A stretch of 64,000 nucleotides of DNA from Candidatus Marinacidobacterium sp. (GTDB taxonomy: Bacteria > Acidobacteriota > Vicinamibacteria > Marinacidobacterales > Marinacidobacteraceae). Below the pieces are notes generated by a model. That model had not been told where the DNA came from and ran no database searches. It worked only from the letters and a program-made list of their open reading frames with translations. Position 1 is the stretch's first letter, and every line of letters begins with the position of its first letter. The position numbers were made by a program, and so were the translations under genes. Positions 1 to 64,000 of this stretch are shown one piece after another. Location: positions 1,440,001 to 1,504,000 of the forward strand of contig OZ244852.1 of assembly GCA_965220965.1 (NCBI GenBank), given 5' to 3'.

Positions 1-47
1 GGACCCCACCCTGCGCTGCGGCGTCCCCCACTGACCCCGGCGGACGA

Positions 48-70
48 GGGCGCCCCGACCCGGGGCGCCC
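48..70. terminator. GC-rich hairpin downstream of the 77..730 gene
   Basis: Perfect 10-bp stem GGGCGCCCCG-ACC-CGGGGCGCCC just past the stop codon; no U-tract. Confidence 0.4.
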
Positions 71-76
71 GCGCCG

Positions 77-730
77 TCAGAAGGCCGCGAGGCCCAGCGA
101 AGTCCGGAGCGCCGGAGAGTTCACGATGAGCTCTCCCAGCTCGGTCATCGCGTTCCCGATGGCGGTCTCGACCGCCTGCGCCACGACCTGCGCGCCCTCG
201 GAGCACCTGCTCCCCCCGCCCGTCTGCACAGAGCTTCCCTGCACGAAATCGCGGATCTGGAGGCCGTCGGCGGTGAATGCCGACACCTGCATCGCGACAT
301 CGGCGCCCGCCTCGAATCCCCGGAAGAAGCCGGTGCTCACCCCCACTCCGAAGCTGTCGACCCGCACCACGATGACCGCGCCCAGACGACGCGCCTCCAT
401 CTCCTCGCGGTTCAGCGGCGCCGGAGTGTGCTCCAGTTTCCGGACGAGGCGCTCGAGCGTGCCGACGACCGACGCCTCGAACGACTCCCGCGCGTCCACC
501 GGGTAGCTGTTGTTCGCGCAGGTGAAGTCCGCAAAGTCGGGGATGCGCGCCTCGAACAGCATCTGGTCGGCGTCCACGAAGACCGCCGCGTCCACCGGCA
601 GCCCGGCCTCGAAGGCCAGGACCTCGTAGGACGGCGTCGGCTGGACCAGCACGGCGTGGGAACACGAAGCGGCGCCCAGCGCCAGAACAGCGCCGAGAGC
701 GAACGGAAGCTGACTGCGCTTACGGGTCAC
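77..730 (-). CDS. Hypothetical lipoprotein
   Basis: GTG start at 730 preceded by GGAGG; hydrophobic signal ending LGAASC (lipobox-like). Confidence 0.65.
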   Translation of the reverse strand: MTRKRSQLPFALGAVLALGAASCSHAVLVQPTPSYEVLAFEAGLPVDAAVFVDADQMLFEARIPDFADFTCANNSYPVDARESFEASVVGTLERLVRKLEHTPAPLNREEMEARRLGAVIVVRVDSFGVGVSTGFFRGFEAGADVAMQVSAFTADGLQIRDFVQGSSVQTGGGSRCSEGAQVVAQAVETAIGNAMTELGELIVNSPALRTSLGLAAF

Positions 731-823
731 GGTGCTTCTCCTCCCTTCGCGGGATCGGTGGGGCGACGGGTCATCTTCGCCGCATGAGTCCAACGCAAGC
801 AAACCAGGGACCGGACCGCCAGG

Positions 824-2488
824 CTACGGCCGCAGGTCCAGAACCGGGTCCTTCTTCCCGGTCATCTCCCAGCGCACCAGCGTGACCGGGATGACGCCGG
901 ATGCGTAGAACCGGTCGAAGAAGTCCTTCACGCTGAAGTCGTCCCCGTCCTGGATCGCGACTTCGGCCATGAGCTCCTCGATCTGGATCTTGCCGGCGAT
1001 GTAGCTCGTGCCGTAACCCGGCTGGCGCAGGTAGAGGCTCTGCTCGCCGCGGACGAGCGCCCCCTCGGTCAGCCACCCCCTCGGGGTCCACTCCATCGCG
1101 AACCCCACCGCCTCCTCCATGTCGAACTCGCCGCCGTGGAGGTTCAGGCCGCTGATCGCCCGGGCCGCCCGCTGCGCCAGCATGATCCACGTCAGCTCGC
1201 GCGACCTCGGCGACCCCTCGAGCAGCCCGAGGTGCATGAACATTTCCTCGACGCCGGTGGCGAGGCCCTCGGAGCGCGCCTGGAAGATGTTGAAGAGCGA
1301 GGGGACCGCGCGGATCGGGCTCGGGTGCGGGGCCTCGCGCATCGCCGCCAGCTCGATCCAGTGGTGCATGTGCGGCCGGAACGCATCCGGGTCGCGGTAG
1401 TTCACCTCGTGGAAGAAGTTCCGCAGGTCGTCCGGGTTCTCGACCGGCAGGAAGGACCCGTTCACCGCGCGGAGCGCCGGATCCATCCACGGCTCGGTCG
1501 TCTGGACCTCCTCGCGTTCGAGGAACTCCATGTAGCGGTCCACCGACTCGTTGAGCCGCCCGTCGAACTCTTCCGCGGAGGCGATCCGCTCCAGCTCCGG
1601 CAGCGCCCGGTTGCGGTTCTCCTCGAGCAGCATCGACGAGTGGGAGCGCGCCAGTTCGCGGCGCATGAAGGCCAACTGCTCCTCCCACGAGTAGGGCAGC
1701 AGGTGAACGTGCCGCATGACCCAGGTGTATTCGTCGGCGCCGATGCCGGAGGGCCCGGTCCTGGTGTCCGATTCCGCGTCGAGGAACTCCCGGAACCCGT
1801 CGCTCGCCGCGATCCCCGCGGCCACCGCGGCGTCGAGATCGGCGCTCGTCCCCGCGACCCGCTCGCCGAAGGCGGCCAGGTCCGCCGCCTGGTTCCGGAA
1901 CGCGCGCAGCCCGCCGAGCCACAGATCGCGGGCGTTCGAGTCGGCGAGGTTCTCCCTCGCCTGCTCGAGGATCGCCGGGATCGCCCCGATCCGGGCGGCA
2001 AGCTCGGCCGCATCAGCCTCGGACAGCGGGTAGTCGTAGGTCCACAGGTCGATCCAGCCGTGGATCACCGGCCCCTCGTGCGCCGGGACATCGCTCTCCG
2101 CCGAGAAGACGGTGACGTAGAAGGCGGGATCGCGGGCCCACGGACGCCGCACCCGGTGGTCGAAGTCGAGCCCGTTCATCTCACCCCGCACGATGTGCCA
2201 GTCGATCTGTTCGGAGACGCTCCACTCCTCCGGCTGGAGCGCATCGAGCCGCGCCCGCCACGCCGGAAGCTCGGCCGCCTGCCGCGCCATCGCCGCCGCG
2301 GTGTAGTCGGGAACGTGGTCGGTGAACGCGGGACGCTCGAACTCGCGCCACTCGTGGAACAGCTCGACGAGGTCGGCGTGGGTCCCGGGAGCGCCCATCG
2401 GCGCCTCGGGCGCGTCGCCGCCCTCCGGGGCGCAGCCGCCGAGCGCGAGCAGGAGCGGGAGAAGGGCCAAGCGATGCATGCGGGTCAT
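824..2488 (-). CDS. DUF885 family lipoprotein
   Basis: ATG 2488 with GGAGG RBS, lipobox LGGC, C-terminal Y..QPGYGTSY..GK..I and G.IPV motifs typical of DUF885. Confidence 0.75.
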   Translation of the reverse strand: MTRMHRLALLPLLLALGGCAPEGGDAPEAPMGAPGTHADLVELFHEWREFERPAFTDHVPDYTAAAMARQAAELPAWRARLDALQPEEWSVSEQIDWHIVRGEMNGLDFDHRVRRPWARDPAFYVTVFSAESDVPAHEGPVIHGWIDLWTYDYPLSEADAAELAARIGAIPAILEQARENLADSNARDLWLGGLRAFRNQAADLAAFGERVAGTSADLDAAVAAGIAASDGFREFLDAESDTRTGPSGIGADEYTWVMRHVHLLPYSWEEQLAFMRRELARSHSSMLLEENRNRALPELERIASAEEFDGRLNESVDRYMEFLEREEVQTTEPWMDPALRAVNGSFLPVENPDDLRNFFHEVNYRDPDAFRPHMHHWIELAAMREAPHPSPIRAVPSLFNIFQARSEGLATGVEEMFMHLGLLEGSPRSRELTWIMLAQRAARAISGLNLHGGEFDMEEAVGFAMEWTPRGWLTEGALVRGEQSLYLRQPGYGTSYIAGKIQIEELMAEVAIQDGDDFSVKDFFDRFYASGVIPVTLVRWEMTGKKDPVLDLRP

Positions 2489-2564
2489 GGGCGGACGCCT
2501 CCGGGCGCCGGCCATCGTACGGCCTCGAACCGCTTCCGGCTCCGCGAGCCGGCCGGGAGGCGCC

Positions 2565-3725
2565 TCAGCGCGGGGCCGAGGACCGGAGCGCGGATTCGAG
2601 GGCGTCGCCGAACCGCCGGATGTCCTCGGCGTCGTGGTAGTGCGCGAGCGACGCCCGCACCGCGCCCGCCTCGGGGTCGGCGCCGAGCGCCGAGAGGACA
2701 TCGGCCGCTCCCAGCGTACCGGCCCCGACGCGGGACCCGCCCGCCGCCAGCGCCTCGCCCAGATCCCACCCGGCGACCCGCTCCGCCACGAACGTGAACG
2801 TCGGAACCCGCACCGCCGCGCGGTTCGACTCGCGCTCCCCCAGGACCCGCACTCCCGGCGCGCGACGCAGGAGTTCGAGCATCCGCCGCGACAGGACGCG
2901 CTCCTCCTGGCGGATCGCCTGCATCCCCCGGCGCATCGCCTCCCGCCGGCCGAACCGCTCGGAGGGCGGCGCGACCGGCGCCTCCCGCTCCTCCCCGAGG
3001 CGCTCCACGTAGGCGAGCGACCGGCTCAGCGAAGCAATCGTCGCCGGAGCGGCGGCGCCGTTCAGGCTTCCCCCGGGCGGATCCCGCATCCACAGCGCCG
3101 CCCCCGAGGCGCCGAACAGCTCGTCGAGCGAAGCGATCAGGCCGTCGCACCGCAGATTGCGGAGGTCGAGCGACCCGTGGGCGAGGAAGTGGCTCGCCTC
3201 GCAGACCACACGAACGCCGCTTCCCGCGAGCCGCTGCGCCAGCGGGATGACCTCGTTGAGCGACCCCGAGACCGGGCACGCCTTCGTCTGGACGACGAGC
3301 CGGGTCCGCCCCTCGAGCAGCGGCTCGAGATCCTCGAGCGCCAGCCGGCCGGTCGGGCGCGGCGCCCAGCGGACGAGCCGGACTCCTTCCGGCAGCGCCC
3401 GGCGCCACGCCGACCGCCGAACGTCGGGCTCGGAACCCGAGAGGACGACCGCGTCGCCGGAAGACACCCCGCAGCCGCGCGCGAGGACGTGAACGAGATC
3501 CGCGTAGCGGTCGCTGACCGCAACCTGCTCCTGCGCCCAGTCGGCATTCGTGTTCCAGAACCAGGCGAGCGACTCGCGGAGGTCGGCGAGCGCCTCGGCG
3601 TCGGCGGCCGCCGGCCGGGTCCGGAGCGTCCGGGGAGCGCCGACCGCATCGAAATCGAGCCGGGACGCATCGTCAGGGCCCGAGGGAGCGAAGGCCTCGC
3701 GCACGACCGGAAGGGGCAGGAACAT
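2565..3725 (-). CDS. Class V aminotransferase / cysteine desulfurase-like protein, apparently lacking the PLP lysine
   Basis: RTRLV..PVSGSLN, RVPTFTF and VRASLAHYH..EDI motifs; SLDELFG where S..KxxG is expected. Confidence 0.7.
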   Translation of the reverse strand: MFLPLPVVREAFAPSGPDDASRLDFDAVGAPRTLRTRPAAADAEALADLRESLAWFWNTNADWAQEQVAVSDRYADLVHVLARGCGVSSGDAVVLSGSEPDVRRSAWRRALPEGVRLVRWAPRPTGRLALEDLEPLLEGRTRLVVQTKACPVSGSLNEVIPLAQRLAGSGVRVVCEASHFLAHGSLDLRNLRCDGLIASLDELFGASGAALWMRDPPGGSLNGAAAPATIASLSRSLAYVERLGEEREAPVAPPSERFGRREAMRRGMQAIRQEERVLSRRMLELLRRAPGVRVLGERESNRAAVRVPTFTFVAERVAGWDLGEALAAGGSRVGAGTLGAADVLSALGADPEAGAVRASLAHYHDAEDIRRFGDALESALRSSAPR

Positions 3726-3778
3726 GCTGGGGGCTGGCGCGACCGGTCGACCCGGAACGGTCAGTAGCATAGAACGCC

Positions 3779-4792
3779 GTGAAGCCCCCCGAAGTTGCCG
3801 CGTTCGACCAGCGCACGGTTTCGAATGTCTGGTCCATGGACGATGGCGATCGCGCCATTCGGGTCACCGGACGCGACCGCGCCGACTTCCTGCGGCGCAT
3901 CCTCGCAGGCGAGGTCCCGGCCCCGGGCGGCCTGGCGAGGACCGCGCTCCTCACCCCCAAGGGCGCGCTGATCGCGGCGGCGACGGCTTCGACAACGACC
4001 GCCGAGGTCGTGCTGGAGACCGAGCCGTCGCGCCGCCAGCCGCTCCTCGCCAAGCTCGATCTCTACCGGATCAGCGACGATGTGAAGTTGACCCCGCTCG
4101 ACGGCGAGGACAACCGGAGCCTGCTCGTCCAGGGTCAGAGCGCCGGCGAGACCGTCGCCGAAGCGCTCGCCGCACTCGGCTGGTCGCTCCCGGAAGGCCT
4201 CGACCCGGGCGGGGCGCCGCCGGGGGCGGGCGTTGACATCCCGGGGGAAGCCGGGGGCGTGTGTCTCGTCCGCCGCCTGTTCCGGCCGTGGCCGGCGTGG
4301 CGGGTGCGCTTTCTGGATGCGCCGGACGCGGCGACGCGGGTCGGGGAGTTCCTCGCCGCCCGACGCGCCGCCGCGGGACCGGAGGAAGACGACTACCTGC
4401 GGGTCGCCGCCGGGGAACCGGCATGGGGGAGCGAGCTGGACGAGGCCTCGCGGGTCGCCGAGTGCGGCCTCGCCGCCCACGCCCGGCTCGGCAGGGGTTG
4501 CTACATCGGGCAGGAGTTCGTCGCCCGCCAGGCCCACCGCGGCCGCATCCCCCGTCTGCTGCGGCGACTCGCCTTCGACCCCGGCCACCCTCTCCCCGCC
4601 CCGCAGTCCGATCTCGGGCTCGACGGCGAGAAAGCGGGACGCCTCACCTCCGCCGCCCGGCCGCCAGAAGGCGGCGCTGGCGCGCTCCCCGGCCTCGGAC
4701 TCGCCATCCTGAACGCCGCGGTCCCACCGGGCGCCGTCGTGACCAGCGAGGCGGATCCGGGCGAATTCCGGGCGCGCGTCCTCCCCGACTGA
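3779..4792 (+). CDS. ygfZ: Folate-binding Fe-S cluster repair protein (YgfZ/GcvT family)
   Basis: Signature RGCYIGQE; N-terminal VTGRDRADFL and LLTPKG. Confidence 0.85.
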   Translation: MKPPEVAAFDQRTVSNVWSMDDGDRAIRVTGRDRADFLRRILAGEVPAPGGLARTALLTPKGALIAAATASTTTAEVVLETEPSRRQPLLAKLDLYRISDDVKLTPLDGEDNRSLLVQGQSAGETVAEALAALGWSLPEGLDPGGAPPGAGVDIPGEAGGVCLVRRLFRPWPAWRVRFLDAPDAATRVGEFLAARRAAAGPEEDDYLRVAAGEPAWGSELDEASRVAECGLAAHARLGRGCYIGQEFVARQAHRGRIPRLLRRLAFDPGHPLPAPQSDLGLDGEKAGRLTSAARPPEGGAGALPGLGLAILNAAVPPGAVVTSEADPGEFRARVLPD

Positions 4793-4795
4793 ATC

Positions 4796-6448
4796 ATGCG
4801 AATGACCCTCCGCGCCGCCCTCGCCGCAGCCGTCCTCGCCGGCGCCTGCGCGCCGCCGCCGGCTGACCTCATCCTTCACGGCGGCCGGGTCCACACGCTC
4901 GACCCGGAGCTCGGAACGGTCGAGGCGCTCGCCATCGCCGGCGGATCGGTCGTCGCCGCCGGCCCCGACGGGGAGATCCTTCGCCACCGGGGACCGGACA
5001 CCGAGGTCTTCCCGCTCGAAGGCCAGACGGTTCTCCCCGGCCTCACCGACAACCACTTCCACGCGCTCGGTGGCGGTCCGGGCGTCGATCTCTCGGGCGT
5101 CCGCACGCTCGACGAGCTGGGGCAGGCGATCGCCGCCCGCGCCGCCGACACCCCGCAAGGCGAGCTGGTGGTCACGAACAGCAACTGGCACGAGGGCCAG
5201 CTCCGGGAGCAGCGCCTCCCGCTGCGCGACGACCTGGATGAAGCCGCTCCCGATCATCCGGTGGTGGTCGTCCGGGGCGGGCACGAGTACATCCTGAACT
5301 CCGCCGCCATCGAGCGGTTCGGGATCGCGGAGAACGCCGAGTCGCCTCCCGGCGGCCGCATCGGCCGCTACCCCGACGGCCGGCTGAACGGCGAGCTGGT
5401 GGACCGCGCCAAGGATCCGGTCCAGTTTCCCCGGCCCGAACCGGAAGGCGACCCCATCGACCGGCTCCGCGAGGATCTGCTGACGATGGCCGGCTACGGG
5501 ATCACCGCGCTGCGGATCCCGGGCGGCTCAGCCGAACAGTTCGGGCTCTTCCGCCGTCTCGCGGAGGAGAACCGCCTCCCGATCCGGATCGAGTTCCTGT
5601 TCCGGCTCCGGGGCGACCCGGAGGAGGTTGAAGCGACGGTCGCTTCGTGGGGCGTCGGTCCGGAGTTCGCAACCGGTCTGCTCCGCGTGACCGGGGTCAA
5701 GCTGGGGGTGGACGGTGGTTTCGAAGGCGGCTGGATGCGGGAGCCCTACGAAGAACCGTGGGGCCGCGGCGGAACCTACTTCGGCCTCCAGACGATGCCG
5801 ACCGAGGCCTTCCACGAGACCGTGCGGATCCTGAACCGCTTCGGCTGGCGGGTCGGAACGCACGCAGTGGGCGACGCCGCCATCGACCTCGTGCTCGACG
5901 CCTACGAAGCCGCCCACGACGAAACGCCGATCAGCGACCGCCGCTGGACCATCGAGCACGGGTTCATCCCGGCGCAAGACCAGTTCCAGCGCATGCGCAA
6001 CCTCGGGCTCACCGTCACCGCGCAGCACCATCTCTACGTGGCCGCGCCCAGCCTGGTCGCCTACTGGGGAGCGGAGCGCGCCGCGCTTACGACCCCGGTG
6101 GGACTCTTCGCCGAAGAGGGCATCCCGGTCTCGCTCGGAACCGACTCGCCGGTCATCCCGCACAACCCGCTCGAGGTCCTCTTCCACTTCACAACGCGCG
6201 ACACGCTCTCCGCCGGGATCCAGGGCGAGGAATACGCCGTCTCCCGCGAGGACGCGCTCCGCCACATGACGCGCGGCTACGCGTGGCAGACAGTTACCGA
6301 GACGACAAGGGGCGCGCTCGCCCCCGGCATGGCCGCTGATCTGGCGATCTTCGAGGACGACTACTTCGAGGTCCCGGCGGAGGAGATCCCGGGTCTTCTG
6401 CCCACCCGGACGATCGTGGCGGGCCGCACGGTCCACGTGGCCGAATGA
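4796..6448 (+). CDS. Amidohydrolase-3 family (YtcJ-like) lipoprotein
   Basis: Lipobox LAGAC; PGLTDNHFH, HAVGD, IEHG and GTDSP motifs. Confidence 0.88.
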   Translation: MRMTLRAALAAAVLAGACAPPPADLILHGGRVHTLDPELGTVEALAIAGGSVVAAGPDGEILRHRGPDTEVFPLEGQTVLPGLTDNHFHALGGGPGVDLSGVRTLDELGQAIAARAADTPQGELVVTNSNWHEGQLREQRLPLRDDLDEAAPDHPVVVVRGGHEYILNSAAIERFGIAENAESPPGGRIGRYPDGRLNGELVDRAKDPVQFPRPEPEGDPIDRLREDLLTMAGYGITALRIPGGSAEQFGLFRRLAEENRLPIRIEFLFRLRGDPEEVEATVASWGVGPEFATGLLRVTGVKLGVDGGFEGGWMREPYEEPWGRGGTYFGLQTMPTEAFHETVRILNRFGWRVGTHAVGDAAIDLVLDAYEAAHDETPISDRRWTIEHGFIPAQDQFQRMRNLGLTVTAQHHLYVAAPSLVAYWGAERAALTTPVGLFAEEGIPVSLGTDSPVIPHNPLEVLFHFTTRDTLSAGIQGEEYAVSREDALRHMTRGYAWQTVTETTRGALAPGMAADLAIFEDDYFEVPAEEIPGLLPTRTIVAGRTVHVAE

Positions 6449-6577
6449 GCGCACTTCCACCACCCCGCGAGGGCGAGATGGTCTCGCGCGACACCTACGT
6501 TCGCTGCTAGAGTGGCCAACCACCGTGACGGCGGTCGCAAGCGCCGCCCAGTCAAGAGCGGAAGGCGGAGGCTGGAA

Positions 6578-6811
6578 GTGAAGACAGACAACGGCTCCAG
6601 AGAATCCCCAACTCCGGAGACCCGGACACGCCCGAGCGACATCGAAGTCCTTCAGATGCTTCGCGACGCCGCGCGACAGTACGAGGAGAGCATGCGTGTG
6701 GCGGACCTGGCCGATCTTTCTGGGAGCCAGGAGAGCAACTTTCCCAGGTACGAGTGGGATAACCCCATGGGGCTTGTCGTGACAGCACCAAGGTATGGCA
6801 AGCTGGTCTGA
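6578..6811 (+). CDS. Small hypothetical protein (77 aa) overlapping the start of the SDH protease gene
   Basis: GGAGG RBS then GTG at 6578; overlaps the next ATG (6795); same lower-GC composition. Confidence 0.5.
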   Translation: MKTDNGSRESPTPETRTRPSDIEVLQMLRDAARQYEESMRVADLADLSGSQESNFPRYEWDNPMGLVVTAPRYGKLV

Positions 6812-7734
6812 TCTTCAGAGCGATCTGGCCGGCATTAAGCCAGAGCAACGGGGTGACGCAGTATCGGAGAGGCTGCGGGAGTCAACTGCTCGTATCGCTG
6901 ACCGCTGTGATCTGAACGTTCTCTACTACGCTTCGAGCTTCCTGCAAAAGCCCCATGTGCCGGGGCTCTTCACCTCGATCAACATGGAGGACATCAATGG
7001 ATTCATGGCCGGGGTTCATGGCCATGACTTCAGCAAGGGACTCCTTTTGATCCTGCACACGCCGGGAGGCCTCGCGGAGGCCGCGCACACCATCGTCGAC
7101 TATCTCCGCAGTAAGTTCTCCGCAATTGACGTCGTGATACCCACCTACGCGATTGTCCGCTGGCACCATGATCGCACTCGGGTGCAACAATATTGTCATG
7201 GGAAGGCAGAGCCAACTGGGGCCAACAGACCCGCAGCTGATTGTCGGGAATCGACCGTTCTCGGCACACTCGATTGTCGAGCAGTTCGATGAAGCCAAGA
7301 CGGACATAGCAGAGGATCCTGTTCTGGCTCACGCCTGGGCTCCCGTGTTGCGTTCCTTCGGGCCTGCGTTGCTTCAAGAAGCCCGCAAGTCGATCTCCTA
7401 TGGTCAGACGCTGGTCGAGCATTGGTTGCGGGAGTACATGTTCTCCGAGCGACCGAACCCGGATGTTCAGGCACGAGCGGTCGCGGAGCACTTCGGTGGC
7501 AGCCGGCACGGGAGTCATGGCAGGCGGATCGGACGCGACGAGGCGCGACGGCAGGGCCTCGAGGTCGTCGATCTCGAGAGTGATCAAGACCTGCAGAATA
7601 AGGTGCTTACTCTCTACCATCTTTCCACAATCGCGTTTGAGAACGGTCCGGCTGCGAAGTTGGTCGCAAGCAGCAACAACCGAATGTGGGTGAAGCACGT
7701 ATCGGACGCTGCCGGTCCCGGCCGGCGCACGTAG
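6795..7734 (+). pseudogene. SDH_sah / ClpP-like serine protease with a +1 frameshift
   Basis: LILHTPGG in frame 1 and SAGTMIALG..SQLGPTDPQ..HG in frame 2; an extra T at 7153-7154 (GCG ATT GTCC instead of GCG ATG TCC) breaks the AMSAGT motif. Confidence 0.85.
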
Positions 7735-8095
7735 TCCATGTGAACGGACCCCCAGCGTCGCCTCCCATCGGAGACCGGATCCGCATCCACGCCGGCAACA
7801 AGCAGCTCCGCCTGGAGATCGTGGCGGAGGGACTGGCCGAGGACGACCGCGTGCGAGACCGCCGATTCCAGAATTTCTCGCCGAGGATCCTGGACCTGAG
7901 GGACCAGCAGGTCGTCAACGCTCGCCGGGGCGAGGAGGGGCCGCTCCGCGAGCGTCGTCCGGCCCTGGACCCGCGGGGACCGGGACGGCTGCACCGAGGC
8001 CGCCGGGTGGATGAAGGCCCGGAACGAGCGGCTGCGGGCCATCGCCGCACAGGAGGGATCCACGACGACGCCCCGCGCCCCGCTACACTGACGCC

Positions 8096-9943
8096 ATGTC
8101 GATAACCGGCTACCAGCCTCCGAAGTTCGCGTCAAGACGCCGGTTCCTCACGACAGCGGCCGCCGCCCCCTGGCTTGCCCTGCCCCGCCCGGCGCTGTCG
8201 CTTCCTCCGGCGTACCGCGGGAACCCGCTCGCGCTGTCCGGGACCGACTTCCAGCTCGACGTCGGCGAGCACCAGATCCGGGCCACCAGCCGTTCGCGGC
8301 CGGCGACGCTCGTTCAGGGTTCGCTTCCGGGACCCACGCTGCGCTGGCGCGAAGGGGACGACGTCACGATCCGGGTCCGCAACCGGCTCGACGAATCCAC
8401 CTCGATCCACTGGCACGGCCTGCTCGTCCCCCCGGGGATGGACGGCGTGCCTGGCGTCAGCTTCCCGGGCATCGCTCCCGGCGAGACCTTCACCTACCGG
8501 TTCCGGGTCCGCCAGAACGGCACCTACTGGTACCACTCGCACAGCGGGTTCCAGGAGCAGACCGGCGTCTACGGCGCGCTGATCATCGACCCGGCGGGAC
8601 CGGAGCGGTTCCCGGTGGACCGCGACCACGTCATGGTGCTCTCGGACTGGACCGACGACGACCCCCACCGCGTCTACAACCGGCTGAAGCGGGACTCGGA
8701 GTTCTATCTCTCGAACCGCCGCACGCTGGGGGACCTGGTTCGGGAGGTCCGCGAGCGGGGGCTGGGCGCCACCCGTTCGGACCGGGCGATGTGGGGCCAG
8801 ATGCGGATGAGCGACCGGGACATCTCGGATGTGACCGGCGCCGAATACACGTTCCTGATGAACGGGGCCTCCCCGGATCCGGGCGCCTCCTTCCTCGCCA
8901 ACCCCGGCGAACGGGTGCGGCTCCGCGTCATCAACGCCGCGGCGATGACCTACTTCGACCTGCGGATCCCGGGGCTCAGCCTGCGGGTGATCGCGGTTGA
9001 CGGACAGCCGGTCGAGCCGGTCACGGTGGACGAGCTCCGGATCGGCGTGGCCGAGACCTACGACATCCTCGTCGAGCCGAAGGACGCCGGCCCCTACCCG
9101 GTCTTCGCCCAGGCGATCGACCGGTCCGGGTTCGCATTCGGCTCGCTGGGAGCGGATCCGGCGGCGCGCGCCGAGCCGCCCGCCATGGACCCGCCGACGT
9201 TCCTGACGCACGCCGACATGGGCATGGCCCCGACGGAGGACCACGCCGCTCACGGCGCGCCGGCCGAGCCCGCCGCCCCCATGATGGATCACGGCGAACA
9301 CGCCGGGCACGCCATGCCGATGCAGGGCGGGGAACACGCCGGGCACGCGATGCCGGCGCAGCACGGCGCCCACGGTGGGAACGGAAATTCCGGAGCGCAC
9401 ACCGCGAGCGCGCCGGCCCCGGTCCGGAACCCGGTGGCACTCGGTCCGGGCGTCGACATGCGGGTGGACTTCCCGAAGGACCGCCTCGATGACCCCGGCG
9501 CCGGCCTCCGCAACAACGGTCGCCGCGTCCTGACCTACGCCGACCTGACGAGCACGGAAGTGAGGCCGGCCGACCCGGACCGGGAGATCGAACTCCACCT
9601 GACGGGTTCGATGTGGCGGTATCTGTGGTCGTTCGACGGCATCCCCCGTCGTGATGCGCCGCCGATGCGATTTCGGGAGGGGGAGCGGGTCCGGATGGTG
9701 CTGATCAACGACACCGGCATGAACCACCCGATCCATCTCCATGGCATGTGGAGCGACGTCGAGACCGGCGGCCCCGCCGGAGGCCCCGACGGCGTCGTCC
9801 GGAAGCACACCGTCTCGGTGCAGCCCGCCAGCCGGGTCCGCGCGCTGGTGCACGCCGACGCGCCCGGGCCGTGGGCCTTCCACTGCCATCTGCTCTACCA
9901 CATGCCCGGCATGTTCCGGGAGGTCCATGTCGGTGAGGTCTGA
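8096..9943 (+). CDS. copA: Copper resistance multicopper oxidase (CopA/PcoA family), Tat-exported
   Basis: SRRRFL Tat motif; HWHG, WYHSH, HPIHLHG, HCHLLYHM copper ligands; His/Met-rich insert. Confidence 0.95.
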   Translation: MSITGYQPPKFASRRRFLTTAAAAPWLALPRPALSLPPAYRGNPLALSGTDFQLDVGEHQIRATSRSRPATLVQGSLPGPTLRWREGDDVTIRVRNRLDESTSIHWHGLLVPPGMDGVPGVSFPGIAPGETFTYRFRVRQNGTYWYHSHSGFQEQTGVYGALIIDPAGPERFPVDRDHVMVLSDWTDDDPHRVYNRLKRDSEFYLSNRRTLGDLVREVRERGLGATRSDRAMWGQMRMSDRDISDVTGAEYTFLMNGASPDPGASFLANPGERVRLRVINAAAMTYFDLRIPGLSLRVIAVDGQPVEPVTVDELRIGVAETYDILVEPKDAGPYPVFAQAIDRSGFAFGSLGADPAARAEPPAMDPPTFLTHADMGMAPTEDHAAHGAPAEPAAPMMDHGEHAGHAMPMQGGEHAGHAMPAQHGAHGGNGNSGAHTASAPAPVRNPVALGPGVDMRVDFPKDRLDDPGAGLRNNGRRVLTYADLTSTEVRPADPDREIELHLTGSMWRYLWSFDGIPRRDAPPMRFREGERVRMVLINDTGMNHPIHLHGMWSDVETGGPAGGPDGVVRKHTVSVQPASRVRALVHADAPGPWAFHCHLLYHMPGMFREVHVGEV

Positions 9944-10634
9944 GCGGGACGACCGCCGCAAACCGGCCGCGCGACGCGCCAGGGCGGCCCTCTTCCTCGC
10001 GGCGCTGCTGTCGATCCCCGTGGCGGGAGCGGCCGACGAGGTGGACGAGGACCCGGTTCTCGTCTGGCTGGGCGCGAACGAAATCTCATGGTTGGCCGGC
10101 GATCACTTCAAAGCCGAGTGGGACGCCGAGGCGTGGATCGGCCGCAGCCGCACGCGGTTCTACGTGCGCAAGGAAGGGCTCGCCGACGAAGACGGCGCCT
10201 CGCTCGGCGATCTGGAGTTCCGGGCGTCCCGCGCCATCGGCCCCTTCTGGAATCTGGTCGGCGGTCTCCGCTCGACCGGCGGCGCCGAGCGTCACCAGAT
10301 GGCGATGTTCGGAGTCCAGGGGCTCGGGATCTACCACATCGAGACGAAGCTGACGGGATTTGCGTCCCCGACGGGACGCGTCGGCGCACGGCTCGAGCTC
10401 CATCAGGAGTGGTACCTCAGCCAGAGCCTGATGCTCAGCCCGGGCGTGGATGTCGACTGGGCCACTGGCGACGGACCGCGCCGTCTCCGCACCGAGGCGG
10501 AGATGCGCCTGCTCTACACGGCGAGACGCGACCTCACCCCGTTCGTCGGTGTCCGGTGGGAATACAAGGACCTCCACGGAACCGGACCCGACCGCGCAGT
10601 CCAGTTCGTCGTCGGGATCGCCGGCTGGCGCTGA
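9927..10634 (+). CDS. copB: Copper resistance outer-membrane protein (CopB/PcoB family)
   Basis: Overlaps copA end; WDAEAWIG, RAIGPFWN, GVQGL..Y, PFVGV.W and terminal FVVGIAGW motifs; start uncertain. Confidence 0.85.
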   Translation: MSVRSERDDRRKPAARRARAALFLAALLSIPVAGAADEVDEDPVLVWLGANEISWLAGDHFKAEWDAEAWIGRSRTRFYVRKEGLADEDGASLGDLEFRASRAIGPFWNLVGGLRSTGGAERHQMAMFGVQGLGIYHIETKLTGFASPTGRVGARLELHQEWYLSQSLMLSPGVDVDWATGDGPRRLRTEAEMRLLYTARRDLTPFVGVRWEYKDLHGTGPDRAVQFVVGIAGWR

Positions 10635-10903
10635 GCTGACGCGGCGCGGGCGCGCGCCAGAGCACGGGCCGCCTTAGCCTGCCGATTGCCCGAGTTAATT
10701 CGGCTCCTCGCAGGGTGTGTCGTCTCTTGTCCGGTCGGGAGGAGATCATCCCTTCCGTGCGCTCAAACAGCAGCCGTTCTGGCCGGGTGCGCCCGATGTG
10801 TCTCGTTTTGTCCCACGTGGGCCATAGAGTTGGTTCTTCCGTCAGGGATTTGTAGGACACACTCCAACCGCACAATCGCGCTCTACACAGGAGGAACGAC
10901 GAC

Positions 10904-12109
10904 ATGGCCAAACCCATCACCCTGGATGCCCTTCTTGGGGCCTGCGCTGACGACGGGTTCGACGACGGGATCCGCATCGACACCGAGCTGGAACCGATCG
11001 GGGGACCCGGTGGGTCGGTGAAGCCCGCCGTCTACGAGGGCGGCAAGTACCAACGGGATCAGCGGTGGGCGTCCCCGGACGATCAGGAACCGACGCCCGT
11101 CATCGTGATCGATAACGTCGCCTCCCAGGCCAACCGGCTCGAGGATGCCCTGCGTCGCTACCGCGACGCGGTGGGGATCCCGGAACTCCTGCTCGACCTT
11201 TCGGCCCTGGAATCGCTCCCCGTTCACCTGCCGAGGCGGATTTCGAGTCTTCAGTTTCCGCACCGCAATGCGGACGCCTACCTCCGGGATGCCCGCCTGG
11301 ATGACGAGGACTTCATCCGGACGCCGCTGGGCAAGGCCATCTTCGGTGCGACGGCCCAGACCTGCGGTCCGCTGATGGCCTGGTTCCCTCAGGCGCTGAT
11401 CTATGGCTTCTGGCAGTCCCACCTCGGGAAGAAGAGGCAGAACACGAAGCACCCGCGCGCGTGGGTTTCGGAGATCGTGGGATGGCATCCCGCCTCCAGG
11501 GACACCCGGACCCTCGGACTCAAAGGAGATCCGCTGAATCTCACGAGCGATGCCCAGATCACCGTAAACACACATGACCAGTTGGCGTGGGAGATGGAAC
11601 CGGCGAAGTCGGGAGACGGTGGTGACAGGCTCTCGGAAATCGGACACGGTCAGATTCTCTTCATGCGGGACGATCCAAGAAAGCCGCTGCCGGCCGCGGC
11701 CGTCTCCTTCGCACGCGTATCGCAACGGGCCACGATTTCCTTCGCGCAGCTCCGGCGAGTGAGCCTCGGCCAAGAACACCTGAGGGACGGTGACGCCGCC
11801 GCCCGGGCTCTTCTCGTGGCTCTGGGACTCCACGCTCACGTTCTCGCCTTCGGTCAGGGGTTCGCGCTCAGGTCGGGCGCGGAACTCCGTCCCGTGGAGG
11901 CCCGCGTGAAGTGGCTGGGCGGCACCTCGGATGAGGACTGCACGCTTGGTGATGTCGTAACGAGCCGCAACTTGCTATCGGCCGCACGTGAGTACGCTGG
12001 TACGAACGGCGTCCCACTCGATGGTTGGGGAGCGCCTCCGACGATGCTTAGTCCTTCGAAAAAACTGTCGGCCGCGATCCGCAACACCTGGCCAATCCTG
12101 GAGGACTGA
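10904..12109 (+). CDS. csb1: Type I-G CRISPR Cas7 (Csb1)
   Basis: VKPAVYEGG, IDNVASQANRLE, PHRNADAYLR, LIYGFWQS and LRSGAEL motifs; AGGAGG RBS. Confidence 0.93.
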   Translation: MAKPITLDALLGACADDGFDDGIRIDTELEPIGGPGGSVKPAVYEGGKYQRDQRWASPDDQEPTPVIVIDNVASQANRLEDALRRYRDAVGIPELLLDLSALESLPVHLPRRISSLQFPHRNADAYLRDARLDDEDFIRTPLGKAIFGATAQTCGPLMAWFPQALIYGFWQSHLGKKRQNTKHPRAWVSEIVGWHPASRDTRTLGLKGDPLNLTSDAQITVNTHDQLAWEMEPAKSGDGGDRLSEIGHGQILFMRDDPRKPLPAAAVSFARVSQRATISFAQLRRVSLGQEHLRDGDAAARALLVALGLHAHVLAFGQGFALRSGAELRPVEARVKWLGGTSDEDCTLGDVVTSRNLLSAAREYAGTNGVPLDGWGAPPTMLSPSKKLSAAIRNTWPILED

Positions 12110-13563
12110 TGCTCGCTGTCTCGGTCGAATTCCTTCATGGGACGTTTCGCGGTGACCCGGACGGGACCGCCAACACGGGTGGCCTGACCCGAGGTGAGTG
12201 GCCTCCTGCTCCTGCTCGGCTGTTCTCTGCGTTCGTCGCAGCCGATGGCACCAGGGACGCCTGCCGGGTCACGGACGGCAGCGAACTCAACTGGCTCGAA
12301 GCCTTGCCCGCACCGGAGATCTACGCTGAGGAAGCGCCGACCACACGGTCGCTGGAACCACGTTTCGTGGTGCGACACACCGGCAAGTTCGCAGTCAACG
12401 CCACTACCCGACAGCTCGATGTCCACCAGGAGTACGTCGGGCGAAAGGGCGCCGAAGTGCGACCCGGAGTCCGCATCTCGTTGCGGGATCCGCGAGTGGT
12501 CTACAAGTGGGAGGACGCTTCCGCCCCGGATCGTGTCCTGAAGTCCCTACGACTCCGCGCCGCCCGAATCGGCTACCTCGGCGCGGCGGACTCTCCCGTG
12601 CGGGTGCGCGTGTGGGAGAAACCCCCTGTTGACAGCACTCCGCGCGACCGGTTTTTTCCGGATGACGAGGGCGACCACGTCATCTGCGTTCCCCGATCGG
12701 GAGATCTCGAACTACTGGACGGCTGGTTCGATCAGTGGACTGAACGCGGAGCAAGCGTTGGACGCGGGCAGTTTCCCGCGCTTCGCCATGAAGTCCGGTA
12801 CCGCGCTCCCTCGTCCCAAGTATCCGACCAGGGCGGGCGCGTGGTCGCCTGGCTGAGCATTCGACCCGCGGTCTCGGGTCGCCGCGTACGGGAACTCACG
12901 GCGCGCTTCAAGGACAGCGTGTTGAGTCGCTACGAGGCCCTCTACGGTGAGCCGCCTGCTGTCCTCACCGGTCATGGATTCGAGAGCCCGGGATACGAGA
13001 TCGCCCGATACCTCGCGCTGCCGGATGTCGGATTCCCTCGGTCGGGCGGACAGATCCACGGCCTAGCTCTCTGGACGCCGCCTGGGTGGGACCCTCGCCT
13101 CGCCCGCAGGGCTGGCGATGCGGCGCGCGCCATATGGCGAATCCAGGGCGCGACGGTGGACGTCAGGGTGCAGCCGTACGATCGTCTTGATCCGCGCGTG
13201 GCCTCGTCGCCTCGTCGCTGGCTGCAAAGGGCCAACGGCTGGGCAACGGCCTTTCCCGCGATCCACGAGCGACGGAAGACGCTCGATCTCGACGAACTAC
13301 GCCGCTGGTGCGCGCATGCTGGACTCCCGGCGCCCTCGCACTTCCGAACCCACCGCAAACCACTGATTCGAGGCGCCGTCGATCTGGCTCCGGTAGAAGT
13401 GAACCGGCCCGGGCGTCCGGGCCTTCCGTACTCGCACCTGGAGATCTGGTTTCCGGAGCCGGTGAGAGGCCCCGTCGTTGTTGGATCCGGACGACAGCGC
13501 GGGTTTGGGCTGTGCGTCCCGATCCTTGACTCATCCACACCTTCGGCGGGTTCGAAGCCGTGA
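12109..13563 (+). CDS. csb2: Type I-G CRISPR Cas5-Cas6 fusion (Csb2)
   Basis: EWPPAPARLFSA, GYLGAADS, LPDVG and C-terminal G-rich loop GPVVVGSGRQRGFGLC; translationally coupled to csb1. Confidence 0.92.
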   Translation: MLAVSVEFLHGTFRGDPDGTANTGGLTRGEWPPAPARLFSAFVAADGTRDACRVTDGSELNWLEALPAPEIYAEEAPTTRSLEPRFVVRHTGKFAVNATTRQLDVHQEYVGRKGAEVRPGVRISLRDPRVVYKWEDASAPDRVLKSLRLRAARIGYLGAADSPVRVRVWEKPPVDSTPRDRFFPDDEGDHVICVPRSGDLELLDGWFDQWTERGASVGRGQFPALRHEVRYRAPSSQVSDQGGRVVAWLSIRPAVSGRRVRELTARFKDSVLSRYEALYGEPPAVLTGHGFESPGYEIARYLALPDVGFPRSGGQIHGLALWTPPGWDPRLARRAGDAARAIWRIQGATVDVRVQPYDRLDPRVASSPRRWLQRANGWATAFPAIHERRKTLDLDELRRWCAHAGLPAPSHFRTHRKPLIRGAVDLAPVEVNRPGRPGLPYSHLEIWFPEPVRGPVVVGSGRQRGFGLCVPILDSSTPSAGSKP

Positions 13564-16355
13564 CCCCTCTGGAGGCAGAAATGCGACCAGTGCCGGCGTT
13601 CGCGGACTTCTACCGCGCGATCAACGATCGCGACCCCTTCCCGTGGCAGGACCGCCTCGCCCGACAGGTAGAGGCGCAAGAGGCTTGGCCTCGCGAAGTT
13701 GGGGTTCCGACCGGACTCGGCAAGACGGCCTGCCTTGAGGTCGCGATCTGGTGGCTCGCGTCCCAGGCGCATCGCCCGCCTGCGGACCGAACTGCGCCGA
13801 CGCGCATCTGGTGGGTGGTCAACCGCCGCCTTCTGGTGGATTCGACAGCCGAACACGCGACCAGGCTGGCCGACGAGCTGCTATCCGCTGAACGGTCCCC
13901 AGAGAAGACCAGTCGGGAGCAGGTTCTCGCAACCGTGGCCAGCCGGCTTCGATCTCTCGCCGCGGATCCGGACGCCGACCCACTGCAGGTCATACGCCTT
14001 CGTGGTGGGGTCTCTTCGGATATCCCCATCGATCCGTCCCAGCCCTGTGTACTGCTCTCGACGGTCCCAATGTACGGGTCCAGGCTGCTCTTTCGCGGAT
14101 ATGGGTCCACTCGCAGCCGCAGGCCGATGGACGCAGCGTTGGCGGGAACAGACAGTCTCGTGCTGCTCGACGAGGCTCATCTGGCTTTCCACCTGCGCAA
14201 GCTGATGCCTGCCCTTCGCGAGTGCGCGCCAGAGCAGACTGGAGTACTCCGCCTCCCCCGCGACAGGCCGAGGCTCGTCTCTCTCACCGCGACCGGTGAG
14301 GCCACCAAGTCGGACCGATTCGACCTTGACGCCGAGGACGAGGCTCATCCGGTCGTTCGGCAGCGAGTGCACGCCGCCAAGCCAATGACAGTACGCCAGG
14401 CGAACGGGAAGGCGCACACGAACCTCGTTGAGGCCGCCCTTTCGCTGCTTCCTCCCGACGAATCGCCCGCATCCTGTCTCGTCTTTGCGAATACGCCAGC
14501 AACAGCTCGCGCCGTCTTCGACCTGCTTCAACGGAAGGCCCATCGCTTCGCGGACATCCTCCTGCTCACGGGACGCGCGAGGGAACGAGAGGCGGAGGCC
14601 ATACGGAAACGCATTCTGCATCCCGTCTCGGGCATGCCGTCGGACCGCATCGCATCTGAGAGCCGCAAGCGACACCTCATCGTCGTAGCCACCCAGACAC
14701 TCGAGGTCGGTGCTGATCTCGATGCGGAGTACATGGTGACTGAGGCCTGCGGCGTTCGGGCGCTCACCCAGCGACTCGGCAGGCTGAACCGCTTGGGACG
14801 CCATTCTCGGGCGAGGGCGATCTACATTCACACGGCGCCCAGGAAGGCGCGGCGGGGCGCGCCTGAGTTCGGTTGGCCGGTCTACGGAAAGGAACCGCAA
14901 ACGGTTCTGGAGCGACTCGAGTCTGCCCCAACGCTTGAGGACGGTTCGCTGGACATGTCACCCGGCAACATTACGACCATCCTCGGCGAGCCTCTGGACA
15001 CTCCCGGACGGGCGCCGGAATTGCTCCCTGGTCTGCTGTGGGAGTGGATCAAGACCACGAACCGCCCCTCGGGCGAGGCGGCGGTCGAGCCGTACTTCTC
15101 CGGGATCGCACGACCGAGACGATCCGTGCGGCTGATCTGGCGGGCGCACATTCCCACCGACGAGCAAGAAACACTCTGGCCGCGGCCCCGTGACTCCGAA
15201 GTCGTCGAGGTCTTGATCGGTGAAGCCAGAGAGGCATTGGGCAACGACGAGATGATGGTGGTGGATCCCGACGACATGTCGGTTAGCCCCCAGAGGCTCC
15301 GCCCGGGACATCTGTTCGTGCTGCCCTCGAATCGTGGGCTGATGGACGCGTTTGGATGGAACCCGGCGGCTACGGAACCCGTCGTGGATGTGTCGCTCGA
15401 GGAACACGGATTGCCGCTGAGCACCAGGGCGCTCGATCGGATCTACAGCGGTGCCGCTCCTCCCGAAGCGATCTCGTGTGTGGGGTCGCTTCTGAGGACC
15501 GATGATCAAGGGGAACCGGAAGTTTCCGACCCACGCGAACGCACGGAGACGACAGGCAGGCTTCTCGAGGCGCTCAGGGCCACCGCCCCACCCGGATGGC
15601 TTCCGGATCGTTGGGCGGCCTTCCTCCACTCGCTGAAACCAGAGGTCGTTTCGCCCCGTCGCGAGGCGCCGCGCCTTCACGCTCGCTCCGGTCGAGTTGA
15701 ACCACGCAGCGACGCCGCCGATGAGGCCTCGATGGCTCCCCAGGCCGTCGATTTGGACGCTCACGGCCACGCCGTCGGTGAGCGCGCGCGGGCGGTCGCG
15801 GAACGCCTCGGCCTTGATGGCGCAATCACCGGAGTACTGGACCGCGCCGGGCGGCTTCATGACATCGGCAAGTCAGAGATTCGGTTCCAGCGATGGCTGA
15901 ATCCGGACGGCGAAGAGAACGGTCTCGTCGCGAAATCAACGACGCCCCGTCACCGGTGGGAGGCGACGCGCGCGGCGTCCGGGTGGCCTCGCGGCGGTCG
16001 ACACGAGGACCTCTCGGCCCGGCTGGCACGAAGGTGGCTCGACACGCAGCCCGAACCGACGGATCCAGTCTTCAAGGACCTGTTGATCCACCTGATCATC
16101 AGTCATCACGGCCACGGACGCCCCCTGGTGCGCCCGGTGAGGGACGGTTCGGACGCATCGGTAGAGGCCGTCATCGAAGGCCGGACCGTCGAGGCTTCCA
16201 CCAACCTCGAGATCGTTGACTGGGGTCAGCCCGGCCGCTTTCGTCGGTTGAATGACCGCTTCGGGCCGTGGGGGCTCGCCCTCCTCGAGACGATCATCCG
16301 TCGAGCCGACCACTCGGTTTCCGGCGCCCGAGCCGAACATGGAGAGATCCAGTGA
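13560..16355 (+). CDS. cas3: Type I-G Cas3 helicase-nuclease with C-terminal HD domain
   Basis: PFPWQ, PTGLGKT, DEAH, TAT, QRLGRLNR helicase motifs; HD domain at the C-terminus (LHDIGK, RHE, SHHG, ADH), the arrangement diagnostic of I-G. Confidence 0.95.
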   Translation: MTPLEAEMRPVPAFADFYRAINDRDPFPWQDRLARQVEAQEAWPREVGVPTGLGKTACLEVAIWWLASQAHRPPADRTAPTRIWWVVNRRLLVDSTAEHATRLADELLSAERSPEKTSREQVLATVASRLRSLAADPDADPLQVIRLRGGVSSDIPIDPSQPCVLLSTVPMYGSRLLFRGYGSTRSRRPMDAALAGTDSLVLLDEAHLAFHLRKLMPALRECAPEQTGVLRLPRDRPRLVSLTATGEATKSDRFDLDAEDEAHPVVRQRVHAAKPMTVRQANGKAHTNLVEAALSLLPPDESPASCLVFANTPATARAVFDLLQRKAHRFADILLLTGRAREREAEAIRKRILHPVSGMPSDRIASESRKRHLIVVATQTLEVGADLDAEYMVTEACGVRALTQRLGRLNRLGRHSRARAIYIHTAPRKARRGAPEFGWPVYGKEPQTVLERLESAPTLEDGSLDMSPGNITTILGEPLDTPGRAPELLPGLLWEWIKTTNRPSGEAAVEPYFSGIARPRRSVRLIWRAHIPTDEQETLWPRPRDSEVVEVLIGEAREALGNDEMMVVDPDDMSVSPQRLRPGHLFVLPSNRGLMDAFGWNPAATEPVVDVSLEEHGLPLSTRALDRIYSGAAPPEAISCVGSLLRTDDQGEPEVSDPRERTETTGRLLEALRATAPPGWLPDRWAAFLHSLKPEVVSPRREAPRLHARSGRVEPRSDAADEASMAPQAVDLDAHGHAVGERARAVAERLGLDGAITGVLDRAGRLHDIGKSEIRFQRWLNPDGEENGLVAKSTTPRHRWEATRAASGWPRGGRHEDLSARLARRWLDTQPEPTDPVFKDLLIHLIISHHGHGRPLVRPVRDGSDASVEAVIEGRTVEASTNLEIVDWGQPGRFRRLNDRFGPWGLALLETIIRRADHSVSGARAEHGEIQ

Positions 16356-17257
16356 CAGCGAACCTCGAGTGTCCCGGTCTGCCGGCATACTGGATCAATG
16401 GCTGGCTGGCAGCGGTCGGCGCAACGGTTCTCTGTCCGCAGCTTCGCCTTCGGTGGACGCGAGCGGGCACTCCCCGCGCCGTGCTCTCGATGCGGGACGA
16501 TGCGGTCGACGAAGCCATCGCGGCTTCTTGGCCCACGGCGGCCTACCTTGAGGAACTTCCCATCGCAAAGCAGTGGTCTGGAACTCCGGAGGTCAAGATG
16601 CACCGTGAAGTGTTAATCGACACCTTCGTCCAGCGTGTCCAAGCCGCACGCAGCCATCCGGACTCCTGGACGCTTAGCTCCACGATGACGGACCTCGCCG
16701 TCACGTTAGAGGGACAGGTCGTCCACGCTCCTTTCGACGCGCCCGCGCCACAGGGACTCACCCTGCACGAGCGCCTTCTCAAGACTCACGGCGCGATCGC
16801 CCTACCTCCCACAGCTGAGAGAGTTCGGCAATCTCTCCAAGGACTGGTGGCACGGGTGAGAGGCAACGGACTGGGGTTCGACCAGTCGCGGCTGGCTTCC
16901 TTCGCTGACACTGGCACGAAATTCGTCGATCCAGTAGTCGAAGTCTTGGCGTTCTTCGGTCTGCGACTCCTGCCCGTGCGCGGCCCGGGACGCGAAGCTA
17001 CCCGCCAGAACCCGCCGAGAGCAACCCCACGCAACTGGTCCCTGCCGTCGTCCGGTCCCCGGACACTTCGCTTCCAGTGGCCAGCATGGACGCAGCCCTT
17101 GGACTGGCACGCCATTGATGCCCTGTTGGATGTCTGGAATCCCTCGTGTCCCAAATCCTGGCCGCGGTACGGCGTGCACGCCGCCTGGCAGACCGTTCGC
17201 TACGAGGCGAAGAACCGCCGCAATCCAACGCGTGCGTATGGATCGGAACGGATGTGA
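16352..17257 (+). CDS. Type I-G short large subunit Cas8g2 (Csb3/Cas8u2-like), 301 aa
   Basis: GTG overlapping the cas3 stop (GTGA); GL....NGWLAAVG start, LGFD, LAFFGLRLLPV and FQWPAW.QPL motifs. Confidence 0.8.
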   Translation: MTANLECPGLPAYWINGWLAAVGATVLCPQLRLRWTRAGTPRAVLSMRDDAVDEAIAASWPTAAYLEELPIAKQWSGTPEVKMHREVLIDTFVQRVQAARSHPDSWTLSSTMTDLAVTLEGQVVHAPFDAPAPQGLTLHERLLKTHGAIALPPTAERVRQSLQGLVARVRGNGLGFDQSRLASFADTGTKFVDPVVEVLAFFGLRLLPVRGPGREATRQNPPRATPRNWSLPSSGPRTLRFQWPAWTQPLDWHAIDALLDVWNPSCPKSWPRYGVHAAWQTVRYEAKNRRNPTRAYGSERM

Positions 17258-17330
17258 TGGAACGCGTGGCGTTGTCCCGATTCCGTGGACAGCTAGACCT
17301 AGAGTTGGCTAATCGCCAAGTGAAGTCCAC

Positions 17331-17505
17331 GTGGGCACAGGAAAGGAAGAGATGTATTCGACGGAAACCCGGGAACGGCTCGTCGCCCTGGTTCGACAGA
17401 GCCGCGAGCCGAAGGCGCTGGTTCGGGAGTTCGTTCGAGGTGATCGCTGAGACTATCAGGAAGTGGAGGGCCGAGCAGGATCGTGAGCGGGGGCCTCCTC
17501 GCAGA
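17331..17505 (+). pseudogene. Frameshifted IS3 OrfA-like HTH gene remnant
   Basis: Reads MGTGKEEMYSTETRERLVALVRQSREPKALVREF, then after a TTCG duplication (17430-17437) EVIAETIRKWRAEQDRERG; aligns with the 25025..25327 protein; 3' end approximate. Confidence 0.7.
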
Positions 17506-17547
17506 ACGCGTCCCAAGGTCCGGGCACTTCCTCCGTCGGGATTAGCA

Positions 17548-19121
17548 GTGTCGCCGGGTTTACAGGCCCCTGCCTTCGTTGGACGAAGTGGCGGGGCTGT
17601 GCGAACGAGATCTTCTTCTTCGAGTGTCGCCGAGGCTCACGCCCGGGCCTTCGTTGAGCGATCCGCAAGGGCATCGACCTTGAGCGCGGACTGGTCAAGT
17701 GTCGCCGGAGTTCACGCCCCGGCCTTGGTTGAGCGTCCTCGAAAGTCAGCGAGACTTCGGCGAAGTGGACTGGTGTCGCCGGGGTTCATGCCCCGGCCTT
17801 CGTTGAGCGAAGATCCGCATGCGCGTCGGCATGGCTGTCACCACCCGTGTCGCCGGGGTTCACGCCCCGGCCTTCGTTGAGCGGTCCAGAGATCCTTCTT
17901 GAACTGATCGTTGACCCACGTGTCGCCGAGCTTCACGCCCCAGCCTTCGTTGAGCGCGCCAGCTTTGCGACTGGCGGTGGCTTTCCCGGCTTGTGTCGCC
18001 GGGGTTCACGCCCCGGCCTTCGTTGAGCGGAGTATGGAGTCGGGGCTCGCAACGGCCCGAACGAGGTGTCGCCGGGGTTCACGCCCCGGCCTTCGTTGAG
18101 CGCTGCCGCCTCCCTCAGACTCGGCATCGGCTTCGAGTGTCGCCGGGGTTCACGCCCCGGCCTTCGTTGAGCGTGCCAGACCCTTCGCCCGTTGATGTCC
18201 ATGGCGAGGCGGGTGTCGCCGGGGTTCACGCCCCGGCCTTCGTTGAGCGCAGAACCCGGAAGCCGTCGGGCGCGTCAGGATGACCGGTGTCGCCGGGGTT
18301 CACGCCCCGGCCTTCGTTGAGCGCGGGCCGGAACGTGCTCGCGCATTCTCCGGCTACATACAAGTGTCGCCGGGGTTCACGCCCCGGCCTTCGTTGAGCG
18401 CTGCCGCCTCCCTCAGACTCGGCATCGGCTTCGAGTGTCGCCGGGGTTCACGCCCCGGCCTTCGTTGAGCGTGCCAGACCCTTCGCCCGTTGATGTCCAT
18501 GGCGAGGCGGGTGTCGCCGGGGTTCACGCCCCGGCCTTCGTTGAGCGCAGAACCCGGAAGCCGTCGGGCGCGTCAGGATGACCGGTGTCGCCGGGGTTCA
18601 CGCCCCGGCCTTCGTTGAGCGCGGGCCGGAACGTGCTCGCGCATTCTCCGGCTACATACAAGTGTCGCCGGGGTTCACGCCCCGGCCTTCGTTGAGCGGG
18701 TGTCGAGTGTCTCATCCCGGAACACGGCGTCCGGCTGTGTCGCCGGGGTTCACGCCCCGGCCTTCGTTGAGCGACATTCCACGATCACACGTGGCACAAC
18801 ATCACCGACTGGTGTCGCCGGGGTTCACGCCGCGGCCTTCGTTGAGCGAATACCCCTATGACACAGCACGGATCGGCCGCCGCCGACCGGGTGTCGCCGG
18901 GGTTCACGCCCCGGCCTTCGTTGAGCGTCGACATCGTGGACGGTCGCGGCGACCAGTGAACCGGGTGTCGCCGGGGTTCACGCCCCGGCCTTCGTTGAGC
19001 GCGCAGCGCGTCGCACAGGTGGTCGTCCCTCTTCAGCGGGTGTCGCCGGGGTTCACGCCCCGGCCTTCGTTGAGCGCGGACGGGCATCGTCCGGGGCCGC
19101 GCCCAGCGCTTCCTGTGTCGC
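17548..19121 (+). CRISPR. CRISPR array block 1: 21 full repeats, 21 spacers and a 7-bp truncated repeat
   Basis: Consensus GTGTCGCCGGGGTTCACGCCCCGGCCTTCGTTGAGCG (37 bp, hairpin GCCGGGG/CCCCGGC); spacers 34-42 bp; first repeats degenerate; strand inferred from the I-G-like 3' handle. Confidence 0.97.
18066..18661 (+). repeat. Exact tandem duplication of four repeat-spacer units (298 bp x 2)
   Basis: Spacers 8-11 (18066-18363) are identical to spacers 12-15 (18364-18661). Confidence 0.95.
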
Positions 19122-19280
19122 TGTTGGCGGGCACGCAAAAGTGCACACATCTGGGCATCCAAAATGGCGCAGTTCGGGGCTTGGCGCGCGGATCGCTGGG
19201 GGCTGTCTGCGGGAGTAGCGTCTCCCAGGGGGAACGGGGATCGGGGCAAGCTGTCGTCTCTACTGACGGAGGGAGGCGTC

Positions 19281-20327
19281 ATGTTCGAGAGGACGAAGAG
19301 GGTTCTGGCGAGGCACTACCTGGACGAGGGGATGAGCAAGGCGGCGGTTGCTCGCCGCGTCGGGGTCGGCAGGAGGACGCTGTACAACTGGATCCGGGGT
19401 GGACTGCTCGAGGGTCGGCTGGGAGACCAGAAGGGCGGATACGGTCCCCGGGGTTCAGGGAGGTCAAAGCTCGAGCCGTTCGAGGAGATCATCCGGGCGC
19501 GGCTGAGCGTCCACCCGCACCTGAGCGCCGTTCGGCTTTTCGAAGAGGTGAGGGCGGCGGGCTACACCGGCGGGTATGACCAGGTGAAGCGGCACGTCCG
19601 GGAGGTCCGGCCTCGGGAGCGGGTGGAGCCGCCAGTCAGGTTCGAGACGCCCCCAGGCCATCAGGGTCAGGTGGACTTCGCGGAGTTCGGGCTGCCGTGG
19701 GGGAGACGCCACGCGCTGATGGTGGTGCTGGGCTATTCGCGTCGACTCTGGCTGCGGTTCTACGAGGGCCAGACGATGATGGTGTTGATCCGCGGCCTTG
19801 AGGAAGCGTTCTCGTATCTGGGGGGCGTGCCGACGGAGTTGTTGTTCGACCAGATGAAGGCGGTGGTGATCGCCGACGGGCGGGGTTCGGGCGGCCGGTT
19901 GGTCAAGAACGCGGAGTTCCGGGGCTTCAGCGATCACTGGGGCTTCCGGATCCGGGCCTGCCGGCCGCATCAGGCGCAGACGAAGGGGAAGGTCGAGCGT
20001 CCGATCCGATACGTGCGGGATAACTTCTTCTACGGGCGCGAGTTCGTGTCTGACGACGACCTGAACGCGCGGGCGCGGCAGTGGCTCGACGATGTGGCCA
20101 ACGTGCGGGTTCACGGGAGCCTGGGGGAGCGCATTGACGAGCGCTTCGCCCGAGAGGCCCCTCTGCTGGGTCCGCTGGCGGAGCGGCCCTACGCCCCGGT
20201 CGTGCCGCGGATCGAAGCGGCGACGAAGCCGGGGCAAGATGTCCGGGGGCCGGGCGTACCGCGCATCGCCGTCGAACGGCGGTCGCTGGAGGACTACGCG
20301 TCAGTCGGCGCAGGGGGAGCGTTGTGA
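19281..20327 (+). CDS. istA: IS21 transposase
   Basis: N-terminal HTH, RFETPPGHQGQVDF, LLFDQMK, TKGKVER. Confidence 0.95.
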   Translation: MFERTKRVLARHYLDEGMSKAAVARRVGVGRRTLYNWIRGGLLEGRLGDQKGGYGPRGSGRSKLEPFEEIIRARLSVHPHLSAVRLFEEVRAAGYTGGYDQVKRHVREVRPRERVEPPVRFETPPGHQGQVDFAEFGLPWGRRHALMVVLGYSRRLWLRFYEGQTMMVLIRGLEEAFSYLGGVPTELLFDQMKAVVIADGRGSGGRLVKNAEFRGFSDHWGFRIRACRPHQAQTKGKVERPIRYVRDNFFYGREFVSDDDLNARARQWLDDVANVRVHGSLGERIDERFAREAPLLGPLAERPYAPVVPRIEAATKPGQDVRGPGVPRIAVERRSLEDYASVGAGGAL

Positions 20328-21142
20328 AGCCCCGGTCTCGCCGGCAGCACATCGCCGAGCAACTGGCCGACCTGAAGATGCCGGGAGCTCTCGAGGCCCT
20401 GGACGAGGTCCTCGCCGGAGTGGACGGCGGCGGCTACACCGCGTCCGAGGCGATCGATCGGCTGCTGGCTGCGCAGATCGCGCTCCGCAACAGCCGCCGG
20501 CTGGCCACGGCGATGCGCTCCAGCCGTCTTCCGGGGCTGAAGACGCTGCGGGACTTCGACTTCACCTTTCAGCCGTCCCTTCGGCGGGAGCAGATCGACT
20601 CGCTACACGAGCTCGGCTTCCTGGAGCGCAAGGAGAACGTCGTGTTCCTGGGCCCACCGGGTGTGGGGAAGACCCATCTGGCGATCAGCCTGGCGGTCGC
20701 GGCCGCCGAGAACGGGCGCAGGATCTACTTCGGGACGCTGAGCGATCTGATCGAGTCACTCGAAGAGGCCCACGCATCAGGCCGGCTCAAGCAGCGGCTT
20801 CGGACGCTCACGCATCCTGCGCTGCTGGTCGTGGACGAGATCGGGTATCTCTCCGTGACGCCGAACGGAGCCCGGTTGTTCTTCCAGCTCGTGAACGCCC
20901 GCTACCGGCGGGGTTCGACCGTGCTGACCTCGAACAAGGGCTTCGAGCACTGGGGCGAGATCCTGCACGACGAGGTCATGGCGGCAGCCCTCCTGGACCG
21001 CCTGCTGCACCGCTGCCACATCGTCAACATCCGTGGGAACAGCTATCGGATGCGACGTCAGATGGAGCTGTCACGCGCCATTCACCCCACCGCATCCCGG
21101 GCGGCGGAGGCCGAGATCAACCAGCAAGGACGGGAGTCGTGA
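20324..21142 (+). CDS. istB: IS21 helper ATPase
   Basis: GPPGVGKTHLA, LLVVDEIGY, TSNK, LLDRLLH. Confidence 0.95.
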   Translation: MKPRSRRQHIAEQLADLKMPGALEALDEVLAGVDGGGYTASEAIDRLLAAQIALRNSRRLATAMRSSRLPGLKTLRDFDFTFQPSLRREQIDSLHELGFLERKENVVFLGPPGVGKTHLAISLAVAAAENGRRIYFGTLSDLIESLEEAHASGRLKQRLRTLTHPALLVVDEIGYLSVTPNGARLFFQLVNARYRRGSTVLTSNKGFEHWGEILHDEVMAAALLDRLLHRCHIVNIRGNSYRMRRQMELSRAIHPTASRAAEAEINQQGRES

Positions 21143-21262
21143 AGCCTCGCCGCACCGCCGGTCCGGCCCCCACTCCGGTCGCTCCGCTCCCTCCGCGGCG
21201 GCCAGACCGAACTGTGCCATTTTCGGCGCCCAAATGTGTGCCATTTTCGATGCCCATTGACA

Positions 21263-21791
21263 CTCGGATCCTTGCTGACTGGGGTGTCGCCGGGGTTCAC
21301 GCCCCGGCCTTCGTTGAGCGACGAAGGCATCGAACTCGGTCAGCTCGTCTGTCTCCCGTGTCGCCGGGGTTCACGCCCCGGCCTTCGTTGAGCGGGCGTG
21401 GAATGCTTGATTCCGGAGCATGGCGTCCGGGTCGTGTCGCCGGGGTTCACGCCCCGGCCTTCGTTGAGCGCCGAGGTCGGTTGATTCCGTCGTCGTGATG
21501 TAGTCGACGGGTGTCGCCGGGGTTCACGCCCCGGCCTTCGTTGAGCGCGGCCGCAACTCGCACAGGTCGAATCCCACTCCTCCCAAGGTGTCGCCGGGGT
21601 TCACGCCCCGGCCTTCGTTGAGCGCGGCCGCAACTCGCACAGGTCGAATCCCACTCCTCCCAAGGTGTCGCCGGGGTTCACGCCCCGGCCTTCGTTGAGC
21701 GCACGACAACCCGATGGCGGACCGCCTGACGGTCTGGGCGTGTCGCCGGGGTTCACACCCCAGCCTTCATTGAGCGACCGAATCCGCACGC
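21263..21791 (+). CRISPR. CRISPR array block 2: 7 repeats (21284-21776) with partial spacers at both ends
   Basis: Same repeat; spacer 21548-21587 duplicated at 21625-21664; 21-bp and 15-bp spacer remnants abut the IS ends. Confidence 0.96.
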
Positions 21792-22034
21792 TGTTGGCTG
21801 CACGGCAAGACTTCCCAGAAGTTGCAGACGAGAACTGCCCAGAAGTTGAACACGAGAACTGCCCAGCCGGGGAGGTCGGATTCGGTTGAGGCAAGGGGGG
21901 AGCGGAGGACCGCGCAATGGGGGCAGACTTGGGGGCGGGCCGGGGAGCAGCGGAGAGCGTGGGGCTTGCGGCCCGGTGAGGGAGACGTTGGCAGGTCGGG
22001 GACTGGACTCCTTGCCGCGGCCCGCGGAGAGACG

Positions 22035-23078
22035 ATGCATGGGCCAGAGAAGAGGGCGCGGTTCCAGGAGCTTCGGAAGACGGGGCTGAGCCGGAGGGCG
22101 ATCGCGCGGGAGCTCGGGGTGAGCAGAAGGACGCTGTATGTCTGGGAGCGGGAGGGGGCGTCGTGGTCGGGCCGGTCCCGGCCACGCCCGCCGGTGGCGA
22201 GCATCTTGGACCCGTTCAAGGAGCTGATCAGGGAGCGGCTGGCGCTGGCTCCGAGGCTGTCGGCGGAGCGGGTGTTCCAGGAGATCCGGGAGTACGGGTA
22301 CGTCGGGGGATACCGGCTGGTGAGCCGGTATGTGTCGGAGGTGCGTCCCCGGCGGAAGGAGGACCCGGTGGTCCGCTTCGAGACGAAGCCCGGGGTTCAA
22401 GGGCAAGTGGACTTCGCGACCTTCCGGTTCGCCTGGGGAGTCACGCATGCGGTGGTTGTGCTGCTGGGCTACTCGCGGATGCTGTGGTTCCGGTTCGTGG
22501 AGAGCCAGAAGCAGGAGGTTCTGATCCGGGGGCTGGAGGACGCGTTCGTGTTCTTCGGGGGTGTCCCTCAGGAGCTGCTGTTCGATCAGACGAAGGCGGT
22601 GGTGGTTCGGGACGAGCGCTCGCGGGGCGGGGAGCTGTTGAAGAACCGGGACTTCGAGCTGTTCGCGGAGCACTGGGGCTTCGCGATCCGGGCCTGCCGT
22701 CCGTATCGTGCGCGGACGAAGGGGAAGGTGGAGCGGGCGATCCGTTATCTGCGCGACGGCTTCGCGTATGCGCGGGAGTTCGCTTCGCTGGAGGATGCCA
22801 ACCAGCAGGCGCTGCGCTGGCTGGAGCAGGTCGGGAACCGGCGGGAGCTGAAGGCGCTGACCCGGGCGACGGGACGGAAGCAGACGCCGCTGGGGAGGCT
22901 CGAGGATGGGAGGCCGCATCTGATGCCGCTGATGTCGCGCCGGTGGCCGGGGTTGAGGCCGATGGTGTCCGAGGCGCGGCGGGAGGCTTCGGTGGGGACA
23001 GTGGGTTCCGGTGTTCCCCGTCGGGTGGTGGTGGAGCGTCGGCCTCTGTCGGAGTATGCCGAGCTGGCCGGGAGCTGA
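22035..23078 (+). CDS. istA: IS21 transposase
   Basis: HTH (LSRRAIARELGVSRRTLY), RFETKPGVQGQVDF, LLFDQTK, TKGKVER. Confidence 0.93.
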   Translation: MHGPEKRARFQELRKTGLSRRAIARELGVSRRTLYVWEREGASWSGRSRPRPPVASILDPFKELIRERLALAPRLSAERVFQEIREYGYVGGYRLVSRYVSEVRPRRKEDPVVRFETKPGVQGQVDFATFRFAWGVTHAVVVLLGYSRMLWFRFVESQKQEVLIRGLEDAFVFFGGVPQELLFDQTKAVVVRDERSRGGELLKNRDFELFAEHWGFAIRACRPYRARTKGKVERAIRYLRDGFAYAREFASLEDANQQALRWLEQVGNRRELKALTRATGRKQTPLGRLEDGRPHLMPLMSRRWPGLRPMVSEARREASVGTVGSGVPRRVVVERRPLSEYAELAGS

Positions 23079-23081
23079 GCG

Positions 23082-23909
23082 ATGGCGCTGAAGACGATGA
23101 AGCCGGCGACGAGGCGGGAGCGGATCGCGGCGCAGCTGGTGGACCTGAAGCTTCCGGGAGCGCTGGAGGTTCTGGACCAGGTCCTGTCAGGACTTGACGG
23201 GGCGACGCTGAGCGGCGGGGAGGCGATCGAGGAGCTGCTGGGGGCACACATCGAGCTCCGGAACCGGCGGCGGCTGAAGGCGGCGGTGCGTTCGAGCCGG
23301 CTGCCGGCGATCAAGCGGCGGGAGGACTTCGTGATGAGCTTCCAGCCGTCGCTGAAGCCGGAGCAGATCGACTCGCTGTTCGAGCTGGACTTCCTGGACC
23401 GGCAGGAGAACGTGGTGTTCCTGGGCCCTCCGGGGGTTGGGAAGACGCACCTTGCGATCGCGCTGGCCGTGAAGGCTGCGGAGCAGGGCCGCCGGGTGTA
23501 CTTCGGATCGCTGAAGGATCTGGTGGAGTCGCTGGAGGAGGCTCGGGCGGCGGGACACTTGCGGCGGCGACTGAAGGTCCTGACCTATCCGCCGCTGCTG
23601 GTGGTGGACGAGGTGGGGTATCTGTCGCTGACGCGTGACGGAGCGGCGCTGTTCTTCCAGTTGATCAACGCGCGCTACGAGCGGGGCTCGACGGTGCTGA
23701 CGTCGAACAAGGGGTTCGAGGAGTGGGGGCAACTGCTGGGGGACGAGGTGATGACGGCGGCGCTGCTGGACCGCCTGGTGCACAAGTGCCACATCGTGAC
23801 CATCAGTGGGAACAGCTACCGGATGCAGGAGCACCGCGAGCTGGCGAAACGGCTGTGGCCAGGGCGGCTGGCGAACGCCGAGGGCGTGTCAACGGGAGGA
23901 GAGCGGTGA
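23082..23909 (+). CDS. istB: IS21 helper ATPase
   Basis: GPPGVGKTHLA, LLVVDEVGY, TSNK, LLDRLVH. Confidence 0.95.
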   Translation: MALKTMKPATRRERIAAQLVDLKLPGALEVLDQVLSGLDGATLSGGEAIEELLGAHIELRNRRRLKAAVRSSRLPAIKRREDFVMSFQPSLKPEQIDSLFELDFLDRQENVVFLGPPGVGKTHLAIALAVKAAEQGRRVYFGSLKDLVESLEEARAAGHLRRRLKVLTYPPLLVVDEVGYLSLTRDGAALFFQLINARYERGSTVLTSNKGFEEWGQLLGDEVMTAALLDRLVHKCHIVTISGNSYRMQEHRELAKRLWPGRLANAEGVSTGGER

Positions 23910-24053
23910 GGCGCGGCGGCGGTTGGGAGGGCGGTGGCGTAGCGAGGGGCGGGGTCGAAACGCCGCCCTTCTACTCGCCGCGAGTAGCCCATACCCGACT
24001 CGTCTCAACCACCCCCAAGCAGCCGTCCCTCCTTTGACGACGTCCCGATCTCA

Positions 24054-24110
24054 TGTCAATGGGCACCGAAAATGGCACACATTTGGGCACCGAAAATGGC
24101 GCACTTCCGG
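24054..24110 (-). mobile_element. Orphan IS21 terminus, near-identical to the right end of IS #1 but inverted
   Basis: TGTCAATGGGCACCGAAAATGGCACACATTTGGGCACCGAAAATGGC is the reverse complement of ~21216-21262 with a few substitutions. Confidence 0.85.
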
Positions 24111-24186
24111 GCGCCGAGGATGTCGCATGTCGGTCCAACCGAGGCGCAGGGCGGATCCATGGCGCGCTACCGCGGCGTGTGCGGTC

Positions 24187-24949
24187 CTGTCGCAGGGGTT
24201 CACACCCCGGCCTTCGTTGAGCGCAGTTGGCCCGGAGTCTCACGTATCGCGCGATCCGTGTCGCCGGAGTTCACACCCCGGCCCTCGTTGAGCATGCTAC
24301 GACGCGCACTCCCCCGGCAACCTGCCCGCGGTGTCGCCGGGGTTCACTGCCCCGGCCTTCGTTGAGCGCCGAACCACCACGTGACAGTCGTCGTGGCGAG
24401 GAAGGTGTCGCCGGGGTTCACGCCCCGGCCTTCGTTGAGCGGACGACAAGACGGAGGCGCTGGTCGACATGGCCGGTGGTGTCGCCGGGGTTCACTGCCC
24501 CGGCCTTCGTTGAGCGGGGTTGCTACCGATGGCGGCGAGGCCGCTGAGGAGAGTGTCGCCGGGGTTCACACCCCGGCCTTCGTTGAGCGTCCGCCACACT
24601 GGCCGGGACCCCGGCGCTCCGCGCCGTGTGTCGCCGGGGTTCACGCCCCGGCCTTCGTTGAGCGATGAAGTAGATTCCTTCCAACTGCCCCAACCCTCAG
24701 CATGTGTCGCCGGGGTTCACGCCCCGGCCTTCGTTGAGCGCGGCTGCGGCTGAGCGACATTCGGCCCATCGAGGATCTGGGTGTCGCCGGGGTTCACGCC
24801 CCGGCCTTCGTTGAGCGACCATCCACCGCCGCCTCCCCGACGGAGACGTGCGCCTGTGTCGCCGGGGTTGACCCCACGGCCTTCGTTGAGCGTGTCCGAC
24901 TCTGGCCAGGTGGGACGGGTGGCGCGTAAGAGGTGTCGCCGGGGTTCAC
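24187..24949 (+). CRISPR. CRISPR array block 3: 10 full repeats and a 17-bp truncated repeat
   Basis: Same repeat with several variants (TTCACT insertion, CACACC); last repeat stops after GGGGTTCAC. Confidence 0.95.
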
Positions 24950-24995
24950 TGTGGCGCGTCAATCAGGGTGAGACGCGCGCGTCAATCAGAATGAG
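24950..24995 (+). mobile_element. Putative orphan transposon end truncating the last repeat
   Basis: Begins TGT and carries two direct repeats GCGCGTCAATCAGnnTGAG 23 bp apart (24954, 24977), the layout of DDE-transposase binding sites. Confidence 0.55.
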
Positions 24996-25024
24996 CTCCT
25001 GACCAGGCCGGGGCCATCGCCAAC

Positions 25025-25327
25025 TCAGGACTCCGAACGCTCGCGCTCCCGGGAGAACCAGTCGTCCGCCTTCTTCAGGATCTCCACCTCCATCTTGAGC
25101 CGACGATGCTCCCTCCGCAGCCGCTGGATCTCCTTCCGGCCGGCACGCGTGTACCCGTCGCTTCGACGCTCCTCCTCACGATCCGCCTGGGCCACCCACC
25201 TGCGGATGGTCTCCGCGCTCGGCTCGAACTCGCGGGCCAGGTCCGCCGGGCTCCTTCCCCGCCGCGCCAGCTTGACGAGACGCTCCCGGTATTCCGCCGC
25301 GTACCGCTTCCCTGCGCCCGCGCCCAT
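25025..25327 (-). CDS. IS3-family OrfA-like HTH protein, with no OrfB
   Basis: Y..EYRE..V.L, LAREFEPSAETIRRWV, EI.RLRRE..RLKME.EILKKA..WF; RBS present. Confidence 0.85.
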   Translation of the reverse strand: MGAGAGKRYAAEYRERLVKLARRGRSPADLAREFEPSAETIRRWVAQADREEERRSDGYTRAGRKEIQRLRREHRRLKMEVEILKKADDWFSRERERSES

Positions 25328-25339
25328 GTCGCCCTTCCT

Positions 25340-25678
25340 CTACCGCGCAGGCCCTGATGCGGAGACCCAGGGCATCGGCGCCACCGTGAACGTCCGCACG
25401 TCACGGACGCCGACACCAGCCCGGGCCGCGAGGCCCCGGACGGCGAGGCCCATCCGCACGGTCCAGGGCGAGCGGCGCGTCAGGAGGTACTGCCGGTCCG
25501 GCCCATCGGCGGTGGCCGCCTCCTCCAGATAGAGCTCCACCGCGGCCTGGAGGGACTCCCTGGCCTCGGGGTACGAGGCGCCACCCACGGCGAGGTCGAG
25601 ATCGGTGCAGAGGGCTTCCCAGCCGCCGGCCCGGTTCACGGCGGCGCAGCGGAAGCCCTGGGTCGGATGGGAGGCCAT
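25340..25678 (-). CDS. HicB-like antitoxin-fold protein
   Basis: WEALCTDLDLAVGGASYPEARESLQAAVELYLE matches the HicB N-terminal pattern; start uncertain. Confidence 0.7.
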   Translation of the reverse strand: MASHPTQGFRCAAVNRAGGWEALCTDLDLAVGGASYPEARESLQAAVELYLEEAATADGPDRQYLLTRRSPWTVRMGLAVRGLAARAGVGVRDVRTFTVAPMPWVSASGPAR

Positions 25679-25768
25679 GGGAACGTCTGCGGTTGGCCGA
25701 TGCGGTGGCACGCTCAACCTCCGCTGAGCCTACGCTCCCATGTCCTCCCGGGGCGCGCGCCCTCCTCC

Positions 25769-27019
25769 TCAGTCGTCCGCCGCGACGAACTCCGGCCGCT
25801 GCCGGACGCTCGCCTCGGTGAACTCCTCTCCCCGGAACAGCCTCGGGTAGTAGTAGTTCCTGAGGGCGGCGTGGAAGTCGCGCACCCGCTGTTCATAGGC
25901 CAGCGCGGCCTCCATGTTCGTCCCCGCAAGGGCCTGGAGCGCGCGCTGTCCGAGCGCGGGCGGCGAGAGCCAGGCGAGCGCTGCGGCCAGCCGGTCGCGC
26001 CGGAGGCGTCCCTCGCGGTAGGCCTGCGAGAGGTCCTCGGCGGTCTGGTCGCCGACCTGCTGGAAGGCGTAGTACCAATGCCATTCGAACGGCTGGCTGA
26101 CCTCGGTGTAATCCGCCCACTCGGGATGGCGCTCGATGAAGGGATCCATCGTCGCGTCCTTCGGGAGGTCCCAGGCGTCGTTCACCGCCTCCCGCTGGGT
26201 CAGCATGATCTCGCCGCCGTCGGGGATCGGCGCGGCGGCCTCCACCGCGGGCCCGATGGCTGCGGGGACCACCACGGCGAACGCAAGCCAGACGCCGATG
26301 AGCGCGGTCAGGTTGACCGGGCTGCTCCAGCGGAACCGGTCCACGATCCTGCAGACGCCCCACCAGAACGCCATGTGCGCCGCCACCACGAGGCTGGCGA
26401 GCGCCAGCTTCCCGGCTTGTGTTCCGGCGAGCAGCCCACCGACCCAGAGGGGAACGATCAGGCAGATCGCCAGTCCGCCGACCCTCAGGGCCGCCCGCGC
26501 GAACCAGGGGCTGCCCCGGCTGGCCGCCGTGGCGCTCAGCAGCTCGTAGCGCCCCGCGGCGGTCTCCCGCGAACGCAGGTCATGCAGCAGGAGGACCAGC
26601 AGCAGCGGAGCCAGCAGGTTGGCGGCGAACGCGAAGTCGAAGCGCCCGATCAGCGCGAAGTCGGGATTGTTGGCGTCGGTCTCGTAGATCTGTCCTTCGA
26701 GCGCGAGCGCCCGGACCCGGTGCTTCCAGGGCGCCGTGTCGCGTTGGCCCAGCGCGGCGAAGGCCAGATCGGACGGCGGGTCCCAGGTCAGGTGGAAGGT
26801 GTAGTAGGCCGCCTCGCCCCAGTCCGGATGCCGTTCGATCTCGGCTTCCCGGTGGACGCGGTCCATTTCCATGAGATCGCTCAGGACGGCGCGCTGGGCG
26901 GCGACTTCGCGGAGTCCGAGAACCACGGAAAGCGCCCCCACAAGCAGCGCGATCCCGAGCCAAAGCAGCGCCGACCGGTCCTTCAGGAGGAACCGGAGCT
27001 CCCGCATCAGCCCGTTCAT
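25769..27019 (-). CDS. ABC transporter permease (DUF3526 family)
   Basis: Multiple TM segments, FAALGQRD..P, GRFDFAF, QRE.VN.AWD; operonic with the ABC ATPase. Confidence 0.85.
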   Translation of the reverse strand: MNGLMRELRFLLKDRSALLWLGIALLVGALSVVLGLREVAAQRAVLSDLMEMDRVHREAEIERHPDWGEAAYYTFHLTWDPPSDLAFAALGQRDTAPWKHRVRALALEGQIYETDANNPDFALIGRFDFAFAANLLAPLLLVLLLHDLRSRETAAGRYELLSATAASRGSPWFARAALRVGGLAICLIVPLWVGGLLAGTQAGKLALASLVVAAHMAFWWGVCRIVDRFRWSSPVNLTALIGVWLAFAVVVPAAIGPAVEAAAPIPDGGEIMLTQREAVNDAWDLPKDATMDPFIERHPEWADYTEVSQPFEWHWYYAFQQVGDQTAEDLSQAYREGRLRRDRLAAALAWLSPPALGQRALQALAGTNMEAALAYEQRVRDFHAALRNYYYPRLFRGEEFTEASVRQRPEFVAADD

Positions 27020-28452
27020 GGCTGGATCCTCCGCGCGGCGAGCATGCCGCCCAGGACCATCACCAGCATCCACGCGCTGAGCATCGCCGCGGGTGGCGCG
27101 GCGCGGGCCAGGCGCACGTCGGTCGCGGCGGGCTGAAAGTCGAACTCGTCGAGCACGCTCCAGTTCTCCGCCGGCATGCGGGTGCGCCGTTCCGATGCGT
27201 CGTCCACGCTGCGATTCATGTCATCGCTGTAGGTGAGCTGCTCGGCATGCACCCGATTCAGGCCCTGCACGAAATCGAACCGAACCGCCTCGGCTTCGCG
27301 CAGGAACCGGTGGTGGGTGGCGAGGTCGGTCCCCGACAGCGCGCGGGAGCCCGCCGATACCGCGACAACCGGTGACGCCCAGCCGAAGGTTCCGGCGAAG
27401 TCCGCCTGCTCGGCTTCGCGGGCCATGCGCCGTTCGGCGTGCCGGTTCATGACCTCCGTCAGATCCGCCTCGGCGATCTCGGACACGACCCCCCGGAAAT
27501 TGACCGGGAGGTCCTCCACCTGGTCGACGCCGTATTGCGCCAGCAGGTTGGCCTGAAGCTGCCGGAACTGCGGCGCGCCGGCGTAATGGCCATCACCGAC
27601 TTCGCGGAGTTCGTCCTGCATGCGCAGTTCGGTCTCGAGCGTCCCCGGCGCCGGGATGGCCGCGCTGGCGGACTCCACCGCGATGCGCGGGACGACCAGC
27701 GCGGCGCCCAGCCAGACCAGCGCCAGCACGCCGAGGGCGAGGCTGCGTGAACGGACCCGGGTCGACACCAGCAGGACGAGCGCGCCCCAGACGAGCAGGT
27801 AGAGCGCGTAGAGCCCGAAGAGGCCGGCGGTCGCGAGCGGCTCGGCGCCGCGCCCGGCGGCGACCGCGCCCATCACCGCAAGCGGCAGCAGCAGCACCAG
27901 CGCCAGACCGGCGAGGGCGATCCCCTTCCCCGCGTAGAGCTGAACGCCGGTCACGCCCTGCGCCAGCAGCGGCGTCAGCGTGTTCTCCTCGCGCTCGCGC
28001 AGGATCACGCCGTGACCGATGGCGATCAGCAGCAGCGGCACGAACAACTGGTAGACGAGCGCGCCGGTCAGCTCCTCGAACCCGCCGAGTTCGGCGCTCG
28101 CCCGCGCGTCGGCGAACATGGCGGTGTTCTGCCGGTGGCCTTCGAGGAACATCGACTGCCCGGTCACCGAGTCCACGCCGGGGTCGATCATGGCGAGGGG
28201 CGGCGGGACGCGGAACACGTAGTGCCCGTAATGCACCATCCGGTGCGGGTGGCGATCGGGCTGGGCCAGAAAGGTCTCTTCGGCGAGGGTCTGCTGCTGG
28301 GTGCGGGTCTCGTGCTGCTCGCTCATCCGGAGCGCGGTGAGAACGCTCGTCGAGGTCAGGAGCAGCGCAAAGACCACCAACCCGCCGAGCGCGAGCCGCG
28401 ACCGCAGCCACAGCCGCCATTCCGCCTGTGCGATTCCGAGGAGTGTGCTCAT
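27016..28452 (-). CDS. ABC transporter permease (DUF3526 family)
   Basis: QPDRHPHRMVHYG, FLEGHRQN, ERE..TL..LLAQG. Confidence 0.85.
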   Translation of the reverse strand: MSTLLGIAQAEWRLWLRSRLALGGLVVFALLLTSTSVLTALRMSEQHETRTQQQTLAEETFLAQPDRHPHRMVHYGHYVFRVPPPLAMIDPGVDSVTGQSMFLEGHRQNTAMFADARASAELGGFEELTGALVYQLFVPLLLIAIGHGVILREREENTLTPLLAQGVTGVQLYAGKGIALAGLALVLLLPLAVMGAVAAGRGAEPLATAGLFGLYALYLLVWGALVLLVSTRVRSRSLALGVLALVWLGAALVVPRIAVESASAAIPAPGTLETELRMQDELREVGDGHYAGAPQFRQLQANLLAQYGVDQVEDLPVNFRGVVSEIAEADLTEVMNRHAERRMAREAEQADFAGTFGWASPVVAVSAGSRALSGTDLATHHRFLREAEAVRFDFVQGLNRVHAEQLTYSDDMNRSVDDASERRTRMPAENWSVLDEFDFQPAATDVRLARAAPPAAMLSAWMLVMVLGGMLAARRIQP

Positions 28453-29171
28453 CATGCCGCTGCGTGGGTGGCGAAGGCGGAGTGAACCGCTTCGGTGTCG
28501 ATCCGGTCGCTGCCCGATGGCCGGTCGAAGCTGCCGACGAGCTCGCCCTTCTGGAGAAGGTGGATCCGGTCGGCCACGTGACAGGCCCCGTAGACATCGT
28601 GGGTCACGAGCAGGATGGTCCGGCCGCTTTCGGCGAGGTCGCGGACCAGTCCGTTGAAGTCGTCGATCGCCGCCGGATCGAGGCCGGCGGTGGGCTCGTC
28701 GAGGAGCAGGATCGGCGCTTCCCGCAGGATGGCCAGCGCGATCGCCGCTTTCTGGCGCATGCCCTTCGAGTAGGTGGCCATGGGCTTGGCGCGGGCCTCG
28801 GGCTGGAGCGCCACCCGGTCGAGGGCCTCGTCGAGCGCTCGCCGGTCCGCCTCCTTCCCGGCCAGCGACAGGAAGTAGTCGAGATTCTCGTAGGCGTTCA
28901 GGTGGCCATACAGCGAGGTCGCTTCGGGCAGGTAAGCGACCACCCGCCGGACGGCGCTGACGTCGTCCCTCACGTCCCGGTCCTGAACGCTTGCGCTTCC
29001 GGACGACGGCTCGAGGAAGCCGAGGAAGGTCAGCAGGGTGGTGGACTTGCCGGCGCCGTTGCCGCCCAGCAGGGCGTGCACCTCGCCTTCGTCGATCGTG
29101 AAGGAAACGCCCTTCAGCACGGTCTGGCCCGAGCGCTTCACGTTGAGCGCCCGGGCGGCAAGGATGGGCAT
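28452..29171 (-). CDS. ABC transporter ATP-binding protein
   Basis: GGNGAGKST, YSKGMRQK, LLLDEPT, VTHD. Confidence 0.95.
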   Translation of the reverse strand: MPILAARALNVKRSGQTVLKGVSFTIDEGEVHALLGGNGAGKSTTLLTFLGFLEPSSGSASVQDRDVRDDVSAVRRVVAYLPEATSLYGHLNAYENLDYFLSLAGKEADRRALDEALDRVALQPEARAKPMATYSKGMRQKAAIALAILREAPILLLDEPTAGLDPAAIDDFNGLVRDLAESGRTILLVTHDVYGACHVADRIHLLQKGELVGSFDRPSGSDRIDTEAVHSAFATHAAA

Positions 29172-29206
29172 GATGCAGGACTCCGGATAAGTTCGAAACG
29201 GGGCGT

Positions 29207-30367
29207 TCAGAAGTAACTGAGCCAGGGTTTGTTGTGTTTCTCGCGGTGCTTGTAGGACGCGAACGCGGTCGCGATCGGATAGTGGATCAGCACCAGAACG
29301 ACGGCGCCGATCCAGATCCAGCCCACGCTGGCCAGACCAAAGCGCTCACCGTGGGTCGCGCCGAACAGCAGGAACAGCACCCAGTAGGCCGCGAGCAGGA
29401 CATAGAGGTGCACGACATACAGGAACATGGGCGCCAGGCCGAACGCCCGGATCGCGCCCAGCAGCCGGTTGCGGGCGTCGATCGACTCGACCCACGCCAG
29501 CAGCAGAAGACCGATGCCCAGCGTGACCATCAGATAGTTGGGCGACGGCGGATACTTGGTGAAGTTGAGGAACGACATCACCGTGGCGAGGAACGTCTCT
29601 CCCGCGGACCACAGCAACGTCTCGCCATAGAGGTTGAGACCCCGGAGAACGAGCAGGACGCCCAGACACGCGGAACCCGCCGCGATCAGCGCCTTGCGCC
29701 GCTTCCCGGGCGAAGACGACCGCGCATACAGCGGACCGGCCCAATAGCCCAGGAGAATGACGCCGAACCACGGGAGCGCCGGATACGAGAGGTTGATGGT
29801 CAGCCCGCCGATCTGCGCCAGGTCGCCCGGGTCGTGGAGGATGGTCCAGAGCACGTAGCCGATCCCGCCCGGTTCGAAGCTGATGGGCTCCAGAACGCTG
29901 TGGCCGAACGCCAGGAAGAGGCCCAGAGCGCCGATCGCCCAGGAACTCAACCGGCAGGCCAGCGAGAGCCCGATCAGGCACAGACCGATGACGAAGAGCA
30001 CCTGCAGGAACAGGAACGAGGGATAACTGTCGGCCCAGACCAGGTAGTAGAAGACCACCTCGATCCCGATGATGACGAGGCCGCGCTTCAGCAGGAAGGC
30101 GGAGGGCGACCGGTACGGACGGTCGGCGGGGTGGGCGTAGAGCCACGCCGAGAGGCCGGCCAGGAAGATGAAGATCGGCGCGGCGAAGTGGGTCAGGTAG
30201 CGGGTGAAGTAGAGGTCCGGTTCGATGAAGTCGAACATCGGATCGCCCGTTCGCGTGTGCATGTAGAAGCGCTCGCGAACGTGATCCAGCATCATCACGA
30301 GGATCGCGACGCCGCGCAGGACGTCGATCGACACGATCCGGCCCGCCGCCGGGATTGCGGCGCTCAC
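29207..30367 (-). CDS. DUF1624 / HGSNAT-like membrane acyltransferase
   Basis: SIDVLRG..MMLDH, THFAAPIFIFLAG, FLNFTKYPPS; start approximate. Confidence 0.85.
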   Translation of the reverse strand: MSAAIPAAGRIVSIDVLRGVAILVMMLDHVRERFYMHTRTGDPMFDFIEPDLYFTRYLTHFAAPIFIFLAGLSAWLYAHPADRPYRSPSAFLLKRGLVIIGIEVVFYYLVWADSYPSFLFLQVLFVIGLCLIGLSLACRLSSWAIGALGLFLAFGHSVLEPISFEPGGIGYVLWTILHDPGDLAQIGGLTINLSYPALPWFGVILLGYWAGPLYARSSSPGKRRKALIAAGSACLGVLLVLRGLNLYGETLLWSAGETFLATVMSFLNFTKYPPSPNYLMVTLGIGLLLLAWVESIDARNRLLGAIRAFGLAPMFLYVVHLYVLLAAYWVLFLLFGATHGERFGLASVGWIWIGAVVLVLIHYPIATAFASYKHREKHNKPWLSYF

Positions 30368-30521
30368 GCCGGGAGGCTCAAGGAACGGAGGGCGCTGGTG
30401 TGTTCCGGATGGGGCGCGGGTGAGACACGGCGACCGGGTCTCGAGGGCCAACCTGCTGGGGCCAGCCGCCGTAGCCGGAAGCTATCACGGCGGATCTGCG
30501 CTCGATCCCGGTCCGGATCCA

Positions 30522-31355
30522 TCACTCTGAACTCTCTCCCAGGTAGGTCGCCATGTCTTCCTGGAGGCCTTCGTGGAGCTGCGCGAGGATGTGCAGCCGG
30601 CCGAAGAGCCGCTGGACGCCGGACACGATGTCGTCGAGATCGTTGGCGACCGCGCTCCCCGAGAGCTGGCTGAGGTCCTGCATGGCCTGGTCCTGGAGAC
30701 CCAGGTAGCGCTCGAGCCGGTCGTATTCCCGGGCCCGGTCGAGCACCCAGTCGTAGTCGAAGTAGGGGGCGGCCTGGCTCGCCTGCGCCACGCTCCAGGC
30801 GGCGGTGGAGAGGACCGGCAGGTCCCACTCGAAGGAGAGCGCGACCTCGGCCGCCGGTTCGCCGCGCTGGCGCTTCAGCAGCTCCTGGAGCGCGGTCCCG
30901 AACTCGCTCCGCTTCTCGTTCAGCGTCGGCCCGGCCCGACGGAACTCGGCGAGGTTCTGCCCGATCTCCAGATCCACCGCCGCCCGCGCCTGCTCCGCGA
31001 ACGTGATGAGCCGCCGCTCCTCGCGCCACTCCTCCACGCCGAGCGCGACCATGACCGCGAAGACGACCATGAGCGCCTCGATGGCGATCTCGCCGAACCG
31101 CCGGCGTCGGGGGGTCCCGCCGGGCACTGCGGGGCGCGCCTGCGCGTTCCGGCCGCCTCCCGAGCCCCGCCCGCGCCGTCGCGGACGACCCCGGTCGGGC
31201 GGAGGGGGCGCTGCTCCCCGCCCGCCGCTCTCCCGGCGCTGGTCGGAACCGGTCCGCGGCCGCTGAGCGTTCGTTCGGCGGTCGTTGCCGGGGCGGCCAG
31301 GCGCGACCCGGGTCCGGGTTCCGGCGTCCGGGTCGGCAGAGGGTGTCCTAGGCAC
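30522..31355 (-). CDS. Hypothetical membrane-anchored protein
   Basis: E...VVFAVMVALGVEEWRE TM motif followed by a helical domain; start uncertain. Confidence 0.55.
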   Translation of the reverse strand: MPRTPSADPDAGTRTRVAPGRPGNDRRTNAQRPRTGSDQRRESGGRGAAPPPPDRGRPRRRGRGSGGGRNAQARPAVPGGTPRRRRFGEIAIEALMVVFAVMVALGVEEWREERRLITFAEQARAAVDLEIGQNLAEFRRAGPTLNEKRSEFGTALQELLKRQRGEPAAEVALSFEWDLPVLSTAAWSVAQASQAAPYFDYDWVLDRAREYDRLERYLGLQDQAMQDLSQLSGSAVANDLDDIVSGVQRLFGRLHILAQLHEGLQEDMATYLGESSE

Positions 31356-31446
31356 GCGGGGAATTGTCCACAAGTCCACGGCGGCGTCGCGCCACAACGC
31401 GGGCGGACGCGCCTGCAATCGCGACGGCTGGCTGCCGGAAGCGCGC

Positions 31447-31683
31447 CTACCGGTCCCGATCCTCTCGAATGAGGATGGCGCTGTCGGTCTGAGGGGTTCC
31501 AGCCGTCCGCGCGCGCAATCGCCGGGCTCTCTCACGGAACGCGGCCAGACGGGAGGCGCGGTCCACCAGCTCGGTCAGCAGGAATCGGATCTCTCCCTCC
31601 AGCGAACGGTGATTGGCCTTGGCCCGGACCTTGAGATGCTCGATCACGCGATCGTCCAGATTCCGGATGGTCAGGGCGCCCAT
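31447..31683 (-). CDS. FitA-like ribbon-helix-helix antitoxin
   Basis: LTIRNLDD.V...LK.RA..NHRSLEGEIR.LL and C-terminal DSA.LIREDRD; GGAGG RBS. Confidence 0.85.
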   Translation of the reverse strand: MGALTIRNLDDRVIEHLKVRAKANHRSLEGEIRFLLTELVDRASRLAAFRERARRLRARTAGTPQTDSAILIREDRDR

Positions 31684-31846
31684 GACTGTCCTCCGCACAG
31701 TCAGGCTAGCAACTGCTCACAGTTGCCTCGCCCGGCGCCGACAAGGACAGACAGCAGCCCCGCCGCAGGTACCCTCTTCTGCTGAAGCCGTTGGCTGAGG
31801 GCGCCCTTCCGGGCCCCGGCCGCGCGTCAGGCTCGAGGGAGGCCCG

Positions 31847-32971
31847 GTGGAAGCGATTTCGGAACTGCTCTCCAGGCTGTCGGAGGCGCTCGCCGGGGTT
31901 CCGGGGCTGCGCTACTGGACCGCGCTCCTCATCGTGACGGTCGTGATCGCGGCGGCGCGGCTGGCGGACCGGGGGGTGAGCTGGGCGTTCTCGCGCTTCG
32001 TCCGCAAGACCCAGACCCAGCTCGACGACATCGTCATCGAGCGCCTCCACCGGCCGCTCATCCGCAGCACGATGCTCGCCGGGGTCTATTTCGCGGTCGT
32101 GACGGTGGACCTGCCGGCGGGCGTGGAGACGTGGATCGTCAACTTCATCCAGACGCTGGTCCTGATCGTCTGGACCGCGGCGCTGCTGCCACTGGTGGGC
32201 GAAGTCATCCTCTGGATGAGCGGCCACCCGACGCGCTTTCCGGCGGTCCAGCCCGCCAGCCAGCCGCTCTTCCTGATCGCCGCGAACGTGGCGCTCGTCG
32301 GGCTCGCCGCCTACATCGGGCTGGCGCTTTGGGAGATCGACGTGGCCGGCTGGGCGGCTTCGGTCGGGATCGTGGGCATCGCGGTCGGATTCGCGGCGCG
32401 GGACACGCTCGCCAACCTGTTCGCCGGGGTCTCGATCCTCGCTGACACCCCGTACCGGATCGGCGACTACATCGTGCTCGCGGACGGCTCGCAGTTGCGC
32501 GGCGAGGTCCGCCACATCGGCCTGCGGAGCACGCGGATCGTCACCCGCGACGAGATCGAGATCACGATCCCGAACGCGACGATCGCCAACAGCACCGTCA
32601 TCAACGAGAGCGGCGGACCGAACATCCAGCAGCGGATCCGGCTGAAGGTCGGCGTCGCCTACGGCAGCGACGTGGAGCGGGTGCGCGAGGTCCTCGTCGA
32701 GGTGGCGCGTTCCGAGCCGCTCGTCTGCGAGGAGCCGGCGCCGCGGATCCGGTTCCGGGAGTTCGGGGAGTCCTCGCTGAACTTCGAGCTGCTCGCCTGG
32801 ATCGAGACCGCCGAACAGCGCGGGCGCGCCATCGACGCGCTCCACATGCGGGCCTACCGGGCGCTCGCGGAGGCCGGCATCGAGATCCCCTTCCCCCAGC
32901 GGGTCGTGCGGTTCGTGCCTTCCGAGGGCAAGCCGCCCGGCGGCCCCCACCCCGACCCCGACCCCGACTGA
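31847..32971 (+). CDS. Small-conductance mechanosensitive channel (MscS family)
   Basis: GIAVGFAARDTLANLFAG, IGLRST, IPN, VAYGSD, IEIPFPQR. Confidence 0.92.
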   Translation: MEAISELLSRLSEALAGVPGLRYWTALLIVTVVIAAARLADRGVSWAFSRFVRKTQTQLDDIVIERLHRPLIRSTMLAGVYFAVVTVDLPAGVETWIVNFIQTLVLIVWTAALLPLVGEVILWMSGHPTRFPAVQPASQPLFLIAANVALVGLAAYIGLALWEIDVAGWAASVGIVGIAVGFAARDTLANLFAGVSILADTPYRIGDYIVLADGSQLRGEVRHIGLRSTRIVTRDEIEITIPNATIANSTVINESGGPNIQQRIRLKVGVAYGSDVERVREVLVEVARSEPLVCEEPAPRIRFREFGESSLNFELLAWIETAEQRGRAIDALHMRAYRALAEAGIEIPFPQRVVRFVPSEGKPPGGPHPDPDPD

Positions 32972-33002
32972 GGCCGTTCCGTCCCCCGTCGGGGGCCGCG
33001 GG

Positions 33003-34259
33003 TCAGGCCTCGACCGCGACCTCGGCGCCCAGCGACCGCAGCCGCTCGGGCAGGTTCGCGTAGCCCCGCCGCACAGTCTCCAGCGGGCTGATCCGGCTCT
33101 CGCCGTCGGCCGCGAGCGCCGCCGCGATGAGCGCCATGCCGGACCGGATGTCGCGCGAGTCCAGCTTGCGCCCCCGGAGCGGCGTCGCGCCGTCGACGAG
33201 GATGCGGTGCGGATCGCACAGGAAGAGGCTCGCGCCCATGCTGCTGAGCTGCTCGAGCGCGAAGAGCCGCAGCTCGTACATCCAGTCGTGCATGAGCGTT
33301 CGTCCCTCGGCCTGGGTGGCGAGCACGGTGACCAGGCTGACCAGGTCCGTCGGGAACCCGGGCCACGGGGCGGTCGTGATCCGATGGGCGGCGCGGAGCC
33401 TCGACGGGGAGACGACGAGCCGGTCCTCTTCGACCTCGAGGTGGACGTCCATGCGGCCGAGCACCGCGGTGATGGGCTCGAGATCGCGGACGGCGGCGCC
33501 GCGCACCTCGATCTCGCCCCCGGTGATCGCGGCGACCACCGCCCAGCTTCCCGCCTCGATGGCGTCGCCGCGGATCCGGTGTTCCGCTCCGCGGGGGCGC
33601 GTTCCCCCGGTCACGCGGACGGCCGGGGTGCCGGCGCCTTCGACCGCAATCCCCATGCTCCGGAGGCAGGCGCAGAGCTCCGCCACGTGCGGCTCGCAGG
33701 CGGCGTTCCGGATCTCGGTCGTCCCGTCCGCCCCGGCGGCGGCGAGAATCGCGGTCTCGGTGGCGGTGACCGACGCCTCCGGGAGGTAGAACGACGCCGC
33801 CCGCAATCCGTCCGGGGCTTCGAAGACATGCGGGTCGCCCGGCTCGTCCCGGACGCCGAGCGCCCGCAGCGCCTGGACGTGGGTGGACATCGCGCGGCGG
33901 CTCGGGAAGTCGCCTCCCGGGGCGGCGAGGCTCGCCCGCCCGAGGCGCGCCAGCAGCGGCCCGGCGAGGAGCACCGAGCCGCGCATCCGGCCCACCAGCC
34001 GTGGATCGGGCTCGTGGCTCCGGACGCCGGCGCAGCGGACCCGGACCGTCGTGGTCCCGACGCCCTCGACCTCGGCGCCCAGCCCCTCGAGCAGCTCCGC
34101 CATGACCCGGACATCGGCGATCCGCGGCATGTTCGAGAGCGTCACCGTCTCGTCGGTCAGCAGACAGGCTGCGAGAAGCGGCAGCGCGGCGTTCTTGTTG
34201 CCCTCGACCCGGACGGATCCGGACAGCGGGCGGCCGCCTTCGACGAGCAGGGTCGACAT
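33003..34259 (-). CDS. murA: UDP-N-acetylglucosamine 1-carboxyvinyltransferase
   Basis: GNKNAALP, SVTATE, NAACEPH, PGFPTD, DIRSG, RGY. Confidence 0.95.
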   Translation of the reverse strand: MSTLLVEGGRPLSGSVRVEGNKNAALPLLAACLLTDETVTLSNMPRIADVRVMAELLEGLGAEVEGVGTTTVRVRCAGVRSHEPDPRLVGRMRGSVLLAGPLLARLGRASLAAPGGDFPSRRAMSTHVQALRALGVRDEPGDPHVFEAPDGLRAASFYLPEASVTATETAILAAAGADGTTEIRNAACEPHVAELCACLRSMGIAVEGAGTPAVRVTGGTRPRGAEHRIRGDAIEAGSWAVVAAITGGEIEVRGAAVRDLEPITAVLGRMDVHLEVEEDRLVVSPSRLRAAHRITTAPWPGFPTDLVSLVTVLATQAEGRTLMHDWMYELRLFALEQLSSMGASLFLCDPHRILVDGATPLRGRKLDSRDIRSGMALIAAALAADGESRISPLETVRRGYANLPERLRSLGAEVAVEA

Positions 34260-34277
34260 GGTCTGGGCGTCCTCCGA

Positions 34278-35240
34278 TCAGGACGGGGCGCCGGACTCCC
34301 CGAGGAACACGATCTCCGGCGCCAGCGCGACGCCGTACTTCGCGGCGACCGCGTCCTGGCAGCGCTCGATGAGGGCGCGGACATCGCTTGCGGTGGCGCC
34401 GGGCGCGGTGACGATGAAGTTGGCGTGCCGGCGGGACACCTCCGCGCCGCCGACGGCGCTTCCCTTGAGGCCGGCGCGGTCGATCAGCGCCCCCGCCGAA
34501 CACGGGGTCCCCTCCGGGAGGCTCACCTCGGCCGGGTCGGGGTTGCGGAAGACGCATCCGGCGCTCGGCTTCCGGAGCGGCTGGGTGCGCTTGCGGAACC
34601 GCACCGAGGCTCGGGCGGTGTCGCGCAGGTCGGACGCCGCGCCATCGGTCACCCGGAAATCCGCCGCGAGGACGAGCTCGCCGGTCGACTGGATGCGGCT
34701 TCGTCCATAGGCGAACTCCATTTCGTCGGCCGCGACGCGCGGCGCCTGACCGTCCGGCCCCAGCAGCGTGACCCCGGCGATGTGCTCGCCGACGCCCCGT
34801 CCGCCGAAGTGCGCGTTGCCGGCGACCGCGCCTCCGATGGTCCCCGGCGTGCCCGCCCAGCTCTCGAGGCCGGCGAGACCCCGGTGGATCGTCCAGCGGA
34901 CGAGGCCGTTCACGGTGGCGCCGGCCGAGGCGCGGACGAGCCCGTGCTCCGTCTGCTCGATCCCCCCGTGGCGCCACCGAACCACGAGTCCCCGGATCCC
35001 GGCGTCGCTGACGAGCGCGTTCGAGCCGCCGCCGAGCAGCGTGAGGGGAAGTCCCAGCTCACGGGCTGCAACCACGGCGGCCGCGACCTCCTCCGGAGAC
35101 CGGGCGTCGAGGAACCAGTCCGCCGGTCCGCCGACCCGGAGCGTGGTCAGCGGGGCCAGCGGTTCGTCGCGCCGGAGCCGGCCCGGTTCCCATCCCGGTT
35201 CGATGACTCGGTGGAGTCGCGCGTCGAGTTCCCGCGCCAC
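34278..35240 (-). CDS. murB: UDP-N-acetylmuramate dehydrogenase
   Basis: TTLRVGGPA, LGGGSN, PGTIGGAV..NA, QP...PSAGCVFRNP, HANFI; start approximate. Confidence 0.93.
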   Translation of the reverse strand: MARELDARLHRVIEPGWEPGRLRRDEPLAPLTTLRVGGPADWFLDARSPEEVAAAVVAARELGLPLTLLGGGSNALVSDAGIRGLVVRWRHGGIEQTEHGLVRASAGATVNGLVRWTIHRGLAGLESWAGTPGTIGGAVAGNAHFGGRGVGEHIAGVTLLGPDGQAPRVAADEMEFAYGRSRIQSTGELVLAADFRVTDGAASDLRDTARASVRFRKRTQPLRKPSAGCVFRNPDPAEVSLPEGTPCSAGALIDRAGLKGSAVGGAEVSRRHANFIVTAPGATASDVRALIERCQDAVAAKYGVALAPEIVFLGESGAPS

Positions 35241-35369
35241 CGCCCCGTTCGCGGTCCCCCGTGGGTCGTGATCCCGGGGGCGAGGCGTCGTCAACTTCTT
35301 CGGAAGGCCGGGTGGTGCGGCCGCGGCCAGATCCTGCGGAACCTTACGCTTCCCTTCGGACGCTGCGGC

Positions 35370-36869
35370 ATGACGGAGAAGAACCCCGGCCCCGACGCTT
35401 CCGGCGCCGTTCTGATCACCGGCGCCTCGGGCTACATCGGCGGGCGGCTGCTCGCCGCGCTCGAGCCGTCGGGACTCCGCATCCGGTGCCTCAGCCGCCA
35501 TCCCGAGGACCTGAGGCCGCGCGTCGGGGCGCAGACCGAAGTCGTGCGGGGCGATGTCCTCGACGAAGACTCGCTGGTTCCGGCGCTCGCGGGGGTGCGC
35601 GTCGCGTACTACCTGGTCCACTCGATGGCGGCCGCCGGGGACTTCCGGGAGCTGGACCTGAAGGCCGCCCGCATCTTCGGCCGGGTGGCGAAGCAGACGG
35701 GCGTCGCGCGGATCATCTACCTCGGCGGCCTCGGCTCGGGTCCGGGGCTCTCGGCCCACCTGGCGAGCCGGCAGGAAGTCGGCCGGGCGCTCCGGGAGTC
35801 GGGCGTTCCGACGCTCGAGCTAAGAGCCTCGATCATCCTCGGGTCCGCGAGCCTCTCGTTCGAGATCGTGCGGACGCTGGTGGAGCGGCTGCCGGTCATG
35901 GTGACGCCCCGCTGGACTCGCACCCTCGCCCAGCCCATCGCGGTCGAGGACGTGATCGCGTATCTGGTGGCCGGGATGGATGTCGATCTGCCCGAGAGCG
36001 CAGTGTGCGAGATCGGCGGGGCCGACCGGATCTCCTACCTGGGTCTGCTCCGGGAGTACGCCCGGCTTCGCGGCCTCCGCCGCATCATCCTCCCGGTCCC
36101 GGTCCTGACGCCCCGGCTCTCGAGCCTTTGGCTGGGGCTCGTCACGCCGGTCTACGCCCGGGTGGGGCGCAGTCTCATCGAGGGGGTGCGAAACGAGACC
36201 GTGGTGCGCGACGAGGCGGCGCTCCGCAAGTTCCCGGTCGAGCCGATGAGCGCGGCGCGCGCCCTCGAGCGGGCGCTCGCCAACGAGGACGAGGACATCG
36301 CGCGGACCCGCTGGTCGGACGCCTACCCGGCGCTGCGGGGTGACGCCCGGTGGGGCGGCGAGCGCTTCGGCGCGCGGATCGTGGAGTCGCGGACCGTCGT
36401 CGTGGAGGCGCCGGCGGACCGGGTGTTTCGTCGGGTCGAGGCGATCGGCGGCGCGACCGGCTGGTACTACGCCAACTGGCTGTGGCGGCTGCGCGGGTTC
36501 CTCGATCTGCTGGTGGGGGGCGTCGGCCTCCGGCGCGGCCGGCGGGACCCGGCGCGGCTGCGCGTCGGCGACGCGCTGGATTTCTGGCGGGTGGAGCTGG
36601 TGGAGCCCGGACGCCGGCTACGGCTGCGGGCCGAGATGATCCTCCCGGGACGGGCCTGGCTGGAGTTCGAGGTCGAGCCGGGCGAAGGGCGCTGCACGCT
36701 GCGGCAGACCGCCGAGTTCGACCCCTCGGGCTGGCTCGGGCATCTCTACTGGTACGCGCTCTACCCGCTCCACGGGCTGATCTTCGGGAACATGGTGAAG
36801 AACATCGCGCGGGCGGCGGCTTCGGACGCCGCCGGGGAAGGCGGGGGCGGCTCGCTTCCGAAGCGCTGA
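35370..36869 (+). CDS. YbjT-like atypical SDR with C-terminal DUF2867
   Basis: TGASGYIG, YYLVHSM, HLASRQEVG, GDALDFWRVE, LRAEM.LPG.AWL. Confidence 0.9.
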   Translation: MTEKNPGPDASGAVLITGASGYIGGRLLAALEPSGLRIRCLSRHPEDLRPRVGAQTEVVRGDVLDEDSLVPALAGVRVAYYLVHSMAAAGDFRELDLKAARIFGRVAKQTGVARIIYLGGLGSGPGLSAHLASRQEVGRALRESGVPTLELRASIILGSASLSFEIVRTLVERLPVMVTPRWTRTLAQPIAVEDVIAYLVAGMDVDLPESAVCEIGGADRISYLGLLREYARLRGLRRIILPVPVLTPRLSSLWLGLVTPVYARVGRSLIEGVRNETVVRDEAALRKFPVEPMSAARALERALANEDEDIARTRWSDAYPALRGDARWGGERFGARIVESRTVVVEAPADRVFRRVEAIGGATGWYYANWLWRLRGFLDLLVGGVGLRRGRRDPARLRVGDALDFWRVELVEPGRRLRLRAEMILPGRAWLEFEVEPGEGRCTLRQTAEFDPSGWLGHLYWYALYPLHGLIFGNMVKNIARAAASDAAGEGGGGSLPKR

Positions 36870-36879
36870 CAGGGGGCGG

Positions 36880-36953
36880 CGTTGCAAAGCCGCAGTCGAT
36901 TGCGTTGCGAATGCGCAGTCCAAAACGTTGCGAACGCGTAGTTGGATCGTTAC
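36880..36953. repeat. Three to four imperfect 22-23-bp tandem repeats upstream of the DUF4143 ATPase gene
   Basis: CGTTGCAAAGCCGCAGT (36880), CGTTGCGAATGCGCAGT (36903), CGTTGCGAACGCGTAGT (36926), partial CGTTAC (36948). Confidence 0.7.
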
Positions 36954-36983
36954 GGTCGTCAGACCGGAGACCGCGAATCAACC

Positions 36984-38273
36984 ATGAACCCGCCCCCGAC
37001 GCGCGAATACTGGCCCCGCATCGCGGATGAGAGCCTGCGGCGGATCCTGCGCCGCTCGGGCGCGGTCGTCATCGAGGGCCCGCGGGCCTGCGGCAAGACA
37101 GCCACCGCCCTCCAGGTCGCGGCGAGCCAGGTCCTGCTCGACCGCGACGCCCAGGCGCGCGCCGCAGCCGCTGTCGATCCGGGCCTGATCCTCGCAGGGG
37201 AGACGCCGCGCCTGATCGACGAGTGGCAGCTCGTTCCGGCGGTCTGGAACCACGTCCGGCGCGCGGTGGACGACCGGCCCGGACGCGGCCACTTCATCCT
37301 GACCGGGTCCGCGGTCCCCCCCGACGACTCCACCCGGCATTCCGGAGCGGGCCGGGTGACGCGCCTCCGGCTGCGGCCCATGTCGCTCATGGAACTGCGG
37401 CGATCCAGCGGGAACGTCTCGCTGGCCTCACTCCTCGCCGGAGGCCCGGCGTCCGGCGGAGCGGCGCTGCTCGACACCCGGGAACTGGCCGAGCTGATCT
37501 GCGTCGGCGGCTGGCCCGGCCACCTGGGATCGCCGGCGGGCGAGGCCCCGCTCACGCCCGGCGACGCCATCGCCCGGAACCGGGCCTACCTGGACGAGGT
37601 TCGCCACACCGATGTTCGCCGGGTGGACGGCGTGGCGCGCGACCCGGTGCGACTGGGCCGCCTCCTCGAGTCCCTGGCGCACAACGTTGCGACAAGCGCA
37701 AGGTTGTCCACCCTCGCCCGGGATACGGCTGGCGCGGAGGGAGCGGTGAACGAACGCACGGTCTCCGCCTACCACCAGGCCCTCACGCGCCTCATGGTCG
37801 TGGAGGACCAGCCGCCCTGGACGCCGGACCTCCGCTCGTGTTCGCGTCTCCGGATGGCGCCAAAGCGCCACTTCGCCGACCCCTCGCTCGCGGTCGCGGC
37901 GCTGAAGGCGAGCCCCGAACACCTGCTGCGCGATTTCGAGTGGTTCGGTCTGCTGTTCGAGTCGCTCGTCGTGCGGGATCTCCGGGCCTACGCCCAAGCC
38001 TCGGAGGCCGGCGTCTTCCACTACCGCGACAACACCGGTCTCGAAGTGGACGCCATCGTGGATGCGGGTCCAGGGCGCTGGGCCGCCTTCGAGATCAAGC
38101 TGGGCGCCAGCCGGATCGATGACGCCGCCCGCACGCTGCTGCGGTTCGCCGAGCGCGTCGACCCCCGACACGTCGGGGAACCCGCCGCGCTGGGCGTGAT
38201 CGTCGGGAGCGGCTACGCCTACACGCGCCCGGACGGGGTCAGCGTCATTCCGGTCGCGGCGCTCGGGCCGTAG
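36984..38273 (+). CDS. AAA_14 ATPase with DUF4143 / PD-(D/E)XK-like C-terminus
   Basis: GPRACGKT, LIDEWQ, FILTGS, PKRHFADPSL, FESLV, YRD..GLEVD, FEIKLG. Confidence 0.9.
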   Translation: MNPPPTREYWPRIADESLRRILRRSGAVVIEGPRACGKTATALQVAASQVLLDRDAQARAAAAVDPGLILAGETPRLIDEWQLVPAVWNHVRRAVDDRPGRGHFILTGSAVPPDDSTRHSGAGRVTRLRLRPMSLMELRRSSGNVSLASLLAGGPASGGAALLDTRELAELICVGGWPGHLGSPAGEAPLTPGDAIARNRAYLDEVRHTDVRRVDGVARDPVRLGRLLESLAHNVATSARLSTLARDTAGAEGAVNERTVSAYHQALTRLMVVEDQPPWTPDLRSCSRLRMAPKRHFADPSLAVAALKASPEHLLRDFEWFGLLFESLVVRDLRAYAQASEAGVFHYRDNTGLEVDAIVDAGPGRWAAFEIKLGASRIDDAARTLLRFAERVDPRHVGEPAALGVIVGSGYAYTRPDGVSVIPVAALGP

Positions 38274-38402
38274 CGAACAAGGACCGACCTAGAGCTCGCG
38301 CTGGCGAATCGGATCACCCCCGCCGAGGCGCCCCTCCGCGCGGTGTCGTGCGAACCGCAGCTCTGTGTGATCAGCGATCGACGGGGGTTCTGGTTCTCCT
38401 CC

Positions 38403-39158
38403 CTACTCATCGCCGAGATGCTCTCGGATGATCTCGATCAACCGCGATGCCCCGATCCACGGCTCGGCGTACTTGTCGCCATGCCTCCATCTGATCCTCC
38501 AACCAGGAGTGTCGGCTCCAAAGCAGTTCAGGTCGACGGTGTCTCGGTCGATCTCGCAGCTCGCGTCAACGTCGTGTGCGTGCTCGGCAAAGGCGCTCGA
38601 CCACATGTGATCCCGGAGATCCGGCCACTCGTCGAGCGTCGTCAGCAAGTGGTAGAGGTCCCCAAATCCTGGCGAGAAATCGTAGAAGTCCCTCTCTGCA
38701 TTGGCGTTTCTTTCGATCTCCTCTTCAACAAGGCTGCATATTACGTGCGCCACGTCTCGGCGCTGCAAGACTAGACGGCGGACTCCTTCCAGTATGTCGC
38801 CATACGAGGCAATCACTCGTACGCCATAGTCATTCCACAGGTCCAGAGATTCTCCGTCAAGTCTGAAGTAGTACACGTGAATGATCATCCCAAGAAGACA
38901 CTTTAGTTGCACCTTCTTTCTCTTGCCTTCGCCGTCTCTTGCGTCCACGCACCAGCCGCAAAGACGAGCAGGTAGCTTGCCGGCCCTCTCCGCCCGCCAT
39001 AGCGTTGTCGCGATATCGCGTGCCGGCAGTATGAGCGCCTTGAACTCATACATTCTCTTTGTGGCCTGCACATCCGATCCGATCGGCAAGCTAAGTCTTG
39101 CGACCTGAAGGCGCGGCAGACTGTCTCGCAACAGCTCAACCTGGGATTTCAGGAGCAA
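38403..39158 (-). CDS. Hypothetical protein (lower GC), downstream of the AAA_21 ATPase
   Basis: 251-aa ORF, TTG start with GGAGG RBS, atypical codon usage. Confidence 0.7.
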   Translation of the reverse strand: MLLKSQVELLRDSLPRLQVARLSLPIGSDVQATKRMYEFKALILPARDIATTLWRAERAGKLPARLCGWCVDARDGEGKRKKVQLKCLLGMIIHVYYFRLDGESLDLWNDYGVRVIASYGDILEGVRRLVLQRRDVAHVICSLVEEEIERNANAERDFYDFSPGFGDLYHLLTTLDEWPDLRDHMWSSAFAEHAHDVDASCEIDRDTVDLNCFGADTPGWRIRWRHGDKYAEPWIGASRLIEIIREHLGDE

Positions 39159-39221
39159 TGAGGGTTTCCTCCCTGCCGTCCAACTGATTCACAACTCATG
39201 AGTACATCCGACCGGATCTCC

Positions 39222-40391
39222 TCACTGAACGATCGGAACCGCGCCGAAGCGCCCGAGGAGGTAGTCCTCGGTCAGCGCCTCGCGCCGATGACGGCGGAAG
39301 TCCGAGAGCGGCGTGAGCGCGGCCGCCTCGGTGGCGCGGTCCTTCTCCGTGAACCAGACCTGGCCTCGATGGAGGCAGTCGGCATCCAGGAGCGTCGCAT
39401 CGTGCAGCGTGGCGACGAGTTGCGCCCCCTCGCTTTCACTGGGGCCCGCGGGTCGGTTGATGTAGTGGACGAGCCAGCGCAGAAGAAGCGGATGCTGGCT
39501 CGAGTCGAGGTCATCCACGACGAGCGTGAGCCCGTTGGACCGGGCCTCGAGCCACGACGGCGCGAGACGGAACACGGCGCCGGCGCCGGCGGATTCCTGG
39601 TCGATGTCCACATACTCGATGGATTCGCCGCATCTCGGCAAGTGGCCGAACGCGGGTCCGGTGTCCTCGGTGGCCTCGATATCGACCACCGGCAGGTCGC
39701 AGGCCTGCAGAAACTCCAGGATCCGCTGTTTGCGCTCACCGCCGGCCATCACCTCCCTCCTCGCGCCGTACGGATTGAGCCGGGCGGCGAAGACGAGATG
39801 TCGCTCGAACCAACGGAACGGCGCAGCCAGCACCTCGCTGTCGAGGGTCGCGGCGACGGTGAACAGGAGGGAATCGGGTCGCGCGCATCCCTGCCACATG
39901 CGCTTCGGTCCGGGAACGGTCCGACCGAAGCGGAAGCGGTCTTCACCGCTGGCGGGATCGAAGGAGCGTGTCAGCAGCCTGCGCTTCCGTCCGCCGGGGA
40001 ACCAGCAGAAGAGCGCCTCGCTCATGACGCGCGCCTCGTGAACCGCGAACTCGTAGCGGTAGAGAACCCCGTCCTGGATGAAGCGGAACTCGAACGTCGT
40101 GGGCCTGGCCTGAGAGGCCGGATCGAAGCGGAACGGCGCAAACGGGAGGAGCCCCTCGGCGCGCGACACCGACCTCGTCACGAACCAGGCGGCCCGGTCC
40201 ATGGCTTCCACCAGGTAGGACTTCCCGCTGCCGTTCGGGCCGTAGATCGCGGAGACGCGGTTCAGGCGCGGCGCCCGCGCGACTCCGCTGTCGAGGGCGA
40301 AGAGGTCCGGCGTCTGGCCGACGGCTTCGAGATTCAGCTCCTGCCGGTCACGGAAGCACGCGTAGTTCTCGACGGCGAAGGAAACCAGCAT
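39222..40391 (-). CDS. AAA_21 ATPase, RloA/AbiLi-like
   Basis: F.VENY.CF, IYGPNGSGKS, LVVDDLDSSQHP, AQLVATLHD, QVWFTEK, YLLGRFGAVP. Confidence 0.88.
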   Translation of the reverse strand: MLVSFAVENYACFRDRQELNLEAVGQTPDLFALDSGVARAPRLNRVSAIYGPNGSGKSYLVEAMDRAAWFVTRSVSRAEGLLPFAPFRFDPASQARPTTFEFRFIQDGVLYRYEFAVHEARVMSEALFCWFPGGRKRRLLTRSFDPASGEDRFRFGRTVPGPKRMWQGCARPDSLLFTVAATLDSEVLAAPFRWFERHLVFAARLNPYGARREVMAGGERKQRILEFLQACDLPVVDIEATEDTGPAFGHLPRCGESIEYVDIDQESAGAGAVFRLAPSWLEARSNGLTLVVDDLDSSQHPLLLRWLVHYINRPAGPSESEGAQLVATLHDATLLDADCLHRGQVWFTEKDRATEAAALTPLSDFRRHRREALTEDYLLGRFGAVPIVQ

Positions 40392-40519
40392 GATGATCGC
40401 TCGCAGACTGCCATTATTGGCTCATGTGCGCCATCACTGCGCAGGAACGGCATCTTATCAGCACGTATCGTACGGTTTTGGCGGCCCGCCCCTCGCCCGG
40501 GACGACCGCGGCCTCAGGC

Positions 40520-41971
40520 CTACGCCAGGCCGCGGGCGGTGGCGGTGATCCGGTTCCAGGCGGCGAGCAGGTGGTCGCGGGTCGTCTGCGACTGCGCGAC
40601 GACCATGCGCAGCGCGACGCCCGCCGGGACCCGGGTGTGAGTCAGGTAGAGCTTCCCGCTCTCGTTCAGCGCGTGGAGCAGCGCCATGTTCCGCTGGTCG
40701 AGCTCTTCGGGCGCGTAGTCGCGGTCCGTCGGCCGGTGGCGGAACGTCACGTGGTTCAGCGGAGCGGGGGTCAGGACCTCGAAGTCCGGGGCCTCCTCGA
40801 CCCACTTCAGGAACTCCTGGCCGAGCGCCACGTGCTCGCGGATGTGGCGGCGGAGCCCCTCGGCGCCGTAGTGGCGCAGCACCATCCAGAGCTTCAGCGC
40901 GCGGAAGCGGCGCCCCAGCGGGATGTGCCAGTCCCGGTAGTCGAACACCTCGCCCGCCTCCGAGGCCCGGTTCCGGAGGTACTCCGGGGTGACCGAGAGC
41001 GTCTCGGTCAGTGCATTCCGGTCGGCGACCCAGAAGCAGTCACAATCGAAGTTCGTGAACATCCACTTGTGGGGGTTGAAGCAGTAGGAGTCGGCCAGCT
41101 CCACGCCGTCCTGCAGATGGCGGAACTCCGGGCACAGGAACGCGGTTCCCGACATCGCGGCGTCCACGTGAACCCAGATGCGGTGCTCGCGGGCGATCTC
41201 CGCGAGCTCGCGCAGCGGATCGAACGCCCCGGTCGAAGTCGTGCCCAGCGTCACCGTGAGGAACGCGGGGATCCGGCCGGCGGCGACATCCTGTCTGACC
41301 TGGTCGGCGAAGGCGCCGGGGATCACCGCGCGCGTCACCGGATCCACCGGGAGCGAACGCAGGTTGTCGCCGCCGATCCCGGCGATCCGCACCGCCTTGA
41401 GGAGAGAGGAGTGGGCCTCCCCGGAGCCGTAGGCGACGAGCGGCGCCCGGACGCCCTTCCGGTTCGATTCGAAGTTCGTCGCGCGTTCGCGGGCGGCGAG
41501 CAGCGCGGTCAGGGTGGCCGAGGAGGCGGTGTCCTGGATGACGCCGCCTCCCGCGCCGTCGGACCGGAACCGGTCCGGCAGCCCGATGAGGTCGCCCATC
41601 CAGTCGAGGACATGGGTCTCGAGCTCGGTGCAGGCGGGACTGGTGGCCCAGAGCATCCCCTGGACGCCGAGCCCGGCCGAGAGCAGCTCGCCCAGAACCG
41701 AGGGCCCCGAGAGGTTCGAGGGGAAGAAGGCGAAGAAGTTGGGGGACTGCCAGTGCGTGACCCCGGGCAGGACGATGTCGTCGAGGTCCTTCAGGACCGA
41801 CTCGAACGGCTCGCCCTGCTCGGGTGGACGGGCCGGGAGCCGCGACCGGATCTCCCCGGGGCGGACCTGCGAGAGCACCGGGAAGGACTCGACGCGGGTC
41901 CAGTAGTCGGCGATCCAGTCGAGGACCTGCCGGCCCTGCGCGGCGAAGGCCTGGGGGGAGAGGTGATCCAT
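40520..41971 (-). CDS. PLP-dependent aromatic L-amino acid decarboxylase family protein
   Basis: PGVTHWQSP, SPACTELE, HVDAA, FNPHKW, LGRRFRALKLW. Confidence 0.93.
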   Translation of the reverse strand: MDHLSPQAFAAQGRQVLDWIADYWTRVESFPVLSQVRPGEIRSRLPARPPEQGEPFESVLKDLDDIVLPGVTHWQSPNFFAFFPSNLSGPSVLGELLSAGLGVQGMLWATSPACTELETHVLDWMGDLIGLPDRFRSDGAGGGVIQDTASSATLTALLAARERATNFESNRKGVRAPLVAYGSGEAHSSLLKAVRIAGIGGDNLRSLPVDPVTRAVIPGAFADQVRQDVAAGRIPAFLTVTLGTTSTGAFDPLRELAEIAREHRIWVHVDAAMSGTAFLCPEFRHLQDGVELADSYCFNPHKWMFTNFDCDCFWVADRNALTETLSVTPEYLRNRASEAGEVFDYRDWHIPLGRRFRALKLWMVLRHYGAEGLRRHIREHVALGQEFLKWVEEAPDFEVLTPAPLNHVTFRHRPTDRDYAPEELDQRNMALLHALNESGKLYLTHTRVPAGVALRMVVAQSQTTRDHLLAAWNRITATARGLA

Positions 41972-42018
41972 CCGCCTATTGTGGGGCCGCTGGCGACGCG
42001 CCCGGCGGTCCCCGGCCG

Positions 42019-42351
42019 TCAGTCCGTCGGGAGGCGGTCGATCTTGGCGGCGAGGATGAAGTCCGACTCGGTCAGGCCGTTCACCTTGTGGGTCCAGATG
42101 GTGACCTCGACCTTGCCCCAGGCGACGAGGAGATCGGGGTGGTGGCCTTCGGCCTCGGCGATCGCTCCGACCTCGTTCGCGAAGTCGAGCGCGCGCTGGA
42201 AGTCGGGGAAGACGAAGGTGCGGGCGATCCGGCGGTGGTCGGCGTGGTTCCAGCCCTCGACCCGGCCGAGGTAGTCCTCGACGTCGGGGGGCGCCATCGG
42301 CGGAACGCCGCCCCGGCAGGGAACGCAGTGACGGGAGGCGAGTTCGGACAT
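42019..42351 (-). CDS. phhB: Pterin-4-alpha-carbinolamine dehydratase
   Basis: CVPC.GG, F.FPDF, EGHHPDL, WTH..GLTESDFILAAKID. Confidence 0.92.
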   Translation of the reverse strand: MSELASRHCVPCRGGVPPMAPPDVEDYLGRVEGWNHADHRRIARTFVFPDFQRALDFANEVGAIAEAEGHHPDLLVAWGKVEVTIWTHKVNGLTESDFILAAKIDRLPTD

Positions 42352-42403
42352 CGCCGGGATTATGGCGGTTGCCGGGCCGGGTCCGGCGCGTCGCGCGCGG
42401 GGG

Positions 42404-43531
42404 TCAGAGCGCCGTCAGCAGACCGGCGAGGAGCGCCGCGCGGCGGGGGAGATCGGCGACCCGCACCTGCTCGTGGCGGGCGTGCGCGCCGTCGCCATCC
42501 GGGCCCAGACCGTCGAGGACCGGGATCCCCTTCGCGGCGGCGATGTTGCCGTCGGAGCCGCCCCCGGCGGACCCCTCGCCGAGCTCCCAGTCGAGTTCGG
42601 CCGCCAGATCGCGGGCGCGGTGATAGAGCGCGGCCACTTCGGGCGTGCGCACCAGCGGCGGGCGGTTCACCCCGCCGGTCCAGATGACGCGCGCCTCGGG
42701 GCGCTCGCCGTCGAGCGCCCGGAGAGCTTCGATGAGCCGGTTCCCCTCCTCCGGGTCATCCATGCGGACATCGAGCTGCGCCGTGGCGTGCGCCGGGATG
42801 ACATTCGTGCGGGTCCCGCCCTCGATCCGGCCGACGTTCACCGTCAGACCGCGCCGCGGAGCGGAGAGCGATTCGGCGGCGAGGACAATGTGGGCCAGTT
42901 CGTTCACCGCGCTGACCCCGCGCTCCGGGTCGAGGCCGGCGTGGGCGGCCCGGCCCTCCACCTCGACCTGGAGGACGCCCACCCCCCGCCGCGCGGTCTT
43001 CGCGCCGCCGCCGGGAAGCGAGGGCTCCATGACGAGACAGGCGGCAGACCCGGCGGCTTCCTCTTCGAGGAGGGCGTAGCTCGTCCCGCTGCCCACTTCC
43101 TCATCGGTGTTCCAGACGATCGTGAGCGGGCGGCGGGGCTGGAGGTCCCGCCGGTCGAGGGCGCGGAGCGCCCAGATCGTCTGGACCAGGCCCGCCTTCA
43201 TGTCGTAGACGCCGGGGCCGAAGGCCACGCCCTCCTCGACGCGCCACGGCAGCTCCTCGAGCGTTCCGTGGCGCCAGACGGTGTCGAGGTGCCCGAGCAG
43301 GAGGAGGGGCTTCGCCTCCGGGTCGGACCCGAGGATCCGGATGCGGCGGTGCGGCCCGCGTTCCGGCCCGCTGTTCCCCTCGCCCGGGATCGCATCCACT
43401 TCCGCTTCCGTGAGGAAGCCGCTGGCGCCTTCGGTCAGCGCCCGGGTCGCGAGATCGCCCATCCGCCGGGTCGCCTCGGGGTCGCCCGAGGGCGACTCGA
43501 GGCGCACGAACTCACCGAGCATCGCCAGCAT
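42404..43531 (-). CDS. M20 family metallopeptidase (glutamate carboxypeptidase-like)
   Basis: GHLDTV, GPGVYDMKAG, DEEVGS, AHAG, GGGSDGN; start uncertain. Confidence 0.9.
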   Translation of the reverse strand: MLAMLGEFVRLESPSGDPEATRRMGDLATRALTEGASGFLTEAEVDAIPGEGNSGPERGPHRRIRILGSDPEAKPLLLLGHLDTVWRHGTLEELPWRVEEGVAFGPGVYDMKAGLVQTIWALRALDRRDLQPRRPLTIVWNTDEEVGSGTSYALLEEEAAGSAACLVMEPSLPGGGAKTARRGVGVLQVEVEGRAAHAGLDPERGVSAVNELAHIVLAAESLSAPRRGLTVNVGRIEGGTRTNVIPAHATAQLDVRMDDPEEGNRLIEALRALDGERPEARVIWTGGVNRPPLVRTPEVAALYHRARDLAAELDWELGEGSAGGGSDGNIAAAKGIPVLDGLGPDGDGAHARHEQVRVADLPRRAALLAGLLTAL

Positions 43532-43598
43532 CGCCCCGGCGTGCGGGGCGAGCCAGTCGAGGTGAGCCGGGACGGTCCGGGCGGCGAGAGGCGAAGCG

Positions 43599-45323
43599 CT
43601 ACTCGACGATCTGATTCCGGACCTCCTGGAGAACCGCGAGCCGCTCGGCGAGCCCGGCATCCTCCGCGCCCATCCCGGCGGCGCTGGCGTAGGCCGCCGC
43701 CGCCTGCTCCACCCGCTCGTAGTCGGCGGCGCCCGCCGGGCAACCCACCTGGGCCGCCTGGAGGCGCTCGCCGAAGGCGGCGTCCTTGAGCCGGCAGGGG
43801 CCGTAGCTGACCTGCGCCGCGTGGGCCCAGGCGAGCATCCGGAACGGCTCGCCCCACGAGTCCAGTTTCATCGTGGCCTCGGAGAACTGCCCCTCGGCGC
43901 CGGCGAAGTTGTTCTGCGCCATGTAGGCCTGGCCGAGCGCGTAGTGCCCGACCGCGGCGTCGCCCGGCTCCACGTCATCCGGGAGGTTCGGGAGGGCGGA
44001 CTCGAGGATCGGAGCGGCCGCCGTCAGGTCCTGCGCGGAGAAGAGCGCGATCCCGTGCTCCATCTGGAAGACGGGGTTGTCACCGGCGGCCGCGACCGCC
44101 TGCTGCGCGGCGGCGAGCGCGCCCGCGGTGTCCTGCGCCTGGCGCGAGGCCTTGGCCTTCTCGAACCACGCGCGTCCCAGACCGTCGGCGACGCCAGGAG
44201 CGTCGGCGTCGGCTTCGGAGGCGGCCTGCATGTGGGTCACCGCCTCATCGAAGTTGCGGTCGGTGATCGCGAACCGGCCGAGCGCGAGATGCGCGGTGGC
44301 GCGCGATGCGGGCGGCGCGTTGTCGAGCGTCGTGACTTTCCGGTAGTAGGTCGTGGCCTGGCTGGCGTTCTGCTGCGCCTCGTAGACCTGGGCGAACGCG
44401 AGGTTCGCCGCCGGGTCGTCGGCGTTCACGGTGATCGCCATCGCCAGATCGCCGTAGGCCTCCTGCTGGTTCCCGAGGGCGTTGTTCGCCTTGCCCCGGA
44501 TGCCGTAGGCCGCGGTCAACTGGTCGTTCAGTTCGAGCGCCGAGGTCGCGGAGGCCACCGCGCCCTGGAAGTCGTCGCGGGCGAAGTAGATCTCGGCGAG
44601 GCCGGCGTGGGCGCGGGCGGTCGTCGAGTCGAGCTCGACCGCGCGCTGGAAGGAAGTCTCGGCGGCGTCGAAATCGCCCCCGGCGAAGGCGGCCTGCCCG
44701 AGCGTCTGGTGGGCCACGGCGCTGTTCGGCTCGAGCGCCAGCGCGGCCTGCGCCATCTCGGCGGCGCCCTCGTACTGCCCCTGACGGGCCATGCTGGCCC
44801 CGATCCCGAGATACACGCTGGCGGGCGGGTTCGGGTTCAGCTCGATCACCTTCTGGCCCGCCTCGATGACCTTCAGGTCATCCTCCATCATCGCGTAGGC
44901 GTTCGTCATCTCGGTCCAGGCTTCGAGGATCTCGGCGTCGTCCTCGAGACCCTCGACCGCCATCGCGTAGGAGCTCGCGACGTTCTCCCACTCCTCGAAC
45001 CGCACGTAGATGCGCGCCAGCTCGAGCCGGACATCGTGCCGGTCGGGATAGTCCTGGAGGACGCGCAGGTAGAGCCCGCCCGCCTGGCTCCAGGCCGCCT
45101 GGGCCGCCTCCATGTCGCCGTCGCGGACCGCGCTCTCGGCGTCATCCATGTGGTCTTCGGCGATGTCGATCGCGCGGGAGACCTCGCGCCGGTTCAGCGG
45201 CTCCTGCTCCTCCTGCGCCAGCGCGGGGGCGAGCCCCACGGCGAAGAGAAGGAGCCCCACGGCGCCCGCCGCCGCCAGCCGGCGCGCCGGAGGAGTGAAG
45301 AACCGGAACTTCGGGAACAACAT
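43599..45323 (-). CDS. Exported tetratricopeptide repeat protein
   Basis: Signal peptide ending ALA-Q; many TPR-like A..LG...A...F..A..L.P helices. Confidence 0.85.
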   Translation of the reverse strand: MLFPKFRFFTPPARRLAAAGAVGLLLFAVGLAPALAQEEQEPLNRREVSRAIDIAEDHMDDAESAVRDGDMEAAQAAWSQAGGLYLRVLQDYPDRHDVRLELARIYVRFEEWENVASSYAMAVEGLEDDAEILEAWTEMTNAYAMMEDDLKVIEAGQKVIELNPNPPASVYLGIGASMARQGQYEGAAEMAQAALALEPNSAVAHQTLGQAAFAGGDFDAAETSFQRAVELDSTTARAHAGLAEIYFARDDFQGAVASATSALELNDQLTAAYGIRGKANNALGNQQEAYGDLAMAITVNADDPAANLAFAQVYEAQQNASQATTYYRKVTTLDNAPPASRATAHLALGRFAITDRNFDEAVTHMQAASEADADAPGVADGLGRAWFEKAKASRQAQDTAGALAAAQQAVAAAGDNPVFQMEHGIALFSAQDLTAAAPILESALPNLPDDVEPGDAAVGHYALGQAYMAQNNFAGAEGQFSEATMKLDSWGEPFRMLAWAHAAQVSYGPCRLKDAAFGERLQAAQVGCPAGAADYERVEQAAAAYASAAGMGAEDAGLAERLAVLQEVRNQIVE

Positions 45324-45490
45324 GAGGGCCTCCACGGAAACACCCCGCCCCGGAAGAGGGCGGCGGATTCAAGGGAATGGACTGTAGAACACCGCCCCCC
45401 GCGGGGGCAACCCGACGAAGCGGTCCGGAACTTCGAAACGCCGCCGCGTGGTCAGGTTCTGTCCGGTCGGCGCCGTATGGTTCGGCGGCT

Positions 45491-48400
45491 GTGGCGGCAT
45501 CGTTCCTTCTGAGTCCCCGGGCGTCCTCGCGGATCGCCGCGGCCCGGGACTTCCTGCTGGAGCTTCCGGAGGGGCGGCCGTTCCTCGTGGTGGGCCACCG
45601 GCGCCACCCCGCCGACCGGCTCTGCCACCAGGTGGCCGAGAGCCGCGGCGCGCTCTTCGGCGCCCACCGCGCCGGGTTCTTCGTCCTCGCCGAAGCGCTG
45701 GCGGCGCCCGGGCTCGCCGCCGCCGGGAAGAAGCCGCTGACGCCGGCCTCCCGCCGGGCGCTGGTGGCCCGCGTGGTCCACCGGGCGCGAGGGGACGAGT
45801 CGCTCGGCCGGTTCGCCGCGGTCGCCGCCGGGCCGGGGCTCGCGGCGCGGCTCGCATCCACCTTCGAGGAGCTGCGGCTCGCCGGGGTCGCGCCGGAGGC
45901 GCTCGGGGAGGCGGACCCGGATGTCGGCGGCCTCTACGCCAGTTACGTCGCCGGCCTCGACGAAGCCCGGCTCGCCGACCGCGCCGAGGCGTTTCGGGCG
46001 GCGCGCCGCCGCATCGAACCGGACGGCGGGAACGACGGCGAGGCGGCCGCGGGTCCTCCCCTCGGGCTCCCCACCGTCTTCCTTGACGTTCCCCTGCCGG
46101 ACGAGGCCTCGCGCCGCTTCGCCGGGGCGTTCGCCCGGCAGGCGCCCGCGTTCCTCTGGACCCTCCCGCTGGGCGACGAGCCGACGGCGGCCGCGCTTCG
46201 GGGCCTGGGGGCGGTTCCGGCGCGGGGGAGCGGGGCGGGCCTTCCCTCCCGCGACGAGACCGCGCTCGAGGCGGCGCAGCGCCGGCTCTTCGTCGCCGGA
46301 GGCCGCCAGCGGGGCCGCCGCAGCAAGGGGGGGCTCACGGTCGTCGAGGCGCCCGGACAGGCCGCCGAGGCGATGGAGGCGTCGCGTCTGCTCCTCGCGG
46401 AGGCGAAGACCGGGACGCGCTTCGACCGGATGGCGGTCCTGCTGCCGGAGCCGGAGTCGCAGGCCACCCGCTTCCACGAGGCGTTCCGGCGCGCCGGCAT
46501 CCCGGCGTTCCTCGAGGCCGGCGCCCGCTTGCCCCACCCCGCCGGGCGGGCGTTTCTGGCGCTGCTCGACTGCGCGCTCGACGATGTCTCGGCGAGCCGG
46601 TTCGCCGAGTACCTGTCGCTCGGGCAGACCCCCCGCCCGAAGCGCGCCGAACCGGAGGGCGGGGACGCGCCGGCCGAGCCGTCTGAGCCCTATGTCGCCC
46701 CCCGGCGCTGGGAAGCGCTGCTGCTCGACTCGCAGGTCATCGGCGGCCTCGACCGCTGGGAGCGGCGGCTCGGCCTCTTCGAGGAAGAGCTGACCGCGAA
46801 ACGGAACGCCAGCATCGACCCCGACGAGAAGGCGCGGCTGGAGCGTCGCCGCGCGGACATGGAACGCCTCGCGGAGACCGCGCTCCCGATCGTGCGGCGG
46901 CTCGACGCGCTGCGCGAGCCGAGGTCGTGGGAGGCCTGGGCGAAGGACCTCCGCGAGCTGGCGGAGATGGCGCTGCTCCAACCCGACGGCGTGCTCGCCG
47001 CGCTCGAGGAGACGGCGCCCATGGCCGAGGTGGACGGCGTCGAGCTCGCCGAGGTCCGCGAGGGCCTCGCCCGGCGGCTGGCCGAGGTGGTGCGCCGCTC
47101 CTCCGGGTCGCGCTACGGGCGCGTCTGGGTCGGCCCGGTGGAATCGGCCCGCGGCCTCACGTTCGAGGTCGTCGTGGTTCCGGGGCTCTCGGAGCGCGTC
47201 TTCCCCCGGACGATCCGTGAGGACCCGATGCTGCTCGACCGGCTCCGCGGGCGGCTGGGGCCGACGCTCGCGGTGCAGAACGACCGGTCGGCGCAGGAAC
47301 GGCTGCGCCTGAGGATCGCGGTCGGCGCGGCGTCGCGCCGGCTGATCCTGACCTACTCCTCGCTCGATCTGGTCGAAGGACGCCCACAGACCCCGTCCTA
47401 CTACCTGGCGGAGGCGTTCGGCGCGGCGTTCGGCGAGGTCCCGACGCTCCAGGCGATCCGCGCCGCCTCCGGCAAGGCGAGCGAGGTGATCCCGGGGGTG
47501 CGGGTCCCGAAGGCGAGCGAAGCCTCGGTCGACGCGCGGGAATACGGCCTGTCGCGGATCGTGGCCGCTCTCGGGAGCGACCGCCGGAAGCCCCGGAAGG
47601 GCGCGGCCGCTTTCCTGCTGCGCGAGCCCATCCTCGACCGCGCGCTCCGCCACGAGTACCTGCGGGCGGGGAACAAGTGGCAGTCCGCCGACGGGTTCCT
47701 TCGTCCGAACGACGAGACCCTCGCGGCGCTGGAAGAGCGCCGGCCGGGCGTCCACGCCTACTCGCCGACCGGGCTCGAGACCTTCGCCGTCTGTCCGTAC
47801 CAGTTCTTCCTCAAGAACCTGGTCCGGCTGCGCCCCATCGAACGGCCCGAGGCCGCTCCCCAGCTCGATCCGCTGAACCGGGGCTCCTTCGTCCACGAGG
47901 TCCTCTTCCACCTCGGCCAGGACCTGCGGTCGCTCGCCCCGCTCCGGGACGAGGATCGGGTGGCGGCGGCGCTCGAGCGTCTCGAGGCGCGCTTCAAGGA
48001 GGCCGAGGCGCGGTTCCGGGAGCGAACCGCTCCGCCGATCCGCCGGATCTGGGACGACGAAATGGCCGGGCTGCTCGGCGACCTGCGGGAGTTCCTGCGC
48101 CGGTTCGCCAGGGAAGGGATCGTCCCGCTGGCGAACGAGATCAGCTTCGGGCTCGGCTCGCGGCGCGGGCTCGCGGACCCGGACAGCGTCGCCGAGCCGG
48201 TGACGCTGCCGGGGAAACTGCGGCTTCACGGGTCGATCGACGCGGTGGAAGAGCTTCCCGACGGCCGCCTGCGGGTCACCGACTTCAAGACCGGGAAGGC
48301 CCGCTACGAGGCCAACGCCGACGAGCGGATCCTGTTCGGGGGGCGCGCGCTCCAGCCGGTGCTCTACGCGCTGGCCTACGAGGAGATGTCGGGGCGAAGC

Positions 48401-48694
48401 GTCGCCTCCGGGCGGCTCTACTACTCCACGATGCGGGGCATGTTCCGGGACGTGGAGGTGGACACCGGCGCCGAGGAGACGCGGAACGTCTTCGCCGCCT
48501 TCGTGGAGTCGCTCGACGACGCCGTGCGCCGCGGCCGGTTCCCGGCCGCCCCGCACCAATCGGTCGGCTACCAGGTGTGCCGCTACTGCGACTACCTCCC
48601 GGTCTGCGGGCCGCGCCCGGCGGCGCATCACCGGACGAAGCCGCCGGGGGCGGAAGCGCTCTCCTCCCTGAACCGGGTGAGGGCGCTCCCGTGA
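45491..48694 (+). CDS. addB: AddB-like inactive helicase / PD-(D/E)XK nuclease subunit
   Basis: RGLTFEVV..PGL.E..FP, YSPT.LE.F..CPY, GSIDAVE, DFKTG, LQP.LY, CRYCDY..VC Fe-S cysteines; start approximate. Confidence 0.85.
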   Translation: MAASFLLSPRASSRIAAARDFLLELPEGRPFLVVGHRRHPADRLCHQVAESRGALFGAHRAGFFVLAEALAAPGLAAAGKKPLTPASRRALVARVVHRARGDESLGRFAAVAAGPGLAARLASTFEELRLAGVAPEALGEADPDVGGLYASYVAGLDEARLADRAEAFRAARRRIEPDGGNDGEAAAGPPLGLPTVFLDVPLPDEASRRFAGAFARQAPAFLWTLPLGDEPTAAALRGLGAVPARGSGAGLPSRDETALEAAQRRLFVAGGRQRGRRSKGGLTVVEAPGQAAEAMEASRLLLAEAKTGTRFDRMAVLLPEPESQATRFHEAFRRAGIPAFLEAGARLPHPAGRAFLALLDCALDDVSASRFAEYLSLGQTPRPKRAEPEGGDAPAEPSEPYVAPRRWEALLLDSQVIGGLDRWERRLGLFEEELTAKRNASIDPDEKARLERRRADMERLAETALPIVRRLDALREPRSWEAWAKDLRELAEMALLQPDGVLAALEETAPMAEVDGVELAEVREGLARRLAEVVRRSSGSRYGRVWVGPVESARGLTFEVVVVPGLSERVFPRTIREDPMLLDRLRGRLGPTLAVQNDRSAQERLRLRIAVGAASRRLILTYSSLDLVEGRPQTPSYYLAEAFGAAFGEVPTLQAIRAASGKASEVIPGVRVPKASEASVDAREYGLSRIVAALGSDRRKPRKGAAAFLLREPILDRALRHEYLRAGNKWQSADGFLRPNDETLAALEERRPGVHAYSPTGLETFAVCPYQFFLKNLVRLRPIERPEAAPQLDPLNRGSFVHEVLFHLGQDLRSLAPLRDEDRVAAALERLEARFKEAEARFRERTAPPIRRIWDDEMAGLLGDLREFLRRFAREGIVPLANEISFGLGSRRGLADPDSVAEPVTLPGKLRLHGSIDAVEELPDGRLRVTDFKTGKARYEANADERILFGGRALQPVLYALAYEEMSGRSVASGRLYYSTMRGMFRDVEVDTGAEETRNVFAAFVESLDDAVRRGRFPAAPHQSVGYQVCRYCDYLPVCGPRPAAHHRTKPPGAEALSSLNRVRALP

Positions 48695-51600
48695 CGCCGC
48701 TGCCCGACGCCGCCGCCCGGGAGCGGATCCGCGTTGACCACCGGACGACGCTGATCGTTGAAGCCGCCGCCGGCACCGGAAAGACGACCTCGGTGGTGAG
48801 CCGGGTGACCGAGATGATCGCGCGGGGCGTGGCGCGCATCGGCGAGATCGCGGCGATCACCTTCACCGAGAAGGCCGGGGGCGAACTCCGCCTCCGCATC
48901 CGCCAGGAACTGGAGGCGCGCCTCAGCGGGGACGAGGGCGGCAGGGCCCCCGACGGCGCGGTCCGCGAGCGGATCGAGGCGGCGATCGCCTCGCTGGAGG
49001 AGGCCCCGATCGGCACGATCCACGCTTTCTGCTCCACCCTCCTGCGGGAGCGGCCGGTGGAGGCCGGAGTGGACCCCGACTTCCAGGTCCTCACCGAACG
49101 CGAGGGGGATCCCTTCTACGAGACGGTGTTCCAGCGGTTCCTCGAGAGCCAGCTCGAGAAGCCGCCGCCCGGCATCCGCCGCCTCCTCCGGCGGCGGGCG
49201 CGGCGGCCGAAGGGCGACAGTCCGGTGGACATCCTGAGAGAAGCCGGCCGCCGACTCCTCGAAGCGCGCGACTTCAAGGCCCCCTGGACGACGAAGACAT
49301 GGGATCCGGCCGCGGTCAGCCGGGACCTCATCGAACGGTCGCACAAGGACGACGACGGGGAGGAGATCCCCTCGCTCCGACGCCTGGCGGACATCCACCG
49401 CGCGGTCCCGCCGGAGCCGGCGGCCAGCCGGACGCGCAGCTCGAAGCCGAACTGGCTCCTCCACACCCTGATCGAGGCGGCGACCCTCGATCAGGAGATC
49501 CGCCTTCGGGAAGCGGCCGTTGCGCGCGACGACGAGTGGGTCGAGCAGGCGCTCGCCACCCTGCGCGTCGGACACTACGGGGGGACGCCCCCGCCGGGGG
49601 CGCCGCGCGACCTGAAGAAACTGCGGGACCGCTTCCGCGCGCGCCTCGCCGCGTTCAGCCGGTGGTCCCACGCGGAACTCGCCGCGATGCTGCGCGAGGA
49701 CCTCCGCCCGCTCGTCGAGCAGCACGAGGCGGCGAAGGCCCGGGCAGGCGTCCTGGACTTCGACGACCTCCTGCTGAAGACCCGCGACCTGCTCCGGGAC
49801 CACGACCAGGTGCGGGCGGACCTCCAGTCGCGGTTCCGGCACATCGTGGTCGACGAGTACCAGGACACCGATCCCATCCAGACCGAGATCGTCCTGCTGC
49901 TGACCTCGGCGGAGCCCGCCGGGCGCGACTGGACGAGGGCGGTCCCCCGCCCCGGCCGGCTGTGCCTGGTGGGCGACCCCAAGCAGTCCATCTACCGCTT
50001 CCGCCGCGCCGACATCAGCCACTACCTCGCCGTCAAGCAACGGCTGCTGGAAGCGGGCGCCGAGGAACTGCGGCTGACCTCGAACTTCCGGTCGGTTCCG
50101 GGGATCTGCCAGTTCGTGAACAGCGCGATGGAACCGGTGTTCCGGGAGGCGCCCGAAGTCCAGCCGCTCGCCCGGCAGGTGGACTACCTGCCGCTCCACG
50201 CCACCCGCGAGGCGCTGCCGGGCGGGGCCTCGGTCCGGTCCATCCCGATGCCCACGATGACGGTCCGCGAAATCGAGGAGAAGGAGCCGGACCACGTCGC
50301 GGAGTTCGTCGACAAACTCCTCGCGAGCGGGTTCCGGATCCCGGACCGGGAGAAGGAGGGGGCGCTGCGGCCGGTGCGCCCGGAGGACATCTGCCTGCTG
50401 TTCCGGCGCTTCCGGAACCGGTGGAAGCTCGTCCCGGAGCCCTTCGCCGACGCGCTCCACGACCGCGGCATCCCGCACTCGCTGAACGCGGTGCGGACGT
50501 ATATCGGGAGCGCCGAGCTCACCTTCCTGCGCGCCGCCCTCACCGCGGTCGAGTTCCCGCAGGACGAGCTCAGCGTCTACGCGACGCTCCGCGGCCCGCT
50601 CTTCTCGTTCGCCGACCAGGACCTGTTCCGCTTCGTGCGGACGCACGGACGGCTGCGGCCGGACCGGGCCGGGGCGCTCGAGCTCGACGGCGACGCGCCG
50701 GCGCCCGACCGGCAGATCCGCGAGGCGCTCGGGTTCCTCTTCCGTCTCCACCGGCGACGGAACCACCGACCGCTGGCGGTGACCCTCGAAGAACTGCTCG
50801 GAGCGCACCGCGCCGAGATCGGGTTCGCGTTCTGGAGGTCCCCCGACCAGGTGCTCACGAACCTGCGCCGGCTGGTGGAGGAGGCCCGGACGTTCGAGGC
50901 GGGGCGCGGGCCCTTCGGGCGCGGGCTCTCACTCCGGGGGTTCGTGGAGCGGCTCGCCACCCAGGCCGAGAGCGACGACGCCTCGGCCGGCCAGACGATG
51001 GACGAGGACGTGAGCGGCGTGCGGCTCATGACGATCCACTCGGCCAAGGGGCTCGAGTTCCCGGTGGTCGTGCTCTGCGACGCCGCCGCCGGCCGCACCG
51101 GTCAGGCGGGGCGGACGGTCTCGCGCGAGCGCGACCTCCACGCCTGCGACCTCGGCGCCGGGCTGCGTCCCTGGGACCTGATCGAGGCCGAGCCGGCCGA
51201 GAAAGCGGAGGAGATCGCCGAGCTGGACCGCCTGCTCTACGTGGGGATGACCCGGGCGCGCGATCTCCTCGCCTGCCCGGTCGTCGAGGTGCGGTACGAC
51301 CGCAAGCCGCGCTTCCTCCAGGCGCCCATGGGCGAGCTGGAGCGGCGCGCCGCCGCGGAGAAGGCCGCGGCGCAGCGGAGCGACGACGAGGCGTCGCCAG
51401 ACCGGCCCTCGAGCGGCGTCATCGGGTGGCGGCGCCGCGGCGCGGTCCGCTGGAACATCCTGGCCGAGAAGGGGAACGAGGCCGCCGCCGAACTGGGGAA
51501 GGTGGCGGAGGCGGAGTTCCTCGAGGCTCGCGAAAATGCGCTTCGGGAGGGCGGGGTTCCCGAACGCCGGATCGCGCCGGCGAAGCGGCTCGCGACCGAG

Positions 51601-52332
51601 GGCGCGGTCCCCGACCTGGACCCGGTCGCCGCCGAGGTCGCCATCGAGACGACCGAGCGCGAGCCCGGCCGTCCCGGAGGGGCGGGGTTCGGGCGGCTCG
51701 TCCACCGGATCCTCGAGGCGGCCCGGTTCGACGAAGACGCCGAGGCGCTGGAGGCGGCCGCCGCGCTCGCGGTCCGCGAGCTGGAGCTGGCGGAGGACAT
51801 GGCCCCTCACGGAGCGCGCGCCGCGCTGGCCGCGCTCGGACATCCGATCCTCCAGGCCGCCGGCCGCGCCGAGGCGGAGGGCCGCGCCCACCGCGAACTG
51901 CCGCTGGTCCACCGCGAGGACCGCGCCGTCCCGCCAGCGGGGCCGGGCGAACCCGGGCCGGAGGGTGACGAGTCCGCCTTCGACTCGGCGCTCGATCCCC
52001 ACGACGAGCCGGCGCTCCCGCTGGAGCGCGGCGACGCCGAACTGCCCGAGACCACGCCGGGTCCGGAGCCATCCCCCGGGCCGCCCGCGGAGCCCCCCCT
52101 CGAATCCCCCCCCCTCGAACCGGTTGTCGTCGAGGGAGTCGCCGACCTCGTCTTCCAGGAGGATCCGGACGGCCCCTGGACCGTCGTGGACTTCAAGACG
52201 GACGCCTTCGACCACGAGGACCCCGAAGCGGCCCCGACGCTCGCCGCCTACCGGCGGCAGGCGGCGCTCTACGCCCGCGCGCTCGCGAAGTCGACCGGGC
52301 GGGAGGCGAACGCGGTGCTGCTGTTCGTCTGA
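48691..52332 (+). CDS. addA: AddA-like UvrD helicase-nuclease subunit
   Basis: AAAGTGKT, TFTEKA, TIHAF, VDEYQD, GDPKQSIYRFR, TIHSAKGLEF, YVGMTRA, GVADL..DFKTD; GTG overlaps the addB stop. Confidence 0.9.
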   Translation: MTPLPDAAARERIRVDHRTTLIVEAAAGTGKTTSVVSRVTEMIARGVARIGEIAAITFTEKAGGELRLRIRQELEARLSGDEGGRAPDGAVRERIEAAIASLEEAPIGTIHAFCSTLLRERPVEAGVDPDFQVLTEREGDPFYETVFQRFLESQLEKPPPGIRRLLRRRARRPKGDSPVDILREAGRRLLEARDFKAPWTTKTWDPAAVSRDLIERSHKDDDGEEIPSLRRLADIHRAVPPEPAASRTRSSKPNWLLHTLIEAATLDQEIRLREAAVARDDEWVEQALATLRVGHYGGTPPPGAPRDLKKLRDRFRARLAAFSRWSHAELAAMLREDLRPLVEQHEAAKARAGVLDFDDLLLKTRDLLRDHDQVRADLQSRFRHIVVDEYQDTDPIQTEIVLLLTSAEPAGRDWTRAVPRPGRLCLVGDPKQSIYRFRRADISHYLAVKQRLLEAGAEELRLTSNFRSVPGICQFVNSAMEPVFREAPEVQPLARQVDYLPLHATREALPGGASVRSIPMPTMTVREIEEKEPDHVAEFVDKLLASGFRIPDREKEGALRPVRPEDICLLFRRFRNRWKLVPEPFADALHDRGIPHSLNAVRTYIGSAELTFLRAALTAVEFPQDELSVYATLRGPLFSFADQDLFRFVRTHGRLRPDRAGALELDGDAPAPDRQIREALGFLFRLHRRRNHRPLAVTLEELLGAHRAEIGFAFWRSPDQVLTNLRRLVEEARTFEAGRGPFGRGLSLRGFVERLATQAESDDASAGQTMDEDVSGVRLMTIHSAKGLEFPVVVLCDAAAGRTGQAGRTVSRERDLHACDLGAGLRPWDLIEAEPAEKAEEIAELDRLLYVGMTRARDLLACPVVEVRYDRKPRFLQAPMGELERRAAAEKAAAQRSDDEASPDRPSSGVIGWRRRGAVRWNILAEKGNEAAAELGKVAEAEFLEARENALREGGVPERRIAPAKRLATEGAVPDLDPVAAEVAIETTEREPGRPGGAGFGRLVHRILEAARFDEDAEALEAAAALAVRELELAEDMAPHGARAALAALGHPILQAAGRAEAEGRAHRELPLVHREDRAVPPAGPGEPGPEGDESAFDSALDPHDEPALPLERGDAELPETTPGPEPSPGPPAEPPLESPPLEPVVVEGVADLVFQEDPDGPWTVVDFKTDAFDHEDPEAAPTLAAYRRQAALYARALAKSTGREANAVLLFV

Positions 52333-52427
52333 ACGGCGACGCCGCCGGGCGCCGCCCGGCGCAGGCGCCCGGGGAGCGCCCGGATCACCCGCGCGGGCGA
52401 CCCGGGCTCATCCCCCCGGCCGAAGCG

Positions 52428-54632
<2,205 letters not shown>

Positions 54633-54875
54633 CGGGGCTTTCTCCGGGTGCTTTCTCTGGTTCGGTTGGCTCGACTGGACGCCGCAAGAGAACGGCGCCC
54701 GCGCCCGCCGATCCGCGGACCGATGCCGCCCATGGGGGCGCGGCGCCTGCGGAAACGGGCAGCCCCGCAGTCTACCAATGGGTCGGGCAACGAGGTGGCA
54801 ACGGACCGGATCCCGGAACCGCCGATCCGGGACCCCTCCCGGGACCCGAAAGGGTCCGGCCCGGGGGCGGAAGAC

Positions 54876-55286
54876 TCAGCTCCCGCAGTAACCCCAGCCG
54901 CCCCGGCCGTAGCGGGAGTCGTGCCGCTCCCAGGAACGCGAGCTCCAGCGCCCCGGGCCGTACTCGTAGCAGTCGTCGTAGTCGTCGTCCCGGTCCCAGC
55001 CCCGGAAGAGCGCCATGACGCCAGCGGTGACGACCGCGCTCAGCGCCGCCGAGACGAGGACGGTCTTCCACGAGATGCCCTGGTCCACCGGTTCGGCGTC
55101 CGGCTGAACCCCGGCTTCCGCAGCGAACACCTCGGCGGAGACCGAGGTTCCCGCCGCCGCCGCGCTGTCGAGCAGCCCCGCGGCGCCGGGCGGATTGGCC
55201 GCGAGGGCCGCCGATCCCGCGATCACGACGACGAGCGCCGCCACCAGCCAGGTCTTCGCATCCAGAAAGTTCGGCGAAACGTTCAT
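54876..55286 (-). CDS. Small hypothetical membrane/secreted protein
   Basis: Two hydrophobic segments and an Asp/Tyr/Trp/Arg/Gly-rich tail; coding-like third-position GC. Confidence 0.55.
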   Translation of the reverse strand: MNVSPNFLDAKTWLVAALVVVIAGSAALAANPPGAAGLLDSAAAAGTSVSAEVFAAEAGVQPDAEPVDQGISWKTVLVSAALSAVVTAGVMALFRGWDRDDDYDDCYEYGPGRWSSRSWERHDSRYGRGGWGYCGS

Positions 55287-55371
55287 CGAAAAGTTCTCCC
55301 GGGGCCGCAACCGTGGCGGCCGCATCGCCGTCCGGCTACGCAAGCGGTGTGCCGTGGCGGGCCGATGAAAC

Positions 55372-56163
55372 TCACCCCTGCGCGTCGCCAAACGGATCGA
55401 AACGTCCATCCGCCGCGGTCCAGCCGCCGTCCACGAAGAGGACGGATCCGGTGATGTAGCCCGCCGCCGGCGAGAGCAGGAACACCGCCGGCGCGGCGAT
55501 CTCCTCGGCGGTCGCCCAGCGCCCCACCAGCGTCTTGTCGGTGTAGGCCTGCTTCCAGGCGGGCCGCGATTCGATGGGTCGGGTCAGCGGCGTCTCGACC
55601 ACCCCCGGCGCGAGCGCGTTGACGCGCACTCCCGCGGCCGCCCACTCGGCCGCGGCGGTCCGGGCGAGCTGGACGATCCCCGCCTTGGTCGCGGCGTAGA
55701 CCCCCTGCCCCGGCTCGATGACCTGCGAGCGGATCGAGGACAGGAGCACGATGGAGCCGCCCCCGGATCTGGCGAGCGCGGGCGCGCCGTGGCGGAGCGC
55801 GAGGAACGCCCCCCGGAGGTTCACGCGGACGACGCGGTCGAACTCCTCCTCGCTCGTCGAGGCGATGGGCTTTCTGACGTTGATCCCGGGCGTCGCCACC
55901 AGCCCGCGAAGCTGGCGGCCCTCCTCCTCGAGCCCGGCGAAGAGCGCCGCGACCGCCTCGCCGTCCCCCAGATCGACCTCCCGCGCCGCCGCGCCGTACC
56001 CGACCTCGCGGGCGACGCGCTCCGCCGCCTCCCGGTCCCGGTCCGCCACCACCATCCGGGCCCCGCAGCGGGCGGCCAGCCGCGCGGTCGCCGCGCCGAT
56101 CCCGGAGGCCCCGCCGATGACGAGCAGATCCCGCCCGCCGAGCCCGAAAGGAGCATCCATCAC
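55372..56163 (-). CDS. Short-chain dehydrogenase/reductase
   Basis: GGASGIG, YAATK, VNALAPG, ITG..L.VDGG. Confidence 0.93.
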   Translation of the reverse strand: MMDAPFGLGGRDLLVIGGASGIGAATARLAARCGARMVVADRDREAAERVAREVGYGAAAREVDLGDGEAVAALFAGLEEEGRQLRGLVATPGINVRKPIASTSEEEFDRVVRVNLRGAFLALRHGAPALARSGGGSIVLLSSIRSQVIEPGQGVYAATKAGIVQLARTAAAEWAAAGVRVNALAPGVVETPLTRPIESRPAWKQAYTDKTLVGRWATAEEIAAPAVFLLSPAAGYITGSVLFVDGGWTAADGRFDPFGDAQG

Positions 56164-56193
56164 GGGAATGGTTCCACGCCTTGGCGGAGGCGC

Positions 56194-57561
56194 CTACTCC
56201 CCCCGCGACCCGAACCGCGCCGCGAGCGTCACGACGACCGCCGAGGCGCCGATCCCGAGGAGCGGCGGCGGAAGCGGCGCGGTCTCGGGGACGAGGAGGA
56301 ACACCGCGACCCCGGCCCCGGCGCCGGCCAGCACCGCCCCGCCCCCGACGCGGAACCGGTGGAGGCCGGCCACGATGGGCACGAACAGCGAGACGCCGAG
56401 CACCGTGTAGAACACGGTCAGCGACCCGATGACGCTCCGCGCCAGCACCGCGATCGCGACCCCGGCGAGGCCCCCGACCACCGCGGCCCAGCGCGCCGCT
56501 CGCAGCACCTCCCGGTCGTCGGCGCCGGGGCGGAGCACCCGCTGGTAGAGATCGCGCGAGAACGCGGTCGAGAGCATGAACAGCACGGCGTCCGCGCTCG
56601 ACACCTCGGCGGAGAAGAGCGCCGCCACCCCGAGACACCCGAGCCACAGCGGCAGGGTCTCGACCAGGATCGCGGGGAGCGCGGCGTCGGGGTTTGCGAG
56701 GCCGGGATGGATCACCGCGGCCGCGACCCCGAGGACCGGAGGAACGAACGCGAAGAGCAACAGCGCGCCACCGGCGGCGAGCAGCCCACGCCGGACGACC
56801 GCCTCGCTCCGCCCGCCGAAGAGCTTCTGGAGGATCCCGGGGGAGACGAGGAAGGCCGGGATCAGCAGCGCCAGGTAGCCGAACGCGAGGCCGGCGTTCG
56901 AGAGGACGTCGAGCGCCCCCTCGCCGAGCGCGCCGCGCATCGACGCCGCGCCTCCGGCTTCCCGCCAGGCGAACGGAACCGCGAGCCCCAGCCCGATGAC
57001 CAGCACGACGAGCTGGACGAGGTTCACCGCCGCCGCCGAAGCCAGCCCACCCGACGCGAAGTAGGCGGTCATCACGACCGCCGAGAGCAGCACCGCGAGC
57101 GGGAGCGCGACGCCCGCCGCCTGCTCGATGAGCACCCCGGCGGCGAGAAGCTGCGCCGCCAGCACGAAGAGCGTCGCGACCAGCAGCAGCGCGGTGAGCG
57201 CGATCCGGGTGGCGGCGCCGTAGCGGAGCTCGAGGAAGTCCCCGACCGTCCGCAACCGTTGCTCGCTCGCGACCCGCCACATCCGGGGACCCAGCCACAC
57301 CGCGAGCAGGAGCGTCCCGACCCCGGCGGCGCCCACCCACCACCACGCCGCCAGCCCGTGCTGGTAGCCGAGCGCCGCCGCGCCCACCGTGGAACCCGCG
57401 CCGATGTTCGCGGCGAGCACGGTGGCGAACACCAGCCGCGCCGGGAGCCGCCGCCCGGCGACGAAGAACCCCTCGGCGGAGCGCGCCCGCCGCGAAGCCC
57501 ACCAGCCGACGCCGACGAGGACCGTCGACCAGGCCAGCAGGACGGCGAGGTGCGGGGTCAC
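56194..57561 (-). CDS. Sodium:solute symporter family protein
   Basis: FFVAGR, A.NIGAGSTVG, T.GDFLE.RYG, AA.FSAEVSS.D; many TM segments. Confidence 0.9.
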   Translation of the reverse strand: MTPHLAVLLAWSTVLVGVGWWASRRARSAEGFFVAGRRLPARLVFATVLAANIGAGSTVGAAALGYQHGLAAWWWVGAAGVGTLLLAVWLGPRMWRVASEQRLRTVGDFLELRYGAATRIALTALLLVATLFVLAAQLLAAGVLIEQAAGVALPLAVLLSAVVMTAYFASGGLASAAAVNLVQLVVLVIGLGLAVPFAWREAGGAASMRGALGEGALDVLSNAGLAFGYLALLIPAFLVSPGILQKLFGGRSEAVVRRGLLAAGGALLLFAFVPPVLGVAAAVIHPGLANPDAALPAILVETLPLWLGCLGVAALFSAEVSSADAVLFMLSTAFSRDLYQRVLRPGADDREVLRAARWAAVVGGLAGVAIAVLARSVIGSLTVFYTVLGVSLFVPIVAGLHRFRVGGGAVLAGAGAGVAVFLLVPETAPLPPPLLGIGASAVVVTLAARFGSRGE

Positions 57562-58586
57562 CGGGGCAGGTCGCGCGCCGCCGGAAGGCCGGGCAGCGAC
57601 TCGGCGGAGCGGACCGCATCCAGCACCGCCCGGGCGACGACCTCGGCGGCGAGCGCCCCGACCCGGCCGGCCGAAGCCGCGGGTCCGTCCCCGGTGGAGA
57701 GCGCGAAGAGCGTGTCCCCGTCCGACGGCGTGTGGATGGGGTAGATGGTCCGGGCGAGCCCGTCGTGCGCCATCCGCGCCACCCGGGTCGCCTCGGCCTG
57801 GGTGAGCGGCGCGTTGACCGCCACCACGCCGATCGTGGTGTTCCCGCGCGGCCCCGGCGCCGGCTCGCCGGCCGCGCCCTCGACCAGCAGCCGTCGCGCA
57901 TCGGCGAGCGTTCCGTCTTCGGCCCGGACGCCGGCCACGACCTCCCCGTTCGCCGGGTCGACCACATCCCCCACCGAGTTCACCGCGATGAGCGCGGCCA
58001 CGACGAGCCCGTCATCGAAGCGGAGCGAGGCCGACCCCAGGCCACCCTTCATCGCCCGCGCCATCCCCCGGCTCTTGCCCACCGTGGCCCCGGCGCCCGC
58101 CCCGACGTTCCCGCGCCGGACCGGCGCTCCGCTCGCCGCCTCGGCGGCCGCCGCGCCGCACGCCGGACCGGGGCGCTCCGCTCCCTCGCCGGCGACGCCC
58201 AGGTCGAACAGGATGGCCGCCGGGACGATGGGCACCCGGAACGGACCCACCGGAAAGCCCACGCCGCGCTCTTCGAGCCAGTCCATGACCCCGTCGGCGA
58301 CGGCCAACCCGAACGCGCTCCCCCCGGAGAGCGAGACGGCGTGGACCCGCTCGACCGAGTTCACCGGGTCGAGAAGGTCCGTCTCGCGGGTCCCGGGCGC
58401 GCCGCCGCGCACGTCCACGCCCCCGATCGCCCCGGCGCGGGTCAGCACGACCGTGCATCCGGTCCGCCCTCCGGGAAGCTCGTGGTGGCCGACTTCGACG
58501 GCGGCGACCGCGGTGAGTCCGGGGTCGGGCCCCGAAGGAGACTGTCCGGCGCCGAGAGCCAGCAGGATCGCCGCCGCGAACGCCAT
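57558..58586 (-). CDS. P1/S58 (DmpA-like) peptidase
   Basis: DVRGGAPGTRETD, GGSAFGL, GNTTIG, AHDGLAR, DGDT.F. Confidence 0.9.
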   Translation of the reverse strand: MAFAAAILLALGAGQSPSGPDPGLTAVAAVEVGHHELPGGRTGCTVVLTRAGAIGGVDVRGGAPGTRETDLLDPVNSVERVHAVSLSGGSAFGLAVADGVMDWLEERGVGFPVGPFRVPIVPAAILFDLGVAGEGAERPGPACGAAAAEAASGAPVRRGNVGAGAGATVGKSRGMARAMKGGLGSASLRFDDGLVVAALIAVNSVGDVVDPANGEVVAGVRAEDGTLADARRLLVEGAAGEPAPGPRGNTTIGVVAVNAPLTQAEATRVARMAHDGLARTIYPIHTPSDGDTLFALSTGDGPAASAGRVGALAAEVVARAVLDAVRSAESLPGLPAARDLPR

Positions 58587-58669
58587 GGGCGGATTCTAGG
58601 AGTGACCGGGGGCTGGCCCTGACTCGCGCTCGGGAAGAGTCTGGCGGCGCCGCCGCTATCCTCGCCCGG

Positions 58670-59992
58670 ATGTCGGCGCTCCTTCCGGTCCCCGCCGACC
58701 TCGAGCCCCGCATCCTGCGCCAGGTGGAAGCCGACGCCGACGAGCTCGTGGCGTTCACCAGCGAGCTCATCCGGATCCCCACCGAGAACCCGCCCGGGCG
58801 GCACTACCCGGAGTGCGCCCGGCTGATCGGCGACCGCCTCGTCGATGCCGGTTGCGAGGTCGAGTACCTCGACCCGCCGGCGAACTTCGCGGACGAGTTG
58901 CCGGAGGGGCTCGCGAGCGAGGTCCGTAGAGCGCCGCCGAAGACCCCGAGGCGGAATGTCCTCGGCCGGGTGGGGACCGGACCCCGGCGGCTTCATCTGA
59001 ACGGCCACTTCGATGTCGTTCCCGCCGGATCGGGCTGGACCCGGGACCCCTACTCCGGCGCGGTGGAGAACGGATCCGTCCACGGGCGCGGGTCGTCGGA
59101 CATGAAGGGGGGCCTCGCCGCCGCGATTTACGCGGCGATCGCGCTCCGGCGGGCGGGCGTCGAACTGAACGGCGCGCTCGAGATCTCCGGCACCGTGGAC
59201 GAGGAGTCGGGCGGGCACGCCGGAGTCGCCTGGCTCGCCGCCGCCGGCCACATCGCGAAGGACACCGACGCCGTCATCATCCCGGAACCCTTCGGCTCCC
59301 ACCGGGTCTCGATCGGCCACCGGGGCGTCTACTGGTTCCGGGTCACCTCGCGCGGGGAAGTGGCGCACGGGAGCATGCCCTTCCTCGGCAGGAACGCCGT
59401 GCTTCCGCTCGGGCCGCTGCTGGAGGACATTCGCACCCGCTGGAAGGCGACCCTCGGCGCCCGCCGCACCGCGCTCCCGGTCATTCCCGAGGGCGCCCGC
59501 TTCGCGACGATCAACGTGAACAGCATCCGCGGGGGACAGTCCGGCGGCGGCCTCGAGTCCCCGCAGGTCCCGGACCGCGCCGAGCTGGTGGTGGACCGCC
59601 GTTTCCTCCCGGAGGAGGGCCTCGAGAAGGTCCGGTCCGAGACCGCGGCGTGGGTGGCGGAGTGCGCCGCCCGGACTCCGGACGCCGACTACCGGCTCGA
59701 GGAGCTCCTCGTCGTGGAGCCCACCCAGGCGCCGGCGGATTCGCTCGCGGTGGCGGCGGTGAAGTTCGGCGCGCGCCGCGCCCTCGGGACCGAGGTCGAG
59801 GAGGTGGCGAGTCCGGGCACCTACGACCAGAAGCACGTCGCCCGGATCGCCGGGGTCGCCGACTGCGTCGCCTACGGCCCCGGCATCCTCGAACTCGCCC
59901 ACCGGCCCGACGAGTTCTGCCCGGTCGACGAGCTGGTCGGCAGCGCGAAGGTCCTCGCGCTCGCCGCCGCCGCCATCCTCGGCGTTTCCTGA
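58670..59992 (+). CDS. ArgE/DapE-family M20 deacylase
   Basis: NGHFDVVP, GRGSSDMKGG, DEESGG, HGSMP, AHRPDE. Confidence 0.9.
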   Translation: MSALLPVPADLEPRILRQVEADADELVAFTSELIRIPTENPPGRHYPECARLIGDRLVDAGCEVEYLDPPANFADELPEGLASEVRRAPPKTPRRNVLGRVGTGPRRLHLNGHFDVVPAGSGWTRDPYSGAVENGSVHGRGSSDMKGGLAAAIYAAIALRRAGVELNGALEISGTVDEESGGHAGVAWLAAAGHIAKDTDAVIIPEPFGSHRVSIGHRGVYWFRVTSRGEVAHGSMPFLGRNAVLPLGPLLEDIRTRWKATLGARRTALPVIPEGARFATINVNSIRGGQSGGGLESPQVPDRAELVVDRRFLPEEGLEKVRSETAAWVAECAARTPDADYRLEELLVVEPTQAPADSLAVAAVKFGARRALGTEVEEVASPGTYDQKHVARIAGVADCVAYGPGILELAHRPDEFCPVDELVGSAKVLALAAAAILGVS

Positions 59993-60022
59993 GCGGGTGC
60001 AGGCCCCGCCGTCGTCCTGACG

Positions 60023-61189
60023 ATGGAAGGCAGCACCTCGCTCGTCATCATCGGGATCGCGGCGTTCGCGCTGCCCGCGGTCGCGGGCTGGATCCGGGTC
60101 CCGGCGGTGGTGCTCGAGATCCTCTTCGGCGTGCTGGTGGGCCCGGTGCTGGGCCTGATCGACGGGAGCGAACTGCTCGACAACATCGGCGAGCTTGGCC
60201 TTCTCATGCTCATGTTCCTCGCCGGGTTCGAGATCGACTTCGCCGCGCTCCGGCGCGGCGGCGCGCTGCCCATCGTCCAGGCGCTCACCGTGTTCGCGGG
60301 GACGCTGGCGCTCTCGTTCCTCGCCGCCGCCTGGCTCGAGCTGCCGATCTTCTACGGGCCGGTCCTCGCGACCACTTCCGCGGCGCTGGTGCTGCCGAGT
60401 CTCCGCGCCACCGGCCTCACGAACCGGAGCCTCGGACAGGCGATCCTGGTGGCGGCGGTGATCGCCGACCTCGTCACGCTGCTGGTCGTCGCCGAGATCA
60501 CGATCTGGGCTCGGGACGGGTTCGGGATCGAGCTGATCAACGGCCCGCTGCTGCTGGTCGCGGTGGTCCTCGTCCTCCGGGTGCTCAAGCTGGCGCTCTG
60601 GTGGCGCCCGCACGGGGTCGCGCGGCTGTTCCGCAAGGACGACCCCGACGAGATGGGGATCCGCGGCGCGCTCGCGCTGCTGCTCATCTTCGTGGGGCTC
60701 TCCACCGCGCTCGATGTCGAGGGCATCCTCGCCGCGTTCCTCGCCGGAGGCGTCTTCGCCCTGCTGTTCCGGCCGCCGGAGAGCCTCCGCCACCAGCTCT
60801 CCGGGCTCTCGTGGGGATTCCTGATCCCCATCTTCTTCATCAACGTGGGCCTGCGCTTCGACGTGGCGGCGCTGGGCAACGCCGAAGCCCTGTCGCTCGC
60901 CGGGGTCCTCATCGCGGTCGCGTTCCTCGTGAAGTTCCTCCCGGCGATGCTCTACATGCTGTGGGGGTTCTCACTGCGGGCGGCGGCCGCCGCCGGGTTC
61001 CTGCTGTCGGCGCGGCTCAGCCTGGTGGTGGCGGTCGCCACCGTCGGGCTCGAGCTCGGGCTGCTGGATGAGCAGGACCGCGCGATCGCGGTGATGATCG
61101 CCGCGGTCACCTCGGTGGTCTGTCCCATCCTCTTCCGCCGGCTGGTCTCCGGCGGCGAGGCGGAGAGCCCGTCAACGACGGCGGGCTGA
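60023..61189 (+). CDS. CPA2-family cation:proton antiporter
   Basis: P.VV.EI..G...GP, LMFLAGFEID, AFLAG, PIFF..VG. Confidence 0.9.
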   Translation: MEGSTSLVIIGIAAFALPAVAGWIRVPAVVLEILFGVLVGPVLGLIDGSELLDNIGELGLLMLMFLAGFEIDFAALRRGGALPIVQALTVFAGTLALSFLAAAWLELPIFYGPVLATTSAALVLPSLRATGLTNRSLGQAILVAAVIADLVTLLVVAEITIWARDGFGIELINGPLLLVAVVLVLRVLKLALWWRPHGVARLFRKDDPDEMGIRGALALLLIFVGLSTALDVEGILAAFLAGGVFALLFRPPESLRHQLSGLSWGFLIPIFFINVGLRFDVAALGNAEALSLAGVLIAVAFLVKFLPAMLYMLWGFSLRAAAAAGFLLSARLSLVVAVATVGLELGLLDEQDRAIAVMIAAVTSVVCPILFRRLVSGGEAESPSTTAG

Positions 61190-61280
61190 ACTCCTTCGCC
61201 GGGCGGACGGCGGCGGCGGCGACACCCCGCGCTCCATTAGACTCGGGCGGGACTATCCGGACCCCGAAGGAAGCGCTTCC

Positions 61281-62534
61281 ATGACCCCGACCCTGCCCCC
61301 GACGACCCGGCGGAGTTTTCTCCGTTCCGCCGCCGCCCTGCCCGTCTTCGCCCCGCTGGCCCGCGCCGCCGCGGCCGACGACGAGTCGTTCTTCCGCCTC
61401 GTCCGGCGGGAGTTCCCGTTCACCGAGGAGAAGGTTCCGATGAACGCGGCGAATCTCTGCCCGTCGCCGCGCTCGGTGGCGGACACCGTGACCGAACTGA
61501 CCCGCGACATGGACCGCGACTGCTCGTTCCAGAACCGGGGCAAGTTCAGCGGACTCCGGGAAGCCGCCCGCGAGGCGGTGGCCGCCCAGCTCGGCGTCAC
61601 CGCGGACGAGGTCGCGCTCGTCCGGAACACCAGCGAGGCCAACAACATCGTGAACGGCGGGGTGTCTCTCGGCCCGGGCGACGAGGTCATCCTCTGGGAC
61701 CAGAACCACCCCACGAACAACGTGGCGTGGGAGGTGCGCGCCGCCCGCTACGGGTTCACGGTGAAGCGGGTCGCCACGCCGAAGCATCCGGAAAACGAGA
61801 ACGCCCTCGCGGCGCCGTTCCTCGAGGCGGTGACCCCGGCGACGAAGGTCATGGCGATCACCCACGTCTCGAACGTCTCCGGGATCCGCCTGCCGGTCCG
61901 GAAGATCGCCGACGGCATCGCCGGCCGCGACATCCATCTGCACCTCGACGGCGCGCAGAGCCTCGGCGCGCTGGTCATCGACCTCCCGGCGCTCGGCGCG
62001 GACACCTACGCCTCGAGCTCGCACAAGTGGTACTGCGGGCCCAAGGAGGCGGGCGTCCTCGCCGTCCGGAGCGACTCGATCCCCGCCATCTGGCCCGCCG
62101 AAGTCGCCCCCGGCTGGGGAAGCGACGCCGATCCCGACCCGGTCGGCGCCCGGAAGTTCGAGTCGATGGGCCAGCGCGACGATCCCTGCCTCGCCGCGAT
62201 GGAGACGACCGCCGCCTTCCACGCCGAAATCGGGACGAAGCGGGTCGAGGAGCGCGTCCTCGCGCTCGCCCGGCGCCTCAAGGAGGAGATCCGAGACCTC
62301 GGCCTCCCGCTGGTCACCCCGGTGGCCGACGAGATGTCGGGCGGCGTCGTCATCCTCGAAACGCTGCCCGACAAGCAGGGCGAGCTGTTCGCCCGGATGT
62401 ACGACGAGTACGGGATCGCCGGCTCGACGGCTGGCGGGTTCCGCCTCTCACCGCACGTCTACAACACCGAAGAGCACATCGAGCGCGCGCTCGCTGGGCT
62501 CAAGGAGATGTGCGACCTGATCGTCGAGCGGTAG
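61281..62534 (+). CDS. Tat-exported class V PLP-dependent aminotransferase
   Basis: TRRSFL Tat motif; RNTSE, DGAQS.G, SSHKW, RLSPH.YN. Confidence 0.9.
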   Translation: MTPTLPPTTRRSFLRSAAALPVFAPLARAAAADDESFFRLVRREFPFTEEKVPMNAANLCPSPRSVADTVTELTRDMDRDCSFQNRGKFSGLREAAREAVAAQLGVTADEVALVRNTSEANNIVNGGVSLGPGDEVILWDQNHPTNNVAWEVRAARYGFTVKRVATPKHPENENALAAPFLEAVTPATKVMAITHVSNVSGIRLPVRKIADGIAGRDIHLHLDGAQSLGALVIDLPALGADTYASSSHKWYCGPKEAGVLAVRSDSIPAIWPAEVAPGWGSDADPDPVGARKFESMGQRDDPCLAAMETTAAFHAEIGTKRVEERVLALARRLKEEIRDLGLPLVTPVADEMSGGVVILETLPDKQGELFARMYDEYGIAGSTAGGFRLSPHVYNTEEHIERALAGLKEMCDLIVER

Positions 62535-62579
62535 GCGAACAGGGCGCGGGCGAACCGCGGAACGGCGGCCGGCGCCGGG

Positions 62580-64000
62580 TTACGCCTCGGCGTCGCCGGC
62601 CTTGGCCTTGTGCGTGGTCGGGAGATGGACCTCCAGATCCGTCCCGTAGTGGAGGCCCGCGACCTCGCAGGCGCGCCGGATGAGCTTCTCCTTCTGCTTG
62701 TTGGGCATGTGGAGTCCCAGCCACCAGCCTCCCGGCAGTTCGCGGGACTCGCTGACACACCTGGCGGGGTCGTTGGGGTACAGCTCGTAGCGGTCCCGAG
62801 CGAGGTACGGCCGGGAATGGCCGCGCACCTCGGTGGCGAAGCGCTCGCAGAACGTCGGAACCCGCGTCGCCAACTCGGAGAAGACTTCGCTCAGAAGGTC
62901 CTTGGCAACCGCGAAACGACGCGTCTCGCCGTCGATCGTGAACGAAGATGGTCCCGATCCCCGGCGTTTTCGGTGAGTCGTCGGGAGGTGGACTTCGAGA
63001 TCCTTCCCGTAGCGGAGGCTCGCCAGCTCGCAGGCGCGCCGGATCAGCTTTTCCTTCTGAGCCCTGCTGGAATGGACGCCCAGCCACCAGCCGCCGGGGA
63101 GTTCCCGGGAATCATGGAGGCATTTGGCGGGGTCGCCGGGGTAGAGGTCGTTCCGGTCGCGGGCGAGATAGACGAGGGAGCGACCGCGGACCTGCGCAGC
63201 AAACCGCTCAAGGAAGCTCGGGTCCCGCTCCGCCAGCGTCGTCAGGGCCGCCACCAGGACATCGCGCCCGGTCCGGAAGCGACGGGTCACGCCAAGCACG
63301 GTGAGCGAGAGCGGGAGAGCGGGGCCCGGGTCGTCGGGGCGATCGGGACCGTTCGGTGAAGGCTTCCGCGCGCCCCGCTCTTCGCGCCCGTCATCTACCA
63401 GCTTCGGGACCGGGTGCTCCCCTCCCCCCGACTTCCGCCAGAGGAACGCGCGGATGTCCGACTCCTCCGGACGGACCCCGGTGTCGTCCTCCACGCGCGC
63501 CGCAAAGTCTTTGACGAGCTGGCGGGAAGGCTGCCGCAGGAGGGCGGCCCATGCCGACGGAAGCGCCGCGCGCGCCTTGCGATCGCGCTGGGCCTTTTTC
63601 AAGGCCCGCCACGCTGCCTGTTGAGCTTCGCCCGAGCGGACATGATCCCGACGCAGGAACCGCGTCAGCGCTTCGGCCACCTGATCCGGCTCGTCCTGGA
63701 TGAGGTCGAGGCGCGCGAAGCAGCGTTCGTCGTAGGTTCCCGCTCCAGCAGGGAAAAAGAGCTTCCAGGACCTCCCATCGGTGAGGACGGCGATCGGCAC
63801 GCCCTGATGGAAGCAGTACTGGAACAACTGCTCCTCGCCCTTGGAACCGGCCTTGCCGACGTCCTTGACCTCAAGGAGCACGAGAGGCTTGCGGGGCGAG
63901 CCGCAGAGCGCGTAGTCCGCTCTTCGGCTTCCGATCGGGAACTCGGGGCTCACCTCCCCCGGGTCGTAGACGTTCCAGTCCAGCGCCGCGAGCAGGCGCG
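62580..64000 (-). CDS. HsdR_N-like restriction nuclease fused to two tandem SeqA-like domains (5' end beyond the window)
   Basis: LLAALDWNVYDP.EV.PE, RADYAL, LEVK, EQL..Y, LTDGR.W; two ~110-aa internal repeats ending LEVHLPTTH. Confidence 0.8.
   Translation of the reverse strand, partial: RLLAALDWNVYDPGEVSPEFPIGSRRADYALCGSPRKPLVLLEVKDVGKAGSKGEEQLFQYCFHQGVPIAVLTDGRSWKLFFPAGAGTYDERCFARLDLIQDEPDQVAEALTRFLRRDHVRSGEAQQAAWRALKKAQRDRKARAALPSAWAALLRQPSRQLVKDFAARVEDDTGVRPEESDIRAFLWRKSGGGEHPVPKLVDDGREERGARKPSPNGPDRPDDPGPALPLSLTVLGVTRRFRTGRDVLVAALTTLAERDPSFLERFAAQVRGRSLVYLARDRNDLYPGDPAKCLHDSRELPGGWWLGVHSSRAQKEKLIRRACELASLRYGKDLEVHLPTTHRKRRGSGPSSFTIDGETRRFAVAKDLLSEVFSELATRVPTFCERFATEVRGHSRPYLARDRYELYPNDPARCVSESRELPGGWWLGLHMPNKQKEKLIRRACEVAGLHYGTDLEVHLPTTHKAKAGDAEA

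Follow-up and report, generated by a model that had tools for sequence, protein, structure and literature searches.

Twin spacers of one CRISPR array from a type I-G locus encode the same peptide with nine silent differences

Pairs of spacers that sit in one array and are directed at the same site of related elements are known from the type I-C and I-F systems of Legionella pneumophila, and the passages of that study which concern them read the pairs as the outcome of repeated challenge by related elements, possibly with priming (Rao et al. 2016, PMC5071653). In that case the target, LME-1, is known and the PAM or seed mismatches are few. A related pattern is described for a viral lysin gene of hot-spring mats, where the portion of the study dealing with this gene makes the comparison at the amino-acid level and finds the peptide conserved at nucleotide identities down to about 70%, with the variation lying on the virus side and set against one spacer (Heidelberg et al. 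2009, PMC2612747). Type I-G systems (formerly I-U) have been described from Thioalkalivibrio sulfidiphilus and Geobacter sulfurreducens (PMC9638904, PMC10504553). In the parts of these descriptions that concern crRNA processing and adaptation, the repeat is cut 4 nt beyond the base of its hairpin, which leaves an 8-nt handle (PMC9638904), and Cas4 makes a precise cut at the PAM end, with the opposite end trimmed back by Cas1 to overhangs of 6–8 nt (PMC10504553).

The array analysed here lies in a window of 64,000 nt (the whole stretch of DNA that was analysed) and contains two spacers, hereafter A and B, that resemble both of the first two cases. As in Legionella, one array holds two spacers that would match the same site of related elements; unlike there, 10 of 38 positions differ between them and the silent sites appear saturated. 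As in the lysin gene, a peptide is conserved over strongly differing nucleotides, but here both variants are stored in one host array instead of being spread over the viruses. The pair is a clean case from nature in which a single CRISPR array has kept one conserved protein site in two versions. Such a twin capture is a known kind of event with precedents, and it opens no new mechanism.

The cas genes that precede the array share Csb1/Cas7g, Csb2 and a Cas3g with a C-terminal HD domain (residues 732–867 of 931) with the type I-G systems named above, at least as far as the cited parts of their descriptions go (Table 1). They differ from these systems in several respects. The Cas8g/Csx17 large subunit is undetected, with TIGR04113 giving no match in this genome and none in the control genomes either, and a 329-aa gene of the type I-G "Cas3-extension family" is present instead. 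Its score of 63.7 bits falls slightly below the NF049934 cut-off; in a second genome of the same genus (G019), where the first cas gene is csb1, a Cas3-extension gene occupies the same place after cas3g. The locus also differs in lacking cas4, cas1 and the leader and in having its array cut by IS21 elements. G019 carries cas4 and cas1 at the corresponding place, and the single Cas1 of the genome studied here is encoded on another contig (C2), where it adjoins a different repeat family. Because cas4 and cas1 are missing here and the only Cas1 lies elsewhere, the locus is, judged from its gene content, a type I-G interference module whose array is frozen. Only 290 nt separate the extension gene from the first repeat, and no adaptation module of Cas4, Cas1 and Cas2 adjoins the array. 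A possible transposase remnant lies at 17330–17545; the ORF that spans it has no family match, and we make no claim for it.

Table 1. Features of the cas locus, the array and its mobile elements (positions in the window)
Feature	Coordinates	Strand	Evidence or description
csb1/cas7g, type I-G backbone subunit	10904..12109	+	Pfam Cas_GSU0053 116 bits; NCBIfam TIGR02570 53.5 bits (cut-off 38)
csb2, Cas5-Cas6 fusion processing crRNA	12109..13563	+	NCBIfam TIGR02165 179.4 bits (cut-off 45), full length
cas3g, helicase with C-terminal HD nuclease	13560..16355	+	NCBIfam TIGR02621 615.8 bits (cut-off 400)
Type I-G "Cas3-extension family" gene, final cas gene ahead of the array	16268..17257	+	NCBIfam NF049934 63.7 bits (cut-off 65)
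CRISPR array segment 1	17548..19121	+	21 repeats and a 7-nt repeat stub
Spacer A	18699..18736	+	38 nt; translation GVECLIPEHGVR then CTn (Leu)
IS21-family element 1	19122..21263	+	Pfam rve and IstB_IS21, 264.7 bits
Element 1 genes	istA about 19164-20327, istB 20324-21142	+	
CRISPR array segment 2	21264..21791	+	7 repeats, last degenerate; partial spacers at both ends
Spacer B	21395..21433	+	39 nt; translation GVECLIPEHGVR then GTC (Val)
IS21-family element 2	21792..24053	+	Pfam rve and IstB_IS21, 255.7 bits
Element 2 genes	istA 21822-23078, istB 23082-23909	+	
IS-end fragment, element-1 type	24054..24136		93% complementary to element 1 right end (21209-21262)
CRISPR array segment 3	24187..24949	+	10 repeats, several degenerate; ends in 17-nt truncated repeat 24933-24949

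Two IS21-family elements split the array into three pieces, of which the first two, carrying A and B, respectively, have repeats of one variant and one orientation. Within segment 1, repeats 1–6 are degenerate and a block of four spacers is duplicated (18103–18363 is identical to 18401–18661); in segment 2, the spacer at 21548–21587 recurs at 21625–21664. Element 1 has no target-site duplication: on its left it abuts the initial 7 nt of a repeat, on its right 20 nt of a spacer. For element 2, a matching right-end inverted repeat was not found, and the element is therefore probably truncated.

Spacers A and B are each flanked by perfect 37-nt repeats. Aligned from the first base, they agree at 27 of the first 36 positions and at 28 of all 38, and the differences fall at spacer positions 3, 6, 9, 12, 13, 15, 18, 24, 27, and 37. 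When all six frames are compared, the peptides are identical (the 12 residues GVECLIPEHGVR) solely in frame 0 of the plus strand, while the second-best frame, on the minus strand, involves three replacements. The preliminary description of this DNA, which had reported one peptide with nine silent differences, is thus exact in both its coordinates and its frame. Its further statement that all differences are silent and that the last three codons are identical is correct for the first 36 nt, but it overlooked a tenth difference at position 37, where A has C and B has G, so that codon 13 reads Leu (CTn) in one spacer and Val (GTC) in the other; the far end of the spacer also carries divergence. 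When nine substitutions were placed at random, 5 of 100,000 trials left some frame with silent changes alone, and 0 of 100,000 did so for frame +0. The similarity itself stands apart from that of other spacers: the best unrelated pair reaches 21 matches among the 60 spacers of this genome (1,770 pairs) and 23 in the 15,753 pairs formed by 178 spacers from five arrays that share the repeat family, and in the latter set A and B are the sole non-identical pair above noise. The next-best pairs (23 matches) show no silent pattern.

The direction in which the spacers are read can be judged from the related genome and from the repeat. In G019, the genes csb1-csb2-cas3g-extension-cas4-cas1 are co-directional with the plus strand of the repeat, and a degenerate repeat lies at the far end. 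On the plus strand, the predicted fold of the repeat pairs positions 6–25 and leaves 12 nt, vs 5 nt on the minus strand. This geometry, i.e. a hairpin followed by 12 nt, permits a predicted cut 4 nt past the stem and the 8-nt 5' handle that the cited passages report for type I-G (PMC9638904). Across the repeats of the five arrays, the loop is variable while the stem and the 3' tail are conserved. On these features, the crRNA is read on the plus strand. The first base common to A and B would then mark their PAM-side (5') end, because the end cut by Cas4 is precise and the other end variable, and the two spacers differ in length (38 vs 39 nt).

The protospacer of A and B was found in none of the collections searched (viral, phage, plasmid, genome, and metagenome). 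At the peptide level, a degenerate pattern for the 12 residues has 0 matches in viral_contigs, and in the genome itself it finds the two spacers and nothing else; a 10-residue pattern has 0 matches in genome_contigs and 0 in metagenome_contigs. The 8-residue core ECLIPEHG likewise has 0 matches in viral_contigs, and occurs at 15 loci in metagenome_contigs and 16 in genome_contigs. We read these 31 loci as chance, given that none of them has Gly-Val before and Val-Arg after the core. A relaxed core, E-C-x-[IVM]-P-E-H-G, has two matches in viral_contigs, both with Phe before and Val after it. These were also rejected as chance, the two proteins being alike around the motif alone and neither matching a PHROG; one of the matches also lies opposite a better-looking gene.

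Searches at the nucleotide level gave a similar picture. A pattern for the 36-mer with up to three mismatches occurs in this genome alone among 55 genomes of the order and 401 of the phylum. BLAST of the array against phages returned 27 records, all of them under the IS21 parts or with E of about 0.6, and none on A or B, while the three array segments searched against plasmids returned 6, 2, and 1 records, all with E of at least 0.1. Against the genome itself, the longest match of 37 spacers is 28 nt with 4 mismatches, and the best match of the 178 spacers of five arrays is 30 nt at 90%. When a portion of segment 1 was searched as DNA against the order, the matches were array to array and, among the matches listed, none lay on spacer A.

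How one array came to hold both spacers can be explained in several ways. Duplication of one spacer within the array, followed by point mutation, has some appeal where exact duplicated spacers are present, as they are here. However, spacers are untranslated and mutation in them is blind to frame, and because the nine changes are all silent (about 5 in 100,000) this origin is refuted, the more so as A and B differ in length at the 3' end; its probability is close to nil. The preliminary description had favored a fossil of silent-site escape and re-targeting, i.e. that one phage lineage gathered silent changes in its protospacer and that the host re-acquired the site from an escaped variant. This would fit with an identical PAM-side start and a strictly conserved peptide; it also has parallels in a natural virome, where the relevant passages report protospacer variants with silent or conservative changes at nucleotide identities as low as 70% (PMC2612747), and in Legionella, where parts of the study describe pairs of an older and a newer spacer whose targets overlap (PMC5071653). 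Against it, 8 of the 12 codons differ, and the four that are identical compare with 3.9 expected under independent synonymous choice with uniform usage and 6.8 with host-like usage. To escape a type I system takes one or two altered positions in the PAM or seed, not nine, and the ten differences between A and B spread over positions 3–37, contrary to the few PAM or seed differences expected of an escape record. In other type I complexes (I-G not covered), positions 6, 12, 18, and 24 are flipped out and unpaired, and the four changes at these positions would bring no benefit if the same applied here. Codon 13 carries a replacement, and no intermediate spacers occur among the 178 spacers of five arrays. 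Nor is the claim that divergence is concentrated on the PAM-proximal side supported: for each of the four residues concerned, the shared codon (CCG, GGC, GTC, or CGG) is the one that the host uses most, joint identity of the end codons GGC, GTC, and CGG has P = 0.066 under host-like usage and fully independent codon choice, and codon 13 differs again, so that preferred codons explain the apparent clustering. We consider escape very improbable. Because 4 of 12 identical codons match the independent-choice expectation (3.9), the silent sites are read as saturated, if on a small sample of twelve codons, and point to two long-diverged homologs.

A and B may also have been acquired in different lineages and later joined by array recombination or IS-mediated rearrangement, which would suit a mosaic array in which the flanks of element 1 are non-contiguous and which has internal degenerate repeats at several places, IS-end fragments, and duplicated spacer blocks. 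A metagenome run (X3) that contains the organism at about 3x depth also has many arrays in which this repeat is combined with other spacers; in one of its contigs, of 211 nt, a copy of spacer B that differs by 2 letters is followed by sequence that does not resemble the window. Segments 1 and 2 nevertheless share repeat variant and orientation and give no direct sign of separate origins, and we consider such a joining of lineages unlikely. Primed re-acquisition starts from two diverged homologs, as does the reading favored below, and ascribes the same-site hit neither to chance nor to hot-spot bias: the crRNA of the earlier spacer would have paired with the mismatched site of the second element and primed the adaptation complex, which then captured that very site. 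Type I systems are described as priming on mismatched targets (cited parts of PMC6212716), Rao et al. propose this for two overlapping spacer pairs (in passages of PMC5071653), and same-site capture would be rare under uniform sampling, as judged from a PAM simulation. Yet the mismatches number ten in 38, one of them at seed position 3, and no other related spacer pair is seen among the 60 spacers of the genome or the 178 of five arrays. Priming usually yields spacers spread around the site, and in the rearranged array the order in which A and B were acquired is unreadable. Primed re-acquisition is in our estimate quite unlikely; that a type I-G crRNA with 10 mismatches in 38 primed capture of the same site, with codon phasing making conserved peptides recurrent targets across unrelated elements, is more doubtful still.

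The reading that we favor, with a probability of roughly three in four, is that one protein-coding gene existed in two homologs of ancient divergence and that A and B were captured independently from the homologous protospacer of each. Two independent acquisitions from two variants of a coding gene had also been part of the preliminary description, and the silent pattern and the shared PAM-side start lend this part inferential support. The source homologs would lie on GC-rich mobile elements, either phages or plasmids, that none of the searched collections contains, and the captures, in whichever order they occurred, would have been made by a type I-G adaptation module since lost from the genome. 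The common start of the two spacers would correspond to the PAM end, cut precisely by Cas4. An AT-rich PAM (TTN in type I-G) would be rare in GC-rich coding DNA and would fall almost always in one codon phase, and a strictly conserved peptide would keep the PAM codon (a putative in-frame Phe or Leu codon just before Gly), so that one and the same site would be open to capture in either homolog. The silent differences would then represent ordinary saturated synonymous divergence of the source genes, with no directed response to CRISPR pressure. Twin spacers of this kind need not mean an arms race at the site; two old relatives would have met the same host line. Assuming about 38 TTN sites per kb, a value from the PAM simulation, double capture at the same site from a 40-kb element would occur about once in 1,500 under uniform sampling. 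Because this is uncomfortably rare by chance, some bias was probably also at work, be it a hot spot, priming, or the selective keeping of those spacers that fall in conserved sites.

The codon phase of the spacers can be seen beyond this pair. In 170 unique spacers from five arrays, GC at spacer positions 3, 6, 9, and so on is 0.745, compared with 0.58 and 0.59 in the other two phases (p = 1e-27), and in the 31 unique spacers of this genome it is 0.835, compared with 0.59 and 0.53 (p = 3e-16). No such periodicity appears when spacers are anchored at their 3' end (p = 0.1). The 5' ends of spacers in this repeat family keep to one codon phase, as expected where the PAM is AT-rich (TTN, for example) and the coding DNA GC-rich, and this phase-lock accounts for a conserved peptide being sampled twice at one site. 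In this GC-rich clade, phase-lock of spacers at the PAM end could serve to orient arrays and to guess the PAM class without a known protospacer. If it is general, PAM class, array orientation, and target coding frame would be readable from spacers alone, and spacers could be clustered at the peptide level. A limited literature search turned up no description of spacer codon phase-lock, although one may well exist in print.

The PAM class that would produce this phase was simulated with 988 host proxy genes in place of invader genes. Of 16 dinucleotide classes, the four WWN classes are the only ones for which the GC peak falls at positions 3, 6, 9, and so on, and the simulation cannot tell TTN from AAN, ATN, or TAN. 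In this model, spacer phasing fits an AT-rich WWN PAM, TTN included, and excludes the other 12 classes, which is consistent with the TTN-type PAM given for type I-G in the cited parts of PMC9638904 and PMC10504553. Simulated TTN sites make up 1.9% of positions and predict GC of 0.66, 0.64, and 0.84 at the three codon phases.

Spacers A and B of the type I-G array match at 28 of 38 positions when aligned from their first bases, and differ at positions 3, 6, 9, 12, 13, 15, 18, 24, 27, and 37. Both encode the peptide GVECLIPEHGVR, which among six frames is common to the two only in + frame 0 (the best other frame has three replacements), and when nine substitutions were placed at random, just 5 of 100,000 trials left the peptide unchanged in one or another of the six frames. 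The likeness is real, and chance falls far short of explaining it. Within the source genome, the runner-up among unrelated pairs has 21 matches (60 spacers, 1,770 pairs), and across the repeat family the next best pairs have 23 matches and lack the silent pattern (178 spacers, five arrays including this one, 15,753 pairs). The preliminary description, which proposed two spacers encoding one peptide with silent differences, is thus borne out here; its comparison ended at 36 nt, over which the changes are indeed silent, and missed position 37, where a further difference leaves A with CTn (Leu) and B with GTC (Val) as codon 13, directly after the shared 12 residues.

Features of the type I-G locus, in window positions
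Feature	Position	Length	Remark
csb1/cas7g, csb2, cas3g (C-terminal HD domain), 'Cas3-extension family' gene	10904-17257		upstream of array
Array piece 1	17548-19121		
Exact duplication	18103-18661		four-spacer block with its repeats
Spacer A	18699-18736	38 nt	between perfect repeats
Array piece 2	21264-21791		
Spacer B	21395-21433	39 nt	between perfect repeats
Exact duplication	21548-21664		single spacer
Extra IS-end fragment	24054-24136		
Array piece 3	24187-24949		

That the crRNA lies on the + strand follows from three results. In G019, a genome of the same genus, the cas genes and the + strand of the repeat share one direction; across the five arrays the repeat loop is variable while the stem and 3' tail are conserved; and the + strand folds into a hairpin (positions 6-25) that leaves 12 nt behind it, compared with only 5 nt left over on the opposite strand. 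Those 12 nt agree with the processing site described for type I-G, 4 nt past the hairpin base, which yields an 8-nt handle (PMC9638904). Type I-G Cas4 is described as cutting the PAM end precisely, with this end joined on the spacer side and the non-PAM end trimmed to variable overhangs (PMC10504553). As we understand the geometry of integration, it is the PAM end that comes to lie 5' in the spacer, beside the handle. A and B start at the same 5' base and their 3' ends lie one base apart in length, as expected for one PAM site.

Spacers of this clade also carry a codon phase. Using all spacers of window 17586-24855 and of the comparison loci L047-L050, GC content in 5'-aligned spacers of the five arrays is 0.745 at positions 3, 6, 9, and so on, versus 0.58 and 0.59 in the remaining phases (170 unique spacers, P = 1e-27), and, for the 31 unique spacers of the source genome, 0.835 versus 0.59 and 0.53 (P = 3e-16); 3'-anchored spacers have no GC periodicity (P = 0.1). 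In a simulation of 16 dinucleotide classes at -3/-2 over 988 host proxy genes, a GC peak at 3, 6, 9 arises only for the AT-rich TTN, AAN, ATN, and TAN (4/16 classes), with TTN predicting 0.66/0.64/0.84 and making up 1.9% of positions. The 5'-anchored periodicity and the simulation therefore indicate that the clade's spacers derive for the most part from GC-rich coding DNA and begin in a fixed codon phase, a rule that A and B obey. Type I-G is reported to use a TTN PAM (PMC9638904); at a sense-strand site this PAM would fall on a Phe or Leu codon in frame, immediately ahead of the Gly codon, where conservation of the peptide would keep it in place. A limited literature search found no description of this codon-phase signature, which may still be published.

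How did two such spacers diverge? The preliminary description read them as silent-site escape followed by re-targeting. In type I systems, one or two changes suffice for escape. A and B share 4 of 12 codons, and independent synonymous choice predicts 3.9 under uniform usage or 6.8 under host-like usage; silent sites are therefore saturated. Each identical codon (CCG, GGC, GTC, and CGG) is the one that the host uses most for the residue in question. That the last three all coincide has P = 0.066 with host-like usage and full independence, or 0.018 by a simple count for one prechosen end, a pattern noticed post hoc, and divergence restarts at codon 13. No intermediates between A and B occur among the 178 spacers of the five arrays. 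The data thus fit an origin from two long-diverged homologs and not directed silent escape, and the earlier reading is supported only in part.

Sampling one site twice calls for its own account. The simulation gives ~38 TTN sites per kb, or roughly 1,500 per 40-kb element, and at most ~0.3 same-site pairs would be expected among 465 pairs (31 unique spacers) if all came from one element family; chance is possible but makes an uncomfortable explanation. Uneven sampling, retention of conserved-site spacers, or priming by an older spacer probably contribute, the last being how Rao et al. read overlapping Legionella pairs (PMC5071653). It may also be that arrays from different lineages merged and brought A and B together: the array is a mosaic, and metagenome run X3 contains a 211-nt contig in which B adjoins sequence unlike the window. 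In X3, compared with window 16000-26000, the source organism is present at ~3x depth and on many contigs the window's repeat adjoins other spacers, so the sample harbours relatives whose arrays have diversified.

No fitting protospacer was found with degenerate peptide patterns (12, 10, and 8 residues) in viral, metagenome, and genome contigs, with mismatch-tolerant patterns in genomes of the order (55) and the phylum (401), by BLAST of the array against phages and plasmids, or in the source genome itself. G003, an unpublished genome, enters the order-level counts alone, as one without a match, and supports nothing else here. Peptide-pattern hits were rejected as targets because their flanks were unfit.

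The pair is a fresh example of reported phenomena. Earlier reports describe a protospacer with silent and conservative variation whose peptide is kept down to 70% nucleotide identity (2009; PMC2612747), C. difficile phages whose protospacers show differences of both the synonymous and the non-synonymous kind (PMC4173771), and same or overlapping spacers inside one Legionella array (PMC5071653); against these, A and B are unusual only in their depth of divergence.

The array, with a 37-nt repeat whose every genomic copy lies within this locus, is set apart into three pieces by two IS21-family elements (19122-24136, including the IS-end fragment). Rearrangement and partial deletion of the array are evident from element 1, which has no target-site duplication, and from element 2, which has no inverted repeat at its right end; because of the rearrangements, the acquisition order of A and B is unreadable. 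Element 1 is flanked on the left by the repeat's first 7 nt and on the right by 20 nt of spacer; these flanks are therefore not contiguous. Further signs of rearrangement are the extra IS-end fragment, the two duplications, degenerate repeats at several internal sites, and a truncated repeat that closes the array. Arrays of two further genomes, G048 and G005, have comparable internal duplications.

By gene content, the csb1/cas7g-csb2-cas3g-extension set is a type I-G interference module, with gene lengths equal to those of G019. There, the order is csb1, csb2, cas3g, extension, cas4, cas1, ~500 nt, and 44 repeats, with a degenerate repeat at the far end; here, only 290 nt separate the extension gene from the first (degenerate) repeat (16268-17548 region). 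Since cas4 and cas1 occupy that place in G019 and are absent here, the window locus has lost both genes together with the leader, and its array is no longer able to grow unaided. The genome encodes a single Cas1, on the second contig beside another repeat family. The operon in this genus begins with csb1, and Csx17/Cas8g was not detected in window 10904-17257 or in loci L050 and L053; the 329-340-aa 'Cas3-extension family' gene after cas3g may take the place of the large subunit.

The second contig holds more CRISPR arrays with other repeats (325889-327330 and 332137-333550): a 28-30-nt repeat adjoins the cas1, and a 29-nt I-E-like repeat forms two short arrays with near-identical upstream sequences. 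Compared with the I-G array, these arrays have spacers that are poorer in GC. Directly upstream of csb1 lie the copper resistance genes copA (multicopper oxidase, TIGR01480, 739.9 bits) and copB (8096-10634).
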